Source: Chloroflexota bacterium
GTDB lineage: Bacteria; Chloroflexota; UBA5177
Length of the DNA stretch: 64,000 nt
Direction: 5' to 3'
NCBI GenBank assembly: GCA_051002135.1
Contig: JBPCMQ010000039.1
Location: 25,510-89,509 of the forward strand
Part shown: piece after piece, positions 1 to 64,000 of the stretch
Position numbering within the stretch: position 1 is the stretch's first letter
Layout of the letters: every line of letters starts with the position of its first letter
Notes under the pieces: generated by a model
The model's input: the letters and a program-made list of their open reading frames with translations, nothing else
Databases searched by the model: none
Told to the model about the DNA's origin: nothing
Made by a program: the position numbers and the translations under genes

Positions 1-81
1 TCACCGGGAAAATCGGCTCTGGGGCCGTACTACATCGAGCAGTTCATGCGTGAGCAAACGCTCACGGTCGTGTCCGACTAG

Positions 82-480
82 CTACTCCACGACTTCGAGG
101 AACGCCTCGCGGATCCCGCCGTCCTTAATGCGAAACGCCTTGATCTCAGGATCAGGCTCGGCCGCCAGGGATACGATGATGTACAGGGCGTCCGGATAGT
201 GGGCGAGACCGACGTCCGTCTGTGAGGGATACGCGCTGGTCCGTGTGTGCGAGTGAAAGATCGCGCCCAGATCCCAGCCGGCGTCGTCGATCTCCATGAT
301 TGCCCGCAGCTGTTCCTGTGGATCCATGTGATAAAAGACCGGGCTGGGGTCCGAGTTCTCGATGCAGTACACTTTGACCGCTCTATCCTCCGTGGATGCC
401 ACGAGTCCACACGCCTCGTTGGGAAAGCCCGCGCGGGCGTGCTCGATCATCTCGTGCACGTGCTGACGCGAGATCACCAT
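82..480 (-). CDS. mec: JAMM/MPN+ (Mov34) metallopeptidase, Mec+-like CysO-cysteine hydrolase. The track ORF 82..531 is trimmed to the MVISRQH start.
   Basis: HSHTRTSAYPSQTD matches the JAMM HxH..S..D zinc motif. EACG near the N-terminus is typical of Mec+. The start ATG at 480 overlaps the cysM stop TGA at 474-476 (ATGGTGA). Last gene of the cysO-cysM operon. Confidence 0.75.
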   Translation of the reverse strand: MVISRQHVHEMIEHARAGFPNEACGLVASTEDRAVKVYCIENSDPSPVFYHMDPQEQLRAIMEIDDAGWDLGAIFHSHTRTSAYPSQTDVGLAHYPDALYIIVSLAAEPDPEIKAFRIKDGGIREAFLEVVE

Positions 481-1433
481 AGAAACGCGTGGTCCAGACT
501 GTCTTCCAGGGTGGTGATGGGCGCGGTCCACAGGTCTCCGCTGAGATACTTCCAGCCGCCATCGGGGAGCAGAGCGACAACTACGCCGCTGTCGAGGCTG
601 CCGGCATAACGCAGAGCCGCGGCAACAATGGCCCCCGAGGAAACTCCGGCGAAAATGCCTTCCTCCGCCGCCAGACGCCGCATCATCACAACGGAGTCAA
701 CGCTGGTAATCAGCAGTTTGGCGTCCAGGATCGAGGGATCGAAAATTGGAGGGACGAAGCCCTCGTCAAGGCTGCGCAGGCCCTGCACGAGATCTCCGGG
801 CAGTGGCTCGGCCGCGACGATTTCGACGTCCGATCTCATCTCTTTCAGGTACCTGCCGGCGCCAGTGAGAGTGCCGCCGGTTCCCAGTCCTGCCACGAAC
901 ACCGTTATATCGGGTACATCGCGCAGAATTTCAGGTCCGGTCGTCTCGTAGTGAGCGGTTGGATTCGCAAGATTTCCGTACTGGTTGAGAATCCAGTAGT
1001 GCTCGTGCTTGTCCAGCTCCTGCGCCACTTCTATCGACCCGTTGGTGCCCTTGGCGGCGGGGGACTCGACGATTTCGGCGCCGAAGATCTGCAGCAGCTT
1101 TCGCCGTTCGGGGGTGACGTTTTGCGGCATGACCGCCACAACGCGGTAGCCCTTGACACGCCCCAACATGGCAAGAGCGATTCCGGTATTGCCGCTTGTG
1201 GGCTCGAGCAAGATATAGTCGGCCGATTCAGCTCGTCTCTCGTACTCCGCTATCAAGTACTTTGCGACGCGGTCTTTGACGCTGCCACTGGGATTCGCAC
1301 CTTCCAGCTTGGCGAAGAGCCGTACATTGGGGTTTCGATTCAGTCGCCGCAACTCGACGACCGGTGTATTACCGATGGCGCCCAGGATGCTGCTGTGCGC
1401 CTCGTGTTCAACTAACGGTGAGGCTGCGCTCAC
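474..1433 (-). CDS. cysM: PLP-dependent cysteine synthase, CysM-type (likely O-phosphoserine/CysO-thiocarboxylate dependent)
   Basis: 319 aa. SVKDR lysine motif, TSGNTG and GLGTGGT glycine loops of the tryptophan-synthase-beta family. GTG start at 1433 preceded by GGGAGAGGG. Sits between cysO and mec as in the mycobacterial mec-cysO-cysM system. Confidence 0.85.
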   Translation of the reverse strand: MSAASPLVEHEAHSSILGAIGNTPVVELRRLNRNPNVRLFAKLEGANPSGSVKDRVAKYLIAEYERRAESADYILLEPTSGNTGIALAMLGRVKGYRVVAVMPQNVTPERRKLLQIFGAEIVESPAAKGTNGSIEVAQELDKHEHYWILNQYGNLANPTAHYETTGPEILRDVPDITVFVAGLGTGGTLTGAGRYLKEMRSDVEIVAAEPLPGDLVQGLRSLDEGFVPPIFDPSILDAKLLITSVDSVVMMRRLAAEEGIFAGVSSGAIVAAALRYAGSLDSGVVVALLPDGGWKYLSGDLWTAPITTLEDSLDHAFLW

Positions 1434-1452
1434 GCCCTCTCCCTATGCGTGG

Positions 1453-1728
1453 TCACGGGTTGCCACCAGCCATCGCCGGCAAGATGATCACGGTGTCCTG
1501 CGGACCGACCGCCGTGTCCAGCTTGTTCAGATATTGGATGTCCTGGTCATTCACATACACGTTCACAAATCGGCGGAGCTCCTGATTCTCGTAGAGCTGG
1601 TCGTCGAGAGCGGGGAACTGATCTACGAGGCTCCGCAGGACCTCGCCTACGGTTCCACCATCCGCTTCAACGTCGCGTGAGCCGCCCGTTTGCTTTCGCA
1701 GTACAGGCGGTATGCGTACTCTGCTCAC
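1453..1728 (-). CDS. cysO: ThiS/MoaD-family sulfur carrier protein, CysO-like, ending ...AMAGG-NP (two residues after the GG)
   Basis: 91 aa beta-grasp-size protein with a C-terminal GG followed by NP before the stop. Sits between the E1 gene and cysM. The extension past GG implies JAMM processing. Confidence 0.75.
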   Translation of the reverse strand: MSRVRIPPVLRKQTGGSRDVEADGGTVGEVLRSLVDQFPALDDQLYENQELRRFVNVYVNDQDIQYLNKLDTAVGPQDTVIILPAMAGGNP

Positions 1729-1762
1729 CTTTCTATCCTTCCGTGACGGTTCGCGTCGTGTC

Positions 1763-2839
1763 CTACTGCCCCGCGAGCGCGGCGACGTCCGCCGGCGAGC
1801 GTGCCGGCGCCGATCCGCAGACCGGGCAGTCCGGATCGCGACGCAGCCTGAGCTCCATGAATGACGAGCTCAGGGCATCGAACATCAGCAGACGGCCGAC
1901 GAGTGTCTCTCCGATGCCAACGATTAACTTGATCACTTCGTTTGCCTGCAATAGGCCCATTATTCCGGGAAGCACGCCCAGAACTCCCGCTTCGCCTCAG
2001 GTGGGCGCGAGCGACGGTGGTGGTGGCTCTGGATAGACGCAACGGTAACACGGCCCGGCTCCCGCCACGAAAGTCGACACCTGGCCGTCGAAGCTCAGGA
2101 TGCTTGCCGAAACATTGGGCGTGCCCTGTCGCACGCATATCTCATTCAACAGATAGCGGGTATCAAAGTTATCGACGCCGTCGATGACGATGTCGTACCC
2201 CGCGAGGATGTCGTCGGCGTTACTCGCGTCAAGGCGGGTCTCATATCCGACAACCTTGACGTCCGGATTGAGCGCCGCAATTGACTGCCTCGCAGATTCC
2301 ACCTTGGACATCCCGACGCGTTCGGTCGTGTGTATGACCTGGCGTTGTAGATTGCTTTCCTCCACCACATCGGCGTCGACTATGCCAAGTGTTCCCACGC
2401 CCGCCGCCGCCAGATAGAGAGCCGAAGGCGAGCCAAGCCCGCCCACGCCTACGAGGAGAACTTTGGCGTCGAGAAGCTTGAACTGGCCTTCTTCGCCGAC
2501 CTCCGGGATGAGCACGTGGCGGCTGTAACGATGCATCTGGTCGGATGAGAGCGTGCGCGGAATCACAAAGGGCTGTCCAGCATCCTTCCAACCCGTGAAG
2601 CCGCCCCGCAAAGAGCGAACATCCTCGTACCCCATGTCCTGTAAAGTTCTGGCGGCCAGGACCGATCTGGTTCCTCCAGCACAGTACAACAGGACAGGCA
2701 TTCGCTTGTCCGGCACCGCATTTTCAATGCGCAGCTCGAGGTACCCTCGTGGCACGTGGATCGCGCCGGGGATGTGGCCCTCGTCCCATTCGATTTTTTC
2801 GCGCACGTCAATGAGACGCGACGCCTCCGTTTTCCCCAC
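1763..2839 (-). CDS. Rhodanese–ThiF/MoeB E1 fusion (MoeZ-like sulfur-carrier adenylyltransferase/sulfurtransferase). An in-frame TGA at 1997-1999 sits at the conserved active-site Cys position, making it a candidate selenocysteine. The true 5' end probably lies upstream of 2839.
   Basis: Track ORFs 1997..2839 and 1763..1975 are in the same frame, separated by one TGA. The rhodanese active-site loop is CAGGTRS. E1 motifs present: LLVGVGGLGS, the CYRC...CPVCG zinc site, and PEPPPP-SLAPT-[TGA]-GEAGVLGVLPGIMG aligning with MoeB PTCAEAGV / ThiF NCRTAGV. The rhodanese sequence TIEELTLPTFDELFSAAKRNVEEVSVAQASDD continues in frame upstream to a TAG at 2945-2947. Confidence 0.6.
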
Positions 2840-3005
2840 ATCGTCGGACGCCTGGGCAACGGAAACCTCTTCGACATTCCTTTTAGCAGCGGAAAACAGC
2901 TCGTCAAAGGTGGGCAGGGTCAGTTCCTCGATTGTGCATATGACCTATTGTAGCCAAAGCTGAAAGGGCGGCCTATGCCACCTGTTTTTCGTACCGGCCT
3001 CACTG

Positions 3006-3317
3006 TCAGCGTCGCCCATACCTTGCCTCCACGTCGGCAATCACATCACGGGGAGCGATGATATCCCACGCGAATGGGTGGCGCTCCTCCGGGGTACGAA
3101 AGTAGCGCGCGACAATTCGCATATCGTTGGATGTTACGGCCAGATCCTTGACTCGTCGGTCGTCCGTGTAAAGGCAGTCGCTGTCACTCGACCACTTCCT
3201 TCGCTCGCAAACCATCACTGCCCCCCGATAGTTGTGTGGACTACGAGGCGCATTATAGCACTCATGTTCTACTTCGCTTATGGCCCTCACCGGTGCGCTT
3301 GCGGCCCTCGGACCCAC
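3006..3317 (-). CDS. hypothetical small protein; start uncertain, possibly the internal MVCERRK start near 3215
   Basis: ORF with non-repetitive amino-acid composition. No recognisable motif. Confidence 0.25.
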   Translation of the reverse strand: MGPRAASAPVRAISEVEHECYNAPRSPHNYRGAVMVCERRKWSSDSDCLYTDDRRVKDLAVTSNDMRIVARYFRTPEERHPFAWDIIAPRDVIADVEARYGRR

Positions 3318-3416
3318 CCGAGAAAGTACGCCTTATGAGCCAAAGTCGGAGCTGCACAGTCTGATCGCCTGTTCGACTCGCTGGCACCAGAGTCGTCCGG
3401 TGTACTCACCGGCCTG

Positions 3417-4307
3417 CTACGCGTGTGCCGCTGCTGCGAGCAGCGCTCCGACGGCTGTTACGGCAACGGCCGGTGCTGCCAGGTGGAAGACGGTGAGGCG
3501 GGCCCTCCTGCTTGTCAGAGCAAAGCGTCGAAGGCTGGCGATGCGGATGGTTAGAGCGACACCAAAGGAATCCAGGAGGATGCCTGGTACCGACCTCCAG
3601 ACAAGACCGGTGGCAAGGGCTCCGATCGTGGCGCAGGCCAGACCGACGACAATAGCGGAGAAGGTGAGCGAAGGACCGAGCCGAGCCGCGGGACCAAGTT
3701 GATTGGTTTCGCGGTCGCTCTCAATATCGGGAAAGGACTGAGCCAGGTGTGCCACCAGGACCAGGAGGAGGCCGGCGGGATAGGCGAGCAGGAAAGCCGA
3801 AGTGAGGTGGCCTGCGATAACCCAGATCCAGGTGACGAGGGACATAAAGCCGACCAGATAGCTCACCCAACTGAAAGGCGTGGGCTTCAGCCAGAGGTCG
3901 TACAGCAGGCCGGCGGCCGTGCCTAGAACGGTCAATGCGAAGGCTACAGTGCCGAAGGTCGCGGCCATTGGTACCAGCGCTACCATGCTGGCAAGTGAAA
4001 TGAACAGGGCAGTTCCGGGTAAGATGACCCCCGACGGGATTGGTTTTTCGGGTTGGACACGCCGATCCAGGTCTCGATCCAGATAGTCGTTGAGCGACCC
4101 AACGGATATCTGGCTCAAAAGGACGACGAGCGCGGCGCGAGTGAGAAAAAAAAGACCTGGGTTGCCTCGATGAGCCACGACGACGAGAAGTGCCGAGGTG
4201 AGGACAACGGCGCCGACGGGAAAGGGATGGACGAGACGCACCGCTCCCACGACCCGGCGCATTCCACCCGCAGGACCGGGACGAGCAGGCAGCGCATCGT
4301 TTTGCAC
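3417..4307 (-). CDS. UbiA-family polyprenyltransferase (integral membrane)
   Basis: Multiple TM segments and the NDYLDRDLDRRVQPEKPIPSG aspartate-rich UbiA motif. Confidence 0.7.
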   Translation of the reverse strand: MQNDALPARPGPAGGMRRVVGAVRLVHPFPVGAVVLTSALLVVVAHRGNPGLFFLTRAALVVLLSQISVGSLNDYLDRDLDRRVQPEKPIPSGVILPGTALFISLASMVALVPMAATFGTVAFALTVLGTAAGLLYDLWLKPTPFSWVSYLVGFMSLVTWIWVIAGHLTSAFLLAYPAGLLLVLVAHLAQSFPDIESDRETNQLGPAARLGPSLTFSAIVVGLACATIGALATGLVWRSVPGILLDSFGVALTIRIASLRRFALTSRRARLTVFHLAAPAVAVTAVGALLAAAAHA

Positions 4308-4353
4308 CCTTCAGCTCCGCACTCAGGGACGTTCCGGTGGGCGATAGGGTCGG

Positions 4354-5592
4354 TCAGACGGGAGATGCCTCCAGTGGCTTTTCCGCCGCCTTACGGAGCT
4401 GCTGGACTTTATCAAGGCGCTCCCAAGGCACGTCGAGGTCATCCCGCCCAAAGTGACCGTAGGCGGCGGTGCGCCGGTACAAAGGCCTCCGCAAGCCCAA
4501 ATTGCGGATGATGGACGCCGGACGGAAGTCGAAGTGACTCGCGATGAGCTCCAGAATCTCGTCGTCCGGCACGTGACCCGTCCCAAACGTCTCGATCATG
4601 ATAGACATCGGGTGCGCCACGCCTATGGCATACGAGACTTGGATTTCGAGTCTGTCTGCCAACCCCGCGGCCACGATGTTCTTGGCCACGTACCGCGTGT
4701 AATACGCCGCGGACCGATCGACCTTTGTCGGATCCTTTCCGGAAAACGAACCCCCACCGTGGCGAGCCATTCCGCCGTACGTGTCGACGATGATCTTCCG
4801 GCCCGTCAATCCCGCATCGCCCTGAGGACCCCCAATGACAAAATTGCCCGTGGGGTTCACGAAGTAGTGGGTATCGGCGTCTAACAAAATCGGATCCACG
4901 GCGTCAATGACGGGCTTGATGACGTGCTCGATGATATCTCGCTCTATCTCACCGTGATCAAGAGTGTCACTGTGCTGAGACGAAACCACGACGGCGTCGA
5001 CCCGTCGCGGGCGCCCGAATCGATACTCCACTGTCACTTGAGCCTTGCCGTCAGGCCGCAGATAGTTGAGAGGCCCCTCTCGCCGAACGTGTGACAGCCG
5101 TTGGCACACACGGTGTGCGAGAGAGATCGGCAACGGCATATATTCGGGGGTCTCATGGCACGCAAAGCCAATCATCATACCCTGGTCGCCGGCTCCGATC
5201 TCGTCCACCGCCTGGTCGGACTCTTTCGTTTCAAGCGAGTGATCCACCCCCACCGCGATATCTGGTGACTGCCCTTTCAGTGCCACGGAGACACCGCAGG
5301 TGTGCGCGTCGAACCCGTACTTCGCGCGATCATATCCGATCCCAGCAATTGTGCGACGCGCGATGGCGGCGGCGTCGTATGACGCGCTCGTCGTGATTTC
5401 TCCTAGTACCAGCACGAATCCGGTGGTCGCTACCGTCTCACACGCGACCCGGGCATAGGGATCCTGCTCGATTATCGCATCCAGGATTGCGTCCGAAACT
5501 TGGTCGCAAATCTTGTCCGGGTGTCCCTCCGTGACGGATTCTGACGTAAAGAACAATTGTGGCGACTGCATGAAAGTCGTCGACGTGGTCAT
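4354..5592 (-). CDS. metK: S-adenosylmethionine synthetase; the track ORF extends to 5673 but the likely start is MTTSTTF
   Basis: Canonical MetK sequence: [26 protein letters not shown], the GGGAFSGKD P-loop and DRSAAY. Confidence 0.9.
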
Positions 5593-5765
5593 CGATTCTC
5601 CTCTAGTTGGCCCTCGCTGATTCCCTAGAGTATACGCGGGTCTGATTGCCCGCTCATAGAGACACGTGCTCAAGGCCTTGTTTGTTCAAAGTGCTGCATG
5701 TATGGTGGAGCACATGTTCAGCATTTTCGAGCGCGTCTGGCTGTGGTGAGGCCGATACGCAGCCT

Positions 5766-7511
5766 ATGAGTAACGAGGGTCCTTCCGGATCGCCGCACCG
5801 GCCGGACAGAGGCAGCCCGCCTCGCCGCTCGGACAGAGGACTTCCGCGTCGCCGGGCTTCCTCGTCTCTCGAAGATCTAGGCGAAGTTGAGCGTCGTCCG
5901 CGAACGGCCAGGCGTGCCGGCCTGCGCAACTCATCTGGAACAAGCGTCCTTGCCGCCCTGATACTCCTGACGCTGGTAGGCGCAACTGCCTTCGCCATAT
6001 TCCTCCACGGGCGCTCCGACCTTTCGGCGGCTCGACCTCCAGCTCCGGCCGCTTACGCCTTCGTCTTTGTCGTCGATGGGATGGCGGCAGCCGACGTTTC
6101 GTCGATTACCACCCCAAACATCGCTCACCTGGCCAAGCAGGGCATCTCTTACCCCAGTGCATGGGTGGGCCAGGCGGAGTCCTCTTCCCTCGCGTCGAAC
6201 GCGAGCATCGGGACCGGGCTTTTTCCCAGTAATGACGGTGTCGTCGGTTGGCAATGGTCCTCGCCGCACAGTGCCCAGGTAGTAGCGCCTGCGAGTCCGA
6301 CGCAAGTGCAGCTCGGCAGTCTCGACCAGGTGATGCAGTCCCACTCGCGAGACTCTCTCTCGTCGCGCGTTAAGTCACGCTACCCCAACGATCACGTCGT
6401 GTCCATCAGTGGAAGTCAGTGTGGGGTCGCCGATGCGGCCGGTACGTGGACGGCGGACTACGTCCTGTGCCCGCGCCGGCAGAGCAAAGAATGGCTACCA
6501 GGAAGCGTTACCGGTCACGCCCCTCCACTCGCGCTACTGAACAGCCCTGGGCTGGCTGTACCGGTGCTTCGCGGACGGGCTCTCGGCGCCGTGACGGAGA
6601 GGTGGCAGGTCGGCACTCAGGATGACTGGGTTGCTCGCTGCGCCCTCGCCGTGCTGGCGCGCGAGAAACCCCGGCTGACGATCCTGAATTTTCCAGAGAT
6701 TGAGCAGGTTTTACGGTTCGCTCCGTCGCGGAATGACGGTGACATTCGCCGGGGGCTACTGCGCGGTGTCGATCGCGACATCGGCCGCGTCGTGGCCGCC
6801 ACCCGTGTCAACGGCACGTTCGACCGTAGCGTCTTCGTCATAACCTCCGACCAGGCTCTCGCCTCCGTTGCCCAGCGCTTGCAAAAGTCGCGGATCGCGG
6901 ATGCCATTCTGGGCGCTGGAGGGGAACAGACGTATCTCGCCTCCGATATGTCCGCTGCAGCAGGCGTGCGAGACCCACTTCAAGTGGCGCCGGTGGCAGC
7001 GGCCCTGAGGAGCGTCGATCGCGGCAACATCGACATTGTCTTCAGGAAAGTGAGGACTCACGGACGCGAGGGCTACCGTGCGGAGGCGCTCCGATCCCTG
7101 TCCAACGGCTTCATTGCCGCCGAAAGCGACGTCGTGGGGACTATGGCATCCGTTACCTCTCCGGACATTGTCCTCGTTTATTCCCCCGGGGTGTCCACTT
7201 TTGGAGTCCATGCGTCCCGCCTTCCTGAACAGAACGGGGGAATGGGTATGCAGTGGCCGAATCTGCATATCCCGTTCATTCTGGCCGGACATGGCATCGT
7301 GCAGGGCGCGACATCCAGATATCCCGCGCGTCTGGTCGACCTCGCACCGACACTGACTGCCCTGATGCATCTCGCGACCGGCAGTCCGGACGGTCTTGTC
7401 CTGGCGGATGCACTGTACCAGCCGCCGGCCGGAAGCGTAATGCGGCAGGAGAATGAGTCTCGGCACTCCTCACCCCTTGTCCGCGCGCTACAGGAGCGTA
7501 GCGGGCACTAG
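5766..7511 (+). CDS. Membrane-anchored alkaline-phosphatase-superfamily protein (type I phosphodiesterase/nucleotide pyrophosphatase-like). Start taken at MSNEGPSG; track ORF starts 5646.
   Basis: Single N-terminal TM helix, then FVFVVDGMAAAD, typical of AlkP-core metal-site proteins. About 580 aa. Confidence 0.55.
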   Translation: MSNEGPSGSPHRPDRGSPPRRSDRGLPRRRASSSLEDLGEVERRPRTARRAGLRNSSGTSVLAALILLTLVGATAFAIFLHGRSDLSAARPPAPAAYAFVFVVDGMAAADVSSITTPNIAHLAKQGISYPSAWVGQAESSSLASNASIGTGLFPSNDGVVGWQWSSPHSAQVVAPASPTQVQLGSLDQVMQSHSRDSLSSRVKSRYPNDHVVSISGSQCGVADAAGTWTADYVLCPRRQSKEWLPGSVTGHAPPLALLNSPGLAVPVLRGRALGAVTERWQVGTQDDWVARCALAVLAREKPRLTILNFPEIEQVLRFAPSRNDGDIRRGLLRGVDRDIGRVVAATRVNGTFDRSVFVITSDQALASVAQRLQKSRIADAILGAGGEQTYLASDMSAAAGVRDPLQVAPVAAALRSVDRGNIDIVFRKVRTHGREGYRAEALRSLSNGFIAAESDVVGTMASVTSPDIVLVYSPGVSTFGVHASRLPEQNGGMGMQWPNLHIPFILAGHGIVQGATSRYPARLVDLAPTLTALMHLATGSPDGLVLADALYQPPAGSVMRQENESRHSSPLVRALQERSGH

Positions 7512-7513
7512 AT

Positions 7514-8701
7514 CTAGCCTGCCTCGCTCTCGCGCGGCAGGTCGAGTAGCCGGGGAGCCGCGCGTTCCAACGTCTCCATCCGCTTGGGAAAGGCGAATCG
7601 GACGAAATTGCTGCCGGCTCCCCGCGCTTTGTAGAAGCTGCTGCCGGGCACGACGGCAACCCCTCGCTCGGCAACCAACCACTGGGCGAAGTGCACGTCG
7701 TCCCGGAAGCCGAAGGGGCGGATGTCCACCATCGTGTAGTAGGCGCCGAGAGGTACGATGGGCTCCAGGCCTGTCTTTCGGAGAACATCGATCAGGTAGT
7801 CGCGCCGTTGTTGGTAGTCGTCCCGCAGCTTCTGGTAGTACGCTTCGGGCCAGCACACGGCGGCGGCACCGGCCGCCTGGAGGGGAGCGGCTGCTCCCAC
7901 CGTGAGAAAGTCGTGAACCTTGCGGATCGCGTCCGTAAGCTGAGCAGGGGCAATGACATACCCGACGCGCCAACCCGTGACGCTGTACGTCTTCGAGAGA
8001 CCGTTGACAATAACCGTGCGTTCCCTCATGTTGGGCAAAGTGGCCGGAGAGACGTGCAGGGCGCCGTCGTACAGGATATGTTCGTAAATCTCATCGGTAA
8101 ACATCAGGCAATTCCATTGCTCGCAAAGTTCGGCAATGGCTAGGAGCTCGTCTCGGGTGAAGACCTTTCCTGTGGGATTGTTCGGAGTGTTGATGACAAT
8201 CGCGCGAGTCCGAGGACCAAAGGCGGCTGACAGGACGTCGCGGTCCAGTTTCCAATCGGGCGCCAGGAGCGGCACGTAGCGAGGAATGGCTCCGCAGAGC
8301 GCGCAGTCCGGACCATAGTTTCCATAAAAGGGCTCGAAAATGACCGCCTCGTCGCCCGGGTTGAGAAGCCCGAGCATAACGCTCGCCATGCCTTCGGTGG
8401 CACCACAGGTCACCGTTATCTCGCGCTCGGGGTCAACGTCTATACCCAGGAAATGGCGAGTCTTCCAGGCGATGCCGTCCCGCAGATTCTTGGCGCCCCA
8501 CGTGATTGCGTACTGATTGACGTTATCTTGTATGGCGCGACAGGCGGCATCCTTGAGCTCCCGCGGCGCCGAAAAGTCGGGGAAGCCCTGGGCCAGATTA
8601 ATCCCGTCGGTTGAATGCAGGTGGTTGACAAGGCGTGTCATCTCCCTGATGACCGATTCGGTGAAGCTTGTGGTGCGCTCTGCACCCGTGAAGCTCTCCA
8701 T
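7514..8701 (-). CDS. PLP-dependent aminotransferase class I (YbdL/kynurenine-aminotransferase-like). Start at MESFTGAE; track ORF extends to 8854.
   Basis: INLAQGFPDF, NPTGKV, and SKTYSVTGWRVGY with the PLP lysine. Confidence 0.8.
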   Translation of the reverse strand: MESFTGAERTTSFTESVIREMTRLVNHLHSTDGINLAQGFPDFSAPRELKDAACRAIQDNVNQYAITWGAKNLRDGIAWKTRHFLGIDVDPEREITVTCGATEGMASVMLGLLNPGDEAVIFEPFYGNYGPDCALCGAIPRYVPLLAPDWKLDRDVLSAAFGPRTRAIVINTPNNPTGKVFTRDELLAIAELCEQWNCLMFTDEIYEHILYDGALHVSPATLPNMRERTVIVNGLSKTYSVTGWRVGYVIAPAQLTDAIRKVHDFLTVGAAAPLQAAGAAAVCWPEAYYQKLRDDYQQRRDYLIDVLRKTGLEPIVPLGAYYTMVDIRPFGFRDDVHFAQWLVAERGVAVVPGSSFYKARGAGSNFVRFAFPKRMETLERAAPRLLDLPRESEAG

Positions 8702-8705
8702 GGCC

Positions 8706-9572
8706 TCAGACTCCCTGAGTTTCGAACAGCCCCAATTGACGTGCTCGCTGAGACCCGGTCCACCGCAGTGACGGCCGATCTCGAAGTGCGACCGCGACCC
8801 TGACCGTCCCCATACCCGCGCGCTGCAACGTACGGCGCGCCGCCTCGAGGGCAAGCGAGGGACGGTTGTTTTCGTGACTCAGGTGCGCCAACCACACGTC
8901 CACGTGATCGTCTCGAAGCTGTCGTACGAGAACCGCGGCGGCCTGCGCATTCGACAAATGGCCTCTGGGTCCGCCGATGCGGCGACGCAGGTGGACGGGA
9001 TAGCGCCCGCTGTGCAGCATCTGCGGGTCATGATTTGACTCCAAGATCACGAGGTCGGCGAGTCGCACCATCTCACACACGTTGTTTGTGACCACACCGA
9101 GGTCGGTTGCGATGACAACCGTCTTCCCGCCATGACGTACCAGGAAACCCACCGGACGCGCGGCGTCGTGGCTGACCAAGAAAGTGGTAACCTCCACATC
9201 CCCCAGCCTGACGGGCTTGCCGACCGGCAGCACCTCAGCCAGCGCTAGGTTATCAAGGTGTGCGGCCCGAAGCGCCTGTTCATTGGCCAGGACCGGCACC
9301 GAGTAGTCGCTCGCCAGCTCGCGCGCCGCCAGGCAATGATCCCGATGTTCATGGCTGATCAGGACGGCGGATATCGCGCCGATGCACATGTCCTCGCACT
9401 GGAGCGCTCGTTCCAGCTTCGGGATCCGCAATCCCGCGTCGAACAGCAGGGTGACTCTGTCCGTCCTCAAGACGTACGCGTTGCCGGAGCTTCCGCTGGC
9501 CAGCGCTCGAAGGAGCAACAATATCGGTCTCCTGCCCACGGAGTATGTGCAGCTGATGCTAGCAGCGCGCAT
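8706..9572 (-). CDS. MBL-fold metallo-hydrolase
   Basis: LISHEHRDH (HxHxDH) metallo-beta-lactamase motif, plus GSSGNA near the N-terminus. Confidence 0.65.
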   Translation of the reverse strand: MRAASISCTYSVGRRPILLLLRALASGSSGNAYVLRTDRVTLLFDAGLRIPKLERALQCEDMCIGAISAVLISHEHRDHCLAARELASDYSVPVLANEQALRAAHLDNLALAEVLPVGKPVRLGDVEVTTFLVSHDAARPVGFLVRHGGKTVVIATDLGVVTNNVCEMVRLADLVILESNHDPQMLHSGRYPVHLRRRIGGPRGHLSNAQAAAVLVRQLRDDHVDVWLAHLSHENNRPSLALEAARRTLQRAGMGTVRVAVALRDRPSLRWTGSQRARQLGLFETQGV

Positions 9573-9669
9573 CGTCTGGCCTCAACGGGTGAGTCCCGCT
9601 CTCATTGCTTCCCCTATGATTGTGTGATGGGAGGTGAGAGGGATCTCACCCAGCTCGAGGAGTTTAAAG

Positions 9670-9930
9670 ATGACCTATGTGATCACCGAGCCCTGCGTGG
9701 GCGTGAAGGATGGATCATGCGCGGACGTGTGCCCGGTGGAGTGCATCCACACGTTGCCCGGTGATGACATGTACTTCATTGACCCCGACGAGTGCATCGA
9801 TTGCGGCGTGTGTGTTCCGGAATGTCCGGTAGACGCCATCTTCCCCGAGGAAGAGGTACCGCCGAAGTATGAGCGGTTCACGTTGCTCAATGCTGAGTAC
9901 TTCGAGAAGAACGAGGACCAATTCCGCTGA
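9670..9930 (+). CDS. fdxA: 7Fe ferredoxin (FdxA type). Start at MTYVITEPC; track ORF starts 9634.
   Basis: CxxxxxxCxxxCP and CxxCxxCxxxCP cluster motifs: CVGVKDGSCADVCP and CIDCGVCVPECP. Confidence 0.8.
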   Translation: MTYVITEPCVGVKDGSCADVCPVECIHTLPGDDMYFIDPDECIDCGVCVPECPVDAIFPEEEVPPKYERFTLLNAEYFEKNEDQFR

Positions 9931-9971
9931 GGTGCTCTCCCGGGAGAGCGGGACGTCGGCTAAGCTGAGGA

Positions 9972-10727
9972 ATGCCGCGGCGGGTTGACATCCTTGGCGT
10001 GCCCGTTGACGTTGTGACGGAACCGGATGCACTGAGCTTCGTACGGGAGCGTATTCGAACGCACACTCCTTCTAGGGTGGTGACCGTCAACGTCGAATAT
10101 GTGATGCACGCGTATAAAGATTCCGCGTTCGCGCACGTGCTCCAGACGGCGGACATGGCGACCCCGGACAGCGCAGGCATCCTGTGGGCCATGCGGCGTC
10201 AGGGGGAAGATGTCTCTCAACGGGTGGGAGGATCCGATCTCATTTGGTCCTTGAGCGAGCAGGCATCGCGCGAAGGTCATCGAGTCTTTCTTCTTGGAGC
10301 CGCCGAAGGGGTTGCGCAGTGCGCGGCATCCCGTCTGCAGACCCGAAATCCGAATCTGACCGTCGCCGGTACCTGGGCCGGCTCGCCCGGGCCGTCTGAA
10401 CGGGCGTTCATTGTAGACTTGATCCGGCGCTCTCAGACCGATCTTCTTTTCGTTGCTTTTGGGTCGCCCCGGCAGGATCTCTGGATCGCGGAAAATCTCC
10501 TTCACACGGGCGCGTGCGTGGCGATAGGGGTGGGTGGAAGCTTCGACTATGTTGCAGGTACGGCGCGGCGCGCTCCCGCGTGGATGCGCGACCGGGGCAT
10601 GGAATGGCTGTGGCGCCTGTATAGGCAACCATGGCGGTGGCGCCGCATGATGGCCATCCCGCGCTTCGTTTGGCGAGTCACGTTCGGCGGACATGCCAGC
10701 AGCCGCCTCAACAAGGAGGACATGTGA
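9972..10727 (+). CDS. WecB/TagA/CpsF-family glycosyltransferase (N-acetylmannosamine(uronic acid) transferase-like)
   Basis: ILGVPVD N-terminus, FLLGA, FGSPRQD/E and GVGGSFD motifs of the family. Stop TGA 10725-10727 overlaps the next gene's GTG. Confidence 0.8.
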   Translation: MPRRVDILGVPVDVVTEPDALSFVRERIRTHTPSRVVTVNVEYVMHAYKDSAFAHVLQTADMATPDSAGILWAMRRQGEDVSQRVGGSDLIWSLSEQASREGHRVFLLGAAEGVAQCAASRLQTRNPNLTVAGTWAGSPGPSERAFIVDLIRRSQTDLLFVAFGSPRQDLWIAENLLHTGACVAIGVGGSFDYVAGTARRAPAWMRDRGMEWLWRLYRQPWRWRRMMAIPRFVWRVTFGGHASSRLNKEDM

Positions 10728-12118
10728 GGAGCGAGTTGGAAACAGGTGACCGCACCATCGGTGCCCTGAGATCCGGCGACATGGCGGTTGGAGTCTGGGG
10801 CTGCGGGCACATCGGCGCCAGCGCGATGTACCACTTCAGTCGCAAGGGCGTGCGGTGCGTCGGCTACGACATAGCGGAGACGCGCGTGCGCGAGATCATG
10901 GAGGGACGTTTTCTCTCTACAGATATCGCGCCCCTTGATCGCGAGGTGAACCATTCGGCTCCAGTACGCGCCACGACACGCTGGCAGGATCTGCGGGATG
11001 AGCACATCGCCGTGCACATCATCGCCGTGCCGACGGAGCGAGGAGCGGAGCCCAGCTCCGCCTCTCTCGAGGACGTCATGCCACTCATATGCGCCACGAT
11101 CATGGCGACGAAGTTCGAGGGCGTATTGCCTCTCATCGCGATTGAGAGCACGATCCAACCCACGTGGATCGACTCGGTGGTCCTTCCTAAGCTCCACGCG
11201 TCCGGGCTCAGGCCCGGAATCGACGTGCTTCTCGGGGCGGCCCCGCGCCGCGATTGGTTCTCCGGAGGGGAGCACTCCCTCGAGACGCTTCCCCGCATCG
11301 TGGGCGGTAATTCGCCGGCAGCGGCCTCCCTCCTCATTGCTCTCTACGGCATCGTGTGCCGGGAGATCGTTCCGGCGCGGGATGCCTATCACGCCGCCTT
11401 TACCAAGGTGATCGAGAACCTCATTCGTTTTCAAGGTCTCGCGCTTGCGAATAGTCTGTCGCTCGCGTTCCCGCAGTACGACATGACGCATGTCTTTCGC
11501 CTCTCGAGCACCAAATGGAACATCCCGATGTTTCACCCGTCGATGGGCATCGGCGGACACTGTATACCCCTAGCGCCGCGCTATACCATCGCGGAGGGCG
11601 GCGAGGGCAATGCCTTTCTCGGGCCGGTTCGCTCGGCCATCGAATTCAACGACAACTACTTCAGCCTGCTCTACCGCACGCGTCTCCGGGAGCTGTTGCA
11701 AGACTGCCGCTCCATCGTCGTTCTCGGACTCGCCTACACCGCCGATGCCAAGATGCACAAGCTTTCCCCCGCACTTGATGCGATCGAGTGCCTCAAGGAC
11801 ACGCCCCGCTTGCGCTTGCACGACCCCTACTACAGCGCCGACGATATCGACGACATCTGTGGGATCGCCACGATCTCGTTCCCGGATGAGCTCACGGGCT
11901 GCGACGGCATCGTCCTCGTGACCCCGCACTCGCAGTACCGCGCCGCGCACGTGGAGCGGTACATCCAGCCCGGGTCGGTGATCGTGGACAACTTTGGCAC
12001 ATGGAGCGACAAGCGCTTCCAGGAAGGTGTCCGCTATCACGAAGTGGGTCGTCCATATACCGAGGACAGCCGCGCGTTGTTGCAGTGGCCGGAGCCCTCA
12101 TCCATGACGAGCGCTTGA
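10724..12118 (+). CDS. Nucleotide-sugar dehydrogenase (UDP-glucose/GDP-mannose dehydrogenase family, UDP-ManNAc dehydrogenase-like). GTG start at 10724 with AAGGAGG upstream; track ORF starts 10631.
   Basis: GVWGCGHIG Rossmann motif, catalytic-Cys region GGHCIP, and C-terminal UDPG_MGDP_dh domain features. Confidence 0.8.
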   Translation: MRSELETGDRTIGALRSGDMAVGVWGCGHIGASAMYHFSRKGVRCVGYDIAETRVREIMEGRFLSTDIAPLDREVNHSAPVRATTRWQDLRDEHIAVHIIAVPTERGAEPSSASLEDVMPLICATIMATKFEGVLPLIAIESTIQPTWIDSVVLPKLHASGLRPGIDVLLGAAPRRDWFSGGEHSLETLPRIVGGNSPAAASLLIALYGIVCREIVPARDAYHAAFTKVIENLIRFQGLALANSLSLAFPQYDMTHVFRLSSTKWNIPMFHPSMGIGGHCIPLAPRYTIAEGGEGNAFLGPVRSAIEFNDNYFSLLYRTRLRELLQDCRSIVVLGLAYTADAKMHKLSPALDAIECLKDTPRLRLHDPYYSADDIDDICGIATISFPDELTGCDGIVLVTPHSQYRAAHVERYIQPGSVIVDNFGTWSDKRFQEGVRYHEVGRPYTEDSRALLQWPEPSSMTSA

Positions 12119-12202
12119 GGAGGTCTCTTTCTGCCTGACCTTTCGGCCGTCGATCATTACAACGCCTTCCCACCTCTACTGATAGGCTTCGGGGCCGCTC
12201 TT

Positions 12203-13234
12203 GTGCTGACGCCGCTGGCCAGAGTTATCGCGGTGCGAACGGGAGACATCGACAAACCGGTCGGAATGAAGATTCACAGGCGGCCGACTCCTCTCATGGG
12301 GGGCGTCGCCGTCTTTGCCGCCTTCGCCCTGGCGTGCGTCCTCACCATTCAACACAGCGGACCGGTTATCGGTGTGCTCGTCGGCGGAGCGGTCGCCGTT
12401 GCCGTGGGGATTGCGGACGAGTTCTTCGATTTATCTCCGGGCGTACATCTCTTGGGTCAGATCGTCGCGGCGGTGGCGGCTCTTCTCGGAGGCGTGCGCG
12501 CGATTTCCAGCGTTAGTCTCCCTTTCGCTCGTCTCACCGCGCCGGGATGGCACTTGCCGCTGGCGGTCGGGGTCGTGGTCACGGTGATCTGGCTGGTCGG
12601 CATGATGAATACGGTCAATTTCTTGGACGGGTTGGACGGACTGGCGCCGGGCATCGCGGCGATCTCCGCGTTATGCCTGGCGGGTTGGGCCTGGGAGGAT
12701 CAGCGCTTTTTGGTTCCGGTCGCCCCACATCATGAGGATCTTCTTCTGCCAATGGCGCTGGTCGGGGCGCTCATCGGGTTCCTCCCGTTCAACTGGCACC
12801 CGGCCCGCATCTTTCTCGGCGACTCCGGAAGCATGTTTCTGGGCATGGCCCTGGGTACGCTGTCGATCGTGGGACCGGCGAAACTTGCGACGGCGTTGCT
12901 GTTCCTGTTGATACCGGTTCTTGATGTCGCCTGGGCAATTGTCCGGCGGCGGCTCCGGGGCAAGAGCTTTTTAACCGGAGACAAGCAGCATGTGTACCAT
13001 CGCATGCTGGAGCTCGGTATGAGTCACTCGAGTACCGTGTTGCTGCTGTACGGGATCTGCGCCGCTCTAAGCGTGTTGGACGTCCTCCTGTACAAGCAGT
13101 GGAAGCTTTTGGCTTTCGTGGTTCTGGCCGCTATCACGGCCAGCCTCTTCATCTATCTGGAGATTCGTGCGACGCGTGCATCTCAGGTGACCCGGGTGGA
13201 TGGATCGCGAGCGCCGGCCGCCCCGCAGGAGTAG
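12203..13234 (+). CDS. Polyprenyl-phosphate N-acetylhexosamine-1-phosphate transferase (WecA/TagO, MraY family). Start uncertain; the frame is open upstream to the previous gene's stop but has no canonical start codon there.
   Basis: About 10 TM segments. NTVNFLDGLDGLA and FLGDSGS motifs of the MraY/WecA family. Confidence 0.8.
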   Translation: MLTPLARVIAVRTGDIDKPVGMKIHRRPTPLMGGVAVFAAFALACVLTIQHSGPVIGVLVGGAVAVAVGIADEFFDLSPGVHLLGQIVAAVAALLGGVRAISSVSLPFARLTAPGWHLPLAVGVVVTVIWLVGMMNTVNFLDGLDGLAPGIAAISALCLAGWAWEDQRFLVPVAPHHEDLLLPMALVGALIGFLPFNWHPARIFLGDSGSMFLGMALGTLSIVGPAKLATALLFLLIPVLDVAWAIVRRRLRGKSFLTGDKQHVYHRMLELGMSHSSTVLLLYGICAALSVLDVLLYKQWKLLAFVVLAAITASLFIYLEIRATRASQVTRVDGSRAPAAPQE

Positions 13235-13240
13235 CGGGTT

Positions 13241-14509
13241 CTAGAACTGTTGCGCTTTTCCCACGGCGTAGCCCAGCCAGTCACGCACAGACTGCGGCTG
13301 AAGGGAACTGATGTCTACGTGAGCGGCTCCATGAAAGCGGGCGAACGCAGTGACGCCCCGCGCCAGGGCGGCGACGAAACTTCGGTCGGCAGAGATCGCG
13401 CCATCCTCTAGCCAGAACCCGTTGATCAGGAGGGCGTTCCTGCCACGATCAAGCTTCGGATCGAGGCGTCCCACCAGACGATCCTTCCACAAGATCGGCA
13501 TCGTGTAGTAGCCCCATCGTCGCTTAACGACGGGCTTGTATACCTCCCACAGGTACTCGAAGGCGAATAGGTCAAGAACGCGTTGGCGCCCAAGCAACGG
13601 GTCGAGCGGGGAAAGAAAGACGACCTCCTCCTCGGCCGTCGTCTCGACCGGATCCCATTCCTGTGGTATCTCAGTCGCGACTAGCGCCTGCAGACAGGGT
13701 TCCCGAGACGCGACGTAGTAGTACTTCTCCGGTTGCCCTTCGATCTCGACGGCTGCAATCTCGCCGTCTGCCACAAGTGCTTCGATCCTTGAACGCGCCT
13801 CGACTTTGTCAACGCTTCGATGCACGAGAAAAGCGAAAGTATTAGCCCACGCACGCGCCGTGTGCAGGCCTAACAGGCGGAAGGCTTTACGTGCGAAATA
13901 GTTCTCCGCATCTTCCACGGGAGCATCGTGCTGCAACGTTACGGGAGCAATGCGCTCGCGCAGTCCGTAGATGCGCTGGAATCCGTCCCGGCCATGGGTC
14001 ATGAGGTCACCCGTGAGCCATAGGTTGTAGAGCGCCAGGCCGCTGTCTTTTCGAGCGCGGTAGCTGGACACACGGGCGGTCCCCTCCAGATCCCTGCTTC
14101 CGACTGGCCCTCCCTCCCGAATCAGCTCCCGTACGTCGCGTGTCAGCGCGCCGTGTTCGGAAAAGAACGCGGCTTCCCGTTTGTCGTGTTTGCGCCGCTC
14201 CATGTGGACCCGCCAACATGGCAGCTCTTCCATTGGGTAAATGTGGACGCATCCACCGTAATCAAAGAAGGCGCGCCGGCTATAGAGCAGCTCATCAAGA
14301 TCGCGGGGCGAATATCCCGTTACGCGCGCCCAGAGAACCAGGTCGTGACTGCGGGATACGACCGTCATCGGGTCGACCTGAACGGCTTCGAGGGCGTGAA
14401 GGGCTTCGGACGCGCCTTCGATTCCAGACCACCGCCGGCCCGGCCATAGCCCTTGTAGACCGAGCAGAAACCGGCGCGCGATCTCGTTTGAGATGATCTC
14501 GCATGACAT
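13241..14509 (-). CDS. YcaQ-family winged-helix DNA-binding protein (DUF1006-like). Start at MSCEIISNE; the 681-aa track ORF is a spurious 5' extension.
   Basis: The C-terminal 422 aa resemble the YcaQ/wHTH crosslink-repair glycosylase family. The upstream 259 codons run antisense, out of frame, to the PAP2 gene and have Arg/Ala/Gly-rich junk composition. Confidence 0.5.
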   Translation of the reverse strand: MSCEIISNEIARRFLLGLQGLWPGRRWSGIEGASEALHALEAVQVDPMTVVSRSHDLVLWARVTGYSPRDLDELLYSRRAFFDYGGCVHIYPMEELPCWRVHMERRKHDKREAAFFSEHGALTRDVRELIREGGPVGSRDLEGTARVSSYRARKDSGLALYNLWLTGDLMTHGRDGFQRIYGLRERIAPVTLQHDAPVEDAENYFARKAFRLLGLHTARAWANTFAFLVHRSVDKVEARSRIEALVADGEIAAVEIEGQPEKYYYVASREPCLQALVATEIPQEWDPVETTAEEEVVFLSPLDPLLGRQRVLDLFAFEYLWEVYKPVVKRRWGYYTMPILWKDRLVGRLDPKLDRGRNALLINGFWLEDGAISADRSFVAALARGVTAFARFHGAAHVDISSLQPQSVRDWLGYAVGKAQQF

Positions 14510-14595
14510 GCGACTAACCTCGAAGGAAGTGGGTACCTCGATCCATTGTGGACGAAGGGCATCCCATGGCTTCGTTGCACATCGCGAGAGCCCTT

Positions 14596-15558
14596 TCAGA
14601 CCCGGATCACCCCGCGGACCGCGAAGAATGCAACGAGCGCCAGAAGCCATCCGGCAAGTGCGTCGATCACCCAGTGTTCCCCCAGATACACGACGACAAA
14701 GACCACCCATAATGGCCATACAAATAGCCCGAGCCACGGGCGGCCGAGGCGTGAGAAGGCAAGGAACTCGAGCAGTGGGAAGGCCGCATGCTCCGACGGA
14801 AATGCGGCCACGGCATCGCCTCGCCATTGAAACGCGTAGAACAGCGGCGTGCCATGGAATGGGAGGGGATGTCGGTGCAAAATCAATCCGAATCCGTTGT
14901 ACACACCAGGCACCTCCCCGTAGCGCTGCGCCGCCAGCCATGGAGGCACGGCGGGATAGACGACGAAAGCGATGAAGCCCAGGACCGAGACAACCAAAGC
15001 CGCGGCCGCGAATTGGAGATATAGCTCGCGATTCAGGCGCCACAAGATGTAGCCGGCGATATACGGCTCCGGCAGGTGCAGGTTGTATGTGACAAAGCTT
15101 ACGATGTCGAGCGGGCTGCCGCGCCCGTAGTCCGCGAACGTCCGCTGCATCCAGGTCACGGCGTCGTGCCCGAAAAACATATGGTGGTCGGCCTGAAGCA
15201 TGAAATCGAGATGGAGTGGAAAGGGCGAGTACGCGGCGATCGGTCCGCTCACGTTCCACATGACGAGCCCGATCAGGAAGAACCACCAGTCGCGCGCAAA
15301 GCTTTCAAGACGGCGGCTTATGGCGGCCGGCAGAATGACCGCCGCGGTTAGTGCCTCCACTCCCAGTCGGACGTTCAATACGTCCGTCCCGACGATCAGT
15401 AGCGCGAAATACCCGGCGAGCCCGGCCAGCTCTGCCGTCGAGGCGGGGCGCCAGCAGACATTGCTGGACGTCAAGTGGAGCTGCGTGAGCCGGTTGCCGC
15501 GGTCCAGCCACACCACCGTCGCCTCCGGATCGTTGCGTTGGCCCTGCGTGCAGGTCAA
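14596..15558 (-). CDS. PAP2-superfamily integral membrane phosphatase/transferase
   Basis: Multi-TM protein carrying the PSEH and EHWVIDALAG motifs (PAP2 PSGH / SRxxxxxHxxxD). Confidence 0.6.
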   Translation of the reverse strand: MTCTQGQRNDPEATVVWLDRGNRLTQLHLTSSNVCWRPASTAELAGLAGYFALLIVGTDVLNVRLGVEALTAAVILPAAISRRLESFARDWWFFLIGLVMWNVSGPIAAYSPFPLHLDFMLQADHHMFFGHDAVTWMQRTFADYGRGSPLDIVSFVTYNLHLPEPYIAGYILWRLNRELYLQFAAAALVVSVLGFIAFVVYPAVPPWLAAQRYGEVPGVYNGFGLILHRHPLPFHGTPLFYAFQWRGDAVAAFPSEHAAFPLLEFLAFSRLGRPWLGLFVWPLWVVFVVVYLGEHWVIDALAGWLLALVAFFAVRGVIRV

Positions 15559-15677
15559 TGTATCACACGATTTCGGTGATTTAGGAGGCGGAAACAGCGT
15601 CGATTAGAGAGCAGTGATAGTCTAGACGGGCCAGCTGGACAGGCCAAGAATTCTGTCGGGGCAGCGTTCGACCAGAC

Positions 15678-17354
15678 ATGTCACCTATCCCCTCTGCGCA
15701 CGCCGTAGGGTTTCGGAAACCCATCGCGTTGGGCTCCTGGCCCGAGGTTGGAGCCCTCACCCCCTTCTTTCTGGGGACGTTCTTCCTCGCGGTGTATCTC
15801 CTCACCGGCTCCAGCGACCTCTTGCACAATGGGGACACCGATCTCCGCTATCAAACCACGCAGGCTCTGGTCGAGCACCATCGGTTGTGGATAGATCGGC
15901 CGATGTGGACGGACCTACGGATGCACCGGGGTAATGGCGGGCATCTGTACGCCTTCTATGGGCCGGGTCAAGTGCTTCTCATGGTGCCCCTCTACGTACT
16001 GGGAAAGGCCTTTGCGCATCACCTGTCTTTGCCGTACGACATAACCACGCTGTACGCCTGCCGGTCCCTGGATCTGTTTCTCGGCGCCCTGCTCGCCGTG
16101 GTCTTTTATCTGTTCGCCCGATCGGCTGGGTACACGGAGCGAATCTCGACGGTCCTAACACTCATCTTCGGCCTCGCGACAGTCTCCTGGCCGGACGCCC
16201 AGAGCGCCCTGGAACAGACGCAGGTGGATCTGTGTCTGCTCGTCTCGGTGTACGCGGCCTGGCGCTACGTACTCGGAGACTTCGCGCGCCGGAGGTGGCT
16301 CGCTGCCGCGTCCGCGGCCGCCGGCGCCGGACTCCTGACCCGGTACGACTTCGCTCTATACCTGCCCATCATCCTGGCCCTTCCCCTCGCTTGGCGATGG
16401 CGTCGTCAGGCTGGTTCGGGGTTGCTGGCGGACGTCTTTGTCTATGTCGCGGGCCTCGTTCCGTGGGTGCTGGCGGTTGCCGCATGGAACGACGCGCGTT
16501 TCGGCGATCCGCTGGATACGGGACTGCGCGAGAAGACGCTGGGCGAGCCTTTTCTGGCAGGTCTGGCAGGTCTCCTGGTCAGCCCGGGTAAAGGTCTCAT
16601 ATGGTACCTTCCCCTCGTCCTCGTCCTTCCCTGGGTCGTCCCGCGCTTCTATGCGCGCTGTCGTCCTCTTTGTCTACTTAGCGCTTCGCTGGTCGTGGTG
16701 CCGGTACTCTTCTATAGCAACCTTGTGTATTGGCACGGCGATCCGGCGTGGGGGCCGCGGTATCTCTACACCGCGGTCCCGTATCTCATCCTCCCCTTGG
16801 GAGAGCTTCTAGGTCGGTGGCGCACGGCAGGGATGGGCCTGCGAACAGCTTTTCTGGCCCTGCTTGTCGTCAGCGCCGGCCTTCAATTAGCCGCCGTGTC
16901 GGTCACGCAATGGCGGTTTTGGTACCGGCTCCAGGCGATGGAAGAGCACACGCGGCAACCATTTCGGTGGGGCGCACCGTACTATCACTACTACTGGACG
17001 CCTCGACAGTCACCGATTCTCATTCAGATCGACGACGTCTATCAGATTGCCCGCCTCACGTTCCTGGGCGACACCAAGTACCGCTTCACAACGCGGCCAA
17101 CCGCCTACACGGTGCAACGCCATCCGTCCAATCCGGCCGATAAGTACCCGATCAATAACTTTGCCTACTGGTGGGTAGATCCTAGACATCCGCTCCTGGG
17201 CTTGCGAACACGCCTCGGTATAGCTGCTCTGCTGCTCGCAGCGGCGCTTGCATCCCTGGCCGCCGCACTCTCCTGCGCCTGGCTGGCCCGCAAACCCCCC
17301 GGGGAGTCTGTGGTGCACGCCCGCCTCATCACCGCTGGCTCGCGCGCGCTTTAA
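15678..17354 (+). CDS. Large polytopic membrane protein, GT-C-fold glycosyltransferase-like (ArnT/PMT/GT87-like)
   Basis: 558 aa with at least 10 predicted TM helices. Acidic first loop (NGDTDLRY). Aromatic-rich C-terminal region. No soluble catalytic domain recognised. Confidence 0.4.
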   Translation: MSPIPSAHAVGFRKPIALGSWPEVGALTPFFLGTFFLAVYLLTGSSDLLHNGDTDLRYQTTQALVEHHRLWIDRPMWTDLRMHRGNGGHLYAFYGPGQVLLMVPLYVLGKAFAHHLSLPYDITTLYACRSLDLFLGALLAVVFYLFARSAGYTERISTVLTLIFGLATVSWPDAQSALEQTQVDLCLLVSVYAAWRYVLGDFARRRWLAAASAAAGAGLLTRYDFALYLPIILALPLAWRWRRQAGSGLLADVFVYVAGLVPWVLAVAAWNDARFGDPLDTGLREKTLGEPFLAGLAGLLVSPGKGLIWYLPLVLVLPWVVPRFYARCRPLCLLSASLVVVPVLFYSNLVYWHGDPAWGPRYLYTAVPYLILPLGELLGRWRTAGMGLRTAFLALLVVSAGLQLAAVSVTQWRFWYRLQAMEEHTRQPFRWGAPYYHYYWTPRQSPILIQIDDVYQIARLTFLGDTKYRFTTRPTAYTVQRHPSNPADKYPINNFAYWWVDPRHPLLGLRTRLGIAALLLAAALASLAAALSCAWLARKPPGESVVHARLITAGSRAL

Positions 17355-17362
17355 TTTGAGTT

Positions 17363-18193
17363 CTACTCCGTGCCCGAAGCGCGCCGCAGATCGCGAGCTC
17401 GCTCGGTAGCGGCCAGCACTCCCTCGATCACGGTTCCGCGCATCGCTTTTTCCTCCAGGACCTTGACGCCTTCTACCGTAACGCCGCCAGGCGTACAGAT
17501 TTCGTCGAGGAGCTGCGACGGAAGCTTGTCGCTCGCAACGACATTTTGCGCCGCCGCCACCACTTGCTCGATGGCGCGGGAGTGTGACGCCTGGTGCCGC
17601 AATCCGACGAGCGAGCCGGCGGTGATCAGGGCATCCAGGAGCACGTAGACGGTGGCCGTGGTAGTCGAGCCAAACGTCGTAAAAGCGTCGATCTCATCCT
17701 CGGGCATGACGACAACGTGAGCACTGACAGTGTCGAAGAGGCGCGAGACAAGCGCGAGGTGTTCTGCGGAGGTGTGACGGTTAAGGGCTAGCCCGGTGGT
17801 CCCTGCCTTGATGCGTCCGAAAAAGGTCGGCATGGCCCGCACAAATGGGATGTCCCGACCGAGACGTCTCTCATAAAAGGAGATGGGTAGCCCGGCGGCG
17901 ATGCTCACGAGGAGGACATCGCCTCTTAGCACGGGGCTGATTTCGTCCAGAACCGTGGTCATCGCCTGGGGCCGTACGCACAGCACGACAATATGGCACC
18001 GCTCATACGCCTCCCGGTTCTTCAGTGAGCCTTCGACGCCCAATCTGTCTTGCAGCTCATCCAGGCGATCCTGTCGATAGTGGGTCATGACGATGTCCGC
18101 CGGCTGCACGAGCTTACTCCGCGCTAGACCGGAGGCGATGACCTCCGCCATGACACCCGCCCCGAGCAGTCCAATGCGCTTGTTTTCCAGCAC
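17363..18193 (-). CDS. proC: pyrroline-5-carboxylate reductase
   Basis: IGLLGAGVMAE NAD(P)-binding N-terminus. The C-terminal CTPGGVTVEG resembles the ProC signature. Confidence 0.85.
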   Translation of the reverse strand: MLENKRIGLLGAGVMAEVIASGLARSKLVQPADIVMTHYRQDRLDELQDRLGVEGSLKNREAYERCHIVVLCVRPQAMTTVLDEISPVLRGDVLLVSIAAGLPISFYERRLGRDIPFVRAMPTFFGRIKAGTTGLALNRHTSAEHLALVSRLFDTVSAHVVVMPEDEIDAFTTFGSTTTATVYVLLDALITAGSLVGLRHQASHSRAIEQVVAAAQNVVASDKLPSQLLDEICTPGGVTVEGVKVLEEKAMRGTVIEGVLAATERARDLRRASGTE

Positions 18194-18202
18194 GTCTCGA
18201 TC

Positions 18203-18835
18203 CTACTCTGGTTGAGGCCGGTCGATGATGACCTCGCAAGGGGCGTTCTCGAAGACATATTCGACAGATCGGGCGAAACGTGTCCCGCCCCTGCTCGCCT
18301 TCGGTACGTCACCCATGAGAAGAAGGTCCGCGTTATTCTGACGGGCATACTGGACGATCCCGGGACCGGCCTGCCGCGCGCGCTCGACCCTCCTCGTGAT
18401 CTTTACGCCGTAGCGATCCGCGATCTTCGCCGCCCGGACAAACGCGGTCTTGGCCAAGGTCTCTTCATCCTCCATGGACGCATTGATCGGGAGGGCGTAG
18501 GGAACCTCAATGATGTACAGAACGTCCATTGTGGCGCCCCGGTATTTGGCCATCTGGCTGGCAAGCGCGATGACTCGATTGGAGATGACGTCTCCCTGCA
18601 CAGGCACCACAATGCGCGACGACTGGCTTTGCACACGGATGACCCGCTTCACCTCCTGCTCCACGTCTCCAACGCGCGGAACGTGCAGCATCCACCAGAG
18701 GATGGAGCCGATCGTCGACACGTAGACAGCGGCGACCAAAGCGCCTATCACCGAAACCTGTTCAAGAATCACCGCGTGTGCCTCCGTAGCGCACGTAGTC
18801 TCGCAAGCGCACGACACCAAGCGCCACAAAGACAA
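18203..18835 (-). CDS. Universal stress protein (UspA family) with an N-terminal TM segment. Its N-terminus overlaps a separate 2-TM ORF (18762..19385) in another frame.
   Basis: Usp-domain motifs: RIVVPVQGD, DVLYIIEVP, and ADLLLMGD...GS. Confidence 0.6.
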   Translation of the reverse strand: MSLWRLVSCACETTCATEAHAVILEQVSVIGALVAAVYVSTIGSILWWMLHVPRVGDVEQEVKRVIRVQSQSSRIVVPVQGDVISNRVIALASQMAKYRGATMDVLYIIEVPYALPINASMEDEETLAKTAFVRAAKIADRYGVKITRRVERARQAGPGIVQYARQNNADLLLMGDVPKASRGGTRFARSVEYVFENAPCEVIIDRPQPE

Positions 18836-19018
18836 TCCCGACCACTGCCACCGGGAGAACGTGGGCGAAGGCGCTGCGCGCCACGATGACCAGGCCGAGC
18901 GCGACGTACGCCACGCTCGTCACGAGGAACAGGCGCTTACGCAAGAGTCGTCTCCCAGCTCGGTGCCGTATTGTACCGGGCCTCGCTTCGACAGACGGTG
19001 TCCGCTCCCACGTCTGTT

Positions 19019-19363
19019 CTAGTGTCGCTCGCGGCCCATGTGAGGGCGCACGTTGCCGAGTCGTTCCTGTGTGATTTTGCGCACAAGTGCGGGCCGCGGC
19101 AAGCGGTGCTCGCTGAACGGTATGTAGGAGGGCAGCGCCAATCGCCCGCGATGATGTCGCTGGTTGTATGCCTCGCCCCGCGAGACCGCCGTCCGCACTT
19201 CCTCGAGAAGATCGTCCACGGCACCCCCAACCGCTTCGGGGACGCTGCGGCCTTCTCGAAGCAGGATGAAGTAGTAGTCTCGAGTAGGCGACGGCTCCGC
19301 GTCCGACGACATCAGGCCTACAATCCAGTCCTCGAGCTGTCCCGTCTGAGCATGCTCCGACAT
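19019..19363 (-). CDS. hypothetical protein (about 114 aa from MSEHAQTG)
   Basis: ORF with protein-like composition immediately downstream of the coiled-coil gene. No known motif. Confidence 0.3.
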   Translation of the reverse strand: MSEHAQTGQLEDWIVGLMSSDAEPSPTRDYYFILLREGRSVPEAVGGAVDDLLEEVRTAVSRGEAYNQRHHRGRLALPSYIPFSEHRLPRPALVRKITQERLGNVRPHMGRERH

Positions 19364-19418
19364 TGTCTTCTCCTGTGGGACGCAATGGCTGGTACCCAAC
19401 GAGGAAGCGAACCAGACG

Positions 19419-20475
19419 CTACCTCGTTGAGATGAGGGGCGACTCCTCCGCCTGTTCAATGCGCTGCGACAGCGTTCTATTGGTACGCTCCAGCTCCGCG
19501 AGCTTGCGTCGCTTGTCGACCAGATTGCCGCGCACCATAGCCTGATCGAGGATCGATCGCGACTGCTGACACTGGCGCTCCAGATCCTCGACTTCGAGGG
19601 CAAGGCGCCCGATGCCTTCTTGATTGCGCGTCACTTCGGCCCTCCAGCTCTCGAGCGGTGGAACTTGCTGCGGAGGTTGAGAGCTCTCACGATCGGCTGC
19701 TCGCCGCTCTTCATGCCGGGCTTCATGGCGCCGGCTAGTCTCCGCCTCGCGCCGCACGGTCTCTGCCTCACGCCGCACGGTCTCTGCCTCGCGCCGCGCT
19801 GTCTCCGCATCGCGGCGCATCCCGTCCGCCTCGGCTTTCATAGCGTTCACACTGCTCTGCTTGGCCTCGCTGGTCTTGAGCGCATCAAAGAAACGGGACA
19901 CCGCATTGTGCACCCTGCTTCCCTGGCCTTGCTCCAACTGCTGCCGAGCTTCGTCGAGTATGCCTCGAAGGAAGGTCTCATTCTCATTCCAGAGACCGTT
20001 AAGTCGGTCCCAGGCCATGTTATTGGCATCTCGCCACGACTCCCACACCGCCTGTCGATCGGCCGGAACCAGTGATGCGGCCCCGTCGAATCGCTCACGC
20101 AAACCGTCCAAATCTCGCCTCAGTACGCGAAGCTCGCGAGGTCCGGAGGTGCTCTCGATGCGGTTCCTCAGCTCGGTGATGGATCCGAGTAGCTCGTCCT
20201 TGCGTCCGCTCGACTGTGCATATGCTCCCTCCTGAGACTTATAGGCTCGGGAACCGATTTGACGGAGCCGCCGCTCGAGATCCAGCTTGGCGTCGAGCTT
20301 GATCGCCGGCGCAGTTCTGACCCTGTCCTTCAGATCGCGAAAGCGGGGCCAGAAGGTGCGGAACGTCGGGTCGGCAGCCTCGGTCAAGAATCGTTGCTCC
20401 AGCTCATCGACCTCGCGGTCGAGAGCTGCCGCAACCTCGTCAGCGCGAAGCTGCCATTGTTGCCAATCTTCCATC
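19419..20475 (-). CDS. Coiled-coil protein with a tandem heptad repeat (REAETVR x3); function unknown. Start at MEDWQQWQ.
   Basis: Long E/R/L-rich heptad-like sequence throughout. The repeat is also visible at DNA level. Confidence 0.5.
19738..19812. repeat. About 3.5 copies of a 21-bp tandem repeat (cgccgcacggtctctgcctc[a/g]) inside the coiled-coil CDS
   Basis: Direct reading of 19750-19770 and 19771-19791 shows near-identical units, with degenerate flanking copies. Encodes RREAETV repeats. Confidence 0.8.
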
Positions 20476-20754
20476 TGGGCGACTCCTGACTGAGGCGGCG
20501 GCCGGTCGACATACATGTACTGGCACGGCGACACTGGCCTTGCAGTTGTCAAAAGAGAATGGGCTTGCGGTCCCACCTGGCTCTATGCGTCACCGCGCAC
20601 GACCAAGCCCAGAAGGCACCAGGAACAGCCGGGTTTCCTCCCGCTCTCTATCGTAGCACGAGCCTCGAACGCCTCGAAGTCTTACGTGTGCCGCGACGGT
20701 ACTGAATCTACGGATGGCGGCTCGGTGTCGAGCCCTGTATCCCGGGAAGGAATG

Positions 20755-20831
20755 TGGGGTGACCGATGGGGCTCGAACCCACAACCGCTGGATCCACAAT
20801 CCAGAGCTCTACCAATTGAGCTACGGTCACC
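20755..20831 (-). tRNA. tRNA-His (anticodon GTG) with encoded G-1 and CCA
   Basis: Cloverleaf folds cleanly. Anticodon loop ttGTGga. G-1 pairs with discriminator C73, the His identity element. Confidence 0.85.
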
Positions 20832-20956
20832 GCGTCAGCCTCCCCGCGGGCGCTTGTAGCCACGATGATAGCACAGGCCTAATTCCCCTCTACACGGGCG
20901 CAAAATCGTTTGCTATCATGCGAAGCGATTTCGTCGGATCACTGTCGGGAGGATTC

Positions 20957-21520
20957 ATGAAGCGCCGCGCCGCCGTCCTTGTCATCTTTGTCTGTAGCCT
21001 GACGCTGGCCGTCATGCCCGAGCCCGTTCGGGCTTCATCTCACGCAAGACCATACGACCCTGTCCCGGCAGGCTGGCCGCGACTCGTTGCCATTCCGCGC
21101 ATACATCTGCGAGCAGCTGTCGAGTCCCTTGCGCTCAATCGCCAGGCCGATTTCAAAGCGCCATACCGATGGGACGACGTCGCTTGGTACGACCGGGGCC
21201 CACGTCCGGGCGACATGGGGCGCGCGAACATGTTCGGTCACCTCGACTCCTTGTGTTGTCCTGCCGCTTTCTATTTGTTGAAAGATCTTCAACGAGGAGA
21301 CCAGATCGACGTCGCGTATCGAGACGGTGGCGTGCTTCACTTCCGCGTGCAGTGGCAGGGCACGTACTGGAACGCGCAGCTGCCTACCAAGCTCATGTTC
21401 GCGACGACGAGAGAGCGAGGTCTCGTTCTCATCACCTGTACCGGCGTCTTCCATCGGGACGGCACCGGGTATGACCATAAGCGTGTGGTGTACGCGACCA
21501 TGGTGTGGCCCCGCAGATGA
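20957..21520 (+). CDS. Sortase-family transpeptidase (class E/F-like). Start at MKRRAAV with GGGAGGA upstream; the track ORF start at 20714 overlaps the tRNA.
   Basis: N-terminal signal/TM segment, IPRIHL, and the LVLITCTG catalytic TLxTC motif. Confidence 0.65.
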   Translation: MKRRAAVLVIFVCSLTLAVMPEPVRASSHARPYDPVPAGWPRLVAIPRIHLRAAVESLALNRQADFKAPYRWDDVAWYDRGPRPGDMGRANMFGHLDSLCCPAAFYLLKDLQRGDQIDVAYRDGGVLHFRVQWQGTYWNAQLPTKLMFATTRERGLVLITCTGVFHRDGTGYDHKRVVYATMVWPRR

Positions 21521-21752
21521 AGAAGGCGCACCTCTAGGTCTCTGTTAATTCGAACCTCGCTGACCGGCGGCGCGGCCAGAAAAGCTTCCGCGGATTCAGC
21601 AGTCCGCTCACAGCGTGCGTAGCCGAAGGTGACCCAGCGCACGCCCTCGCGTCACTCGCGGATAGCGAAGATGGCGCCGTGATCGAGCATCTCGACAAGG
21701 GTCTCATCACCAACTTGAAGGTGCTAAATCCAGACCGACGTGTCTACCAGGC

Positions 21753-22172
21753 TTACCCCGGAAGGTCACCGGGATAGGTGATGGCTACTTGTGAGATTGT
21801 CTTGGGGAAGTCGCGGGCGTTGTTGGTGATGAACCGATCCGCTCCGATTCCGACGGCAGTCGCGAGGTGCACCGCATCGGAGGCAGCCAGCCGATACGCG
21901 ACGCCCAAGGTCACTGCGAGCTCGGCGGTTTCTTGGTCCACCGACCGCAGGTCAAGGCGGGCGATGAGAGCCGCCAGTGCAGCTGCCTCGTCGTCCGCTC
22001 CGTCGCGGATCGGCTTGGTCAGTAGCTCGGGCAGCAGCAGTAGCGAGCCCACACCCACCGGAGGTGATTGGCGAAGGGACCGCGTTACAGCGAACAGCGC
22101 CGCCACGCGCCGCCCGAGTGGGTGCTGAGCCGCGGCGGCATAAATCAGGACATCCGCATCGAAGGCATCCAT
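21753..22172 (-). CDS. vapC: PIN-domain toxin (VapC-like)
   Basis: MDAFDADVLIY with an acidic PIN N-terminus. Start ATG overlaps the antitoxin stop (ATGA at 22172). Confidence 0.7.
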   Translation of the reverse strand: MDAFDADVLIYAAAAQHPLGRRVAALFAVTRSLRQSPPVGVGSLLLLPELLTKPIRDGADDEAAALAALIARLDLRSVDQETAELAVTLGVAYRLAASDAVHLATAVGIGADRFITNNARDFPKTISQVAITYPGDLPG

Positions 22173-22489
22173 CAGTGCGCCGACCGACCACGTCGAACGT
22201 GTGATACAAGTTCCTCCGCGCGCTCGTTCGACATATTCGAAGGCGGGAGGGGGCCGTGACGACCCTGCTCCATCATCAAGCGGACTCGTTGCACGACCGG
22301 TGCTGATGTTTCGGAACGTCGAAACTGCAGCGCGTCAGGACTGACCACCACTGCAACGGGACGGCCGTGCCTGGTGATGGTGACCTCCGCGCCAGCCTCG
22401 ATCCGATCGAGGATGGCGGGCAGTGAAGCCCTGGCCTCGCTTGCCGTCAACACGTCCATCTGTAGATTTGGACCACGTTGTACAATCAT
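22172..22489 (-). CDS. Phd/YefM-family antitoxin. Start at MIVQ (22489) or MDVL (22459); the longer track ORF is probably over-extended.
   Basis: MDVLTASEARASLPAILDRIEAGAEVTITRHGRPVAVVVSPDALQ matches the Phd/YefM fold. Confidence 0.65.
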   Translation of the reverse strand: MIVQRGPNLQMDVLTASEARASLPAILDRIEAGAEVTITRHGRPVAVVVSPDALQFRRSETSAPVVQRVRLMMEQGRHGPLPPSNMSNERAEELVSHVRRGRSAH

Positions 22490-22561
22490 GGAAGATGTTG
22501 ACGTGGAAGACGAGATGACCGCGGGCGCCGACGAAGCCGGCGGTTCGCGCAGTAGGTAACC

Positions 22562-22638
<77 letters not shown>

Positions 22639-22686
22639 GATAGTGGTAGCATAGTTGCTCATTTGGGGGGCGGGCAAGGGCGGAGG

Positions 22687-24147
22687 CTAGTCAAGCTCGG
22701 ACAAGCGACGCTCGAGTAACTGCCGCGCTCGGACCGGATCCGCCTTCCCCGCGCTGCGTTTCATGACCTGCCCGACGAAGTGTTGCAGGACGTTCGTCCT
22801 GCCGGCCCTGTATGACAGAACAAGGTCCGGATTGGATGAAAGAACGTCGACGACCCACCTTCCGAGCTCGCTTTCATCGCGAACCTGGCGCAGGTTCAGG
22901 TGGTCGATGATGTATTCCGGATCCTCGCCGGCAACCAGCATCTCTTCCAGCACGCGTTTTCCGGCGGCGCTGCTGATGGTCTCATCTCGGAGCGCGAGCA
23001 TAAGCTTCCCGACGCGATCGGGCCGCAACGTGGACTGTGCCAGAGACAGCTTGCGGTCGTTCAGTAGGCCCAACGTATCTCCGCTTATCCAGTTGGCGAC
23101 CATGACCGGAGGCGCAGGCGTTGCCGCCACCACAGTCGCCTCATAGAAGTCGGCAAGCTCCTTGTCTTCGGTCAGCACGGTGGCCTGTGCCTGCGATAGG
23201 CCGTACCCCTCCACAAACCTGCGGGTCCGACTTTGCGGCAGTTCGGGGAGGTGTGACGCGAGGTAATCGATGTGTCGCCGATCGAGGACCAAAGGGGGTA
23301 GATCGGGCTCTGGGAAGTATCGGTAGTCATCCGCGAACTCTTTCGACCGCTGTCCCACCGTGACTTCCCGCGCCTCCGACCATCCGCGAGTTTCTTGCGG
23401 GATAAGCTCACCCATGTCCAGGAGCCGCCGCTGGCGTTCGATCTCGTACTCGAGGGAACTCCGCACCGACCGAAAGCTGTTGAGATTCTTGATCTCGACC
23501 TTGCTCGTGGGGAGAGAATCTCCCGGTCGACGGAGAGATACGTTGACGTCGGCGCGCAGGCTCCCCTCTTGCAGGTTGCCATCGTTCACGCCGAGATACA
23601 TCAGGATCTGTCGGAGAGTGGCGAAAAACTGTCTCGCCTCTTCCGGTGCCCGAATATCCGGCCGGCTGACGATCTCCAACAAGGGCACGCCTGAGCGGTT
23701 ATAGTCGACCAAGCTGACATCCCGGCCGTCGATCCGCGTGTGTGTACTCTTTCCCGTGTCCTCTTCCAGATGGACGCGGGTGATGCCACAGCGGAATGTG
23801 TGGCCCTGGATGTCGTACTCGACCCAGCCGTCTTGAGCCAGCGGTAGATCGTATTGCGAGATCTGATACCCCTTTGGAAGATCCGGGTAGGAGTAGTTCT
23901 TGCGATCGAACTTGCTGTGCTTCGCGATCGTGCAGTGCAGCGCTAACGCGACCATCACCGTGTAGACGACGGCCTTCCGGTTGATGACGGGAAGGGCGCC
24001 TGGCATTCCACCACATACCGCGCAGACGAAGGTATTGGGAGGCGCGTCGCTGTACGCCGCGGAACATGGGCAAAACATCTTGCTGTGCGTTTGAAGCTGG
24101 GCGTGCACCTCGAGACCAATGACCGGTTCAAAACCCTCCACGCTCAT
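22687..24147 (-). CDS. gatB: Asp-tRNA(Asn)/Glu-tRNA(Gln) amidotransferase subunit B
   Basis: VIGLEVHAQL, the GatB N-terminal cradle domain, and the C-terminal YqeY-like tail. Confidence 0.9.
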   Translation of the reverse strand: MSVEGFEPVIGLEVHAQLQTHSKMFCPCSAAYSDAPPNTFVCAVCGGMPGALPVINRKAVVYTVMVALALHCTIAKHSKFDRKNYSYPDLPKGYQISQYDLPLAQDGWVEYDIQGHTFRCGITRVHLEEDTGKSTHTRIDGRDVSLVDYNRSGVPLLEIVSRPDIRAPEEARQFFATLRQILMYLGVNDGNLQEGSLRADVNVSLRRPGDSLPTSKVEIKNLNSFRSVRSSLEYEIERQRRLLDMGELIPQETRGWSEAREVTVGQRSKEFADDYRYFPEPDLPPLVLDRRHIDYLASHLPELPQSRTRRFVEGYGLSQAQATVLTEDKELADFYEATVVAATPAPPVMVANWISGDTLGLLNDRKLSLAQSTLRPDRVGKLMLALRDETISSAAGKRVLEEMLVAGEDPEYIIDHLNLRQVRDESELGRWVVDVLSSNPDLVLSYRAGRTNVLQHFVGQVMKRSAGKADPVRARQLLERRLSELD

Positions 24148-24205
24148 GCCAATTCACGCCCCCGTAGCACGTCCCGATACATGTGCTTTTGCCTGACAGT
24201 CCGTA

Positions 24206-25672
24206 TCACGCCTTTGCCCCCAATAGGGGAGGCTTAGCCAGGTGAAAATCAGTAGCTCGCTGGAAGCAATGGCCGGCTTGAAGGATAACCTCCTCACCAA
24301 ACGCGGGCCCGACGAGCTGCATCCCGATGGGAAGCCCATCCGCGAACCCGCACGGCAGCGATAGCGCGCAGATGCCGGCGATGTTGATAGGCACCGTATA
24401 CGTGTCGGAGAGGTACATCTGGAGGGGATCGTCGACTTTTTCACCTATCTTGAAGGCGGTCGTTGGTGAGGTAGCGGTGACGACTGCATCCACCTGCTCG
24501 AAGGCACGGTCGAAGTCTTGCCGAACTAGCGTTCGGACCTTCTGGGCCTTCAGGTAGTAGGCGTCGTAGTACCCCGCGGAGAGCGCGTACGCCCCGAGGA
24601 GAATCCGGCGCTTGACTTCGTCTCCAAATCCGATCTCCCTCGTCTTCGCAAACATGTCGAAAATGTCTTCCCCCTCGATTGACAGACCGTACCGAACTCC
24701 GTCGAAACGCGCAAGGTTCGCCATGGCCTCGGCGGGCGAGATGACGTAGTAGGTGGATAACGCGTATTCGGTGTGTGGGAGAGACACGTCGACGATGTCT
24801 GCCCCCAGGTCACGGTAGATCCGAATGGCGCTCTGCAGCGCCGTACGTGTTGCGGATTGCATTCCCGACTCGAAGTATTCGTGCGGCACACCCAAACGGA
24901 GACTGGGTAGCTCATCGGGCAACATCGCCCCATACGGGGGGACTGCGACGTCGACACTTGTGGAGTCCTTCGAATCATGCCCCGCGATTGCCTGCAGCAC
25001 GATGGCTGCATCGTGAACCGTACGTGTCAGCGGCCCAATCTGGTCCAGTGACGACGCGAAGGCGACGAGCCCGAAGCGGGACACCCTGCCGTACGTCGGT
25101 TTTAGCCCCACGGTGCCGGTTAGCGCAGCCGGCTGTCGAATCGATCCGCCGGTGTCCGTCCCGAGCGCAAACGTGGCCATTCCGGCTGCCACGGCCGCGG
25201 CCGAGCCGCCACTGGAGCCGCCGGGTACTCGCTCGACGTCCCACGGGTTCCGAGTTGGGCCAAACGCGCTGTTCTCCGTGGAGCTGCCCATCGCGAACTC
25301 GTCCATGTTGGTCTTGCCGAGAATGACGGCTCCGCCTTCGCGCAGCCGTCGAACGACGGTCGCGTCGTACCGCGGAACGTAGGTCTCGAGAATGCGCGAG
25401 CCGCACGTTGTGCGCATGCCCTCGACGGAGAGGATGTCCTTCAATCCGATGGGTATTCCAGTGAGTGGGCCGGCCTCGTCGCGTGCGATGATCTCGTCGG
25501 CACGCCTCGCTTGGTCCAGCGCAAAATCCGGCGAGACGAGCAGATAGGCGTGGAGCGCTCCGTCCACCTCGTCTATGCGGCCAAGCATCGATTCGGTCAG
25601 CTCCACGGCGCTAATCTGCCGGCTGTCCAGCAGCCCGCGAGCGTCGGCAAGTGAAAGGTACGCTGTCTCCAT
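24206..25672 (-). CDS. gatA: Glu-tRNA(Gln) amidotransferase subunit A (amidase signature). Start at METAYLS.
   Basis: Amidase-signature motifs GGSSGGSAAAVAAG and GTDTGGSIRQPAA. Confidence 0.9.
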   Translation of the reverse strand: METAYLSLADARGLLDSRQISAVELTESMLGRIDEVDGALHAYLLVSPDFALDQARRADEIIARDEAGPLTGIPIGLKDILSVEGMRTTCGSRILETYVPRYDATVVRRLREGGAVILGKTNMDEFAMGSSTENSAFGPTRNPWDVERVPGGSSGGSAAAVAAGMATFALGTDTGGSIRQPAALTGTVGLKPTYGRVSRFGLVAFASSLDQIGPLTRTVHDAAIVLQAIAGHDSKDSTSVDVAVPPYGAMLPDELPSLRLGVPHEYFESGMQSATRTALQSAIRIYRDLGADIVDVSLPHTEYALSTYYVISPAEAMANLARFDGVRYGLSIEGEDIFDMFAKTREIGFGDEVKRRILLGAYALSAGYYDAYYLKAQKVRTLVRQDFDRAFEQVDAVVTATSPTTAFKIGEKVDDPLQMYLSDTYTVPINIAGICALSLPCGFADGLPIGMQLVGPAFGEEVILQAGHCFQRATDFHLAKPPLLGAKA

Positions 25673-25707
25673 AGGTCGTGATCCGTGTACCGACTCGAGC
25701 CACGAGC

Positions 25708-25995
25708 TCAGTCGAGCACAGCCTGGACCTCGACGTAACCGTTGATAGACCGCGGCGCGTTGGCGAGAACCGCCTCCCGATCCCAAGAAGGGCGCGCCTC
25801 GTCCTCTCGCATCACGCTCACCACGCCGCCGATGTGCGCCGTCGATTCCACTGCGCTCGTGTCGACCTCGCTCAATTTGGCCACGTGGTCTATCACACTT
25901 GAGAGTTGGATCGTGAGAACGTCCGTTTCGTCCTCTCGGAGGCCGATGTGCGCGAGTCTTGCCACATGCGCGACCTCGTCACGCGACAGCGTCAT
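25708..25995 (-). CDS. gatC: Glu-tRNA(Gln) amidotransferase subunit C. Start at MTLSRDEV; track ORF over-extended to 26346.
   Basis: About 95 aa with the typical GatC sequence (ISxxEVxHVARLA...). Confidence 0.8.
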   Translation of the reverse strand: MTLSRDEVAHVARLAHIGLREDETDVLTIQLSSVIDHVAKLSEVDTSAVESTAHIGGVVSVMREDEARPSWDREAVLANAPRSINGYVEVQAVLD

Positions 25996-26159
25996 TGACT
26001 CTCCCTCCGCCCGGCTCACGAGCCACCGGGACCTCGACTTCGCTCGCCTCGAAGGCGGGTAGAGAACTCCGGCACGTTCCGTGGACATCGCGAGTGCCGA
26101 ATTGTAGCAGAGAGTGAAAAGCCCCAAGAAAGAGTCCCGCGACCTCATCCGCCGCGGGG

Positions 26160-28778
26160 TCAGACAGCCGCGACCAGCTGCGGCTCGGACACGTCCGATC
26201 GAAATGTCAGAGCGTCGTCCTCGCGATCCACAACCACCGTGCTGCCCTCTCGGAACCGGCCCTGAAGCACTTCCATCGCCAACGGGTCGAGGATGCTGCG
26301 CTGGATGGCGCGTTTGAGGGGCCTCGCTCCGTACGCCGGATCCCATCCCTTGTCGGCAATCAGCTCCTTGGCCGCGTCCGTAAGCCTGATGGCGAGCTTG
26401 CGGTCGCCGAGACGCTTTTGTAAGCCCGTGACCTGAATTCCCACAATCGTCTTGATCTGGTCCTGCGTCAGACCTCTGAAGATGATGACCTCGTCGATGC
26501 GATTCAGGAACTCCGGACGAAAATGCTCGCCCAGGATGGACATCACGGAATCCCTGACGCGCTCGTAGTTCGCCGGGCCAATGTCCTGAATCAGCTGACC
26601 TCCGATGTTGGAGGTCATGATGATGACTGTGTTCTTGAAGTCAACCACGCGACCCTGGCCGTCCGTGAGCCGGCCATCGTCGAGGATCTGCAAGAGGACG
26701 TTGAAGACGTCAGGCGCCGCTTTCTCGATCTCGTCCAGCAGGAGCACCGAGTACGGCCTGCGCCGGACGGCTTCCGTCAGTTGTCCACCCTCCTCGTATC
26801 CCACATAACCAGGTGGTGCGCCGATCAGTCTGGACACGCTGTGTTTCTCCATATACTCGGACATATCGATGCGGATCATCGCGTGCTCGTCGTCGAACAG
26901 AAAGTCCGCCAGCGCTCGGGCCAGCTCGGTCTTCCCGACACCGGTCGGACCGAGAAAGAGGAAGCTCCCCAACGGGTGATTGGGGTCCTGCAATCCGGCG
27001 CGAGCCCGCCGTACCGCATTGGAGACCGCCTGCACTGCTTCGCCCTGGCCCACGACGCGATGATGAAGTCGCTCCTCCATGTTGATCAGCTTCTGGACCT
27101 CGCCTTCGAGGAGCTTGCTCACTGGAATACCGGTCCACTTGGCCACCACGTCGGCGATGTCGTCCTCGCCGACCTCCTCCTTGAGGATCTGGCCGTGCTT
27201 CTGCATGTCCGAGAGCCTGGCCTCGCTGTTCCGCCGTCTGCTCTCCAGCTCGACGAGCGTGCCATAGCGGAGCTCGGCGGCTCGACCCAGGTCCGTCGCA
27301 CGCTCCGCGTGTTCAATCTCGGCCTTGGTCTGTTCTATCTGTTCTCGGACCGATCGCGTCTCCGCGATAGCCTCCTTTTCCGCTTCCCACTGCGCCTTGA
27401 GCTCATCGGCACGGCCGCGAAGCTCGGCAATCTCTTTGAGGATGCGTTCGTGGCGCTCACGCGTGGCCTCGTCCTGCTCCTTCGAGAGCGCCGTGCTCTC
27501 GATCTGGAGCTGCATGATGCGTCTCTCGATCTCGTCGATCTCATACGGCATCGAGTCGATCTCCATCCGCAGGCGGCTGGCCGATTCGTCCACGAGGTCG
27601 ATGGCCTTGTCGGGAAGGAACCGGTCTCCGATGTAGCGGTGCGAGAGGACGGCGGCCGCGACCAGCGCGGCATCCGTGATTTTGACGCCGTGGTGCACCT
27701 CGTACCTCTCCTTGAGCCCGCGAAGGATACTGATCGTGTCCTCCACCGTTGGCTCGGCGACAAAAACGGGCTGGAAACGACGCTCCAGAGCTGCATCCTT
27801 CTCGATGTGCTTTCGGTACTCGTCGAGCGTGGTCGCGCCCACCATCCGCAGCTCGCCCCGCGCCAGCAACGGCTTCAACATGTTGCCGGCGTCCATGGCG
27901 CCTTCCGCTGCTCCCGCTCCCACGACGGTGTGAAGCTCGTCGACAAAGAGGACGATGCCGCCCTGCGCGTCCTGAACTTCTTTCAGGGCCGCTTTGAGGC
28001 GCTCCTCGAACTCTCCCCGGTACTTCGCGCCTGCGACCATTGCCGCCAGATCGAGCGCGATCACGCGTTTGCCTTTCAGAGGCTCGGGGACGTCCTCGCG
28101 CACGATGCGCTGCGCCAACCCTTCGACAATCGCCGTCTTGCCCACACCGGGCTCGCCAATGAGCACCGGATTGTTCTTGGTACGTCGGGACAGCACCTGG
28201 ATCACACGCCGAATTTCTTCGTCGCGGCCAATGACCGGGTCGAGCTTGCCACGGCGCGCGATCTCCGTCAGATCGCGGCCGTAGCGTTCCAGCGCCTGAT
28301 ACGTGTCCTCCGGATTCTTGGTGGTGACCCGTTGGCCGCCCCGAATCGTGGCGAGCGCGGAGAGCACGTTCTCGCGGGTCACGCCCAATTCACGAATCAT
28401 GCGGGCCACCGTGCTCTGGTCCCGGTTGTCGACCAGAGCGAGCAGTAGGTGTTCTACCGCGACGTACTCGTCCTTGAGATCGCCCATGATCTCGTGCGCG
28501 CGGACCAACGTCGCCCGCAGCTCCGGCGATATCGCCGGCTGAGAAAGGCCACCGTACGCCGTCGCCAGTCGGTCGAGAAGGGAATGGTTTCGCTGTGTGA
28601 TCGACGCCACGTTCACGCCGGCACGTGCCAGGATAGCCGTGGCTATACCCTCGGGCTGACTCAGGAGAGCCTCCAGAAGATGCTCCTCTTCAACCTGCGT
28701 ATTGCCCCGCTCGGCTGCCAGCTCCTGGGCCCGAGTCAGCGCTTGCTGCGCCTTTTCCGTAAATCGCTGAATATTCAT
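26160..28778 (-). CDS. clpB: ATP-dependent chaperone ClpB. Start at [11 protein letters not shown].
   Basis: Two AAA+ modules: GEPGVGKT and GPTGVGKTE Walker A motifs. Coiled-coil middle domain. Confidence 0.9.
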
Positions 28779-28844
28779 AGATACCCCCACGTAATTGCTG
28801 CCGGTGCTCGGAACCGGGAGTTTGCCGAGCGCCCGCCTCAATGT

Positions 28845-29237
28845 CTACGAAGACAGGTCCTGCGAGCGGTCCTCGCCCGCCTGCAAGCGCATGATGATGT
28901 CTTTTAGTCGCCAAACTTCGGCGTCGTGTTCGGTTTTGAGAGACTCGATAGTCTCCCCCGCCTGCCTTCGTAGATGCTCCATTTGCTCACGCATGTGGAG
29001 GATGACCTCGACGCCGGCCAGGTTCACGCCAAGCTCGTCCACGAGGCGCCGGATTTGCTGAATGCGCTCAATGTCGTCTAGGGAGAAGTACCGTATCTCC
29101 CCTTTGCCTCGCTGCGGCTCGATCAGGCCGAGACGCTCGTAGTGGCGCAGAGTCTGTTGGTGCACATTGACGATCTCGGCGGCGACGGAGATGGTGTATC
29201 GCCGGAGCTCGCGTCCGCGTCCCTCACTCTGTTTCAT
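28845..29237 (-). CDS. hspR: MerR-family heat-shock repressor HspR
   Basis: YTISVAAEIVNVHQQTLRHYERLGLIEP MerR helix-turn-helix. Position after dnaJ as in hspR operons. Confidence 0.8.
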   Translation of the reverse strand: MKQSEGRGRELRRYTISVAAEIVNVHQQTLRHYERLGLIEPQRGKGEIRYFSLDDIERIQQIRRLVDELGVNLAGVEVILHMREQMEHLRRQAGETIESLKTEHDAEVWRLKDIIMRLQAGEDRSQDLSS

Positions 29238-29255
29238 CTCTTCCCCCCGTCGCAC

Positions 29256-30302
29256 TCACACGCCGGCTTGAGCTAACTGCTGGAATAGATCTCGCTGCCG
29301 CTCGTCCAGCGTGGTGGGAAGGGTGGCGTTTACCCTTACATAAAGATCGCCATGGCCCTGTCCCTTCAGGTGGGGCATTCCCTGACCCGTAAGTCGCAGT
29401 GTCCGCCCGTTCTGACTATTTGCCGGCACGCGCATCGTCCCGCTTCCGGCGATGGTGGGCACTCTGACGTCACCTCCGAGTACAAGAGTGGTGACCGGCG
29501 CAGTCACGTCCGCGAAAAGATCGTCGCCCTCACGCTTGAATCGCGCATCGGGCAACACGTGGACGAGGAGATAGAGATCGCCGGACTTGCTGCCAGGTCC
29601 AACGCCGGGATTACCTTCACCCGCCACCCTGATACGCGATCCATCCTTCACACCCGGGGGTACCTGGACGGCCAGGCGGCGCTGCTTGGGGACGGATCCA
29701 GCGCCCTGACAGGTAGGGCACAGTTGGTTGTCCTGTACTCCCGTTCCATGGCAAGTGGGGCAAATCTGCGCGGTCTGAAGGGTCAGGGACAGCTCGACGC
29801 CCTCGTACGCTTGCCGAAGCGTGACATCGATGGGCTGCTCCACGTCGGCGCCGCCATGGCCGACCATCGTCTGCTCCGCTCGCTTGTTGCGGCCGCGTCC
29901 GAAGATGGAGCCAAGGTCGAAATCGAAGCCGCCACCTCCTCCGCCTGGCTGAGTCGCGGTCGCCGTACGCTGCCCGAATAACGTCTCGAAGAAGTCGCTG
30001 AAGTCCCCAGCGGTTTGTCCTCCACTGGATGTGTAGGTGCGGCCATACTGTCCGGAGCCGGCCTGCTGTTGGAAGCGCCTTTCCCAATCCGGCCCCAGGG
30101 TGTCGTACTGCTTGCGCTTTTCCTGATCGGTCAAGACCGCCTGAGCCTCATTTATCTCTTTGAATCTAGCCTCCGCCGAGGCATCGCCCGGATTGACGTC
30201 GGGGTGGTATTTGCGCGCGAGCTTGCGGTACGCGCTTTTGATCTCCTTGTCGGACGCCTTTCTATCGACGCCGAGGATCTTGTAGTAGTCTTTATATTCC
30301 AT
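29256..30302 (-). CDS. dnaJ: chaperone DnaJ
   Basis: J-domain YKKLARKYHPD, G/F region, and four CxxCxGxG zinc-finger repeats. Confidence 0.9.
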   Translation of the reverse strand: MEYKDYYKILGVDRKASDKEIKSAYRKLARKYHPDVNPGDASAEARFKEINEAQAVLTDQEKRKQYDTLGPDWERRFQQQAGSGQYGRTYTSSGGQTAGDFSDFFETLFGQRTATATQPGGGGGGFDFDLGSIFGRGRNKRAEQTMVGHGGADVEQPIDVTLRQAYEGVELSLTLQTAQICPTCHGTGVQDNQLCPTCQGAGSVPKQRRLAVQVPPGVKDGSRIRVAGEGNPGVGPGSKSGDLYLLVHVLPDARFKREGDDLFADVTAPVTTLVLGGDVRVPTIAGSGTMRVPANSQNGRTLRLTGQGMPHLKGQGHGDLYVRVNATLPTTLDERQRDLFQQLAQAGV

Positions 30303-30380
30303 GTCGTCAAGAACCCTCGCCAACCTGTGATGGGAGAGGAGATCGGGAGAGCTCGGCTGCCCTGTCGATCTCCCTCTTGC

Positions 30381-30992
30381 CTATTCGCCGCCCACGCTAA
30401 CGATCACCTGAGCCGGTCGCAGGATGTTGTCTCCAAGGGTGTAGCCCTTGCGGACCTCCTGCACGACGGTATGGTCCGGGACACGTGGATCGTCGACAGT
30501 CTGAATCGCTTCTTCCGTGCGTGGGTCGAATGGCTTGCCCTGGGTGTCGATAGCTTGCACGCCTTCTTGCGTAAGAACCTGATCCAGCTGGTACTGGGTC
30601 AGTCGAACGCCCTCGATTATGCTCTCACCGCTGGACTCGCTCGCTCCCCCAAATTGGAGAGCCCGTTCGATGTTGTCACGCACCGCCAGAAGCTTCTTCA
30701 GCAGGTCGTTTTTCGACCGCAGGGCCTCGTCGGCGTAGCGCTGCTCGACGCGGCGCTTGAAGTTATCCATGTCGGCCCGCGCCCGGAGATATTTGTCTTG
30801 GTTGGCCGCGGCCTCGTCCTGAGCTGAGCGGAGTTCTGCCTGCAGCTGTGCCACGTTCGCCGGAGCGTCACGCTCCTCTGGCTGCATGTCTGCCTTCGAG
30901 GCGTGTGATTCGCTCACCTGTTCGTCTGTCTGCTCGAACATTTCGTACTCCCGTGTGGGTCCGGGAGCGGCGTCGTGCCGCTCCTCACCCAT
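30381..30992 (-). CDS. grpE: Nucleotide exchange factor GrpE. Start likely MGEERHD; track start 31037 would overlap dnaK.
   Basis: GrpE coiled-coil plus C-terminal beta domain (DPRTEEAIQ...). Confidence 0.85.
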   Translation of the reverse strand: MGEERHDAAPGPTREYEMFEQTDEQVSESHASKADMQPEERDAPANVAQLQAELRSAQDEAAANQDKYLRARADMDNFKRRVEQRYADEALRSKNDLLKKLLAVRDNIERALQFGGASESSGESIIEGVRLTQYQLDQVLTQEGVQAIDTQGKPFDPRTEEAIQTVDDPRVPDHTVVQEVRKGYTLGDNILRPAQVIVSVGGE

Positions 30993-30996
30993 TCGT

Positions 30997-32826
30997 CTAG
31001 CCTTCGTCGCTTGCTCTGAACTCGGCGTCGACGACATCGTCGGGGCCGGCCTGTTGCCCGCCCTCGCCGCCGCTCGCCGCGCCGGCAGTGGCCGTGGCCT
31101 GGCTGTACAGCGATGAGGCTATGGGGGCCCAAACCTGCTCGAGATTTTCCCGTGCCGTGCGGATCTGGCCGCCGTCGTTGCCCTTGAGGGCCTCGCGCAG
31201 GCCGCCAAGGGCGGTGTCGACGCTCTGGCGGTCGGTCTCCGAGATGCGGTCACCCGACTCTTTCAGGGTCTTTTCTGTGCTGTATGCCAGCATGTCCGCG
31301 TGATTGCGCTCTTCGGCGGCCTGCCGCGCCTCCGCATCCTGCTGTGCGTACTGCTCCGCATCGCGCACCATGCGGTCGATGTCGGCGCTATTGAGGTTTG
31401 TGGAGGCCGTCATTTTGACGGACTGCTCCCGGCCGGTACCCAGGTCCTTGGCGCGTACGCTCAGGATCCCGTTGGCGTCGATATCGAACGTGACCTCGAT
31501 CTGGGGCAGTCCACGTGGGGCCGGGGGAATACCCTCGAGACGGAAGCGTCCCAGTGTCATGTTGTCGCGAGACATCGGCCGTTCCCCTTGCGTCGCATGG
31601 ATGTCGACCGCCGTCTGGCTGTCTTCCGCGGTGCTGTAGACCTCGCTCTTGGCGGTGGGGATGGTGGTGTTGCGCGGGATCAGGACGTTATTGACGCCGC
31701 CCAGGGTCTCGATGCCCAGAGACAGTGGAGTGACGTCGAGAAGCACCACATCCTTGACCTCACCCATCAGCACTCCGGCCTGGATCGCCGCACCAATCGC
31801 GACCACCTCATCCGGATTGACCCCCTGGTGGGGTTCCTTGCCGCTCATCTTCTTGACGAGCTCCTGAATGACGGGCATACGCGTGGATCCCCCGACCAGA
31901 ACCACCTCGTTGATTTGGCTCTCCGTTAGTTTGGAGTCTTCGAGGGCGCGTTTGAACGGCCCGACGCATCTCTGCGTCAGATCGTCGGTCAGCTCCTCGA
32001 ACGTGGCACGTGTGATCGTCTTGATCAGGTGCTTCGGACCGTTCTGATCGGCCGTGATGAAGGGCAGGTTGATCTCGGTCTGAACAACGCTGGACAGCTC
32101 AACCTTGGCTTTTTCGGCGGCTTCGAGAAGACGCTGAAGAGCCTGCCGGTCTTTGCGGAGGTCGATGCCCTCCTCGCGCTGAAACTCGTCGGCCACCCAG
32201 TCCACAATGCGGCGATCATAGTCGTCGCCACCGAGATGCGTGTCCCCGGAGGTAGCCTTTACCTCGAAAACACCGTCGCCGACTTCGAGCACGGACACAT
32301 CGAATGTTCCACCACCCAGGTCGAACACTAGAATCGTTTCAGCCTGTTTTTTGTCGAGTCCGTAGGCCAGCGCCGCGGCCGTCGGCTCATTGATGATGCG
32401 GAGAACCTCGAGACCGGAGATAGTCCCCGCGTCCTTGGTTGCTTGTCTCTGGCTGTCGTTGAAATAGGCAGGCACCGTGATCACTGCCTTGTTGATGGTC
32501 TCTCCCAGGTACTTCTCGGCGTCCGCCTTGAGCTTCCCCAGGATCATCCCCGAAATCTCTTGCGGCGTGTACTGTTTGCCGTCGATGCTCACCGTATCGT
32601 TCGTGCCCATCTTGCGCTTGATTGACGCAATAGTCCGATCCGGGTTGACAACCGCCTGCCGCTTCGCCAGCTGGCCAACCAGGCGCTCGCCCGTTTTCGT
32701 AAATGCCACAACGGACGGCGTGAGACGGCTTCCTTCGGTGTTTGGAACCACCATCGGCTCACCGCCCTCCATGACGGCGACGACGGAATTCGTCGTGCCG
32801 AGGTCGATTCCCACTACCTTCGCCAT
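30997..32826 (-). CDS. dnaK: chaperone DnaK (Hsp70)
   Basis: [22 protein letters not shown] and the other Hsp70 signatures. AAGGAG Shine-Dalgarno 6 nt upstream. Confidence 0.95.
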
Positions 32827-32879
32827 TCTTGACTCCTTAATGATTCAGGATTGCACTTTCCTGCGTGTGATCCTGTCAT

Positions 32880-32908
32880 AGTTTAAATATTGAGTCTGAT
32901 CTTGTCAA
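32880..32908 (-). promoter_or_regulatory. Candidate sigma70-type promoter of the dnaK operon: -35 TTGACA, 17-nt spacer, -10 TAAACT. It overlaps a HAIR-like HspR operator half-site pair (TTGACA-N7-ACTCAA).
   Basis: Minus-strand sequence reads AGTTGACAAGATCAGACTCAATATTTAAACT about 50 nt upstream of the dnaK ATG. Compared with the HAIR consensus CTTGAGT-N7-ACTCAAG: right half perfect, left half 4/6. Confidence 0.4.
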
Positions 32909-32987
32909 CTTTTCGTGTGAGAAAACGCAGGCGGAGCAAGAAAAGAGGCGGGCCGTTTTGGGGCCCGCCTCGGAGAGACCTATCGCA

Positions 32988-35441
32988 TTATCCAGCCGGG
33001 GCCGCGGGGGGCGTGTGCCAGCCGGGGTCGAGACCGGGCAGGAGCACCGCGTCGAAGTGAGCGTATTTGCTCGCCTCCGCGGCGACGGGCCTATCGAGGA
33101 GCGCCCGGGCCACCACCTCGTCCATGTGATCCACCGGAATCAGGTCCAGCTGCGATCGCACGTCGAGAGGAATGTCCTCGAGGTCCTTGCCGTTCTTCGC
33201 CGGAAACAACACGGTACTGACCCCGGCGCGGTGAGCCGCGAGGACCTTTTGTTTCAGACCGCCGATTGGCAGAACCCGACCGCGAAGGGTAATCTCGCCG
33301 GTCATGGCCACGTCGCGACGAGCGTGGCGACCCGATAGCGCGCTCAGCAGGGCCACAGCCATCGTGATGCCTGCCGACGGTCCATCCTTCGGAATGGCGC
33401 CTGCCGGAACGTGGATATGGATGGCGTGTTCGTCGAAGGCGCTGGGCTTGATGCCCAGCTCCCGTGCGCGCGAGTGGACGTAGGACATGGCTGCGCGCGC
33501 CGACTCCTGCATGACGTCGCCGAGTTGGCCGGTCAAGATGAAGTTCGGCTTGCCGTCCATGAGTGTGACCTCGACCGGGATCACGTCCCCGCCGTCGTCC
33601 GTCACCACTAGCCCCGTCGCCACCCCGATCTGGTCGTACTCCTCCGCCACGCCCCACGTGAAACGGGGCGCCTTGAGATAGGTTGCGACGGCGTCGGCGT
33701 CCACCTGAACGGATGAGGCCCCATCCTCGGCAAAGCGGCGCGCTATCTTCCGGCAAATCGATGCGATCTCACGCTCCAGCTGCCGCACGCCGGCTTCCCG
33801 GGTGTATTCACGCACGATGCGGCGAACCGCCTGGGAGGTCATGACCAGCTGCTCTTCCTGGATCCCGTGATTCTTGCGTTGCTTGGGCACGAGGAAGTTG
33901 ACTCCGATCTGCACCTTCTCCTCCTCGGTGTAGCCCGGGAGCTCGATGATCTCCATGCGATCGCGCAGAGCCGCCGGGATCGTGTACAGCACGTTTGCCG
34001 TCGTCACGAAGAGAATGCGCGAGAGGTCGAAGGCGACCTCCAGGTAATGGTCCGAAAACTCTCCGTTCTGCTCCGGGTCCAGGACCTCAAGAAGAGCGGA
34101 AGATGGGTCGCCTCGGAAGTCGGCTCCCACTTTGTCGATCTCATCCAGCATGATGACGGGATTGTTGGTGCCCGCCTGGCGGATGGCCTGGATGACGCGT
34201 CCCGGTAGCGATCCGATGTATGTACGACGATGCCCTCGAATCTCGGCCTCGTCGTGCACTCCGCCAAGCGACATGCGCGCGAACTTGCGACCCATGGCCG
34301 CCGCCACCGACTTCCCGAGGCTGGTCTTGCCCACGCCGGGAGGCCCCACGAGACAGATGATGGGGCTCTTGAGCTCGGTTGTCAGTCTGCGCACCGCCAA
34401 AAATTCGAGCAAGCGCTCCTTGACCATCTCGAGACCGAAGTGATCCCGGTCGAGCTGCTCGGCGGCCGAGTGGAGGTCGAGCTGATCCTCCGTGCTGACC
34501 GACCAGGGCATACCGACAAGCCAGTCGAGGTAGGTTCGAATCATGCCGACCTCCGGCGAGGCCGCCGGCATCCGCTCCAGGCGTTCGGCTTCCTTTTCGG
34601 CCTTCTCGCGCGCCTTTTCCGGCATCGCCGCCGCCTCGATCTTGTCGCGCCACTCCTGGGCTTCGGCTTGCTCGGGGTCCATCTCTCCCAGCTCGCGCTG
34701 GATTTCCTTCATCTGCTCCCGCAGAAGGTACTCCCGCTGCGTCTTGTCTATGTTCTTCTGAACTTCGCTGCTGATCCGATTTTTCAGCTCGAGGATTTCG
34801 ATCTGCTCCGACAGGAGCGCGTGTGCCAGTTTCAAGCGCTCGACCACGTCCAGCGTGACCAGGAGCTGACGGCGCTGTCCCGGCTCCAGCTCCGGCATGT
34901 AGCCCACGAGATCGGCCAGCCACGCCGGATCCTCGACCTCTCGCACCGTCGACAGTGCGTCCGCCGGTATGTTCCCGCGCAAATTGACATAGTTGGTCAT
35001 CAGCTCCTTGACGGTTTGCATCAAGGCGGAGACCTCGCGGGTTTCCTCTATCGCCTGTGAGATGATCTCGACCTCGACCTCTAGGTACGGGTCGACTTTC
35101 GCGAATCCGATCACCCGGACACGATCTTCTCCCTGTGCCAGAAGCTGAACGCTCCCGTCCGGCAGGCGAAACATTGGCCCAAGCGTCGCGACGACGCCGA
35201 TATCCATCAGGTCGTCGGGCCCAACATCCTGCTTGTTCGGATCGATCTGGGTCAACATGACGATGCGGTGAGGACGCTGCTTCACTGCCTCGTCCACGGC
35301 GACCAACGATGGCTTTCGCCCAACCTGGATCGGCTGCATCATTCGCGGGAACACCACAGTCTCGTACAAAGGCAAGACAGGTAAATGCTCGGTGCGCGCG
35401 GGCGGGCTCTCCTCCTCCACGCTCTCTTTTCGTTTCGACAT
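32988..35441 (-). CDS. lon: ATP-dependent Lon protease
   Basis: N-terminal LON domain, AAA+ GPPGVGKTS, and the C-terminal S16 protease serine in PKDGPSAG. Confidence 0.9.
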
Positions 35442-35649
35442 TCGTCACCCTATTTCCGGCGCTAGCATGCGCCACCACAACTATACGGCGTGACAAGCCA
35501 CGTACGAAGCGCCGCTCGAAGGCCGAATGGTTACCCGTTCCACGGCCTTACTCCCCACGCATGGCAACAATTCTATCGCCACTTAACTCCTCTGAGTATA
35601 CGAATGTTTAGTGAGAATCTGTAAAGTATGTCTCCCGTACGCTGTACGT

Positions 35650-36693
35650 CTACGGTGCGAGAGCCAGGGAGCAGCCGTCCTCGGACCCATCTATCCGGCC
35701 TACCGGACAATACAGGCTATCGTTCGAGAGAGCACCGCGGAAGGCCTGACAGTTTTTTGGTTCCAGGGCAACAAGTAGACCTCCGGAGGTCTGAGGATCG
35801 GACAAAAGGTCGGCGGTCACACCGTCGATGTCTTCACCGGCTTGTACGTACCGCTCGACATATGCTTGATTCGTCCTGGTTCCACCGGGAACATGTCCGG
35901 TCGCGGCGTAATCGCGAGCACCGGGCAGCAGAGGAATCGAGGAGATGGAAATGTGAGCGCTCACACCCGAGGCCATGCAGAGGTCCGCCAGGTGACCGAG
36001 CAGGCCGAAGCCCGTGATATCGGTAGCGGCGTGAGCATCGGCCTCGGTCATTGCCGTCGACGCCGAGCGATTCAACGTAGTCATCCAGCGAACCGCTTGT
36101 TCGACGTCCGCCGGCCGTGCCGCTCCTGCCTTGAGCGCCGTCGCGATCACACCCGTCCCCAGCGGCTTGGTCAGTACGAGGACATCGCCGGGCTGGGCCC
36201 CACGGGCCGTCATCATGCGCCGCGGATCGACGGTTCCTGTCACGGCGAGGCCGTATTTTGGCTCCGTGTCGTCGACCGTGTGGCCTCCGACGATCGTCAC
36301 GCCCGCCTCGCGCGCTTTATCGGCTCCCCCGCGCAAAATATCCGCCAGCACGTCCGCACCCAGCGAGGCCATGGGGAAGGCGGCAATATTGAGAGCCGTC
36401 AGGGGCCGCGCCCCCATCGCGAACACGTCACTGAGCGAGTTGGCGGCCGCGATCTGTCCGAACGTGTAGGGATCGTCGACGATGGGCGTGAAAAAGTCGA
36501 CGGTCTGGACCAGGGCAAGGTCGTCGCGCAAGCGGTAGACAGCCGCGTCGTCCGCCGGATTGTCGCCTATTAGGAAGTTGGGATCCTCGCTCCGAGGAAG
36601 GTGGCGCAGCACGTGCGCCAGATCAGCATGGCTGACCTTGCCCGCTCAGCCTGCAGAGCGCACGAGCGAGGTCAGGCGCGCATTGGACTGCAT
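35650..36693 (-). CDS. selD: Selenide, water dikinase (selenophosphate synthetase), selenocysteine-containing form. The in-frame TGA at 36646-36648 encodes Sec in the G-U-AGK motif. Start is the ATG at 36693; track ORF 35650..36612 is only the post-TGA part.
   Basis: Upstream in-frame translation gives MQSNARLTSLVRSAG-[TGA]-AGKVSHADLAHV, matching the SelD N-terminus (E. coli ...[15 protein letters not shown]) with TGA at the Cys/Sec17 position. GGAGG Shine-Dalgarno 6 nt before the ATG. The rest of the protein carries the AIRS-domain motifs DDAAVY, GGHT and PQTSGGLL. Confidence 0.85.
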
Positions 36694-36721
36694 GCTTTCC
36701 TCCTTTGACAGAGTTTGAGCA

Positions 36722-37786
36722 TCAATTCACGCCGGCAGCGGAGCTGGCTTCGGCAGAGTGGACGACGGCTTCCACCAGCGTGCGGCCCCCGTCGCGCACC
36801 GGATCGGTGACTGGAAGGCCTGTGACGTCCGCCGCCTCGGCGATCGTACGCCGCGCGTTTCTTTCATCCATGTCGCGCGTGTTCAGACAGATGGCGACCA
36901 CGGGCGCGGGTTTGACCCAGCGAGCGGCCTCCTCGTAGAGCGCGACGAGGCGATCCAGGGGAGGGATGGCAAGCGGGTACTGATCGATGTGCGTTCGGCT
37001 GGGCTGGTGCACGAGAATCATCGCGTCGGGCAACGACCCGTGCAGCAGCGCCAGGGTGACGCCACTGTAACCCGGGTGCAGAAGCGATCCCTGACCCTCG
37101 ACGAAAACCCAGTCCGATCGCTCCGCCGCCTCGATAACCAGCCGCTCGGCCGCGCCCGCCATGAAGTCGCCGATGACGCGGTCGATGGCAATTCCCCCTC
37201 CGTCCAGCATGATACCGGTCTGTCCCGTCGCCACGAACTCGGCTGAGAGCCCGAGGTCCCGCGCCGCCGTGACGACCTCCAGCGCCGCGGTCATCTTCCC
37301 GACCGCGCAGTCGCTACCGACAAAGGTCACAACCCAGCTTCCCGAGCGCCGGGGATGCAGGCCCGCGACGTCGATCTCCGCCGGAGGGCGACGCACGTCG
37401 ACGAGATTAACCCCGTGTTCGTGAGCTGCCCGGGCGAACTCGGGATCGTCGTCCAGCATGTAGTGTAGGCCGCTAATCACATCCAGACCATTCTCGATCG
37501 CGGCAAGAATCTGGCGGCGCCATTCCAGCGGCAGTGCTCCACCGCGGGGTGCGATCCCTACGAGGAGGGCGCTTGGCTCGAGACGGAGCGCCGACTCAAG
37601 TGAATCGACTATCGGCGTCGACCCTCCGACGCCAAGAACCTGACCGGCGGTGAGTCCGGCATGGACCGAGTCGATGACCGCCACGACATCTTCGGGCCGG
37701 TATCGAAGAATGCTCACCGCCGTTTTTCCGTGGTGGAAGTCAAGCATCTTCTGGGCAAGGATCGCCAGACGACGCGGCGCTTCCAC
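36722..37786 (-). CDS. DUF1611-family protein (Rossmann-like N-domain plus P-loop-like C-domain); function unknown
   Basis: Two-domain layout with a glycine-rich VTFVGSDCAVGKMTAALEV segment. Ends 26 nt upstream of the selD start on the same strand. Confidence 0.55.
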   Translation of the reverse strand: MEAPRRLAILAQKMLDFHHGKTAVSILRYRPEDVVAVIDSVHAGLTAGQVLGVGGSTPIVDSLESALRLEPSALLVGIAPRGGALPLEWRRQILAAIENGLDVISGLHYMLDDDPEFARAAHEHGVNLVDVRRPPAEIDVAGLHPRRSGSWVVTFVGSDCAVGKMTAALEVVTAARDLGLSAEFVATGQTGIMLDGGGIAIDRVIGDFMAGAAERLVIEAAERSDWVFVEGQGSLLHPGYSGVTLALLHGSLPDAMILVHQPSRTHIDQYPLAIPPLDRLVALYEEAARWVKPAPVVAICLNTRDMDERNARRTIAEAADVTGLPVTDPVRDGGRTLVEAVVHSAEASSAAGVN

Positions 37787-37836
37787 ACTATTCTCCTGAT
37801 TGGCAAAAGTATCGTCGAGAGGGATGGCGTCTCAGT

Positions 37837-38475
37837 TCAGGTTGTGCTTGTCTCAGCGGCTTTACGTTGGCGCTTCTTCTTGTCTGCCGCCTGGCTGCGC
37901 GTCTGCGACCAGACCGAATAGAGCCGCTGCAGGGCCGTGAGGTGGGTCAGCACGGCGAGAATGACGAGGGCAGCCAGCGTCGTGCGCTCCTGAAACAGCA
38001 GTCCGATGCCGAGAATCAGAACCCGCTCCGGCCGCGGCACGATGCCTACTGTGGCGTCCAGACCCAGCCCTTCGGCGCGTGCACGGGCATAGCTGATGAG
38101 GATGGATCCGACGGCGACGACGTACACCAGGAGGACGCTCGCGGTCTGGTGGCGAACCGTGAACTGAAAGATCAAAGCAAGCAAAACCGCGGCTTCGGAA
38201 TAGCGGTCGAGCAAAGAGTCGAGGAAGGCGCCAAAGTCGCTCTGCCGCGAGGTCACGCGCGCCAGGGCGCCGTCAAGCATGTCGAACAGGCCGGCGAGAA
38301 ACAGCAACGCCCCGCCCGTGCTCAGATGTCCTTTCGCTATGACGCCGGCGGTAACCACGTTGAAGACAAAGCCGGCGACGGTGATCGCATTGGGCGTCAC
38401 TCCATGCCGAGCGAGCGGCCGCGCAACGACCTCCGCCACGCTTCGGGCCCAGATCTGGAGGAATCGGGGAACCAT
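37837..38475 (-). CDS. CDP-alcohol phosphatidyltransferase (phosphatidylinositol(-phosphate) synthase-like)
   Basis: DMLDGALAR...G...DSLLDRYSE matches the D-G-x2-A-R-x8-G-x3-D-x3-D motif. Multi-TM protein. Confidence 0.75.
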   Translation of the reverse strand: MVPRFLQIWARSVAEVVARPLARHGVTPNAITVAGFVFNVVTAGVIAKGHLSTGGALLFLAGLFDMLDGALARVTSRQSDFGAFLDSLLDRYSEAAVLLALIFQFTVRHQTASVLLVYVVAVGSILISYARARAEGLGLDATVGIVPRPERVLILGIGLLFQERTTLAALVILAVLTHLTALQRLYSVWSQTRSQAADKKKRQRKAAETSTT

Positions 38476-38477
38476 CG

Positions 38478-39677
38478 TTAGATGGAGGGATTCGGCACGG
38501 TGATGGGGGCGGGTGAGTAACTGGCCACGGCACGCTCCCCGGTTTTGACGTAAAGATCAAGCAGCTGCTCGGCAATGCGCTGCCAGGAGTACTGGCTGCT
38601 GGTCTCGAGCCCGCGCCTTCCCATTTCCGCCCCAAGGCCGCGATCCTGCAGAACGGAGCATACGGCGTCGGCCAGGGCGTGCTCGTCGCGTGGCGGCACC
38701 AGGAACCCCTCGGCGCCGTTGGTGACGACCTCGCTATACCCCTCGATGTTGCTCGCAACCACGGGAACACCCGCTGCCATGGCCTCGAGCAAGACGATTC
38801 CGAAGCTCTCGCCGGAGACGGCCGGAGCGCACATGACGTTGGCACTGCGGAGGTAGCGCGGCAGTTCCTCCTCGGAGACGCGGCCCACGATTTGAATATC
38901 GTGCATGTCGTGGCGTTCGATGTAGCGGCGGTAGCGAGAATCGTTCCAGTCTCCGGCGCCGACCACCACGAAACGTGCGTCGGGGAAGGCGTTCTTGATG
39001 TGCGGGTATGCACGGAGCAGATATCCGACACCCTTGCGTTTCTCGGGGCGGCCAACAAAAAGGATATTGGGGCGCCCGTCCATCAGCTCTCGGATGGGCT
39101 CAACCCGACGTGGATCGAATCGTTGGACCTCGACTCCGTTCGGAATCACCCTGTACGGGGCCATGAAGTACTGCCGCACAAAGCGTTTCGCGGCGCGAGA
39201 CACGGCGATGCGCGCGTCGAGCTTGTTGAACACCCGTCGAAGAACGGGACGACCGTAGAAATACCCGTAATACGAGCCTCGATATGCGTGGAACGTGCCC
39301 ACGTTGACCGCGTCCGAATACATGAGGACCGTGGGCGGCAGGGAGGGCATCAGTGGCTCGTGCGCATGGACGACGTCGAATCTTTCCGCGGTGAGTACTT
39401 CGTGGACGCGACGTGACAGGCGAAACGAGAGCGTGATGCGTGCGATCGAGCCGTTGGCGTGGACCTTCCGCACGTTTCCGATGCGGTACACGTCGGTCTC
39501 GTCGCGCTCCAGATTGCGATTGGACGAGGGCGCCATGATTCGCACATCGTGTCCCATGGCACTGAATTCCCGGTACAGGTGTCCGACGTGGCTCGTGACC
39601 CCGCCGGGGTATGGGTAGTCGTACGGCGAGACGAGCGCTATCTTCATCGGTTGGCTTTCCAACCGGAGGTGAACCAT
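38478..39677 (-). CDS. GT-B retaining glycosyltransferase (Pfam Glycos_transf_1 / CAZy GT4), PimA-like
   Basis: MKIALVSPYDYPYPGGV N-terminus and C-terminal E-x7-E region (ESFGIVLLEAMAAGVPVV). Confidence 0.75.
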   Translation of the reverse strand: MVHLRLESQPMKIALVSPYDYPYPGGVTSHVGHLYREFSAMGHDVRIMAPSSNRNLERDETDVYRIGNVRKVHANGSIARITLSFRLSRRVHEVLTAERFDVVHAHEPLMPSLPPTVLMYSDAVNVGTFHAYRGSYYGYFYGRPVLRRVFNKLDARIAVSRAAKRFVRQYFMAPYRVIPNGVEVQRFDPRRVEPIRELMDGRPNILFVGRPEKRKGVGYLLRAYPHIKNAFPDARFVVVGAGDWNDSRYRRYIERHDMHDIQIVGRVSEEELPRYLRSANVMCAPAVSGESFGIVLLEAMAAGVPVVASNIEGYSEVVTNGAEGFLVPPRDEHALADAVCSVLQDRGLGAEMGRRGLETSSQYSWQRIAEQLLDLYVKTGERAVASYSPAPITVPNPSI

Positions 39678-39698
39678 CCCATCATGCGCACCGCTTCC

Positions 39699-40703
39699 CT
39701 ACGAGATGTCCTTTCCGCCCACCCGTGCTCGCGAGTGTCGCCCTATGCTAGCAGCCGCGTCAGTACCTGCGCCGGAATCCCAGACCGGGCTGAAGGCCAG
39801 CCATTGTTCCGGGTGGGCGCGAATCGCGGCCTCGATGACCCGGGCTATTCTCGCGGTATTCTCCGTGTCGTCGACCTTCTCATCGCCGGTCAACTCTAAC
39901 GGAATCGGCAAGATGATACCGTGAAACCTACCCGAAGGGAGGCGGATACCGACAGCCATGACCACGGGCGCGCCAAACCGGCGGGCGAGCGCCGCGGCGC
40001 CGGTTGGAAGTGCCGCCGGCCGCCCGAAGAATGGGACCTGTGCCGTCCGCCCGCTGATCACGCGGTCGCCGGCCACGGCCACGACCTGTCCAGCTCGGAG
40101 GGCACGAAGCATGGCCCGAGGGGCGTGATCCAGGGGAACCACATCCACCCCCTGGCTCCGCCTACTGACCGCCAAGAAGTCGAATAGAACGGGTGGCTCC
40201 ATTCTCTCCACGGGAATGGTCACCTGGAATCCCTTCGCCGCCACGACCTGACCGACGAGGTCGAAGTTGCCGAGATGGACGAGCATCAGGACGACGCCTC
40301 GCCCTTGGGATGCCGCCTGCACCAGGTGCTCCCACCCGTCGACGTCCACGAGGTCGATGAGCTGGGAGCGAGTCAGCCGTCCGATACGAAGAGTGTCCAC
40401 CCAGTTCCTGGCATCGGTTCTGAACGCCTCGCGAGCAGCACGACGTACCGTTGGGTCCCGGACGGACGCCGTCAGAACGACGGACAGATTTGCCAGGATG
40501 GAGCGCCTGGCGGGAACGACGACGTAGAAGGCTAGGAACCCGGCGCCGGATGCCAGGGCGTAGGCGAGCGAGAGCGGAATGAATCGCATCATCCAGGTGA
40601 GCGAGCGGAGGAGCAGGTACAGCACGTAGTTGCGTGTCACCGGCACGTCCGCGATGGCTTGCTCGGATACAGCCGAAACCGGCCGGCGTCTGCCGGCCGC
40701 CAT
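39699..40703 (-). CDS. Lysophospholipid/lipid A-type acyltransferase (LpxL/HtrB family), analogous to the PIM acyltransferase
   Basis: N-terminal TM segment. HLGNFD (HxxxxD acyltransferase motif). Family-typical length. Confidence 0.7.
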   Translation of the reverse strand: MAAGRRRPVSAVSEQAIADVPVTRNYVLYLLLRSLTWMMRFIPLSLAYALASGAGFLAFYVVVPARRSILANLSVVLTASVRDPTVRRAAREAFRTDARNWVDTLRIGRLTRSQLIDLVDVDGWEHLVQAASQGRGVVLMLVHLGNFDLVGQVVAAKGFQVTIPVERMEPPVLFDFLAVSRRSQGVDVVPLDHAPRAMLRALRAGQVVAVAGDRVISGRTAQVPFFGRPAALPTGAAALARRFGAPVVMAVGIRLPSGRFHGIILPIPLELTGDEKVDDTENTARIARVIEAAIRAHPEQWLAFSPVWDSGAGTDAAASIGRHSRARVGGKDIS

Positions 40704-40732
40704 CGCGGATTGCGACGGGTGGAGGTGAAGAC

Positions 40733-41839
40733 CTAGGCCACGGTCGCCACTACCGGCTCAACCACTTGGGCCGTGGCTCGGATGAACGCCGCCGTCATCT
40801 CTCGCGCCTTGGAGTCGGTATATTGGACCGGCGGCGATTTCATGAAATACGCCGAGGGCCCTTCCAGGGCTCCGGCGATGTTGTGATCGAGAGCAAGTTT
40901 GATGCACCGGATCGCGTCGATCACGACGCCGGCGGAGTTCGGCGAGTCCCAGACTTCCAGCTTGAGCTCGGCGTTGAGCGGGACGTCTCCGAAAGAGCGA
41001 CCCTCCATGCGTATGTACGCCCACTTGCGGTCCGTGAGCCAGGGAACGTAATCGCTCGGCCCAATGTGAACGTTCTTCGCACCCACATCGTAGTCCAGCT
41101 GCGAGGTGACGGCGTTGGTCTTGGAGATCTTCTTGGACTCCAGACGCTCCCTCTCCAGCATGTTGAGAAAATCCGTGTTGCCACCGACATTAAGCTGGCT
41201 CGTGTGCTCCATGCGGACTCCACGATCGCGGAAAAGGTTCGTCAGGACGCGGTGCACTATCGTCGCACCCACCTGGGATTTGATATCGTCCCCGATGATG
41301 GGTAGGCCCGCTTGCTCGAAACGACGCCGCCAGTAGTCTTCACGGCCAATGAACACCGGAATGCAGTTGATGAAACCGCAGCCCGCCTGCAGCACCTGCT
41401 CGACGTACCATTTGGTTGCCTGCTCGCTGCCCACCGGGAGATAGCTGATGACCACGTCCGTTTGCGTGTCTTTCAAGATCTGCACGATGTCAGCCGTTGG
41501 TCCAGGAGCCTTGGTGATGACCTCGGAGAGGTATTTTCCGAGCCCATCATGGGTCATGCCACGATTGACCTTGACGTCGAGGTGCGGCACCTCCGAGAAC
41601 GTGTAGGTGTTGTTCTGACCCGAAAAGATGGCAAGGGACAGATCCTTGCCGACCTTCTCGACGTCGATATCGAACGCGCAGCTGAACTCAATGTCGCGAA
41701 CGTGGTATCCGCCGAGGTTGACGTGCATCAGCCCGGGAACAAATTCGTCCTCTGAGGAGTTCTGGTAATACTGAACGCCCTGAACCAGCGCGGAGGCGCA
41801 GTTCCCAACTCCAACTATTCCCACTCGAATCTTTGACAC
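40733..41839 (-). CDS. ino1: myo-inositol-1-phosphate synthase
   Basis: [21 protein letters not shown]-binding N-terminus, and the conserved core ([14 protein letters not shown]) of the bacterial/archaeal MIPS family. Confidence 0.85.
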
Positions 41840-41854
41840 TCTTTGTCTCCTTCT

Positions 41855-42160
41855 TTACTTAGGACCGGCGCCGTTCGTGACGAGCCGACTCGTATCCGCT
41901 GCTTCGTGGCGAGGTGGCGATTCACCGTTGAGAAGCGCCTCCAGACGCCGTTGGTATCCCTGCATCGCGTTTCTGTCCAGCGAGCAAAACACGATCCTGC
42001 CGGCCTTGCGCGTCTGGACGATTCCCGCCTTCCGCAGGAGGCTCAGATGCCACGACACAAGTGGCTGGCTGAGCCGCAACCGTTTGCTGAGGTCCGTTAC
42101 CGACATCTCCCCATTCTGAGCCAGGTATTGCACGATCGCCAGCCGCTTGCGGTCAGCCAT
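41855..42160 (-). CDS. ArsR/SmtB-family transcriptional regulator. Start at MADRKRL; track ORF extends to 42208.
   Basis: LAIVQYLAQNGEMSVTDLSKRLRLSQPLVSWHLSLLRKAGIV winged HTH. The stop lies 15 nt upstream of ino1. Confidence 0.75.
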   Translation of the reverse strand: MADRKRLAIVQYLAQNGEMSVTDLSKRLRLSQPLVSWHLSLLRKAGIVQTRKAGRIVFCSLDRNAMQGYQRRLEALLNGESPPRHEAADTSRLVTNGAGPK

Positions 42161-42237
42161 GGACCGGTAATAGAGAAAGAGATCTTGCACATACCACCCG
42201 CTACCCATAAGGGGAATTTTATTAAATAGATATTTAT

Positions 42238-42266
42238 ATATTAGCCGTACGAGGTGGCAAAGTCAA
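42238..42266 (-). promoter_or_regulatory. Near-consensus sigma70 promoter (-35 TTGACT, 17-nt spacer, -10 TAATAT) within a conspicuous AT-rich island upstream of arsR-ino1
   Basis: Minus strand reads TTGACTTTGCCACCTCGTACGGCTAATAT, followed by the AT-rich AAATATCTATTTAATAAAATT. The surroundings are GC-rich. Confidence 0.45.
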
Positions 42267-42352
42267 GGCAGTAGTGGTCTCGCCCAGCTGGAGGGTGGCC
42301 AGGGGGTGGCCAGGGGCAGGGGGAATCGAGGCATCCCGATTACCCGCTGCAA

Positions 42353-44100
42353 TCACCGTGCGACGGAGGACACGGAGGCCGGCCGCTCGCTCGGCGAGCG
42401 CGATCCCGGCTGGTATCGCTGGACGAAGAACGAATGCAGCTCCGTGGCGTCCTCCACGCCGGCAAAAGACTCGCTGATCTCTCGCGACGAGACCATAAAG
42501 GGAAACATCTGCACGCCCCCCAGCCCTCCATGCGCGCCGCCATGATCCTCGAAGTTGACGACTCGCGCCCCGTCGAACGCCCCAAAGACCAGCATATCTC
42601 CCGCGGACGGCATCCGGGCCAGGTTGACGAGCTGGTGCCGAACGAGCTCAGGTGTGTCGTACAGGGCGAGCCAGGCGAGCTCATCGGATTCCGCATTGTC
42701 CAGGACGACCTCGCCTCCTTTGTGGAGCGCCAGAGTTTTGCCATTCTCCTGGATCAAGACCAAACCAACGCCGGGATGCTCCACCAGCGATCGCAGCATT
42801 CCCGGTGCACGGTGGTCGATTTCCCCACGGTTCATGCGTTTTGGAACGTCCACAAAGTAGACATTGGCCAGAGCACTGGAATAGATCGCCAGCAGGGGGG
42901 CATTCTCGTTGTCGGCCAAGCCGGCCTGCAGTGGTCCGGTGCCAATGCGCATCGCCACCCGCATGGCTCGGTCAACGATGAAACTGGTGGCCGAGCTGGT
43001 GCGTGGTCCGATCTCGGCGGAAAGCTCCTCCACCTGGTGAAGGGTCGCGGCGTCCTTGAAGGTGCGGCTTTCCATCTCCTGGGCCATGGGCGGACTCACC
43101 CCGTGAGAGGCGAGGAAATGTCCTAAAGTCTCGCCGTAGAGCTCGTGAAACGGCAGTGACTCGGTCATACCGTGATCGCTCATCACAAAGAGATCGTAGG
43201 GCCTCAGGGCTATTGTCTCGATGGCGCGATGCACGTCTCGAATCTGGCGGTCGAGGGCTTTGAGCGTCCGATACGCTCCCCCGCTCCTGGGACCGAGGTG
43301 GTGGGCTACCTCGTCATAGCCGATGTAGTTGGCGTAGATGGCGGGCACACCGCGAAAGATGTCCAAGCGTATGGCCAGAGTGGTCAGCTCGCGAAAGAGC
43401 ACGTGCGTGAAAGCACGCGTCAGGGGGAATATCCCCTCCGGCGCCACATACGTCCGCCGCAGCCGTCCCATCGCCTGCTGGTACAGCTCGATGAAGACTT
43501 CGGCGACAGTCAAAATGGCGGCTCGCGCCAGCCGCCAGGGGTTTAGCACGAGCAGCAAGAAGGCGTCGATGCCTGTCAATCGGGGAGGAAACCGCGTTCG
43601 TCCCAGGGCACTGGTTGTGAAAACGGCGCGCTGTGCGCCTCCACTCGCCATCCCTGTGTAGACACTGCCATGTCGGAACAGACCCGCCTGCCCGCCCGCG
43701 TTTTCGGCCTCAACCGTCGCCATGTCCAACGGCCAGCTGCAGATCAGGGGGCGCTGTTTTCTCTTGTCGAACCAATAGAAACCGGGGATATTTGGCTTGC
43801 GGCCATACATCATCGAACATTGGATAGCTGCCGTATCGCTCGGTTGCCCGCAGCGCCACAGGGCCACCTGATGCGATGATGAGAGCAGATGACTTAGGCA
43901 TGGCATGTACCCACGCTCGAGAGCGACGGATAGGTCGTGGTGGGAGAGGGCGTCGATCTGAAGGACGACGAACCCTCGACGCCGGCGCTCGATCTCGCTG
44001 AACGGAAGACGGAGACGGCGAAGCGTTGCGGCCGCCTTCAGAGCTCCCAACGTTCCCCCTAATGACAGATGCACGTGATTACTCCAGCATTCCGCTTTGG
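42353..44100 (-). CDS. Alkaline-phosphatase-superfamily protein (type I phosphodiesterase/nucleotide pyrophosphatase family). The true start is uncertain; the track start at 44290 would overlap divergent moaC.
   Basis: VLQIDALSHHDL near the N-terminus, YIGYDEVAHHLGP, LFVMSDHGM, metal-ligand motifs of the AlkP core. Confidence 0.5.
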
Positions 44101-44167
44101 TGCGAAACCTGCCGATTCTAGCGGCTTGCAGCACGACAACCGAAACACGTAGCCCGAGGCTTGAGCC

Positions 44168-44665
44168 ATGAGAGACGACTCGTTCGGATCCCGACTGACC
44201 CACGTCGATGAGGACGGAGAGGCGCGTATGGTCGACGTCACAGACAAGGACGTCACCGTGCGCGAAGCGCGAGCGCGCGCCGCCGTGCATATGTCCAGCG
44301 AGACCCTCGAGCTCTTACGGACCGTGAGCGCGCGCAAGGGCGACGCGCTGGCGGTCGCTCGCATCGCCGGCATCCTGGCGGCGAAGCGCACGTCCACGCT
44401 TATCCCGCTGTGTCACGGCCTCCCCCTCTCGACGGTGCGTGTGGAGCTCGAGCTGGACGCCGCGACGCAGACGGTCCTCATCGAGGCGTATTGCCGAACG
44501 GAGGCCAAGACTGGGGTCGAGATGGAGGCCTTGATGGCAGTTTCGGTGGCGGCCCTAACCGTCTACGACATGTGCAAAGCGGTGGACAGGGCGATGACGA
44601 TTGACGACATTCACGTGACGTACAAGTCGGGCGGCCGCAGTGGAATTTTTGAGAACGAGAGATAG
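44168..44665 (+). CDS. moaC: cyclic pyranopterin monophosphate synthase MoaC
   Basis: LTHVDEDG, ARAAVHM, KGD, LIPLCHGL and IEAYCRTE are canonical MoaC motifs. Confidence 0.9.
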   Translation: MRDDSFGSRLTHVDEDGEARMVDVTDKDVTVREARARAAVHMSSETLELLRTVSARKGDALAVARIAGILAAKRTSTLIPLCHGLPLSTVRVELELDAATQTVLIEAYCRTEAKTGVEMEALMAVSVAALTVYDMCKAVDRAMTIDDIHVTYKSGGRSGIFENER

Positions 44666-44687
44666 GAACGACAGATCCGGCACCGCG

Positions 44688-46115
44688 TCAGACGATCTGG
44701 TACTCCCTGATTTTCGCGTACAGCAGCCCGCGGTGAATGCCCAGGAGCTTTGACGCCTGACTGCGATCTCCGCCGGCTTGCTGCAAGGCGGCCTCGATAG
44801 CCTGGCGCTCGGTCTCGCCGACGATATCCTTCAGGGCTATGCCATTGGCCACCTTTTCTGCGACATGAGCGTCGAGCAGCGCACCGCGCTTCCCGGGCGC
44901 TCCAATGAAAGCGATCTGGGACGGCATGATGACCGAGCCGCGCGCCTGAATGATCGCCCGGTGCACCGTGTTCTCGAGCTCGCGCACGTTTCCGGGCCAC
45001 GAATAGTCCATGAGCGTGTCCAGGGCTTCCTCGGAAATTCGTGGATTGTTGTCCGGCGCGTCACTACGGTACTTTTGCAAAAAATGCTCGGCGAGTAACG
45101 GCACGTCGTCCATTCTGTCTCGTAGGGGTGGCAGCTCGAGGGCAATGACGTTCAGCCGGTAGTACAGGTCCTCGCGGAACCGACCCTCCGCCACCTCCTC
45201 CGCGAGGTCGCGATTGGTTGCGGCAACAATCCGGGTGTCGACCTTGATCGGCACGCTACTGCCGACACGCTCGAACTCGCGCTCCTGTAGGACTCGCAGG
45301 AATTTTTTCTGAGTGTTGAGCGACATCTCACGGATCTCGTCGAGGAAAATGGTTCCCTTGTCGGCCATCTCAAAGCGGCCCTTGCGGGTCTTTACGGCGC
45401 TGGTGAAGCTTCCCGCCTCGTGACCAAAGAGCTCGCTTTCCAGCAGAGACTCGGTCAGAGAGGCGCACGGCACCTTGACATACGGACCGTTTCGGCGGTG
45501 GGAGTTGAAATGGATGGCCCCCGCGACCAGCTCCTTGCCGGTGCCACTCTCGCCGGTCACGAGCACCGTTGCGTCCGTCCGCGCCACCCTCCCGATGGTC
45601 TTGTACACCTGCTGCATGACCGCCGTATTTCCGATGATGTTGTCGAGCGGATCACGGATCGTCTCGTCCACCGCCCGCGCCTTTATCGCCAAATCACGGT
45701 GATCCAGCGTCCGGCGCACGGTCATGAGCAGATCATCCAGCTCGAACGGCTTGGTGACATAGTCGTACGCGCCCCTCTGAATCGCCTCGATGGCGATGTT
45801 GGAGGTCCCATATGCCGTCATCATCAGGACCGGGATCGCATCCATGTTGAGGCGTTTCATCTGGTCGAGGACCTCGAGACCGGTCATTCCCGGCATGCGG
45901 ACATCCATGATCACGAGGTCGGGCCGATGTTTGTTGATCGCCGGAACGACGTCCCGGCCCGCCTTGACCTCCGCCGTGCGAAATCCCTCGGCGTCGAGAA
46001 AGCTTTGTAGCAAGCCTCGAATCGACTGATCGTCATCCGCAACCAAGATCAGCCGTTCGGCCTTGGTCGTTGACGCCGTCTTAGCGGCTTCCGGGGACTC
46101 TACCTGGTCGACCAT
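44688..46115 (-). CDS. Sigma-54-dependent response regulator (NtrC/Fis family): receiver, AAA+ sigma-54 activation domain, HTH
   Basis: Receiver domain with DDD...[14 protein letters not shown] Walker [16 protein letters not shown] as a GAFTGA-type loop. C-terminal Fis-type HTH. Confidence 0.85.
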
Positions 46116-46243
46116 CTATCGCTCCATCGTCCCGCGAGTATCCGCCAAGTGTACCGAATTTCGAACTGTGTTTTCGTGCACTCAGTGGTGACGCTGGTAG
46201 GAGTTGTACGAAAAGCGCCCAGATACAATGCAGGACGGGACAC

Positions 46244-48133
46244 GTGAGATATGAGGGGGTGACAGTGAAAGTCATCGGCACGGCCGGCCACATCGACCAC
46301 GGCAAGTCGACGCTCGTGCGCCATCTCACCGGTATCGATCCCGACCGGTTGGAGGAGGAGAAACGCCGCGGCATGACCATCGATCTCGGGTTCGCCTGGT
46401 TCTCCATGCCGTCCGGGGAGACCGTCAGCGTCGTGGATGTGCCGGGGCATGAGCGCTTCGTCAAAACCATGCTGGCCGGTGCGGCGGGAATCGACATGGC
46501 GCTGGTGGTCATCGCGGTCGACGAGGGCGTCATGCCGCAGACTCGGGAGCACCTGGATATTCTCGAGCTCCTCGAGGTACGGCGAGGCGTCGTGGCGCTG
46601 ACCAAAACGGATCTGGTGGATGAGGAGTGGGTGGGCCTGATCACGGATCAGGTGCGTGAGGCGCTCAGCCACCGCATCCTTGGGCGTATGGCGATAGTCC
46701 CGGTCAGCTCCGTCACCGGCGCCGGCATCGACACTCTTCTGGCACGCATGTCCTTTGAGCTGGCGAAGATCGGCGATCGACCGCAGGCCACCGTGCATTA
46801 TCTTCCGGTGGATCGTGTCTTCGCCATGAAGGGATTCGGTACCGTGCTGACAGGAACTCTGCAGGGCGGAGAGATCCGACAGGGAGACCCGATCGAAATC
46901 GTACCCGGCGGCCGGCGAGGTCGCATCCGGGGACTACAAACGCACAACAACCTGGCAGAGCGCGCGGCGGTGGGTGACCGGGTCGCGTTGAACGTCGTCG
47001 GTCTGTCCCGCGACGATGTCCGTCGCGGCGATGTGGCCGCGGAACCGGGGACAATTGTCGAGACGGATCACGTCGACGCCTTCGTGCGCGTTTTGCCCGA
47101 GGCTCGGGCGCCGCTCGTCCATGGCGCGCAGGTTATGGCTCATCTTGGCGCCGCCGAGCGCTCCGCTGCGATCCGCGTACTGTCCGGATCTGTCATCGAG
47201 CCGGGCTCGTCGGGATGGGTACGCCTGCGCTTCGGCGACTCGGTTGGGGTCATTCGGCGACAACATGTGGTTCTGCGAGTGCCGGCGCCGGGGCGGACGA
47301 TTGCCGGCGGTCTCGTGGCCGACCCCAGTCCGGCCCGGCGTCGAATCGATGCTGCCGGTCTTGAACGTCTCGAAAGTCTCCTCTCGGACAATCTCCACAT
47401 AGCCGCTGAAGCCGCCCTCAGCGGCAGGCGTCCCCGAACGGCTCCCGAGATCGCGCGCCTGCTCGGCGTGGACGTCGAGACGTCGTCGCGGACCTTGAAC
47501 CATGTGGTTGCGAACGGGTGCGCGCGCCGCCTAAGCAACAGCTACGTGACAGGTGCCGGTTGGCAGCAGATGACCGAGCGCATCCGAGCGAAGCTCGCGA
47601 AGTATCACGAGACATTTCCCTCTCGACGGGGTATGCCGCGTGAGGAGCTCCGCCGCAAAGTGGGATGGACGGTTGACACCTGGAGTGCCGCCCTCACCGC
47701 ACTCGAGCGTGACGAAACGGTCCGCACACGAGATTCGGTAGTCAGTTTGCCTGACCACCGGGGCGGCATCGACGATCGGCGTGAGCAGGCGGACCGGGTC
47801 ATCGCCTTACTCCGCCAAACTCCGTATGCTCCTCCCGCGGCGTCTGCCGCCATCGGGCAGGTAGGCGCGGATTCTTCCCTCCTCCTGGCGATGGTAGAGG
47901 AGGGTTCTCTCGTGCGCGTCGACGAGGATCTGTACTTCGACCGAGAGACATTGGAGGCGATGACGGTGCGGGTTCTGGATTCCATCAGAAGTGAGGGTCA
48001 GGTAACGGTGGCACAAGTGCGCGACGCCTTCGGCACATCTCGCAAGTACGCCCTTGCTACCCTCGAGTACCTCGACGGCGAGCATCTCACACGCAGAATC
48101 GGAGAGGCCCGGATCCTCGGCAGTAAAGCGTGA
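46244..48133 (+). CDS. selB: selenocysteine-specific translation elongation factor SelB
   Basis: EF-Tu-like GTPase N-terminus ([26 protein letters not shown]). Long C-terminal extension with repeated winged-helix-like segments, as in SelB, and total length of 629 aa. Confidence 0.85.
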
Positions 48134-49257
48134 TGCGCGTCGGCCTCTCTGCGTACCTGCTTCATCGGGGCAGCGACTACCGGGCAGCCGGCGTCAGCGT
48201 GTATATCTATCAGCTGCTGACACATCTGGTGCGGGAGGGCGGAAACGATTACCTGGCGTTCGTTGGGGACGATGCGCCGCCGATCGACGGACTGCCATAT
48301 GTGGTTAGCCCGGTCACCACGCGGGCTGCCTCCTGGAGGATCCCCTGGGAGCAGCTCGTCGTGCCGATTCAGGCCCGGTCTCGGGGAATCGACGTTCTCC
48401 ATGCCACGGTGAACGTCGCCCCCGTACTGTTTCCCGGACCCATCGTCGTGACGGTGCACGATCTGGCCTTCCTGAGGTACCCCGAGCTCTTCGCCCGCCA
48501 AAAGGCACTTTATCTCAAGGCGGCGGTCAAGATATCGGTGCGGAGGGCGGATCAGATCATCGCCGTCTCGGAGAATACCCGAAACGATCTGATCGACCTG
48601 ATGGATGTCAGACCGGACCGCGTCTCGGTGATCCATCATGGCGTCGATCGGTCCTTTCGCCCGCTGGAAAGCCGCGACTTCGCCGCCACGCGCGCTCGCC
48701 TCGATCAGAAGCGGCCGTACGTCCTCTACGTTGGGACCCTCGAGCCCCGCAAGAATGTGGATGTTTTGATATCGGCGTTCGCGCGCGCGCGGGAGAATCT
48801 CGCATTGCCCCATCAGCTGGTGCTCGCTGGAGCGCCGGGGTGGAGGTATGAAAACCTCTTCCAGCAGGTCTCGGAGCTAGGGCTCCAGGACGAGGTTAAG
48901 TTCCTGGGGTACGTGGACCCGGGCCTCCTGGCCCTCTGGTATAATGCCGCTGATCTGTTCGTCTACCCGCCCGCGTACGAGGGGTTTGGCCTGCCGTTGC
49001 TTGAGGCGATGTCGTGCGGCGTTCCGTGCATCACGTCCGCATCGAGCGCCCTGAGGGAGATCGGCGGCGGTGCCTGTCTTCAGGTGGAACCAGGGTCGGA
49101 GGAAGGTCTGCAGATGGCGATCACTCGCATGGTGACGGATCCTGCGCTGCGCGCTCGCCTGCGACAGGAGGGGGTTCGCCGTGCTTCCAATTTCACCTGG
49201 AGCAGAGCGGCCCGCGAGACTCTGACCGTTTACGCGCGAGCGGCTTCACACTCGTGA
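48130..49257 (+). CDS. GT-B retaining glycosyltransferase (Glycos_transf_1 / CAZy GT4)
   Basis: VGTLEPRKN, and FGLPLLEAMSCGVPCI (E-x7-E). Start overlaps the selB stop (ATGA). Confidence 0.75.
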   Translation: MMRVGLSAYLLHRGSDYRAAGVSVYIYQLLTHLVREGGNDYLAFVGDDAPPIDGLPYVVSPVTTRAASWRIPWEQLVVPIQARSRGIDVLHATVNVAPVLFPGPIVVTVHDLAFLRYPELFARQKALYLKAAVKISVRRADQIIAVSENTRNDLIDLMDVRPDRVSVIHHGVDRSFRPLESRDFAATRARLDQKRPYVLYVGTLEPRKNVDVLISAFARARENLALPHQLVLAGAPGWRYENLFQQVSELGLQDEVKFLGYVDPGLLALWYNAADLFVYPPAYEGFGLPLLEAMSCGVPCITSASSALREIGGGACLQVEPGSEEGLQMAITRMVTDPALRARLRQEGVRRASNFTWSRAARETLTVYARAASHS

Positions 49258-50717
49258 TCGACCTCAGCCCGCGTCTGGCGACTCAGGTGCAGCAACGTGA
49301 CGGACGGTGGCAGAGATACCTGCCTCTTGGTATGGCGGCCGTCGACGGTGGGCTCATTTACGGAGCTTTCGCGCTCGCGTACTACGTGCGCTACGTCCTC
49401 AAGATTGGCCCAGCTATCTCCGATCAGATCTCCTTTAGTCGGTACCAGCCCGTCGCGCTGCTGCTGGTTCCCCTGATCCTGTTCGTGCTCACGGCGAGAG
49501 GGGCATATCGCTCGCGCATGAGCACGGAGATCGTCGACGAGATCGCTCACATCTTCAGCGCCGCCACCATCACGACGGCCATCATCATCGTCCTGGAGAC
49601 GATGACGCGCAATTTTCAGTACTCCCGTGGCGTCATCGTCTACCTGTGGCTGCTGGTCATCGTCTCCCTCTCACTCGGCCGCGGCATTTTTCGCTCGCTG
49701 CAGAGCTACTGTCATCGCAGCGGGTGGGGAGTCCGGCGCCTGCTGGTGGTGGGAGCGTCCAACATTGGCAAGATGGTGATGCAGAGCGTCATGAGCCGGC
49801 CCGGCCTCGGCTACCAGCTCGTCGGATTCGTGGAGCATCGCCAGGCCGCCAATCTCAAGGACTTCGGGCGCTTCCGGGCTTTGGGGACGATGGCCGACCT
49901 TGCGCCTCTCCTGGAGGCGCACGCCGTGGACGAGATCATCCTGGCGGTTCCGGCATCGGCGCACGAGGAGGCGCTAACAGTGCTGCAGCTCTGCGAGAAA
50001 CACGGAGTGGGCCTAAAGGTCGTTCCGGATCTCTTTGAGATGAGCCTGAGCCGTGTGCAGGTCGACGACATCGCCGGTATCCCCCTGCTGGACCTTCGCG
50101 AGGAGCCGCTACGGCCCATAGGGCTGGCCGTCAAGCGCGTCGTGGACGTCATCGGCGCCGGAGTCTTCTTGGTCGTGCTCTCGCCATTGCTGCTGGCACT
50201 CTCCGCCCTCATCAGATTGGAGACCACCGGGGCGATTCTTCTTCGGCAGGAGCGCGTCGGGCTAGGCGGTCGACGTTTTACCTGCCTCAAGTTTCGAACC
50301 ATGCTGCCGGGCGCGGAGCAGCTTCAGACCACCCTGGAGGGCGAGAACGACGCCGACGGCCCGCTCTTCAAGATGCGCGATGATCCCCGGTGCACGCGCC
50401 TCGGACGGCGCATTCGACGTTGGAGCCTCGACGAGCTGCCACAGCTGTGGAACGTGTTACGCGGCGATATGAGTCTGGTGGGTCCCCGACCCGCCCTCCC
50501 GGAGGAGGTAGAGAGCTATGAGCCTGCACAGCGGCGAAGGCTCGAGGTTAAACCGGGGATGACCGGCATCTGGCAGGTCAGCGGGCGCAGCGACCTCGGG
50601 TTCGACGAAATGGTCTTGATGGACATCACCTACGTCGACAATTGGTCGGCGCGTCTCGACGTGAGAATCCTGGTGCGCACTATCCTCGCGGTCCTGGCTC
50701 GTCACGGCGCCTATTGA
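49254..50717 (+). CDS. Polyprenyl glycosylphosphotransferase (bacterial sugar transferase, WbaP/EpsB-like, with CoA-binding domain). GTG start overlaps the upstream stop (GTGA); track ORF starts 49014.
   Basis: TM helices, a Rossmann-like [12 protein letters not shown] segment, and the C-terminal KFRTM...[21 protein letters not shown] sugar-transferase signature. Confidence 0.8.
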
Positions 50718-51427
50718 TGCTGACCTGGTCCCAATACTGGAGAATCTTCGTCCGCCGTTGGCCGATCGTCGCGGCCATTCTCCTACTTACGATTCTCGCC
50801 GGCGGATATCAGTTCTTGAAGGCGCGGCGCCACGTCGGATACCAGGCCTGCCTTACCCTGTACGTGTCCGACGTTTCGTCTCCAAGTCTCACGGTTGGGG
50901 CGTCTGGCGCAACGGATGTGCTGCTGGCGGGGGAGACCGCCGCCAATTTTTTCGCCGACGACATCCTGGACGTCTCTCAGTCTCAACGCGTGGCGCGGTA
51001 CCTGTCCGGGACACTTCGAAAGGCGGGACTCCCGTCGACATCCGAAGGCGACATCAACGGCGCGATCGGCGGCAGCCGCCGTGACAGGACCGTCAACTTG
51101 TGTGTGACGAATCCCAACCAAGCCTCGGCCCTTGCCGTGGCAAAGAATCTGGGGGTGGCCATGGAGCGTCGGCGTTCGCAATTCATTGGTCCCAAGCTGG
51201 CTCGGCGCACGTACGTGCATGTCGTCTCTGATGCGTCGGTGGGCCCCGCGCCATCCTCCAAGGCTCTTACCAACTTTCTGCTCCGCATCGTGTTGGGTGC
51301 TCTTGTAGCCCTGGGAGCCGCCCTCTTGTGGGATGCCCTCGACCCGAATGTGCGCGACGAGGAGGACGTGTCGCATGCTCTTGGCGCGCCCGTCATCGTA
51401 ACCGTCGCTCGCTCGAGCCGGTCGTAG
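50717..51427 (+). CDS. Wzz/CpsC-like polysaccharide co-polymerase (chain-length determinant) with two TM segments. Start at MLTWSQYW overlaps the upstream stop (TGATG).
   Basis: N-terminal TM helix, a roughly 170-aa periplasmic region, a C-terminal TM helix, then ...DPNVRDEEDVSHALGAPVI, typical of the segment preceding BY-kinase domains. Confidence 0.5.
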   Translation: MLTWSQYWRIFVRRWPIVAAILLLTILAGGYQFLKARRHVGYQACLTLYVSDVSSPSLTVGASGATDVLLAGETAANFFADDILDVSQSQRVARYLSGTLRKAGLPSTSEGDINGAIGGSRRDRTVNLCVTNPNQASALAVAKNLGVAMERRRSQFIGPKLARRTYVHVVSDASVGPAPSSKALTNFLLRIVLGALVALGAALLWDALDPNVRDEEDVSHALGAPVIVTVARSSRS

Positions 51428-51456
51428 AGGGTTGCGTGTCGAGGTAGGAGATCCCC

Positions 51457-51939
51457 GTGCGTGAAGTCGAGGCGTCGCTGCTTCTCGCCCAGATCGAGCT
51501 CTCCGTTCCTGGTCTTACCGGGGTGTTGATCGCTTCTCCCACGTCGACGATTGACTGTTTGCCGGTGGCCACCGACCTGGCACACGCCGTCACCCTCGCC
51601 GGCGGCCAGGTGCGGTTGGTATTTCTTGGCGCGGAGGAGAAGCTCATGGCAGCGGACGCGGAATCGAGGGACGAGGGCGTGTTCCGTGGTTTCATGGACC
51701 TGAGTGATCTTCGAGACTACGACCGCGCCATGCGGAAGATTGTGAGCTTTGGTGGCGTGCAGGTGGTCGTGGGGAGAGGGCTGTTGGACGATGGTCCGAC
51801 GCTCCTGGCGTCGCGTCTGGTCGAGGGGATGGTGGCCGTCGTGAAGAGGGGCTCGACCGCGCGCCGGGACCTGCGACGAATGGGCGAGTGGGCGAGAGAC
51901 GCGAAACTCCCGGTGATGGGAGCGGTTTTGATCCGTTAG
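51457..51939 (+). CDS. CpsD/CapB-like BY-kinase domain that is degenerate and lacks the Walker A lysine; a putative pseudokinase partner of the Wzz-like protein
   Basis: The C-terminal DDGPTLLASRLVEGMVAVVKRGSTARRDLRRMGEWARDAKLPVMGAVL matches BY-kinase C-terminal motifs. The expected (S)PGEGKST P-loop reads SPTSTIDCLPV. Confidence 0.4.
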   Translation: MREVEASLLLAQIELSVPGLTGVLIASPTSTIDCLPVATDLAHAVTLAGGQVRLVFLGAEEKLMAADAESRDEGVFRGFMDLSDLRDYDRAMRKIVSFGGVQVVVGRGLLDDGPTLLASRLVEGMVAVVKRGSTARRDLRRMGEWARDAKLPVMGAVLIR

Positions 51940-53173
51940 CCCGGTAGTTTGCCACGAGCCGCCAGAAGGCGCTCGATGTCGTCCCACACTGCCGCCGCCA
52001 CGTTCACCTTCGACATTTCCGGCAGTTCGACAACATCGCCTTCGTGGACCAGCAACACGTGGTTCACGTCCGACCCGAACGGGCCGTGACCGTCGGAGAC
52101 CGCATTGGCGACCACAAGCGCCTGTCCCTTGCGTCGGAGCTTGAGGCGCGCGGCGTTCAGGAGGTCCTCCGTCTCCAGCGCGAAACCGATGTGTAATGCA
52201 TCTGGCGCCGCCTCAGACGCGGCGCGCGCGATGTCCTTGGTGGGTTGCATGGTCAGCTGGAAGCCGGCATCGCGCTTGAGCTTCGAAGGCAGAACGCAGG
52301 CCGGTGAGAAGTCCGCCACGGCCGCCGCCATGATGACGATGTCGGAGGCGCCGGCTCGTTCCAGCACGGCCGCCTGCATGTCGCGCGTCGTCTCGATCGT
52401 CACGACTTCAGCTCCCGGCGGAGAGGCCAGAGCCGTCGGACCCGCGATCAGCACGACCTCCGCTCCTCGGTCGAGAGCCTCTTGAGCGAGGGCGTAGCCC
52501 ATTTTCCCCGAGCTGCGATTGCCGATGTACCGGACAGGATCGATGGGCTCATGGGTGGGACCCGCGGTCACCAAAGCCCGCAATCCATGAAGCGAGCTCC
52601 GGCGTCGAGCTGTCTGACGGATAGCCTCCAGTATGGCTGCGGGTTCGGACATTCGCCCTTCGCCGTGCGTCCCGGACGCCAGGCGTCCTTCGGATGGGCC
52701 GACGATGCGGACACCCCGCGCGCGCAAAGTCTTGACGTGCTCCTGCGTCGCCGGATGACTCCACATGCCGGTCTCCATGGCGGGGGCTACGATCAGCGGA
52801 GCCGGAGTCGAGAGAATGAGGGCGCCAAGAAGGTCGTCCGCCAGGCCCAGCGACAGCCGGGCGATGGTCGTGGCGGTTGCGGGCACGACCGCGACGACAT
52901 CCGCCCATGTACCAAGCTCGATGTGGATCATGCGCGACCCACGGCCTGGTTCGTCCCACTGACCGGTCGCGGCCTGGTTACCGGTGAGGGCCTCGAACGT
53001 CAGAGGGGTGACGAAACGGGTCGCGGTCTCCGTCAGGACCGCACGAACGTCAAACCCATGGGCTACAAGTTCGCCGGCCAGCGTCGCCGCCTTGAATGCC
53101 GCGATGCTTCCGGTCACACCAAGAACGACATGTGGGTGGTTCGTGATCGCGATCTCCTTGACTGGCGCCAAAT
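51936..53173 (-). CDS. coaBC: Bifunctional phosphopantothenoylcysteine decarboxylase / phosphopantothenate-cysteine ligase. The start is uncertain (possibly TTG near 53173); the track extension to 53360 is antisense to a small plus-strand gene.
   Basis: VVLGVTGSIAAFKA flavoprotein N-domain, plus C-terminal CoaB domain motifs (GPT...SSGKMG, AAAVADF). Confidence 0.8.
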
Positions 53174-53253
53174 AAACGGCTACACTTACGGCCAATGGGT
53201 AGGTAACACTCCGGGAGCTGCGGTTCCCGGTTTTCTTGTCTGGAGGCGAAAGC

Positions 53254-53520
53254 ATGAAGGATGTCAAGATTCCAGGTGAGCCCATGCCCACCGGGTCCCC
53301 GCTGCTGCGAAACCTGACCATCGTTGCCAGCGGGCTGACAGCCGCCAGTGTCGCCGTCAATCTGATTCTACAAGTGGCTCATTTCGCCAAGAAACGCCCC
53401 GTCGGTCCGGATCAACGAGACCGCATCGAGGCGGCGGGATTGACCCTCGCAGTCCTGAGGCAGCTGCCCAGTCTCATCAAACAGGTCCGCTTGCTCATCA
53501 ATCAGGTGAAAGCAAGCTAA
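53254..53520 (+). CDS. small hypothetical protein with one TM segment (about 88 aa)
   Basis: GGAGG Shine-Dalgarno 7 nt before ATG (MKDVKIPGEP...). Hydrophobic stretch TIVASGLTAASVAVNLIL. Confidence 0.4.
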   Translation: MKDVKIPGEPMPTGSPLLRNLTIVASGLTAASVAVNLILQVAHFAKKRPVGPDQRDRIEAAGLTLAVLRQLPSLIKQVRLLINQVKAS

Positions 53521-53545
53521 CGCAAGCTAACCCAAGGTAGAAACA

Positions 53546-53749
53546 ATGAAACAAGGCATTCATCCGGCTTATGGGGAGTCAACCGTCACATGCTCCTGCG
53601 GCAACACGTTCATGACGCGATCAACGCGGGCGGAGATGCGCGTCGACGTATGCTCCAACTGCCATCCTTTTTACACAGGAACGCAGCGTATCGTGGACTC
53701 AGCAGGTCAAGTCGAGCGGTTCCGAAAGCGATTCAACATCGAGCAATAG
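53546..53749 (+). CDS. rpmE: 50S ribosomal protein L31 (zinc-ribbon type)
   Basis: MKQGIHPAY start. CSCGN...[10 protein letters not shown] zinc ribbon. Confidence 0.9.
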
Positions 53750-53795
53750 CGTGGTGTCGGGTGGACAGGAGCGACCTGCACGCCGGCAAGGACAC

Positions 53796-53840
53796 ACGAG
53801 GGGACCGTCGTCGGCGGGCCCCTCGTGTTTTTTTGTTTTT
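53796..53840 (+). terminator. Rho-independent terminator after rpmE
   Basis: ACGAGGGGACC-loop-GGGCCCCTCGT stem followed by TTTTTTTGTTTTT. Confidence 0.6.
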
Positions 53841-53862
53841 GGGGAATTTTGGGGAATGAGGA

Positions 53863-54795
53863 ATGACTGAGTTTTACTACGGCGGTCAAGCCGTCATTGA
53901 GGGCGTCATGATGCGGGGCCGGCGCCAGGCAACGGTGGCGGTTCGCCGTATCGACGGAACGCTTGCCACCTACAGCGAGGACCTGCCACGCGGTCTGTAT
54001 CGGGCGCGGGTCGCGAAGCTTCCGTTCATCCGAGGCCTGGTAGCCCTGTGGGAGATGCTCATCCTGGGCACGCGCATGATGTTGTACTCGGCCAACGTAC
54101 AGGCTGGACGAGAGATCGATCAGAAAATCCCGCGCCAGGTCGTGGCCTTGATGCTGGCCGTGTCGCTCACGTTCGTCATTGGACTCTTCTTCGTCGTCCC
54201 CCTTCTCCTGGCGCGCGGAGCTGCTCGCGGCCACGGCCCGCTTGCCGGGAACGCAGCGGAGGGCGTCATTCGTCTGCTGCTGTTCGTCGGCTATCTGGCT
54301 CTCGTGGGTCGGTTCGAGCGCATGCGTTGCGTTTTTCAGTACCACGGGGCCGAGCACAAGACGATCAACGCTTTCGAGCACGGGGCCGAGCTGAGCCCGG
54401 CGTCGGTCCAGAGATTCAGCACGGTCCACGTGCGCTGCGGAACCGCGTTCCTGCTGTGGGTCATCGTCATCTCCATCTTCGTGTTCGCTCTCATTGGCCA
54501 CCCTCCCTTGCTGATCGGCATCCTCGCCAGGATCATCCTGGTTCCCACCATCGCGGCGATCAGCTACGAGATCTTGCGTCTCGCCGCCCGCTACTATCAC
54601 CTTCCGCCCGTGCGGGTGATGGTGCAACCGGGCCTGTGGCTGCAGCGCTTGACGACCCGCGAGCCGTCGGCCGATCAGGTAGCGGTTGCTATCGCGGCCC
54701 TCATGCCCGTGCTCGCAGCCGACGGAGCGGTGGTACCGGAGCCCCAGCAGGCGGCCGTGACCGTCCGGGTCACGACCTCGGGCGCCGCCGGATGA
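53863..54795 (+). CDS. DUF1385-family membrane protein (conserved partner of rpmE/prfA in Gram-positive-type genomes)
   Basis: MTEFYYGGQAVIEGVMMRG N-terminus, HGAEHK motif and several TM helices. GAGGA Shine-Dalgarno upstream. Confidence 0.6.
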   Translation: MTEFYYGGQAVIEGVMMRGRRQATVAVRRIDGTLATYSEDLPRGLYRARVAKLPFIRGLVALWEMLILGTRMMLYSANVQAGREIDQKIPRQVVALMLAVSLTFVIGLFFVVPLLLARGAARGHGPLAGNAAEGVIRLLLFVGYLALVGRFERMRCVFQYHGAEHKTINAFEHGAELSPASVQRFSTVHVRCGTAFLLWVIVISIFVFALIGHPPLLIGILARIILVPTIAAISYEILRLAARYYHLPPVRVMVQPGLWLQRLTTREPSADQVAVAIAALMPVLAADGAVVPEPQQAAVTVRVTTSGAAG

Positions 54796-54805
54796 AGTCG
54801 GCGCC

Positions 54806-55879
54806 ATGATCGATCGACTGGATGCCATGGAGCGCCGGTACGAAGAGCTCGGCCGCCTCATGGGTGAACCGCAGGTGTTTGATGATCTCGCTCTGCTGCA
54901 GAGATATGCGCGAGAACACTCGGAGCTGCAGGCCACGGTCACCATATACTGGCAGCTGAAAGACACAAACGCAGGAATTGCTGACGCCGAATCTGTGCTG
55001 AACGACAATCCCGACGACGAGATGCGGGACCTGGCGCGGGAGACGCTGCGCGAGCTGCGGGATAGAAGGGAGGAACAATTGGCCGCGCTGCGGTCCGCTC
55101 TCGTTCCCAAAGACCCCAATGAGGACAAGAACGCGATCGTCGAGATTCGAGCCGCGGCTGGTGGCGACGAGGCTGCTCTCTTTGCGCGTGAGCTGTTCCG
55201 CATGTACGCGCTCTTCGCCGAGCAGCGAGGTTGGACAGTCGAAACCATCGATCTGAATGAAACGGGGATTGGCGGCATCAAAGAGGTGATCGCGGAGGTC
55301 GCCGGCGCCGGAGTCTATGGCAAGCTTAAGTGGGAAAGCGGTGTGCATCGCGTACAGCGTGTTCCGGCAACGGAATCGCAGGGTCGTATCCATACCTCCA
55401 CGGCGACCGTGATCGTCATGCCCGAGGCCGAGGACGTGGACGTGGAGCTGCGGTCGGAGGACCTGCGTATCGACGTGTATCGCTCAAGCGGGCACGGCGG
55501 TCAGGGCGTCAACACCACCGACAGTGCGGTGCGCATAACGCATCTGCCGACCGGCATCGTCGTCACCTGTCAAAACGAGAGATCGCAGCTGAAAAACAAG
55601 GCAAGCGCGATGTCCGTCTTGCGCAGCCGGCTCTACGACCTGGAGGAACAGCGTCGAGCGCGGGAGCAGGGTGACGCCCGGCGGTCGCAGGTGCAAACGG
55701 GAGATCGCAGTGAGAAGATTCGCACGTACAACTTTCCGCAGGATCGGGTGACTGACCACCGTATCGGAGCAAGCGTGCACAACTTGCCGTCCATCATGAA
55801 CGGCAATGTCGGACCACTCATCGAGCAGCTGGCGATGCGCGAGCGCGCTGAGGGTCTGGAGTCCGATGGGGCGGCATGA
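54806..55879 (+). CDS. prfA: peptide chain release factor 1
   Basis: PxT-region and the SGHGGQGVNTTDSAVRITHLPTGIVV GGQ motif. Confidence 0.9.
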   Translation: MIDRLDAMERRYEELGRLMGEPQVFDDLALLQRYAREHSELQATVTIYWQLKDTNAGIADAESVLNDNPDDEMRDLARETLRELRDRREEQLAALRSALVPKDPNEDKNAIVEIRAAAGGDEAALFARELFRMYALFAEQRGWTVETIDLNETGIGGIKEVIAEVAGAGVYGKLKWESGVHRVQRVPATESQGRIHTSTATVIVMPEAEDVDVELRSEDLRIDVYRSSGHGGQGVNTTDSAVRITHLPTGIVVTCQNERSQLKNKASAMSVLRSRLYDLEEQRRAREQGDARRSQVQTGDRSEKIRTYNFPQDRVTDHRIGASVHNLPSIMNGNVGPLIEQLAMRERAEGLESDGAA

Positions 55880-56748
55880 ACCCGGCCCTCTCCGCTACCG
55901 GCACTGTGGACGACGCCCTGCGCTGGGGCCGCGTACGGCTGGCCTCGTCGGACAGCCCAGCGCTCGATTCTCAGCTGCTGTTGGGACACGTGCTGGGGAC
56001 GTCGCGTGCGTGGCTGTTCGCTCACGGTGACGATGACCTGCACAGCCGCCAATGGAGGGCCTTTGAGGGCCTCGTGGGGAGAAGAGCAGGGGGCGAACCG
56101 ATCGCGTATCTGCGCGGATGGGTTGAGTGGCATGGGCGCGAGTACGCGTCCTCGCCGCGCGCACTCGTTCCGCGGCCGGAGACCGAGCGCCTGCTCGAGA
56201 CGGCAGTTGAGCTTTGCACATTCATAGGCGCCCGGACGGTCGCCGACATCGGCACCGGGTCGGGGGTGATCGCAGCCGAGCTGGCGCTTGCCCTTCCAGC
56301 GGCACGGATCATCGCGGTGGATCGGAGCCGGAAAGCCCTGTCAGTTGCCGCCGACAATCTAGCACGAGTGGGAGCGACAGCTCGCGTGACGCTTTTGCAC
56401 GGCCACCTTCTCGAGCCGATCGATGAGCCCCCGCATGCGATGGTGGCCAACCTACCCTATTTGTCCTTGTCGATGATGCGGGATCTGCCGCGCGAGGTCA
56501 GGCACGAGCCCTGCTGCGCGCTTTTCGGGGGCGGCGAGACCGGGCTGGAGCTCTACGCCGAGCTGCTCGACCAGATGCTCCGGAGGGGGTGGGAGATCCC
56601 TATCGCGGCGGAGATCGATCCGCGTCAGACCGAAGCCGCGCGCCGGTTATTTTCGTCCTCCCTGCCGCACTTGACGGTGCGCGTCCTGGACGACTACGCA
56701 CACAGTCCCCGCATCGTCATGGCGGCTCGGGGGTCGCCAGGCACGTGA
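55876..56748 (+). CDS. prmC: release-factor glutamine N5-methyltransferase PrmC (HemK)
   Basis: GTGSGVIA SAM-binding motif, and the ANLPY (NPPY-type) motif. Start overlaps the prfA stop. Confidence 0.85.
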   Translation: MNPALSATGTVDDALRWGRVRLASSDSPALDSQLLLGHVLGTSRAWLFAHGDDDLHSRQWRAFEGLVGRRAGGEPIAYLRGWVEWHGREYASSPRALVPRPETERLLETAVELCTFIGARTVADIGTGSGVIAAELALALPAARIIAVDRSRKALSVAADNLARVGATARVTLLHGHLLEPIDEPPHAMVANLPYLSLSMMRDLPREVRHEPCCALFGGGETGLELYAELLDQMLRRGWEIPIAAEIDPRQTEAARRLFSSSLPHLTVRVLDDYAHSPRIVMAARGSPGT

Positions 56749-57419
56749 ATCAGCCGGAGCTTCTGTCAGGCGACAATCCACGTCACGTGCTGAGAGCAGC
56801 GCGAATTCTGCGCGACGGAGGCGTGGTCATAGTCCCCACGGACACGCTTTACGGCATCGCCGCAAGTGTCTTTCAGCCGGATGCTGTCGATCGCGTGTAC
56901 CGCATCAAAGATCGAGCCCGCGAAAGACGCGTGCCGGTCTTGCTGAGCACGGCAACGGACATTCCGATGCTCGCGGAGCCACCACCACGTGTGGCATGGA
57001 AGCTGATCGGCTCCTTCTGGCCCGGCGCCCTGACTCTCGTCCTGCCGGCGGCAGCATCCGCTCCCCGGGGTGTGACGCAGAATCGAGGGACGATTGCCCT
57101 CCGCGTGCCGGCTGGCAAGACGTGTCTGCAGCTGCTCCAGGTCCTCGGTGAGCCTATTGTGGGAACAAGCGCAAATCGCAGCGGGGAGCCACCCGCCGCC
57201 GAAGCCGAGCGGGCCGCGGAGAGACTCCCGGATGTCGACGCGGTGCTTCGGGACGATCGAGGCGTGAGTGGCGGCGATCCGTCAACGGTGGTCGAGGTCG
57301 GCGAGGGGGGAATAACCGTGGTTCGCCAGGGAGCGATCAGCACCGAAGCCATACGGATGGTCGTGGGCCCGGCCACGGCGGTGCACGAGGAATTGGCCCC
57401 CAGACAGACTGCACAGTAA
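56745..57419 (+). CDS. tsaC: L-threonylcarbamoyladenylate synthase (TsaC/YrdC/YwlC type). GTG start overlaps the prmC stop (GTGA); track ORF starts 56589.
   Basis: VVIVPTDTLYGIAASV, KDRARERRVPVLL and GTSANRSGEPPAA are YrdC/Sua5-domain motifs. Confidence 0.8.
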   Translation: MNQPELLSGDNPRHVLRAARILRDGGVVIVPTDTLYGIAASVFQPDAVDRVYRIKDRARERRVPVLLSTATDIPMLAEPPPRVAWKLIGSFWPGALTLVLPAAASAPRGVTQNRGTIALRVPAGKTCLQLLQVLGEPIVGTSANRSGEPPAAEAERAAERLPDVDAVLRDDRGVSGGDPSTVVEVGEGGITVVRQGAISTEAIRMVVGPATAVHEELAPRQTAQ

Positions 57420-57509
57420 GATGCGGTCAGACCGCGATGAAACGCAGACTTGGTGGTCCCACGCGTTCCAGGCACGTGGGGCCGCCGTTTTTCGGGCAGG
57501 GACGGTGAG

Positions 57510-60197
57510 ATGACCAGCGAGACGGACGCACGCCCTGACATGGCGCCCGCATACCGGCCGGCCGAGGTCGAGGAGCGGTGCTACGCGTGGTGGGAAGAAA
57601 CGGGACTCTTCCGGCCGGATCCGAATTCGACCCGTCCGACGTTCTGCATAACGATCCCGCCCCCGAACGTCACTGGTGACCTGCACATGGGCCACGCTCT
57701 GACCTACGGTATCGAGGACGTCCTCGGCAGATACAAGCGCATGCGCGGCTTCAAAACCCTCATTCTTCCCGGAACCGACCACGCCGGTATCGCCACCCAG
57801 AACGTCGTGGAGAAACAACTGGCGGCGGAAGGCCTGTCGCGCGACGACCTGGGACGGGAACGGTTTTTGGAACGCGTATGGGAATGGAAGGACCAGTACG
57901 CCGACAACATCCGCCGTCAGTTCCGCGCCATGGGTTGCGGGTTCGACTGGAGCCGTGAGCGTTTCACTATGGACCCCGCGTATGTCGATGCGGTGCTCGA
58001 GTTCTTCATACGCCTGTACCGCGAAGGGAAAATCTACCGTGGGTGGCGGGTCATCAATTGGTGCGTGCGTTGTCACTCGGCCATTAGCGACATCGAGGTG
58101 GAGGACGAACAGCGGGACGACACCCTCTACTATCTTCGCTACCCGTTCGTCGCGGGCGATGGTGACATCGTGGTGGCCACGGTGCGTCCCGAGACGATTT
58201 TGGGCGACGTTGCGGTCGCGGTGCACCCCGATGACGCGCGGTACTCTGCTTTTGTAGACAAAGAGGTCAGTTTGCCCCTACTCGACCGCCCGTTGACCAT
58301 CATCGCCGATTCGATGGTAGATATGGCGTTTGGTACCGGTGCCGTGAAGATCACACCGGCCCACGACTTCGCGGATTTCGAGGTTGGCGAGAGGCACGGC
58401 CTACCCATGCCGATCGCGATCGATCCTCAGGCACGCATCACCGAGGTGGGAGGGCCGTATCGGGGTCAGAGCGTCGCGGAGGCGCGGGAAAGTGTCTTGC
58501 GTGATCTTCAGGAGGGCGGATTCCTCGTCAAGACCGAACCGCTGCGGCACCTCGTACCGACGTGCGAGCGCTGCGGCGCGCTGCTGGAGCCGCTCCTGTC
58601 CGAGCAGTGGTTCATGAAGATGGACGAGCTGGCGCAGCCGGCGATCGACGTCGTTCACGACCGGCGGGTGACCTTCATCCCGCAGCGCTGGTCCCGCGTC
58701 TACCTTGACTGGATGGAGCGCATTCGGCCCTGGACGCTCTCGCGCCAGCTGTGGTGGGGACATCGCATCCCCATCTATTACTGCGCCAACGGGCACGCGG
58801 TCGCAAGCAAAAGCTGGCCCGACGCATGTACGGACTGCGGAGCCGCTATTGAGAGGCAGGACCCGGACGTGCTCGATACCTGGTTCAGCTCCGCTCTGTG
58901 GCCTTTTGCCGCTCTGGGATGGCCCCAATGGACCGAGGATCTCGAGACGTTCTATCCGACGTCGTTCATGAACACCTCGAGCCAGATCCTCTATCTCTGG
59001 ATCGCCCGCATGATCATGACCGGCCTCAAATTCATGGACGACATTCCCTTCCCGGTGGTGCTCATCAACCCCACGATCCTCAATCATCTGGGACAGCGCA
59101 TGAGCAAGTCGCTGGGGACGGGCATCGATCCGCTGAACCTCGTGCGGATCTACGGGGCCGACGCTTTGCGATTCGGTCTCATCACCTCCGGGAGCACTCA
59201 CCAGCAAGATATTCGGTTCTCCGCCGATCGCGTGGAACAGGCGAGGAACTTCGCCAACAAGATCTGGAACGTGGCACGCTTCATCGTGAGCAATCAGGTG
59301 GATGACGAGGCCGGAAACCTCGATTTCCGGCCCGAGGATCGGTGGATCTTGAGTCGATTGAGCGCCGTCACCCAGGCCGCCACGCGGGACTTCGAGAGGT
59401 GTGAGCTCAGCGGAGCTGGGCAAAGGCTGTTTGACTTTGCCTGGGCCGAGCTGGCCGATTGGTACCTCGAGGTCGCCAAGCTGCGCCTGTTTGACGGCTC
59501 CGACATCGTGGGAGGCTTCACGGCGCGCGCCGTGCTCTGGTCTGTACTGGACAACACAGTGCGGCTGCTGCATCCCTATATGCCCTTTCTCACGGAGGAA
59601 ATCTGGGGATTCCTGCGCGAGACGGGATCGCCGGCGGCTCGCGAGCTCAGTGGCTGGCACCAGGATCTTCCGAAAAGCATCATGGCCGCGCCCTGGCCGG
59701 ATGCTGGGTCCCGGGATGAAGCGGTTGAACGCGATATGGGCGTGGTCCGAGACATCGTGCGCGAGGTGCGAGCCGCTCGAGCACAGTACGGCGTCGAGCC
59801 GGGGAAGTACATCCCGGCTTCCGTCGTTACCGCCGATGACGACGGCAGCGTCGAGGCATCGGCGGCCCTGATCTCTCGCATGGGACGGCTGCGACCCCTC
59901 GATCTGGCGCCAGCGATGCCCGAGCGCCGGCCGAACATCGTTTCCATCCTCGTCGGCTCCGTGACCGTTCTCCTGCCGCTCGCCGAGATGACGGACGTCC
60001 GCGCGGAGCGTGACCGACTTGGCAAAGACCTGGAGGACGTCGCCGGCGCGCTACAAAAGGTTCGGGCCAAGCTGTCGAATAGCGCATTCACGGAGCGAGC
60101 TCCGTCGCACGTGGTGGAGCGCGAGCGTGTCCGTGCGGACACGCTCGAGGAACGGGCAAGGCGCCTGCGCGAGCAGGTCGACGCCCTCGCGGTGTGA
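57510..60197 (+). CDS. valS: Valine--tRNA ligase. Start at MTSETDARPD; track ORF starts 57450.
   Basis: PPNVTGDLHMGHA (HIGH), KMSKS, editing domain, and C-terminal coiled-coil. Confidence 0.9.
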   Translation: MTSETDARPDMAPAYRPAEVEERCYAWWEETGLFRPDPNSTRPTFCITIPPPNVTGDLHMGHALTYGIEDVLGRYKRMRGFKTLILPGTDHAGIATQNVVEKQLAAEGLSRDDLGRERFLERVWEWKDQYADNIRRQFRAMGCGFDWSRERFTMDPAYVDAVLEFFIRLYREGKIYRGWRVINWCVRCHSAISDIEVEDEQRDDTLYYLRYPFVAGDGDIVVATVRPETILGDVAVAVHPDDARYSAFVDKEVSLPLLDRPLTIIADSMVDMAFGTGAVKITPAHDFADFEVGERHGLPMPIAIDPQARITEVGGPYRGQSVAEARESVLRDLQEGGFLVKTEPLRHLVPTCERCGALLEPLLSEQWFMKMDELAQPAIDVVHDRRVTFIPQRWSRVYLDWMERIRPWTLSRQLWWGHRIPIYYCANGHAVASKSWPDACTDCGAAIERQDPDVLDTWFSSALWPFAALGWPQWTEDLETFYPTSFMNTSSQILYLWIARMIMTGLKFMDDIPFPVVLINPTILNHLGQRMSKSLGTGIDPLNLVRIYGADALRFGLITSGSTHQQDIRFSADRVEQARNFANKIWNVARFIVSNQVDDEAGNLDFRPEDRWILSRLSAVTQAATRDFERCELSGAGQRLFDFAWAELADWYLEVAKLRLFDGSDIVGGFTARAVLWSVLDNTVRLLHPYMPFLTEEIWGFLRETGSPAARELSGWHQDLPKSIMAAPWPDAGSRDEAVERDMGVVRDIVREVRAARAQYGVEPGKYIPASVVTADDDGSVEASAALISRMGRLRPLDLAPAMPERRPNIVSILVGSVTVLLPLAEMTDVRAERDRLGKDLEDVAGALQKVRAKLSNSAFTERAPSHVVERERVRADTLEERARRLREQVDALAV

Positions 60198-61396
60198 TCG
60201 GTACGGGGGATTACCCCTACTTTCTCGAGAGTCTCGACCGTGTCTTCGGTGCGGAAGGGGCCGAGCAGATGGTCACGACCGGCCTGGGGCCGGCCCTTGC
60301 TGCCTGGACGTCCGGCTGGGACCGGCTGTTTTTTGTCAACTCGCCAGGGGCTCAGAGCGTGTACGCTCTCATCCTGGCGGATGGACTCTCGCCGCAGCGC
60401 CTGCAAGCGCGATGGGATGAGATTGCCCGAGGCATAGCCTCGGGCGGCGCGCTGTCGGCCGGCACGCTCACCCTGATTGTCGTCGCCGTCTATGCGAACG
60501 GTGCGGATGCGAGCGCGTTGCGAGTGACGACGCGCGTCACGCCATCCTCGTACCTGCCCAATCTCAAGCCGGCCACCTGGGCCGTTGATCTGCGAAATCA
60601 GCAGCTCGAGATGCCGAGCCGGTTCCGCCGGCCGCGGGAAGCCTCGTGGATACGCGCCGCTCTCGCGACCGATGATGGATCGCGGATGGCGCCCGAGGCG
60701 GCGGCTGCTCGCTCTGAGGCGCGTCAGGCCCAGATGGACATGTTTTATGGCCTCATGCGCGGCCGCCAGCCCGTCCTGACGTACACCCTCATCGCGATCA
60801 ACGTCGTCGTCTACGGCCTGGAATCCTTCTATGGTGGTCCCGACAGCGAGCCGACCCTCCGGCGATTCGGCGCGCTTTTCTACGGACTGGCCGAACAGGG
60901 ACAGTGGTGGCGCTTTCTGACGATGATGTTCTTGCACGCCAGCCCCGAGCACATCCTCTTCAACATGATGTCCCTGTTCGTGGTGGGCACTCTGGCCGAG
61001 CGGCTCTACGGAAGCGCGAAGTTCCTGGCCATCTACCTGGGTTCCGGCCTGATAGCCTCGCTGACAAGCTTCGCCTGGGCCGTCACCCACGGCCAAACCA
61101 ACGGGGTCGCGGTGGGAGCGTCCGGAGCCATATTCGGCATCGCCGGGGCCCTGGTCTCGGTCCGATTCCAGTCGTCGGACGTCATTCCCCGCCAGCTGCG
61201 TGAGCGCGTCACATCCTCGATGCTTCCGATGGTCCTTCTCACTCTGGTATTTTCGCAGTTTCTCGCCGCCAACGTCGATCTCCGGGCTCATCTGGGCGGA
61301 CTGATTGGCGGTATCATACTGTCGCTGGTGATTGGCGTCACGGGCGCGAGGTCGGACCTTGCCTTCGTGCACTGGATGAGACGGAACGGCGGGTAG
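60194..61396 (+). CDS. Rhomboid-family intramembrane serine protease with a roughly 200-aa N-terminal domain of unknown function
   Basis: C-terminal half: WWRFLTMMFLHAS, GASGAIFG (GxSG) and a downstream His in TM6. GTG start overlaps the valS stop. Confidence 0.6.
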   Translation: MIGTGDYPYFLESLDRVFGAEGAEQMVTTGLGPALAAWTSGWDRLFFVNSPGAQSVYALILADGLSPQRLQARWDEIARGIASGGALSAGTLTLIVVAVYANGADASALRVTTRVTPSSYLPNLKPATWAVDLRNQQLEMPSRFRRPREASWIRAALATDDGSRMAPEAAAARSEARQAQMDMFYGLMRGRQPVLTYTLIAINVVVYGLESFYGGPDSEPTLRRFGALFYGLAEQGQWWRFLTMMFLHASPEHILFNMMSLFVVGTLAERLYGSAKFLAIYLGSGLIASLTSFAWAVTHGQTNGVAVGASGAIFGIAGALVSVRFQSSDVIPRQLRERVTSSMLPMVLLTLVFSQFLAANVDLRAHLGGLIGGIILSLVIGVTGARSDLAFVHWMRRNGG

Positions 61397-61442
61397 CGCC
61401 TCCGGGTGGGGCGGGAGTCCCGGCGTGAGGAAGGAGAGAACG

Positions 61443-64000
61443 ATGACCTCGGAGATACGGCTGCTCCTGGTCGACGGTCATGCCCTGATCCATCGTGCCT
61501 TCCATGCTCTTCCCGACCTGAGCACATCGTCGGGCGAGCTTGTTAACGCGGTGTTTGGCTTCAGCTCGATGTTGCTGAAAGCCATCGACACCGAGCGGCC
61601 CACGCACGTCATCATGGCCATGGATCGCCCCACACCCACCTTCCGACACGACGCTTATGCCGAGTACAAGGCGACACGACCACCGACACCCAGGCCGTTG
61701 GTCTCGCAGTTCGGTCGCGTCCGCGAGGTCGCCGAGGCCATGAACATCCCGATTTACGAGCAGGATGGATACGAAGCCGACGACATCCTCGGCACGCTGG
61801 CTCTCCAGGCCGAACGGGAGGGTCTCGAGACGGTGATCCTGACCGGCGATCTTGACGCGCTCCAGCTGGTTGACGCGCGCGTGTCGGTTCTGACACCGCG
61901 CCGGGGAATGGTGGACACGCGGATCTACGATACGGACGGGGTGCGTGAGCGATACGGTCTCGATCCCTCGCAAATCCCCGACTACAAGGCTCTGGTGGGA
62001 GATTCGTCCGACAATATTCCCGGCGTCAAGGGCATCGGTGACAAAACCGCGTCCAAGCTACTGCAGGCTCACGGCTCCGTCGAGGGATTGTACGACCACC
62101 TGGATGAGCTGGTCGAGAAAATGCGGGTCGCTCTGGAGCCGGCGCGTGAACGGGTTCTTCAGAGCAAGCGGCTGGCGACAATAGTCCGCACGGTGCCGGT
62201 ATCGTTGTCGCTCGACGGCAGTGCCTGGGGCGAGATCGATCGCGACCGGTTGATACGGCTTTTTGGGCTACTCGAGTTTCGTTCTCTTATCGAACGCATC
62301 CAGACGATGATGCCGAGGCCGATGGCGGCGACCGCGCTTCCAGGAGCGCCGGCCGAGCAGCTCAGCATGTTTGACGCGCGCGAGGCCCTTCCCAATCGGG
62401 AGGTCGCGCGCCTTCAAAGCGACGATGCGACCTACGTCGCGACCTCGATCGCGGTCCTCGAGGCCGCGGATCCGCAGCCGTTGGGAACCGTGACGCGCAT
62501 CGTCGACGACCGGGCGTCCCTGCAGGCGCTTGTCGACGACCTGCGGGCCGCCGGTACCTTCGCCATGGATAGCGCGACCGCCGGAACGGACGCTCTGCGC
62601 GCCACCCTCGTCGGACTGTCCTTTGCGACGAGGCCCGGTCATGCCTGGTACGTTCCGCTCGCGCATGCCGAGGGGAAACAGGTTCCACTTGTCGACGTGA
62701 TTCGGGCTCTCGCGCCGGTATTCGAGGACGAGAGTGTGCGCAAGATCGCTCATGACCTCAAGTACGGCATGACGGTCTTACGGGAGCACGGCATGACGTT
62801 GCGCGGTTTGCATCTCGATACGATGGTGGCCGCGTACCTGGCCAATCCGGTGGGACGCGGCCTCTCGCTCGACGCTCTCGCACTGGTCAGGCTCAACCGC
62901 GAAATGACGCCCATAGAGAGCCTCCTCGGCAAGGGCAAGAATCAGGTGACGATGGACCTTGTCGACATAGAGGCAGGCGCCTCTCACGCCGGCGAGGATG
63001 CCGACGTCACGCTTCAGCTGACCGAGCTGTTGCTCGCCGATCTGGAAGTCAAGCAGCTCACCTCACTCCTCAACGACGTGGAGATGCCGCTGGTCGAGGT
63101 GCTGGCGGACATGGAGCGAGCGGGGATCGCCCTCGACACCGCTTCCCTGGCAGAGATGTCGCGCGATATGACGGAATCCCTCGGGGAGCTGGAGGCGCGC
63201 ATCTACGAGCGAGCCGGCCAGCGCTTCAATATCAGCTCCACGCAACAGCTGGGACAGATCCTCTTCGTGCAGCTTCAGCTGCCCTCCGGTAAGCGCACGA
63301 AGAGCGGCTACTCGACGGACATCGAGGTACTGGAGCGGCTGAAGGGTGCTCACCCCATCGTCGACGACATCCTCGAGTACCGCCAGCTGATCAAGCTCAA
63401 GAACACATACGTGGACGCATTGCCGGCCCTGATCAATCCGCGAACGGGAAGGGTGCACACCGACTTCAATCAGACCGTCGCCGCCACCGGCAGGCTTAGC
63501 TCGTCCAATCCCAACCTGCAGAACATCCCCGTGAGAGGCGACCTGGGGAGGCAAATCAGACGCTCTTTTGTTCCGTCAAAGGCCGGCAACCTGCTCCTGG
63601 CCGCGGACTACTCCCAGATCGAGCTGCGCGTTCTGGCATCCATGTCTGGAGACGATCGGCTACTGCGAGCGTTTCTAACGAACGAGGACATTCATCGAGC
63701 CACCGCGTCGGCGGTCTTTGGGGTGCACATCGACAACGTGACAGCCGATCAGCGGCGCATCGCCAAGGTCGTCAATTTCGGCATCGTGTACGGCATCGGC
63801 GAGGCGCGACTGGCCTACGAGACCGGCATCTCGCGTCGGGAAGCCGGCGAATTCATCGCCAATTACAACCAGACATACGCCGGCGTCAAGGCGTTCATGG
63901 ACAGTGTTCGGCTGAGCGCCTACGAGGACGGATACGTGACGACCCTCCTGGGACGACGGCGGTACGTGCCCGAGATCCACTCGGCCAACCCCGGCCTGCG
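61443..64000 (+). CDS. polA: DNA polymerase I (5'-3' exonuclease, 3'-5' exo-like and polymerase domains). 3' end truncated by the window.
   Basis: Open frame from the ATG at 61443 (AAGGAGAG upstream) to the window end. Encodes LLLVDGHALIHRAFHAL (FEN domain) and later RRIAKVVNFGIVYGI polymerase motifs. Confidence 0.9.
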   Translation, partial: MTSEIRLLLVDGHALIHRAFHALPDLSTSSGELVNAVFGFSSMLLKAIDTERPTHVIMAMDRPTPTFRHDAYAEYKATRPPTPRPLVSQFGRVREVAEAMNIPIYEQDGYEADDILGTLALQAEREGLETVILTGDLDALQLVDARVSVLTPRRGMVDTRIYDTDGVRERYGLDPSQIPDYKALVGDSSDNIPGVKGIGDKTASKLLQAHGSVEGLYDHLDELVEKMRVALEPARERVLQSKRLATIVRTVPVSLSLDGSAWGEIDRDRLIRLFGLLEFRSLIERIQTMMPRPMAATALPGAPAEQLSMFDAREALPNREVARLQSDDATYVATSIAVLEAADPQPLGTVTRIVDDRASLQALVDDLRAAGTFAMDSATAGTDALRATLVGLSFATRPGHAWYVPLAHAEGKQVPLVDVIRALAPVFEDESVRKIAHDLKYGMTVLREHGMTLRGLHLDTMVAAYLANPVGRGLSLDALALVRLNREMTPIESLLGKGKNQVTMDLVDIEAGASHAGEDADVTLQLTELLLADLEVKQLTSLLNDVEMPLVEVLADMERAGIALDTASLAEMSRDMTESLGELEARIYERAGQRFNISSTQQLGQILFVQLQLPSGKRTKSGYSTDIEVLERLKGAHPIVDDILEYRQLIKLKNTYVDALPALINPRTGRVHTDFNQTVAATGRLSSSNPNLQNIPVRGDLGRQIRRSFVPSKAGNLLLAADYSQIELRVLASMSGDDRLLRAFLTNEDIHRATASAVFGVHIDNVTADQRRIAKVVNFGIVYGIGEARLAYETGISRREAGEFIANYNQTYAGVKAFMDSVRLSAYEDGYVTTLLGRRRYVPEIHSANPGL

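Follow-up and report, generated by a model that had tools for sequence, protein, structure and literature searches.

Which pathway is served by a compact set of sulfur-carrier genes in a Chloroflexota bacterium, and how does its activating enzyme (E1) function with a TGA codon inside its reading frame? On the minus strand of the window, the whole 64,000-nucleotide stretch of DNA that was analyzed, four packed genes occupy positions 82..2917 in the order E1 (1763..2917), carrier gene cysO (1453..1728), cysM (474..1433), and the JAMM peptidase gene mec (82..480). This order, read from the letters in the initial annotation, agreed with the coordinates and with the Pfam domains (E-values of 5.8e-83 for ThiF and 3.9e-21 for Rhodanese in the E1, 8.1e-14 for ThiS in the carrier, 2.1e-70 for PALP in the cysM product, and 8.6e-23 for Prok-JAB). 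The span had been given as 82 to 2944. The open E1 frame reaches back to 2944, with no ATG, GTG, or TTG until the GTG at 2839, but the gene start was placed at CTG 2917..2915, the codon at which relatives begin M-PTFDE... with TTG, ATG, or GTG. A gene call on an identical public contig also yields a 384-amino acid E1 product from CTG 2917 and, as inferred from its coordinates and length, reads through the TGA. The E1 gene would in this way have a rare start codon.

The finer details of the annotated layout held as well. The mec ATG (480..478) lies inside ...CTATGGTGA, and mec overlaps cysM by 7 nt (ATGGTGA), an overlap that is also present in the related loci L083, L085, L087, and L090. The cysM Shine-Dalgarno sequence GGGAGAGGG occupies 1443..1435, and 5 nt separate its GGAG core from the GTG start. 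A −10-like box, TACAAT (2947..2952, minus strand), lies ∼30 nt upstream of the E1 start and recurs at equal distance in L083, L085, and L087. A consensus scan for promoters (strict two-hexamer sigma-70) and terminators gave no sigma-70 site and nothing usable on the minus strand; the box is a candidate promoter element of the E1 gene and serves as a lead only. The identical sequence, including the TGA and the carrier tail described below, was present in two independent assemblies (GCA_003244175.1, a Chloroflexota metagenome-assembled genome, and the Logan assembly of SRR33880237), and an assembly artifact was therefore excluded. Close relatives were obtained from exact-protein look-ups and a DNA-pattern scan of metagenomes. 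All seven close loci that carry the TGA (Sec-type) and have enough sequence showed the order E1-cysO-cysM-mec, and cysO was located immediately 3' of the E1 gene in 13 of 13 informative Sec-type loci. Ktedonosporobacter has the same gene order with a Cys-type E1. The family identity of the four proteins and the conservation of the operon are direct observations.

Comparison with solved structures was used to assign the pathway. For the 91-amino acid carrier, the best matches were CysO of Amycolatopsis orientalis (E 1.9e-18) and of Mycobacterium tuberculosis (1e-17). Lack of a ThiS/MoaD fold in this small protein had been named as evidence against the assignment; the beta-grasp fold is present, and the AF2 model (pLDDT 88.4, falling below 50 at residues 88-91) superposes on the solved CysO chains 4N6E_B and 3DWG_C with TM scores of 0.89 and 0.86. 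The best solved relative of the 319-amino acid CysM was the M. tuberculosis CysM/O-phosphoserine sulfhydrylase 3DKI (284 bits, E 1.1e-83), compared with 233 bits for Salmonella CysM. Sequence identity is 46% to M. tuberculosis CysM and 44% to E. coli CysM, and the RxxDEGFVP motif and the C-terminal extension are shared with the mycobacterial enzyme. A neighbor-joining tree, the check on CysM suggested in the initial annotation, was calculated with few references (one CysK and two enterobacterial CysM); it joined CysM and M. tuberculosis CysM with 100% bootstrap, apart from the E. coli and Salmonella enzymes, and separated 26 CysO-linked CysMs from enterobacterial CysM at 71% support. Arg220 of M. 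tuberculosis CysM was considered as a marker for O-phosphoserine and rejected, because the equivalent Arg is found here and also in E. coli CysM. Like this residue, the nearly equal identities do not discriminate O-phosphoserine from O-acetylserine as the acceptor; by analogy with the mycobacterial enzyme, it is probably O-phosphoserine. The JAMM/MPN+ zinc peptidase (132 amino acids, ATG start) has an intact motif in the translation, E22...H76-x-H78-x7-S86-x2-D89, and its solved relatives were 2KKS (4.2e-26) and the 5LDA/5LD9 chains named JAMM1 (1e-11). Both refuting outcomes named in the initial annotation thereby failed to appear. The match and fold of the carrier, the CysM clade, and the intact JAMM motif support the mycobacterial-type CysO-dependent pathway that had been proposed, and we consider it likely that the operon encodes protein-thiocarboxylate cysteine synthesis of the M. 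tuberculosis CysO/CysM/Mec type.

The carrier translation ends ...ILPAMAGGNP*, as annotated, and the Asn90-Pro91 codons of the two-residue tail are at 1456..1461. Among the 120 best-scoring homologs, 78 have variable, non-conserved tails of 1–22 residues after the invariant AMAGG; judged by these alignments, a tail is the rule in the carrier family, and NP is no peculiarity. Three features of a JAMM-processed precursor are found here, namely residues past GG, a JAMM gene in the cluster, and a tail that is not conserved among orthologs. Trimming of NP by the JAMM peptidase before the carrier is used is plausible by analogy with QbsE (GG-CF) and CxnE (GG + 10 amino acids), for which trimming by QbsD and CxnF, respectively, has been proposed (PMC5925218). 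A different reading, which we regard as rather unlikely, is that the tail is cut by a general carboxypeptidase, kept, or tolerated by the E1, and that the JAMM protein only hydrolyzes the carrier-cysteine adduct. It draws on M. tuberculosis, whose CysO has a terminal GG and whose Mec is known only as adduct hydrolase (PMC3227635). In L083 and L115 the carrier likewise ends directly in GG and the JAMM gene is present all the same; trimming is therefore not the sole or primary role of the JAMM protein, and another peptidase could remove NP. However, a free Gly carboxylate is a prerequisite for adenylation by an E1, as ThiS, MoaD, and ubiquitin-like proteins have established. Moreover, in-frame carrier::CysM and carrier::E1 fusions occur among the relatives, in clusters with a JAMM gene that adjoins the fusion in L090, L006, L008, L020, L030, and L038. 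Such fusions call for a specific endopeptidase that cuts behind GG, and they imply that JAMM peptidases process after Gly-Gly, as deubiquitinases do with ubiquitin precursors.

The carrier, E1, and JAMM protein could also belong to ubiquitin-like conjugation (SAMP/UbaA/JAMM1 or TtuB type): the carrier would become attached to target proteins, the JAMM protein would be a deconjugase, and cysteine synthesis would be a side use. The fold matches of the carrier include SAMP1 structures, and conjugating E1s work through a crossover-loop nucleophile. In NCBIfam, the best carrier match was SAMP1, the best JAMM match was desampylase, and the E1 also matched UbaA, but all three scores were under the curated cut-offs (57 versus 60, 77 versus 130, and 337 versus 450 bits, respectively). 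Solved CysO proteins match the carrier better than SAMPs do, and every close relative has cysM placed between the carrier gene and the JAMM gene, with reading frames that overlap or almost touch. Conjugation as the main function is on this evidence quite improbable, and cysteine synthesis is the preferred assignment.

The E1 consists of an N-terminal rhodanese domain (2582..2851; active-site loop C79-AGGTRS, Cys codon 2683..2681) and a ThiF/MoeB adenylation domain, with GVGGLG at residue 157, CYRC at 290, and CPVC at 364. It scored 551 bits against NF006444 (cut-off 449) and 375 bits against NF005902 MoeZ (cut-off 647). The frame is broken by a TGA at 1999..1997, residue 307. This codon aligns with the invariant Cys of full-length homologs (LAPS-C versus LAPT-stop) and with the Cys of ThiF (RNC-RTAGV) and CtUba4 (TSC-GEAGI), i.e. 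with the crossover-loop Cys at the C202 position of ThiF and Uba4. All full-length homologs in which the motif could be parsed (87 of 98 full-length matches and 73 of 79 genome loci) have Cys at the residue-307 position, and among them no other residue was seen where this position was confidently aligned. The pairing of TGA with Cys at 307 is directly observed. Twenty-one homologous proteins stop exactly at the TGA codon, and 27 metagenome loci show an in-frame TGA at this codon, beyond which the frame continues. The TGA is kept in at least 30 diverged loci of 51-100% identity, and the 77 downstream codons are 60-91% identical in frame. Two genes for selenocysteine use are encoded in the window: selD on the minus strand (35650..36693; TIGR00476, 372.8 bits, cut-off 125), which has an in-frame TGA of its own at 36648..36646 (RSAG-U-AGK), and selB on the plus strand (46244..48133; Pfam GTP_EFTU, SelB-wing_2, and SelB-wing_3; TIGR00475, 316.6 bits, cut-off 242). 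Neither selA nor tRNA-Sec was seen within the window. A true stop, which would leave a pseudogene or split gene and an operon served by an E1 elsewhere, would fit the automatic gene callers that split the E1 into 280/306- and 70-amino acid products and the unlinked MoeZR of M. tuberculosis (PMC3227635) but is highly improbable for a TGA that falls exactly at the catalytic Cys codon, is kept at such divergence with its downstream codons conserved, and has selB and selD in the same window.

A selenocysteine reading also calls attention to the RNA 3' of the UGA, where a SECIS-like hairpin appears in the centroid fold (1962..1984, minus strand; 8-bp stem GUUCUGGG/CCCGGAAU, loop CGUGCUU), beginning 13 nt past the UGA. 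Between 6 and 8 contiguous pairs form in 21 of 21 distinct Sec-type sequences; among these, one double change turns U-A into C-G, and a slip in register leaves the stem intact. As a control, Cys-type genes coding for the same peptide were folded, and 17 of 46 also gave at least 6 bp (Fisher 3e-7 for the difference, with sequences that are not independent). The codons that specify GVLGVLPG account in part for the hairpin. Synonymous sites in codons +5 to +8 are frozen in Sec-type genes and free in Cys-type genes; by this comparison of aligned genes, a constraint at the RNA level is shown to act downstream of the TGA. The stability of the 76-nt region past the TGA is not unusual (z = +1.44; 190 of 200 shuffled sequences fold equally well), and at gathering thresholds Rfam gave no hairpin match, two tRNAs being the only matches. 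Because the thermodynamic test was not significant, the case for a SECIS element rests on the comparative evidence. Since Cys is replaced at the crossover loop, the TGA is retained in these loci, the hairpin is accompanied by frozen synonymous sites, and selB and selD are present, the in-frame TGA of the E1 very probably encodes selenocysteine (Sec307).

The initial annotation had stressed the clustering of the activating enzyme. The E1 does lie inside the operon, but such clustering is unremarkable and common in many phyla. A scan of genome contigs with the E1 listed distant, Cys-type relatives, and clustered E1 genes among the listed matches come from Myxococcota, Gammaproteobacteria, Acidobacteriota, Rhodothermales, Spirochaetota, Armatimonadota, Ktedonobacteria, and one archaeon. 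Clustering had further been taken to add weight to a selenocysteine E1, which is indeed strongly supported, but mainly by evidence outside the clustering. Confinement of the Sec-type E1 to the operon was considered and rejected, as a second Sec clade (51-57% identity) stands alone beside unrelated genes, without adjoining cysO, cysM, or mec.

From these assignments a reaction sequence can be proposed. The operon would be transcribed, probably from a promoter just 5' of the E1 gene, and the carrier would be made as a precursor ending ...AMAGG-Asn-Pro, from which the JAMM peptidase would strip two residues and expose Gly89. By homology, the ThiF domain of the E1 would adenylate Gly89. In Uba4, the crossover-loop Cys202 forms a thioester that is resolved by a rhodanese persulfide (PMC7527816); in the same manner, Sec307 may attack the adenylate to form an acyl-selenoester, and the persulfide of the rhodanese Cys79 may resolve it to the carrier thiocarboxylate (carrier-COSH). 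The remaining steps are modeled on the reference CysO/CysM/Mec pathway of M. tuberculosis (PMC3227635). A PLP-bound aminoacrylate on CysM, probably derived from O-phosphoserine, would react with the thiocarboxylate, and after an S-to-N acyl shift the same JAMM peptidase would hydrolyze the carrier-cysteine adduct to cysteine and carrier.

The operon as such is ordinary and widely distributed; each of its traits, be it the pathway, a JAMM-trimmed tail, or a clustered E1, is either known or widespread. Its one notable feature is the very probable selenocysteine at the catalytic Cys position of the E1, in a selenoprotein family that is already catalogued. We tentatively propose that one route of cysteine synthesis in this Chloroflexota lineage is selenium-dependent, with a CysO-dedicated E1 that is a selenoenzyme and forms an acyl-selenoester with the carrier through Sec307, a possibility that we put at somewhat less than even. 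If it is correct, the operon would provide a natural example of a Sec-for-Cys E1 whose substrate (the carrier) and product (carrier-COSH, and from it cysteine) are known and whose partners are all encoded alongside. As it stands, the operon puts selenocysteine in the nucleophile position of the crossover loop in an E1-like enzyme and offers a tidy test system for whether this nucleophile is on the thiocarboxylation path of bacterial E1s and for what selenium buys. It also ties one clade of the long-catalogued, uncharacterized Sec-MoeB proteins to a concrete pathway, CysO-dependent cysteine synthesis, and, under the selenium proposal, would give a function to a family that, in the parts of the literature consulted, has been listed since 2005 only under "molybdopterin biosynthesis."

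Among known systems, the closest is Mec+/CysO/CysM of M. tuberculosis (Rv1334-Rv1336), which shares the beta-grasp carrier with its Gly-Gly, the CysM clade, the JAMM hydrolase, and the tight linkage of the three genes. In contrast to M. tuberculosis, where MoeZR is Rv3206c, the E1 lies within the operon here, and the carrier has a two-residue tail in place of a terminal GG. MoeZ/MoeZR homologs have been described as differing from MoeB/MoeBR in two CxxC motifs (PMC3227635), and the rhodanese domain of MoeZR is C-terminal. The E1 falls outside this type: its rhodanese domain is N-terminal, both CxxC zinc motifs are kept, and the crossover loop carries Sec. Going by this architecture, it is a functional analog of MoeZR and not an ortholog.

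The Sec-MoeB family, reported from the Sargasso Sea by Zhang, Fomenko and Gladyshev in 2005 and listed as a selenoprotein family since then (PMC1088965; PMC13188914), similarly comprises a ThiF/MoeB protein with an in-frame UGA opposite Cys in homologs and a stem-loop. It is still listed in reviews of 2022 and 2026, and the passages concerned name it a molybdopterin-biosynthesis enzyme, with no pathway partner given there. Unlike those entries, one clade here heads a cysO-cysM-mec operon, and this first position of the Sec-type E1 points to cysteine synthesis; the marine examples were matched by family, the position of the Sec residue aside. QbsC/QbsD/QbsE (thioquinolobactin, P. fluorescens) and CxnE/CxnF (chuangxinmycin) resemble the operon in having residues past GG and a JAMM peptidase in the cluster (PMC5925218). 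Those systems feed sulfur insertion into secondary metabolites and not CysM. In the HcyS/HcyD/HcyF/MetY system of Wolinella succinogenes, reportedly described by Krishnamoorthy and Begley in 2011, HcyS is said to extend one Ala past GG, and HcyD to trim it and later to hydrolyze the carrier-amino acid adduct. That dual role is exactly the one proposed here for the JAMM peptidase; the product there is homocysteine, formed via O-acetylhomoserine sulfhydrylase. Finally, the eukaryotic Uba4/Urm1 system also combines ThiF-type adenylation and rhodanese domains in a single chain (PMC7527816), and Sec307 aligns with its Cys202, whereas the domain order of Uba4 is reversed, its nucleophile is Cys, and its product feeds tRNA thiolation.

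The operon lies within positions 82..2952 of the window and consists of four tightly packed genes on the minus strand. The first (2917..1763) encodes an E1-like enzyme in which an N-terminal rhodanese domain (active-site loop C79-AGGTRS) is followed by a ThiF/MoeB adenylation domain at the C terminus; the latter contains GVGGLG and a pair of CxxC zinc motifs. Among NCBIfam models, it scored above the NF006444 cut-off (551 bits vs. 449) and below that of MoeZ (375 bits vs. 647). It is followed by a 91-residue carrier of the ThiS/MoaD family (1728..1453) with the C terminus ILPAMAGG-NP, a 319-residue CysM-type PLP enzyme (1433..474) with GGGAGAGGG just 5' of its gene, and a 132-residue JAMM peptidase (mec, 480..82) with an intact E...HxHx7Sx2D motif. 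The mec ATG is located within ATGGTGA, giving a 7-nt overlap with cysM. Two assemblies contain an identical locus: L001 (GCA_003244175.1), a contig of a public Chloroflexota MAG, and L002, assembled independently by Logan. Because the locus recurs in these assemblies, the observations of the initial annotation (gene packing and strand, the ATGGTGA overlap, and a carrier ending AMAGG-NP) are correct. Upstream of the operon (3417..8854), synteny common to L001 and the homologous loci L085-L087 comprises genes for a UbiA prenyltransferase, SAM synthetase (metK), a type I phosphodiesterase, and a class I/II aminotransferase. At the mec end, the operon faces a convergent gene for an aldehyde dehydrogenase.

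The presence of the E1 gene was confirmed, and its extent as initially annotated had to be amended. No canonical start codon precedes GTG 2839 in the E1 frame, and CTG 2917 occupies the codon at which relatives start (TTG, ATG, or GTG), with a conserved N terminus of M-PTFDE(L/I)F. A start at GTG 2839 would exclude 26 N-terminal residues that relatives conserve; the match to the Pfam rhodanese domain starts at residue 23. The gene call recorded on the identical public contig gives a 384-residue product from CTG 2917. E1 appears to start at CTG 2915..2917 (minus strand). A TACAAT box ~30 nt upstream also occurs in L083, L085, and L087.

By sequence, the carrier matches two solved CysO proteins best, those of Amycolatopsis orientalis (4N6E_B, 1.9e-18) and Mycobacterium tuberculosis (3DWG_C, 1e-17). 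An AlphaFold2 model based on an alignment of 32 homologues had a mean pLDDT of 88.4, with disorder confined to residues 88-91, and superposed on the two structures with TM scores of 0.89 and 0.86, respectively. The predicted fold thus upholds the ThiS/MoaD-type carrier, a point on which the pathway assignment had been made to depend beforehand. For CysM, the top solved relative was M. tuberculosis CysM, an O-phosphoserine sulfhydrylase (284 bits vs. 233 for Salmonella CysM). Overall identities to M. tuberculosis and E. coli CysM differ only slightly (46 and 44%), and therefore a neighbor-joining tree was built from a small sample of 29 sequences. In this tree the CysM of the window and M. tuberculosis CysM share one clade with 100% bootstrap support, and all 26 CysO-linked CysMs are placed apart from E. 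coli and Salmonella CysM with 71% support. The grouping suggested for inspection is thus with M. tuberculosis CysM and away from the enterobacterial enzymes, not with ordinary O-acetylserine sulfhydrylases. The RxxDEGFVP motif and a C-terminal extension of ~20 residues are present as in M. tuberculosis CysM. The equivalent of Arg220 was considered as a substrate marker; it is present, but uninformative because E. coli CysM also has Arg at this position. Carrier fold, CysM clade, and intact JAMM motif together argue for the CysO-type cysteine pathway proposed initially.

The Asn-Pro tail after the carrier Gly-Gly is not unusual. Among the best 120 carrier homologues the ILPAMAGG core is invariant; 42 end in GG, and the remaining 78 have tails of 1 to 22 residues that are not conserved. 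Tails in close operons are NP, VA, EATR, DAPASATFNR, A, S, VR, GQ, or none. In L090 (7176..8387), the carrier is fused in frame to CysM (403 residues, junction ...LLPAMAGG-ERTLTPSLLETVGDTPLVEL...), flanked by a Cys-type rhodanese-E1 gene and a JAMM gene. In-frame carrier::E1 fusions from several other phyla (L006, L007, L008, L020, L030, L032, L038, and L059 among the matches listed) extend the carrier frame ~390 residues into E1, e.g. ...SIAGG-...EEIYRYSRHLIMPE..., and a JAMM gene is adjacent in most carrier fusion loci among these matches. Such carriers would be functional only if cleaved after Gly-Gly. In Wolinella, trimming of HcyS-Ala by HcyD has reportedly been demonstrated. L083 and L115, whose carriers have no tail after GG, also retain the JAMM gene, consistent with a peptidase that serves mainly to hydrolyze the carrier-cysteine adduct and additionally trims. 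Adduct hydrolysis is described as part of the CysO/CysM/Mec pathway (PMC3227635), and QbsD and CxnF are JAMM peptidases proposed to trim QbsE (GG-CF) and CxnE (GG + 10 residues), respectively (PMC5925218).

The E1 frame is broken by TGA 1999..1997, very probably a selenocysteine codon, exactly at the cysteine position of the homologues (...SLAPT-U-GEAGVLGVLPGIMGLLQANEVIK, residue 307). The motif ...LAP(S/T/N)-C-xxxGV was present in all 87 motif-parsed sequences among 98 full-length homologues, and 21 homologues with 75-80% identity terminate at ...LAPT. A metagenome pattern scan yielded 27 more loci, in all of which the TGA is in frame and the reading frame continues, conserved, beyond it. Among the matches listed, this codon is TGC or TGT in 73 of 79 species-representative genomes; the other 6 gave no confident alignment there.

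A candidate SECIS element is an 8-bp hairpin (GUUCUGGG/CCCGGAAU, loop CGUGCUU; 1984..1962, minus strand) that begins 13 nt past the UGA in the centroid fold. At least 6 and up to 8 contiguous pairs are found here in 21/21 distinct Sec-type sequences; the changes among them are one U-A to C-G double, two one-sided, and a one-base register slip, the last of which preserves the stem. Codons +5 to +8, whose third positions were free in, or outside, the metagenome search pattern, read GTC CTG GGC GTG in 23 to 25 of 25 distinct Sec-type genes, with freely variable fourfold sites on either side; across 72 Cys-type homologues with the same residues, every synonym occurs at these four codons. The candidate is weakened by two observations. 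The folding energy of the post-UGA region is no better than that of shuffles (z = +1.44), and the GVLGVLPG peptide is itself hairpin-prone, with at least 6 pairs in 17/46 Cys-type genes encoding it, compared with 21/21 Sec-type genes (Fisher 3e-7, relatedness ignored). About one-third of the GVLGVLPG Cys-type E1 genes in L003-L090 have the same 6-8-bp hairpin at codons +5 to +12. We speculate that a hairpin already present in the coding sequence may have made the change from Cys to Sec easier.

The window also encodes a Sec-specific elongation factor with winged-helix domains, selB (46244..48133, plus strand; TIGR00475, 316.6 bits vs. cut-off 242), ~44 kb from the E1 gene, and selD (36693..35650, minus strand; TIGR00476, 372.8 bits), with its ATG at 36693 and an AAGGAGG ribosome-binding site 5' of it. 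selD is broken by an in-frame TGA at the classical position (36648..36646, RSAG-U-AGK), with the TIGR00476 score coming from the rest of the gene, and is itself a predicted selenoprotein gene. selA and tRNA-Sec were not found within the 64-kb window. Elsewhere, lon, dnaK, grpE, dnaJ, a MerR/HspR-like regulator, and clpB form a consecutive heat-shock block (26160..35441, minus strand). ORFs 15678..17354 (plus strand, 558 residues) and 19419..20576 (minus strand, 385 residues) have coding-like codon-position GC and no Pfam match at E ≤ 1e-5.

The clustering of the activating enzyme with cysO-cysM-mec held up, with E1 inside the operon, and is not unusual. Among the matches listed, E1, carrier, and CysM, usually with JAMM, are clustered in genomes of Myxococcota, Gammaproteobacteria, Acidobacteriota, Rhodothermales, Armatimonadota, Spirochaetota, and a Thermoplasmata archaeon, and in that of Ktedonosporobacter rubrisoli, whose gene order matches that in the window. 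For Sec-E1, cysO is directly next in 13/13 informative loci at ≥70% identity, and all four genes are present in the 7/7 of these long enough to show them. This link is valid for one clade only. A second Sec-E1 clade with 51-57% identity (L091-L093, L096-L098, L100, L101, L103-L106, L109-L111, L114, L116, and L117), with the motif (L/M)(Y/H)PE.PP..(L/M)APT-U-GEAG, stands alone among unrelated genes, including those for a PIG-L deacetylase, MreB, a luciferase-like oxidoreductase, and an ECF sigma/anti-sigma pair; its loci showed no linkage to cysO, cysM, or mec. The Sec-MoeB family (PMC1088965, PMC13188914) has been listed since the Sargasso Sea analysis and still appears in reviews of 2022 and 2026, so this kind of selenoprotein is already known. 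The relevant passages of published selenoprotein lists contain no link of Sec-MoeB to cysO-cysM-mec. Novelty is low, the sole addition being the operon context of Sec-E1.

What is demonstrated here is the parts list and its conservation only; we infer every chemical step from the M. tuberculosis, Uba4, and Qbs/Cxn systems. The JAMM peptidase would cut Asn-Pro off the carrier, and the ThiF domain of E1 would adenylate Gly89. The acyl group would then pass to Sec307 as a selenoester, which the rhodanese Cys79 persulfide would turn into a thiocarboxylate. CysM would add the thiocarboxylate to aminoacrylate, probably derived from O-phosphoserine, and the JAMM peptidase would set cysteine free. Sec307 aligns with the cysteine of E. 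coli ThiF "RNC-RTAGV" and of Chaetomium thermophilum Uba4 "TSC-GEAGI." In the alignment it thus occupies the position of Uba4 Cys202, whose replacement by lysine (C202K) traps Uba4 covalently on its carrier. This crossover-loop cysteine is described as forming a thioester with Urm1 that is then attacked by the rhodanese persulfide (PMC7527816).

Follow-up and report, generated by a model that had tools for sequence, protein, structure and literature searches.

The window considered here, which is the whole 64-kb stretch of DNA that was analysed, carries on its minus strand a gene for selenide, water dikinase (selD) with an in-frame TGA codon close to its 5' end. The listed open reading frame begins at GTG 36612 (Val28), 3' of this TGA, and leaves out the following elements of the gene, or part of them.

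35650..36693, minus strand: full-length selD (selenide, water dikinase) coding sequence, 347 amino acids including the predicted Sec16 (translation, TIGR00476, Pfam, 3U0O)
36699..36703, minus strand: Shine–Dalgarno sequence GGAGG of selD (read directly), with a 5-nt spacer to the ATG
36646..36648, minus strand: in-frame UGA, predicted Sec16 of selD, equivalent to Cys17 of Escherichia coli SelD (frame, alignment, relatives)

The start codon is the ATG at 36693-36691 on the minus strand. It is followed by CAG TCC AAT GCG CGC CTG ACC TCG CTC GTG CGC TCT GCA GGC and then the TGA, after which GCG GGC AAG GTC AGC CAT GCT GAT CTG GCG CAC leads up to GTG 36612, and the frame is finally closed by a TAG at 35650-35652. 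Read-through gives MQSNARLTSLVRSAG-U-AGKVSHADLAHVLRHLP..., with 347 residues to the TAG. The predicted full-length protein begins MQSNAR..., with the N-terminal peptide MQSNARLTSLVR and the Sec-loop peptide SAG-U-AGK. The sequence 5' of the ATG is AAGGAGGAAAGC; 12 codons 5' of the ATG lies an in-frame stop, with no ATG, GTG or TTG between the two, as read in locus L163, an identical sequence on a JGI contig. In relatives, the initiating methionine of selD lies 14–16 codons 5' of the TGA.

Homology of the product extends across the TGA. With U replaced by C, SelD scores 398 bits against the TIGR00476 selD model (cut-off 125) in an alignment of residues 6–313, which starts 5' of the TGA, and the Pfam domains AIRS and AIRS_C are both present. 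The best match among solved structures (phmmer against the PDB) is E. coli SelD, 3U0O, at 7.6e-76; query residues 3–20 (SNARLTSLVRSAGCAGKV) pair with 18 residues of 3U0O, so that Cys17 and Lys20 of E. coli SelD are matched by residue 16 and Lys19, respectively, which places the catalytic lysine three residues after the UGA. Both positions are established as catalytic within the glycine-rich loop of SelD. A protein started at GTG 36612 would be devoid of this loop together with the Cys/Sec17 and Lys20 equivalents.

The shortened start is common to the closest database entries. A protein search of a collection of 5.8 billion proteins was performed and the best 120 selD homologues were taken; apart from the window's own ORF these are 57–69% identical and, where named, come from Chloroflexi/Chloroflexota MAGs. 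They are 315–373 amino acids long (all but two, 315–326), and the G-x-G-C/U-x-x-K loop is reached by none of the 120, so that every entry starts after the loop. All but one begin M[AST](D/E/G)L..VLR or [MV]LR..., just 3' of the TGA column, and the start chosen varies among relatives between M at the H/M position and V or M at VLR.

The DNA was read directly at 160 loci, of which 80 belong to species-representative genomes and 80 to metagenomes, as a census of Sec and Cys. The metagenome contig scan, which served this census, gave relatives of at most 59% identity, remoter than those of the protein search, and the close clade was fetched protein by protein rather than from that scan. The column equivalent to residue 17 of E. 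coli SelD holds TGA at 117 of the 160 fetched loci and TGC or TGT (Cys) at the remaining 43; TGA alternates with Cys only, never with Trp or Arg. The 15 residues 5' of the TGA are kept, and an (R/K)LT....(A/S)G motif spans the fetched relatives. TGA was found in all 24 same-clade relatives examined. Eight close relatives fetched in addition to the 160 loci all have TGA, after (R)LT(S/T)L(V/A)(R/Q)xAG. Of these eight, L161 and L162, for which 10-kb flanks were obtained, have their entire gene order in common with the window: inositol-phosphate/PI-lipid genes, DUF1611, selD, lon, dnaK, grpE, dnaJ, hspR and clpB. The other six, with 3-kb flanks, retain the core of GT4, PIP synthase, DUF1611, selD and lon to their contig ends; DUF1611 was not called in L166. 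In ten relatives with a TGA-type selD, ARAGORN located a tRNA-Sec within the fetched flank.

An earlier sequence-only reading of this DNA had proposed that the ORF start was miscalled after the TGA, that GGAGG precedes the ATG as a Shine–Dalgarno sequence and that the UGA occupies the Cys/Sec17 position. Its coordinates for selD, the TGA and a hairpin are all exact on the minus strand; the true start is ATG 36693 and not GTG 36612, the GGAGG lies at 36703-36699, and the assignment of the UGA agrees with TIGR00476, with the 3U0O alignment and with the TGA/Cys column. Alignment of the 347-residue protein with Sec- and Cys-type SelD, which it had proposed as a check, places the TGA column at Cys17 and shows the upstream residues to be homologous. 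It had also named the outcome that would speak against it, namely orthologues with a downstream start and unconserved upstream residues; contrary to this, the upstream residues are conserved in relatives.

Two hairpins follow the UGA within the coding sequence. Positions are numbered with the U of the UGA as 0.

36620..36638, minus strand: hairpin H1, AGGUCAGC-CAU-GCUGAUCU, +10 to +28 (MFE fold, close-clade pairing, RNAalifold)
36602..36620, minus strand: hairpin H2, UGGCGCA-CGUGC-UGCGCCA, +28 to +46, candidate SelB-binding stem-loop (covariation, restriction to Sec-type genes)

In H1, +10 to +17 pair with +21 to +28 to form an 8-bp stem, the loop of which starts 15 nt after the UGA. In H2, a 7-bp stem is formed by +28 to +34 and +40 to +46 at a spacing of exactly 25 nt from the UGA, and its loop, CGUGC, starts 32 nt after the UGA (at +35). 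The two hairpins abut and share one nucleotide, the U at 36620. The single-sequence MFE fold contains both as adjacent hairpins 3' of the UGA. However, the folding energy of 36585-36650 as a single sequence is no better than that of shuffled sequences (z = −0.86), and the support for the hairpins is therefore comparative rather than thermodynamic.

This comparative support is extensive for H2. Among 113 distinct Sec-type selD genes, 33 have all seven pairs of H2 intact in the same register, whereas of the 42 Cys-type genes none has a perfect H2, and no slid register yields one either. The genes with a perfect H2 belong to Chloroflexota, Bacillota (Pelotomaculum, Vallitalea, Lachnospiraceae and Tissierella), Geotalea and other Deltaproteobacteria. 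Pair +32/+42 is found as GC, AU, CG, UA and GU, including all four Watson–Crick combinations; here a change in the third base of an Ala codon is matched by one in the first base of the codon located two positions beyond that for Val, so that the latter codon specifies Arg, Cys, Gly or Ser. Similarly, pair +33/+41 changes from C-G to U-A when His/Gln is replaced by Tyr and the Leu codon becomes UUA or CUA. The loop is invariably NGUNN. This covariation, together with the occurrence in Sec-type genes only, indicates from sequence comparison that H2 is a conserved RNA structure under selection, tied to the presence of the UGA.

Within the close clade, a set of 16 sequences picked by protein similarity, and not by pairing, was examined for covariation. 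H2 is 98% paired in these relatives, with one pair split between UA (8) and CG (7), while 82% of the H1 cells are paired and three of its pairs are altered on both sides. For H1 and H2 together, 90% of cells are standard pairs against 25–54% in slid registers, and the observed covariation score was reached by none of 500 shuffles. RNAalifold found both helices unprompted (for H1, its core). In the wider set, a hairpin of at least 6 bp within 66 nt is present in 95 of the 113 Sec-type genes and in 16 of the 42 Cys-type genes. Where H2 is missing from a Sec-type gene, the H1 position is almost always occupied by a hairpin, typically GGUCC-NNN-GGACC, whose loop falls at +19 to +23.

Searches with Rfam, over the whole window at the gathering score and over 36500-36720 at E ≤ 10, found no SECIS family and gave only tRNA-His, tRNA-Val and chance miRNA or CRISPR matches. 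This non-match weighs little because no single model can cover the diversity of bacterial SECIS elements (PMC9312934). The sequence-only reading had put forward H2 as its SECIS candidate and had described it correctly as a 7-bp stem with a 5-nt loop 25 nt 3' of the UGA; the candidate is strengthened by compensatory changes confined to Sec-type genes. It had missed H1, the second conserved hairpin, which lies between the UGA and H2, and the folding that it suggested predicts two hairpins, with an energy no better than that of shuffles. For bacterial SECIS elements, Zhang and Gladyshev (2005) are said to have given a distance range of 16–37 nt. Both H1 and H2 conform to a bSECIS in stem-loop form and distance, and compensatory change restricted to Sec-type genes was found for H2.

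The window also encodes the elongation factor on which Sec insertion depends, 9.5 kb from selD.

46244..48133, plus strand: selB, Sec-specific elongation factor (TIGR00475, Pfam)

SelB scores 316 bits against TIGR00475 (cut-off 242) over profile positions 2–579 of 581 and contains the Pfam domains GTP_EFTU, SelB-wing_2 and SelB-wing_3, so that it is complete with its SECIS-binding winged-helix domains. Its true start is likely to be GTG 46265, behind GAGGGGG. No tRNA-Sec was found within the 64-kb window by ARAGORN or Rfam, and NCBIfam models for selA, selU (ybbB) and yqeB/yqeC found no match among the 50 ORFs called in the window by length and GC3 and three alternative ORFs. Of the 50 called ORFs with an end inside the window, 26 terminate in TGA, which is thus the most frequent ordinary stop, so that the code is not reassigned globally.

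In a crude scan of all TGA codons of the window, a site was retained if the frame was open before and after it, if GC3 was high and if a hairpin of 6 bp or more with a GU-containing loop was present. The scan returned one site in a MoeZ-like gene and three more, at 12267, 21000 and 58427, which were dismissed because each overlaps a gene of clear identity in a different frame or in antisense orientation. It is not exhaustive because the same filter failed to recover selD. The abutting same-frame ORFs of dnaJ, hspR and clpB (26160-30380) were considered as a case of read-through and rejected; these are separate genes with their own family matches. The features of the MoeZ-like gene are as follows.

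1763..2944, minus strand: rhodanese and MoeB/MoeZ/ThiF-type adenylyltransferase, candidate selenoprotein (read-through, homologues)
1962..1984, minus strand: hairpin 3' of the MoeZ-like UGA, GUUCUGGG-CGUGCUU-CCCGGAAU, loop from +23 (conserved in L170 and L171)

This gene, which probably starts at CTG 2915-2917 and ends at a TAG at 1763-1765, has a TGA at 1997-1999 in the place of a conserved cysteine. Its read-through translation is ...PCYRCVYPEPPPPSLAPT-[TGA]-GEAGVLGVLPGIMGLLQANEVIKLIVG...DPDCPVCG..., in which the TGA aligns with a conserved Cys of E. coli ThiF (..RNCRTAGVVG..) and of Uba4 (..TSCGEAGIMG..), and homology extends past it to the C-terminal CPVCG motif. The closest full-length homologues read LAPSCSEIGVLG. 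A motif search found Cys at this position in 57 of 120 listed homologues and inspection by eye in twelve more full-length ones, eleven of which, at 70–79% identity, read LAPSCSE(I/V)GVLG. A further 22 homologues of 305–309 amino acids and 75–80% identity end exactly at ...LAPT, and in two such shortened homologues the DNA reveals a TGA followed by the conserved downstream frame (L170 and L171). The hairpin of these two is GU(U/C)CUGGG-CGUG(C/U)U(U/A)-CCCGG(A/G)AU, with one compensatory change from U-A to C-G, and the loop in relatives is CGUGCUU or CGUGUUA. The neighbours of the gene are an ORF of the ThiS family and a cysteine synthase resembling CysM, joined in relatives by a JAB protease; together they represent a sulfur-carrier-protein pathway.

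The MoeZ-like gene combines the features expected of a MoeB/ThiF-type selenoprotein: a UGA at a Cys position, continued homology, Sec/Cys alternation and a conserved hairpin. The Sargasso Sea survey of 2005, with 11 sequences of this type, already described MoeB as a selenoprotein family (PMC1088965). By family description, those proteins are likewise members of the ThiF/MoeB family with UGA for a conserved Cys; the gene of the window differs from them in its N-terminal rhodanese domain and its ThiS-like, CysM-like and JAB cluster. The candidate gives independent support for Sec decoding in the organism. That the organism decodes Sec had been asserted by the sequence-only reading, and it is supported by the complete selB and by this second gene with TGA at a Cys position; the accompanying advice to re-examine in-frame TGAs is also supported by the MoeZ-like candidate.

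Taken on the sequence evidence, the UGA of selD very likely encodes selenocysteine. A genuine stop would imply that SelD starts at GTG 36612 or at another internal start and that the upstream codons are a leader peptide or non-coding, as all automatic database gene calls, with their downstream starts, suppose; the frequency of TGA as an ordinary stop in the window is in keeping with this. However, the resulting enzyme would be a shortened SelD without the glycine-rich loop and its essential Cys/Sec17 and Lys20 equivalents, the codons 5' of the TGA are conserved at the protein level in the 160 relatives (with Cys at the column in 43), the downstream starts differ between relatives and selB is present in the window. 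We consider the probability of a genuine stop to be negligible. Read-through without selenium, with the UGA decoded by a near-cognate tRNA as Trp, Cys or Arg and with the hairpins as generic enhancers, has a precedent in some insect SPS genes, in which stem-loops beside the UGA can promote Sec-independent read-through (PMC4561486). It is nevertheless highly improbable here, given that the window itself codes for a dedicated SelB, that tRNA-Sec adjoins the TGA-type selD in ten relatives and that TGA alternates solely with Cys, to the exclusion of Trp and Arg, in the 160 relatives.

If Sec is encoded, H2, rather than H1, is probably the SelB-binding element. H2 is favoured because its covariation is far stronger than that of H1, because GU is invariant in its loop while the loop of H1 is variable (CAU, GCG, CGU, AUG, CCCGA... 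without a constant G or GU), and because the loop of the MoeZ-like hairpin begins with CGUGC, as does that of H2 and not that of H1. The loop bases G23 and U24 contact SelB in the SelB–SECIS complexes of E. coli and Moorella; however, GU is also part of the conserved Val codon in selD, so that its conservation in H2 is not independent evidence. Alternatively, selD may be Sec-encoding with H1 as the SECIS element bound by SelB and with H2 as an accessory or unrelated conserved mRNA structure. H1 lies at the canonical distance from the UGA, most Sec-type selD genes without H2 carry solely a hairpin at the H1 position, and H1 is retained, and shows a degree of compensatory change, among the close relatives; in addition, the H2 loop at +35 is farther from the UGA than is usual for the hairpin of other Sec-type selD genes, in most of which the loop falls at about +19 to +23. 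Against the variable loop of H1 stand the much stronger covariation and invariant GU of H2 and the likeness of the MoeZ-like loop to H2, and the published models of Clostridiales SelD, so far as they are described in the supplement, have a bSECIS-like stem2 3' of stem1 (PMC4561486). SelB binding by H1 therefore appears unlikely, and H2 is retained as the preferred element.

The following mechanism is proposed on this basis. Translation of selD would start at ATG 36693, and the UGA at 36646-36648 would be decoded as Sec by Sec-tRNA(Sec) delivered by SelB, as in the established bacterial Sec pathway. SelB would be recruited by a stem-loop located in the coding sequence shortly after the UGA, for which H2 is the best candidate. 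H1 would probably serve as a helper or spacer, either bringing H2 effectively closer to the UGA or delaying the ribosome. The resulting Sec16 would lie in the glycine-rich N-terminal loop (SAG-U-AGK) with the catalytic Lys19, at the site where SelD binds selenide and ATP for the synthesis of selenophosphate.

A joint reading, which we put forward only tentatively, combines a bipartite SECIS in which H2 depends on H1, a SelD residue 30 set by the RNA and one SelB that serves two spacings. If this were true, it would apply to this clade and, across phyla, to roughly one third of the Sec-type selD genes; the folded H1 would bring the distal H2, with its GU loop at +36, within reach of the ribosome; position 30 of SelD (R/C/S/G) would track the third base of the Ala25 codon; and SelB would accept a loop at +23 in the MoeZ-like gene and at +35 in selD.

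SelD is well known as a selenoprotein and is among the most widespread of those in bacteria (PMC9312934; PMC1088965; PMC4561486). In the Sargasso survey there were 28 Sec and 23 Cys forms, against 16 Sec and 22 Cys forms in completed genomes (PMC1088965), and Chloroflexi are listed as Sec users (PMC1794560). Known Sec-type SelD/SPS proteins, such as those of Haemophilus influenzae, Aquifex aeolicus, Deltaproteobacteria and Clostridia, have the same fold, family and UGA column, and they too have a SECIS that closely follows the UGA within the coding region and alternate between Sec and Cys (PMC1088965; PMC4561486). The SelD of the window belongs to another lineage, probably an uncultured member of the Chloroflexota (no fetched relative exceeds 69% identity), and has the loop S-A-G-U-A-G-K, not G-A-G-C-G-C-K, but nothing essential differs.

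SelD bSECIS models, including those of the tandem-stem type, have been published for several lineages in supplement file 9 of PMC4561486, the description in which is the basis of the following comparison. In the Clostridiales model (Mariotti et al., 2015, Suppl. S6, Fig. SM6.1A), stem2 is described as lying 3' of stem1 and not nested, and stem2 alone as fitting the bSECIS model (PMC4561486, supplement file 9). The arrangement of H1 and H2 matches this tandem type by its published description; that H1 and H2 abut and share U 36620 is a difference from the model as there described. The identical register of H2 was found in the fetched selD genes of Lachnospiraceae, Pelotomaculum, Vallitalea and Tissierella. 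The SECIS of E. coli fdhF is likewise a stem-loop in the coding sequence 3' of the UGA with G-U in the apical loop. However, GU lies at +36/+37 in H2 and at about +22/+23 in fdhF, H2 has no obvious bulged U, and an extra hairpin fills the gap in the window.

The selD of the window is a further member of a well-known selenoprotein class, and its correction is an annotation fix rather than a discovery, as Sec-type SelD, its SECIS models and Sec-type MoeB have all been published already; the current understanding of selenoprotein biology is unchanged by these results. The comparison of Sec-type with Cys-type genes provides a clean natural control for the selection of H2 as RNA. The start of selD is miscalled here and in all 120 of the closest database entries, which are left without the catalytic Sec/Lys loop, and gene callers routinely shorten such selenoproteins. 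The corrected selD, selB and the MoeZ-like gene together indicate that this lineage decodes UGA as Sec, which calls for a screen of the in-frame TGA codons in the rest of the genome.

A second candidate selenoprotein of the window is encoded by the MoeZ-like gene, which lies in a cluster of ThiS-like and CysM-like genes. The in-frame TGA takes the position of a conserved Cys (LAPT-U-GEAGVLG), and the 77 residues on its 3' side are still homologous, as far as CPVCG. A Sec-MoeB family has already been published (PMC1088965).

Features of the MoeZ-like gene
1763-2944, minus strand, candidate selenoprotein, rhodanese plus MoeB/MoeZ/ThiF-type adenylyltransferase, with in-frame TGA at 1997-1999 at the conserved Cys
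1962-1984, minus strand, conserved hairpin 3' of the TGA, loop CGUGCUU
2915-2917, minus strand, putative CTG start, aligned with MPTFDELF of the relatives, GAGGA 7 nt upstream

This gene lacks an ATG, GTG or TTG near the start position of the relatives. Because the corresponding stretch of the window reads CTG-CCC-ACC-TTT-GAC (LPTFDELF), with the CTG 7 nt after GAGGA, initiation at this CTG is suggested by the sequence.

In selD, the hairpin 3' of the UGA (36602-36620, minus strand), a candidate SECIS, may also constrain the protein. Residue 30 of the window SelD, two after a conserved Val, is Arg, Cys, Ser or Gly among the relatives compared, and its identity follows the third base of an Ala codon located five codons earlier. 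This third base and a base of the residue-30 codon are paired in the hairpin, so that the choice of amino acid at this position appears to be imposed by RNA pairing.

The surroundings of selD include a complete selB at a distance of 9.5 kb and, directly upstream, a conserved cluster that constitutes an actinobacterial-style inositol-lipid gene set. The cluster is syntenic in Chloroflexota relatives, and no functional link between it and selD is evident.

Features around selD
46244-48133, plus strand, selB, elongation factor specific for Sec, carrying SelB winged-helix domains, likely start GTG 46265
44688-46115, minus strand, sigma-54 response regulator, divergent from selB
36722-41854, minus strand, conserved cluster containing:
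DUF1611 gene, sub-threshold match to the DgcN family
phosphatidylinositol-phosphate synthase-like CDP-alcohol transferase
GT4 glycosyltransferase
PIM-type acyltransferase
inositol-3-phosphate synthase

Elsewhere, several long, high-GC3 ORFs of up to 681 aa (in 13241-17354, 18203-20582, 42353-44314, 47998-48876 and 53860-54795) gave no strong NCBIfam match, the sole exception to their unmatched state being a weak Pfam phosphodiesterase match of 42353-44314. The dnaK gene is a single 609-aa ORF in the window (30997-32826), whereas in L163, a JGI contig with an identical selD, it is called as two pieces (8332-10165; 480 aa without a Pfam match and 138 aa of HSP70). The discrepancy is probably due to the assembly of the JGI contig or to a frameshift in it.

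Mis-annotation of the SelD and MoeZ-like homologues at the Sec codon is systematic. All of the best 119 SelD homologues listed (P0002-P0120) are truncated N-terminally, after the Sec codon, and approximately 22 MoeZ-like homologues among the matches listed (P0157, P0165-P0235) are truncated C-terminally at theirs, the remainder of the gene sometimes being annotated as its own ORF of 64-70 aa (3458-3652 in locus L170; 3443-3655 in L171).

Follow-up and report, generated by a model that had tools for sequence, protein, structure and literature searches.

Five co-directional genes of a soil Chloroflexota bacterium fairly probably form one transcription unit that would make an inositol phospholipid, convert it to an acylated glycosyl-phosphatidylinositol (Ac1PIM1-like), and be repressed by its own ArsR-family product. 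We read the operon as a predicted, uncharacterized counterpart, in Chloroflexota, of the early PIM pathway of Actinobacteria, with a putative sugar and product; the evidence comprises the genes present, their homology and synteny, and the conservation of residues and motifs. The genes lie on the minus strand (42208..37837) of a 64,000-nucleotide stretch, here called the window, from a metagenome-assembled genome (MAG; GC content, ~62%). A sequence-only reading of the window had taken a sigma-54 activator gene (44688-46115) as a sign that the host was not actinobacterial; the gene was borne out (Sigma54_activat, E 7e-71), and the host is indeed not an actinobacterium.

Open reading frames (ORFs) were found exactly where that reading had placed a five-gene operon, and Pfam and NCBIfam scans returned the families it had named. 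In transcriptional order, they encode an ArsR/SmtB-family winged-helix regulator (41855..42208; 117 amino acids [aa] as the longest ORF; HTH_5/ArsR, E 1.6e-14), a myo-inositol-3-phosphate (L-Ins-1-P) synthase (MIPS; 40733..41839; 368 aa; Inos-1-P_synth PF01658, E 9e-38), a PatA-like acyltransferase of the lipid A acyltransferase family (39699..40703; 334 aa; Lip_A_acyltrans PF03279, E 1e-41), a PimA-like GT4 of the GT-B type (38478..39677; 399 aa as the longest ORF; Glyco_transf_4 plus Glycos_transf_1, E 1e-40), and a CDP-alcohol phosphatidyltransferase of the inositol-phosphate type (PIP synthase; 37837..38475; 212 aa; CDP-OH_P_transf PF01066, E 1.7e-18). The likely true start of the regulator is a GTG at 42190 (111 aa; NCBI call), and the GT4 begins at Met11 in the NCBI annotation and in almost every homologue (38478..39647; 389 aa). 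Successive intergenic gaps are 15, 29, 21 (51 from Met11), and 2 nt, so the earlier figure of 15 to 30 nt holds only roughly.

We infer the substrates, sugar, and order of steps as follows. Glucose-6-phosphate would be cyclized to inositol phosphate by MIPS. From this and CDP-diacylglycerol, the CDP-alcohol transferase would form phosphatidylinositol phosphate (PIP), which a phosphatase encoded outside the operon would convert to phosphatidylinositol (PI). The PimA-like GT-B enzyme would then add a hexose, most likely mannose from GDP-mannose, to inositol at the membrane surface, and the PatA-like enzyme would acylate this sugar, with acyl-CoA as the donor. A gene set for PI followed by acylated PIM had been proposed before, and homology, residues, and synteny support it for a product that is predicted only. 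In cultured Chloroflexota, PI is a major lipid, and unidentified glycolipids and cell-wall mannose have also been reported (PMC12453558).

Among proteins of solved structure, each of the four enzymes is closest to a mycobacterial PI/PIM enzyme; the catalytic and inositol-phosphate-binding residues are conserved, but contacts to acceptor and guanine differ at several positions. It counts against the PIM reading that the best NCBIfam scores of MIPS, acyltransferase, GT4, and transferase lie below equivalog cutoffs. MIPS aligned with Mycobacterium tuberculosis Ino1 (1gr0; residues 3-353; E 2.8e-141) and scored 527 bits against TIGR03450 (equivalog cutoff, 638). For the PIP synthase, the top model was AIPS (NF040950; 161 bits; cutoff, 180), followed by BT1523-type PIPS (144 bits; cutoff, 350) and PIPSynth (138 bits; cutoff, 170), versus only 38 bits for PgsA, which places it in the inositol-phosphate-using AIPS/PIPS group and leaves its earlier assignment to PI synthesis unrefuted. 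Of the solved structures, M. tuberculosis PgsA1 (6h5a; E 5e-25) is its best match, and the two share D68, D71, G72, A75, R76, G85, D89, D93, R94, S132, Y133, R137, R152, R155, and R195 (K135 is R); these include all four signature aspartates and, as ligands of the Ins-P phosphate, R94, R155, and R195 (PMC6506517).

We regard it as very improbable that the product of the cluster is a soluble inositol compound instead of a membrane lipid, be it a compatible solute (di-myo-inositol phosphate or glycosyl-inositol) or a mycothiol-like thiol precursor. MIPS feeds such pathways too, and its best model is “mycothiol_INO1”; MshA is among the GT4 matches (E 6e-18), but with 68 bits against 197 for PimA. 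The transferase matches DIPP synthase weakly (70 bits) but the lipid-type PIPS/AIPS models at 138 to 161 bits, and the cytidylyltransferase domain found in IPCT/DIPPS is absent from it. Soluble pathways have no place for a membrane acyltransferase of the PatA/LpxL family, and the cluster holds no mshB/C/D-like genes.

The GT4 aligned over its full length with Mycobacterium smegmatis PimA (4n9w and 2gej; 197 bits; E 5e-57; 36% identity), whereas the next solved GT4 reached 93 bits in the C-terminal domain only; the N-terminal (acceptor) domain aligned with PimA alone among solved GT4s. PimA was also the top Foldseek match (E 6e-25; TM, 0.73-0.78) of an AF2 model (pLDDT, 82; pTM, 0.80), so that the enzyme groups with PimA and not with non-PIM GT4s. 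Reciprocal tblastn with MsPimA selected the operon GT4 (188 versus 50 bits), and the window’s other GT4 (48130-49257), serving as a control, scored 42 bits against PimA, in the C-terminal domain only. JGI annotates homologues as phosphatidylinositol alpha-mannosyltransferase; in the NCBIfam scan, no PimA-specific model matched, and the GT4 was placed in no equivalog. Of the PimA residues, Y9, P14-G16, N63, R68, H118, R196, E199, R201, K202, E274-F276, and E282 are kept (PMC9202250). The acyltransferase had the PIM acyltransferase NF005919 as its best NCBIfam model (143 bits; cutoff, 209) and a lysophospholipid acyltransferase as its second best, and it matched PatA (5f2t; E 8e-18) more strongly than a lipid A lauroyl acyltransferase of the LpxL/LpxM type (E 1e-8). 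It retains PatA H126, D131, E149, and R164 but has D for E200 and L for H284, which contacts inositol in a docking model (PMC4792965).

GT4 specificity is notoriously difficult to infer from sequence, and there is a real if minor chance that PI is made while the GT4 and acyltransferase serve to produce a glycolipid other than PIM. Such a product could be a glycosyl-diacylglycerol or a PI/PIP glycoside carrying glucose, GlcNAc, or another sugar, and the acyltransferase could be a general lysophospholipid acyltransferase, as its second-best model would have it. This reading gains, and the PIM reading loses, from the PatA H284 change and from substitutions in the GT4, both at PimA residues reported to be critical (Q18T, Y62A, and N97L) and at the guanine/ribose contacts D252 and K256, which are S and L (the further contact D253, which is E, counts against the PIM reading only); the missing equivalog assignment of the GT4 also favors it. 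Against it stand the exclusive alignment of the acceptor domain with PimA, the retention of acceptor-side residues Y9, N63, R68, H118, and R201, and the conservative nature of the D253 change (E or D in most orthologues), as well as gene linkage in related genomes.

The synteny survey covered 80 related Chloroflexota loci, with denominators that vary per gene. The GT4 adjoins the PIP synthase in 57/58 loci, and at least one PatA-like gene is present in 64/70 (at least two in 47/59), making the PatA-like/PimA-like/PIP synthase core almost invariant; MIPS was found in 27/52 loci and the ArsR gene in 28/52. That linkage of GT4 and PIP synthase, and a giant PMT-type GT-C gene (polyprenyl-phosphate-mannose-dependent family) abutting the cluster in one related lineage, also argue against another glycolipid. 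Most relatives carry two acyltransferase paralogues and the window one, an orthologue of the second of the tandem pair and not a chimera of the two. Many relatives also have an embedded PHP phosphoesterase, a candidate for the PIP phosphatase step. The window has no PHP gene in its cluster, and nothing of the PHP, PgpA, or PAP2 type that could serve as the PIP phosphatase lies anywhere in its 64 kb, which counts against the PIM reading. Earlier suggestions that a GT-C-like protein (15678-17354) and a PAP2 protein belong to the same lipoglycan pathway are unsupported: the former is a polytopic membrane protein with no Pfam match at an E value of ≤0.05 or PDB match at ≤1, and neither motif search nor Pfam scans of all larger ORFs found a PAP2 protein in the window.

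The first gene product would be a non-metal-type ArsR-family dimer, most likely repressing its own operon. It scored 78.7 bits against NCBIfam NF033788 (cutoff, 55), and its nearest solved relatives in the PDB are of the HlyU/BigR type (HlyU, E 3e-10; also SqrR/BigR-type proteins). Neither the CXC nor the alpha5 His/Asp metal site is present in it (one Cys, and no His in alpha5); orthologues share an invariant SQPL.SWHL motif, a single Cys, and an invariant recognition helix. A check that started from the regulator found distant homologues (45-51% identity) as the first gene of such a cluster in 4/4 cases; these clusters comprise ArsR, PIP synthase, MIPS, two acyltransferase, PHP, and GT4 genes, most of them overlapping briefly or separated by short gaps. 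Linkage of regulator and cluster is kept across lineages whose GT4s are ~45-50% identical, even without MIPS.

Upstream lies TTGACT-17-TAATAT (42266..42238, minus strand), with a −35 hexamer (42261..42266) whose TTGAC is invariant in 10 aligned upstream regions and, 17 nt past it, a −10 hexamer (42238..42243) found as TAAYAT at the same spacing in 28 distinct sites. The sequence-only reading had called this a near-consensus promoter; the sequence is present and conserved in relatives, but as a lone match it does not exceed chance (1 bare-consensus match in 10 kb versus 2.4 ± 1.5 in shuffled sequence). We take it as real because it is conserved across related loci, and a conserved promoter joined to a putative operator is the more fitting description. 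The AT-rich island noted there was confirmed (42243..42215; 28/29 A/T in a genome of ~62% GC). It contains the putative ArsR operator, a dyad (TATAAA-TATCTA-TTTAAT; 42221..42238, minus strand) that overlaps both the −10 hexamer, at its end, and the likely start of transcription, and through which repression would act. The family consensus is ATAAAC-N4-GTTTAT, equivalently TATAAA-N6-TTTATA (position-wise over 28 distinct sites, TAAtATATAA-acGnttc-TTTAT), and the palindrome is perfect in loci L044, L048, L059, and L078; the right half-site of the window is degenerate (4/6). A search of 1.05 Mb found 30 copies of the composite that joins TTGAC-N17/18-TAAYAT to a dyad of the ATAAAC-N4-GTTTAT type, 29 of them directly upstream of an ArsR gene (28 related loci plus the window), which points to an autoregulated operator. 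We infer that the ArsR protein binds the dyad; promoter and operator are conserved across the phylum, and apparently the operon’s own repressor acts there.

An unrelated stress or metal sensor merely lying upstream, with the AT-rich block a strong constitutive promoter only, is unlikely: the chance-level promoter match, the imperfect right half-site, and the absence of an ArsR gene from about half of related clusters would fit it, but the missing metal sites, the linkage across divergent lineages, the conservation of the dyad together with the recognition helix, and the position-specific motif all speak against it. A second conserved upstream element, CTTATG (42206..42211, minus strand; alignment A3), is common to the closest clade only and holds the first in-frame ATG. 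Because this ATG does not share the reading frame of the gene in L003 and L004, the element probably has its role in the DNA or leader and is not a start codon. No description of an ATAAAC-N4-GTTTAT operator or of ArsR control of inositol glycolipid genes was found in the literature searched.

The non-metal ArsR/SmtB proteins HlyU, BigR/SqrR, and NolR share the winged-helix fold family of the window regulator, and a small dimeric repressor on an AT-rich dyad over its own promoter would be alike. The two-Cys persulfide/redox switch of BigR, SqrR, and HlyU is impossible here because only one Cys is conserved, and the regulated genes differ, being those of predicted inositol glycolipid synthesis.

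The archaeal archaetidylinositol phosphate synthase pathway (NF040950) uses the same chemistry (CDP-lipid plus Ins-P), but the window transferase scores below that model’s cutoff, its host is bacterial, and its neighbors are bacterial, actinobacterial-type genes. Bacteroides thetaiotaomicron BT_1522-BT_1526 likewise combines MIPS with an Ins-P-dependent PIP synthase, and a PIP intermediate, here predicted, requires a phosphatase in both; the B. thetaiotaomicron set includes a PgpA-like PIP phosphatase and an inositol-phosphoceramide synthase but neither a PimA-like GT nor a PatA-like acyltransferase as in the window (PMC9246714). The window transferase is far below the cutoff of the BT1523-type model.

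The early PIM operon of Corynebacterineae is built from the same three enzymes (PMC3229680). In M. tuberculosis, Rv2612c (pgsA1), Rv2611c (patA), and Rv2610c (pimA) belong to the same three families and are adjacent and co-directional, and PI is made through inositol phosphate and PIP, as predicted here, with the catalytic residues kept. The order in the window (patA, pimA, PIP synthase) is different, which counts against the PIM reading; several acceptor and guanine contacts are substituted, and the product is predicted only. The window operon comes from another phylum, with 36% PimA identity; it lacks the ThrRS, HIT, and Nudix genes, its relatives have two PatA paralogues and a PHP phosphoesterase, and it includes ino1 and a dedicated ArsR regulator.

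Results

Five co-directional minus-strand genes lie exactly where the sequence-only reading had placed them (ORF listing), with families given by Pfam and NCBIfam: an ArsR/SmtB-family winged-helix regulator (41855-42208), a synthase of myo-inositol phosphate (MIPS; 40733-41839), a lipid A acyltransferase family member (PatA-like; 39699-40703), a GT4 glycosyltransferase (PimA-like; 38478-39677), and a CDP-alcohol phosphatidyltransferase (37837-38475). Intergenic gaps are 15, 29, 21, and 2 nt in transcription order, the third being 51 nt with the GT4 start at Met11 (as in the NCBI call and nearly all homologues). Rfam and tRNA scans returned no RNA elements in or near the operon. The organism is not an actinobacterium, because an identical GT4 protein was deposited from a Chloroflexota metagenome-assembled genome (MAG); the cluster is also present on a JGI metagenome contig, and the sigma-54 activator that had served as a taxonomic clue is real.

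Genes for DUF1611 and SelD follow the operon at gaps of 50 and about 28 nt, with no terminator, and are possibly co-transcribed with it; they were left out of the system because their synteny is limited to the closest clade. Within the SelD gene (35650-36693, minus strand), the motif SAG-U-AGK contains an in-frame TGA (36648-36646); an ATG (36693) with a good Shine-Dalgarno sequence lies ahead of it, so the window's SelD is probably itself a selenoprotein (the ORF finder gives only the part after the TGA). A SelB gene (46244-48133) lies 10 kb from SelD, and no tRNA-Sec was found in the window with ARAGORN or Rfam.

Each operon enzyme was compared by sequence with all solved structures. The phosphatidyltransferase was closest to Mycobacterium tuberculosis PgsA1 (E = 5e-25) and has the complete signature D1xxD2GxxAR...GxxxD3xxxD4 (equivalents of D68, D71, G72, A75, R76, G85, D89, and D93). 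The inositol phosphate (Ins-P) pocket is kept at R94, S132, R137, R152, R155, and R195, with K135 replaced by R; R94, R155, and R195 have been tied to Ins-P use (PMC6506517, source of the PgsA1 residues). Since the four signature Asp residues and the whole Ins-P pocket are present, the enzyme is predicted to be an Ins-P-using phosphatidylinositol phosphate (PIP)/AIP synthase and not a PG or PS synthase. The earlier call of a PI-type enzyme agrees with the profile scores, which were 138 to 161 bits on three Ins-P-dependent NCBIfam models (NF045883, 138 versus a cut-off of 170; NF040950, 161 versus 180; NF052561, 144 versus 350) and 38 bits on the PG synthase model. The protein sits between archaeal and bacterial NCBIfam models, below all cut-offs, and was thus classed as belonging to the family but not as an equivalog. 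MIPS aligned with M. tuberculosis Ino1 (E = 2.8e-141 over 351 residues) and scored 129 bits on PF01658 (Inos-1-P_synth; cut-off, 27) and 527 on the equivalog TIGR03450 (cut-off, 638). Inositol phospholipid synthesis is highly probable, and a route to soluble inositol products, which fits these data poorly, is very improbable.

The GT4 aligned with Mycobacterium smegmatis PimA over its full length, including the N-terminal acceptor domain (E = 5e-57; 197 bits; residues 10-378; 36% identity). Other solved GT4s, PimB' and MshA included, mostly matched in the C-terminal nucleotide-sugar domain only, and none exceeded 93 bits; BshA-type enzymes aligned full length, but at no more than 67 bits. As an internal control, the other GT4 of the window (48130-49257) scored 42 bits against PimA, with an alignment confined to the C-terminal domain. 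A query with M. smegmatis PimA ranked the operon GT4 best in the window (188 versus 50 bits). An AlphaFold (AF2) model (pLDDT, 82; pTM, 0.80) has the GT-B two-domain fold, and Foldseek ranks 1 to 3 were PimA (E = 6e-25; TM, 0.73-0.78), with other GT4s close behind, the generic GT-B fold being weakly discriminating.

Residue comparisons (lists from PMC9202250) showed that the PimA donor-phosphate/sugar ligands G15, G16, R196, K202, E274, S275, F276, and E282 are kept, as are H118, E199, and R201 in pairwise and multiple alignments. The PimA-like label given from sequence alone is upheld: PimA is the best full-length solved match, and the catalytic and beta-phosphate/mannose-binding residues are all conserved. 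Among guanine/ribose contacts, V251 is kept and D252, D253, and K256 are replaced by S, E, and L, the D253 position being acidic in most GT4 orthologues. On the acceptor side, where Y9, Q18, Y62, N63, and R68 are critical in PimA and N97 is a docking-predicted inositol contact (PMC9202250), Y9, N63, and R68 are kept, with the changes Q18 to T, Y62 to A, and N97 to L; many orthologues have Q or N just after the Q18 position, which is T in the window GT4. The segment aligned to the PimA amphipathic helix 77-RKVKK-81 reads RLSRRVHEV, which is basic with fewer Lys/Arg, and the model has helices at 67-76 and 78-88.

The acyltransferase was closest to PatA (E = 8e-18, versus 1e-8 for a lipid A lauroyl acyltransferase of the LpxL/LpxM type), and its top NCBIfam model was phosphatidylinositol mannoside acyltransferase NF005919 (143.5 bits; cut-off, 209). 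Its motif H-L-G-N-F-D spans H126 and D131, R164 is unchanged, and D stands in place of E200, in a block where Glu or Asp is used (PMC4792965). Of the PatA residues predicted to bind phosphatidylinositol mannosides (PIMs), E149 is kept, Q287 is replaced by S, and H284, a docking-predicted inositol contact (PMC4792965), is replaced by L. From this conservation of published catalytic and ligand residues, the catalytic machinery appears intact in the PIP synthase, PimA-like, and PatA-like enzymes. The names PimA-like, PatA-like, and PIPS-family are preferred over orthologue because the best NCBIfam scores of MIPS, acyltransferase, GT4, and transferase all fall below equivalog cut-offs. Chloroflexota are commonly considered monoderms that lack lipid A, so a lipid A role for the PatA-like enzyme is unlikely; the window also has a sortase gene, in line with a monoderm envelope.

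The substituted contact residues of the PimA-like and PatA-like enzymes would allow the main rival reading, in which PI is made but the GT4 and the acyltransferase use a different acceptor or sugar. We consider that reading unlikely and a PI-glycoside product fairly likely, with mannose slightly favored as the sugar.

One genome per species was scanned with an alignment of GT4 homologues, giving 178 relatives; the best 80 of these 178 loci were taken, and window proteins were run against them by tblastn. Essentially all of these 80 were Chloroflexota MAGs, labelled Chloroflexia, Anaerolineae, Dehalococcoidia, Ktedonobacter, and Ardenticatenaceae, together with a few bins whose labels are evidently wrong. 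The conserved co-directional layout was [ArsR]-[MIPS]-PatA-like-PatA-like-PimA-like-PIP synthase. Counting only loci with enough flank, the GT4 had a PIP synthase beside it in 57/58 loci, at least one PatA-like gene in 64/70, at least two in 47/59, MIPS in 27/52, and ArsR in 28/52. The closest clade (64-76% GT4 identity) additionally has in common an alkaline-phosphatase-superfamily gene upstream and the DUF1611 and SelD genes downstream, which the rest of the phylum does not share.

Relatives (loci L002 to L015 and most others) carry two tandem PatA-like paralogues about 30% identical to each other (for example, L002, 6064-6909 and 6975-7895), with three copies in L037 and L065. The single PatA-like gene of the window is the orthologue of the second paralogue over its whole length; recombination between the two paralogues was ruled out, as each third of the gene is closest to paralogue 2, and the 29-nt MIPS-PatA gap of the window holds no remnant of the first. 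The two paralogues could perform two different acylation steps. Some Anaerolineae-type clusters have a DAO-family FAD oxidoreductase between GT4 and PIP synthase and a 4HBT/PaaI-type thioesterase before GT4 (L033, 9191-10321; L037, 9185-10372 and 7423-8004; L065).

Many of the more distant clusters (25/59 loci) hold a PHP-domain phosphoesterase gene between the second acyltransferase and the GT4 (L016 to L019, L026, L033 [7256-7993], L037, and others, as well as L082 to L085, which were retrieved with ArsR homologues [L083, 11465-12313]). The protein has about 245-290 aa and ends in a very basic C-terminal tail, and PHP-bearing clusters often also hold the DAO-type flavoprotein and 4HBT thioesterase. 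In L083 to L085, the PHP gene overlaps each neighbour by a few bases, and in the genomes of this 70% GC lineage it is a pathway member. In the mycobacterial-type pathway, no enzyme is assigned to the PIP-to-PI step, and the only known one is the PgpA-like enzyme of Bacteroides (PMC9246714). Given this vacancy and the in-cluster overlaps, the PHP protein is a reasonable candidate for the PIP phosphatase of these relatives, a proposal that concerns them and not this window. The PHP gene is absent from the window's closest clade; three PHP proteins from relatives, used as tblastn queries, had no homologue in the 64-kb window, and no PgpA-like protein was found there.

The window encodes two paralogous proteins of the alkaline-phosphatase superfamily (Pfam Phosphodiest), neither matched by an NCBIfam model, at 42353-44290 (minus strand) and 5646-7511 (plus strand). 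The former, a 645-aa ORF immediately upstream of the operon, overlaps the MoaC gene (44168-44665, plus strand), so its true start must be later. It was not assigned as PIP phosphatase, being syntenic in the closest clade only and lying behind the promoter.

The regulator is an ArsR-type winged helix-turn-helix protein (HTH_5, 53.9 bits versus a cut-off of 22; NF033788, 78.7 versus 55), with HlyU/BigR-type proteins as its nearest solved relatives. It has a single Cys, in the motif GR..xCSL (kept in at least 90% of orthologues), and lacks both an alpha3 CXC and any His in the alpha5 region; with one Cys and neither site, the orthologues are predicted not to be metal sensors of the classical kind. 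Their recognition helix, SQPL.SWHL, is invariant.

An ArsR protein search gave 63 relatives at E ≤ 1e-8, and the neighbourhoods of four homologues on long contigs (45-51% identity) were examined. Each of the four ArsR genes is the first of a cluster that also encodes PIP synthase, MIPS, two acyltransferases, PHP phosphoesterase, and GT4 (order in L082 to L085: ArsR, PIP synthase, MIPS, PatA, PatA, PHP, GT4), with most neighbouring genes separated by short overlaps or gaps. Their GT4s are 45-50% identical to Chloroflexota GT4s and 36-38% identical to M. smegmatis PimA. Because searches from the GT4 side and the ArsR side give the same cluster, the regulator is tied to the gene set from both directions; a regulator merely adjacent to the pathway and not linked to it fits these data poorly and is improbable. 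In L082 to L085, a convergent giant PMT-family GT-C protein (1047-1796 aa) abuts the GT4 on the opposite strand, an adjacency that could point to further lipid mannosylation or protein O-mannosylation, and a sortase gene lies a few kilobases upstream.

The proposed near-consensus promoter, TTGACT-17-TAATAT (42266..42238, minus strand), is followed by an almost pure A/T stretch. The hexamer match alone is within chance; its function is backed by conservation. In the upstream regions of ten loci, only TTGAC (invariant), a 17- to 18-nt spacer, TAAYAT, and the A/T block could be aligned, and the promoter and A/T block also precede the ArsR gene in distant classes. The composite pattern TTGAC.{16,19}TA[AT][CTA]NT[AC][TC]AA had 30 matches in 1.05 Mb (loci plus window) searched on both strands, and 29 of these lay 60-200 nt upstream of an ArsR gene, on the strand of the cluster.

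Across 28 distinct sites, the column-wise conservation read TAAtATATAA-acGnttc-TTTAT. A conserved dyad, ATAAAC-N4-GTTTAT (equal to TATAAA-N6-TTTATA), starts inside the -10 hexamer; several loci have perfect palindromes, ATATATAA-N8-TTATATAT, and the 70% GC lineage has ATCAAC-N4-GTTGAT or ATAAAC-N4-GTTGAT. The putative operator of the window is TATAAA-TATCTA-TTTAAT (42238..42221, minus strand), with a weaker right half. A search of the window for extra operators, using the perfect 8-N8-8 palindrome of distant relatives with 3 mismatches, gave no matches, the window's own degenerate site included. The simplest reading would be an autorepressor that occludes the -10 element and transcription start, and we regard this repressor/operator model, built from sequence conservation, as likely. 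CTTATG (42211..42206) is kept in the closest clade only, and its ATG is out of frame with the coding sequence in some relatives, which supports the NCBI start (GTG at 42190, for a 111-aa protein).

A PAP2 protein had been suggested elsewhere in the window; none was found by PSGH/SRx5Hx3D motif search of six-frame ORFs of at least 100 aa or by Pfam scans of essentially all larger ORFs. The GT-C-like protein that had been proposed for the same pathway (15678-17354, plus strand) lies 20 kb from the operon and is not linked to it; this polytopic membrane protein of 558 aa showed no similarity to Pfam (E ≤ 0.05) or PDB (E ≤ 1) entries.

Further envelope-related genes lie elsewhere in the window, on the plus strand: the generic GT4 overlaps a Bac_transf/CoA_binding_3 polyprenyl-phosphate sugar transferase (48130-50717), a UDP-glucose/GDP-mannose dehydrogenase-family protein is encoded beside a Glycos_transf_4 (MraY/WecA-type) protein (10631-13234), and the start of the sortase ORF (20840-21520) overlaps tRNA-His (20755-20830). 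A Phd/YefM antitoxin and PIN-domain toxin pair (21753-22597, minus strand) adjoins tRNA-Val. A heat-shock block (26160-35441, minus strand) encodes Lon, DnaK, GrpE, DnaJ, a MerR-family (HspR-like) regulator (28845-29255), and ClpB; a dnaK-grpE-dnaJ-hspR arrangement is typical of Actinobacteria and would be another actinobacterial-style trait of this Chloroflexota genome.

Discussion

The proposed pathway would begin with synthesis of Ins-P and then of PIP, which a phosphatase encoded elsewhere in the genome would convert to PI; the PimA-like enzyme would then glycosylate the inositol and the PatA-like enzyme would acylate the product, all under an autoregulated ArsR-type repressor. Taken as a whole, this predicted scheme is on balance favored. 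In cultured Chloroflexota, PI is a major polar lipid, alongside which unidentified glycolipids and cell-wall mannose occur (PMC12453558).

Whether Chloroflexota make acylated PI-glycosides phylum-wide, through an ancient module shared with Actinobacteria, is a tentative and rather doubtful extension. If true, the products would be PIM-like lipids that might anchor larger glycans; the module would be switched by its own ArsR-family repressor, not described before, through an operator conserved across classes; the embedded PHP phosphoesterase would be the PIP phosphatase of the pathway; and the two PatA paralogues would perform two distinct acylations. PIMs and the operon for making them count as a hallmark of Actinobacteria, and inositol lipids are seen as rare in bacteria (PMC9246714). 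The conservation of a PimA/PatA/PIP-synthase module across at least 178 species-level Chloroflexota genomes suggests that PI glycolipids are more widespread in monoderm Terrabacteria envelopes, and would explain genetically the PI and "unidentified glycolipids" that papers on Chloroflexota taxonomy routinely report (PMC12453558). The regulator/operator pair would be a first handle on the control of such a pathway, and the PHP gene in related clusters offers a concrete candidate for the missing enzymatic step.

The bare GT4 gene assignment is not new, since JGI automated annotation already labels GT4 homologues "phosphatidylinositol alpha-mannosyltransferase"; literature searches gave no publication on PimA, PIMs, or this regulator in Chloroflexi. 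New here are a variant of the early PIM module of Actinobacteria that is conserved phylum-wide, with ino1 and a dedicated regulator inside the operon, the conserved operator, and, in relatives, the duplicated acyltransferases and embedded PHP phosphoesterase. The early PIM operon of Corynebacterineae comprises pgsA1, patA, and pimA (PMC3229680), whereas the operon of the window also holds ino1 and its own regulator. For conversion of PIP to PI, Bacteroides uses a PgpA-like enzyme, and many Chloroflexota relatives have the embedded PHP candidate instead.
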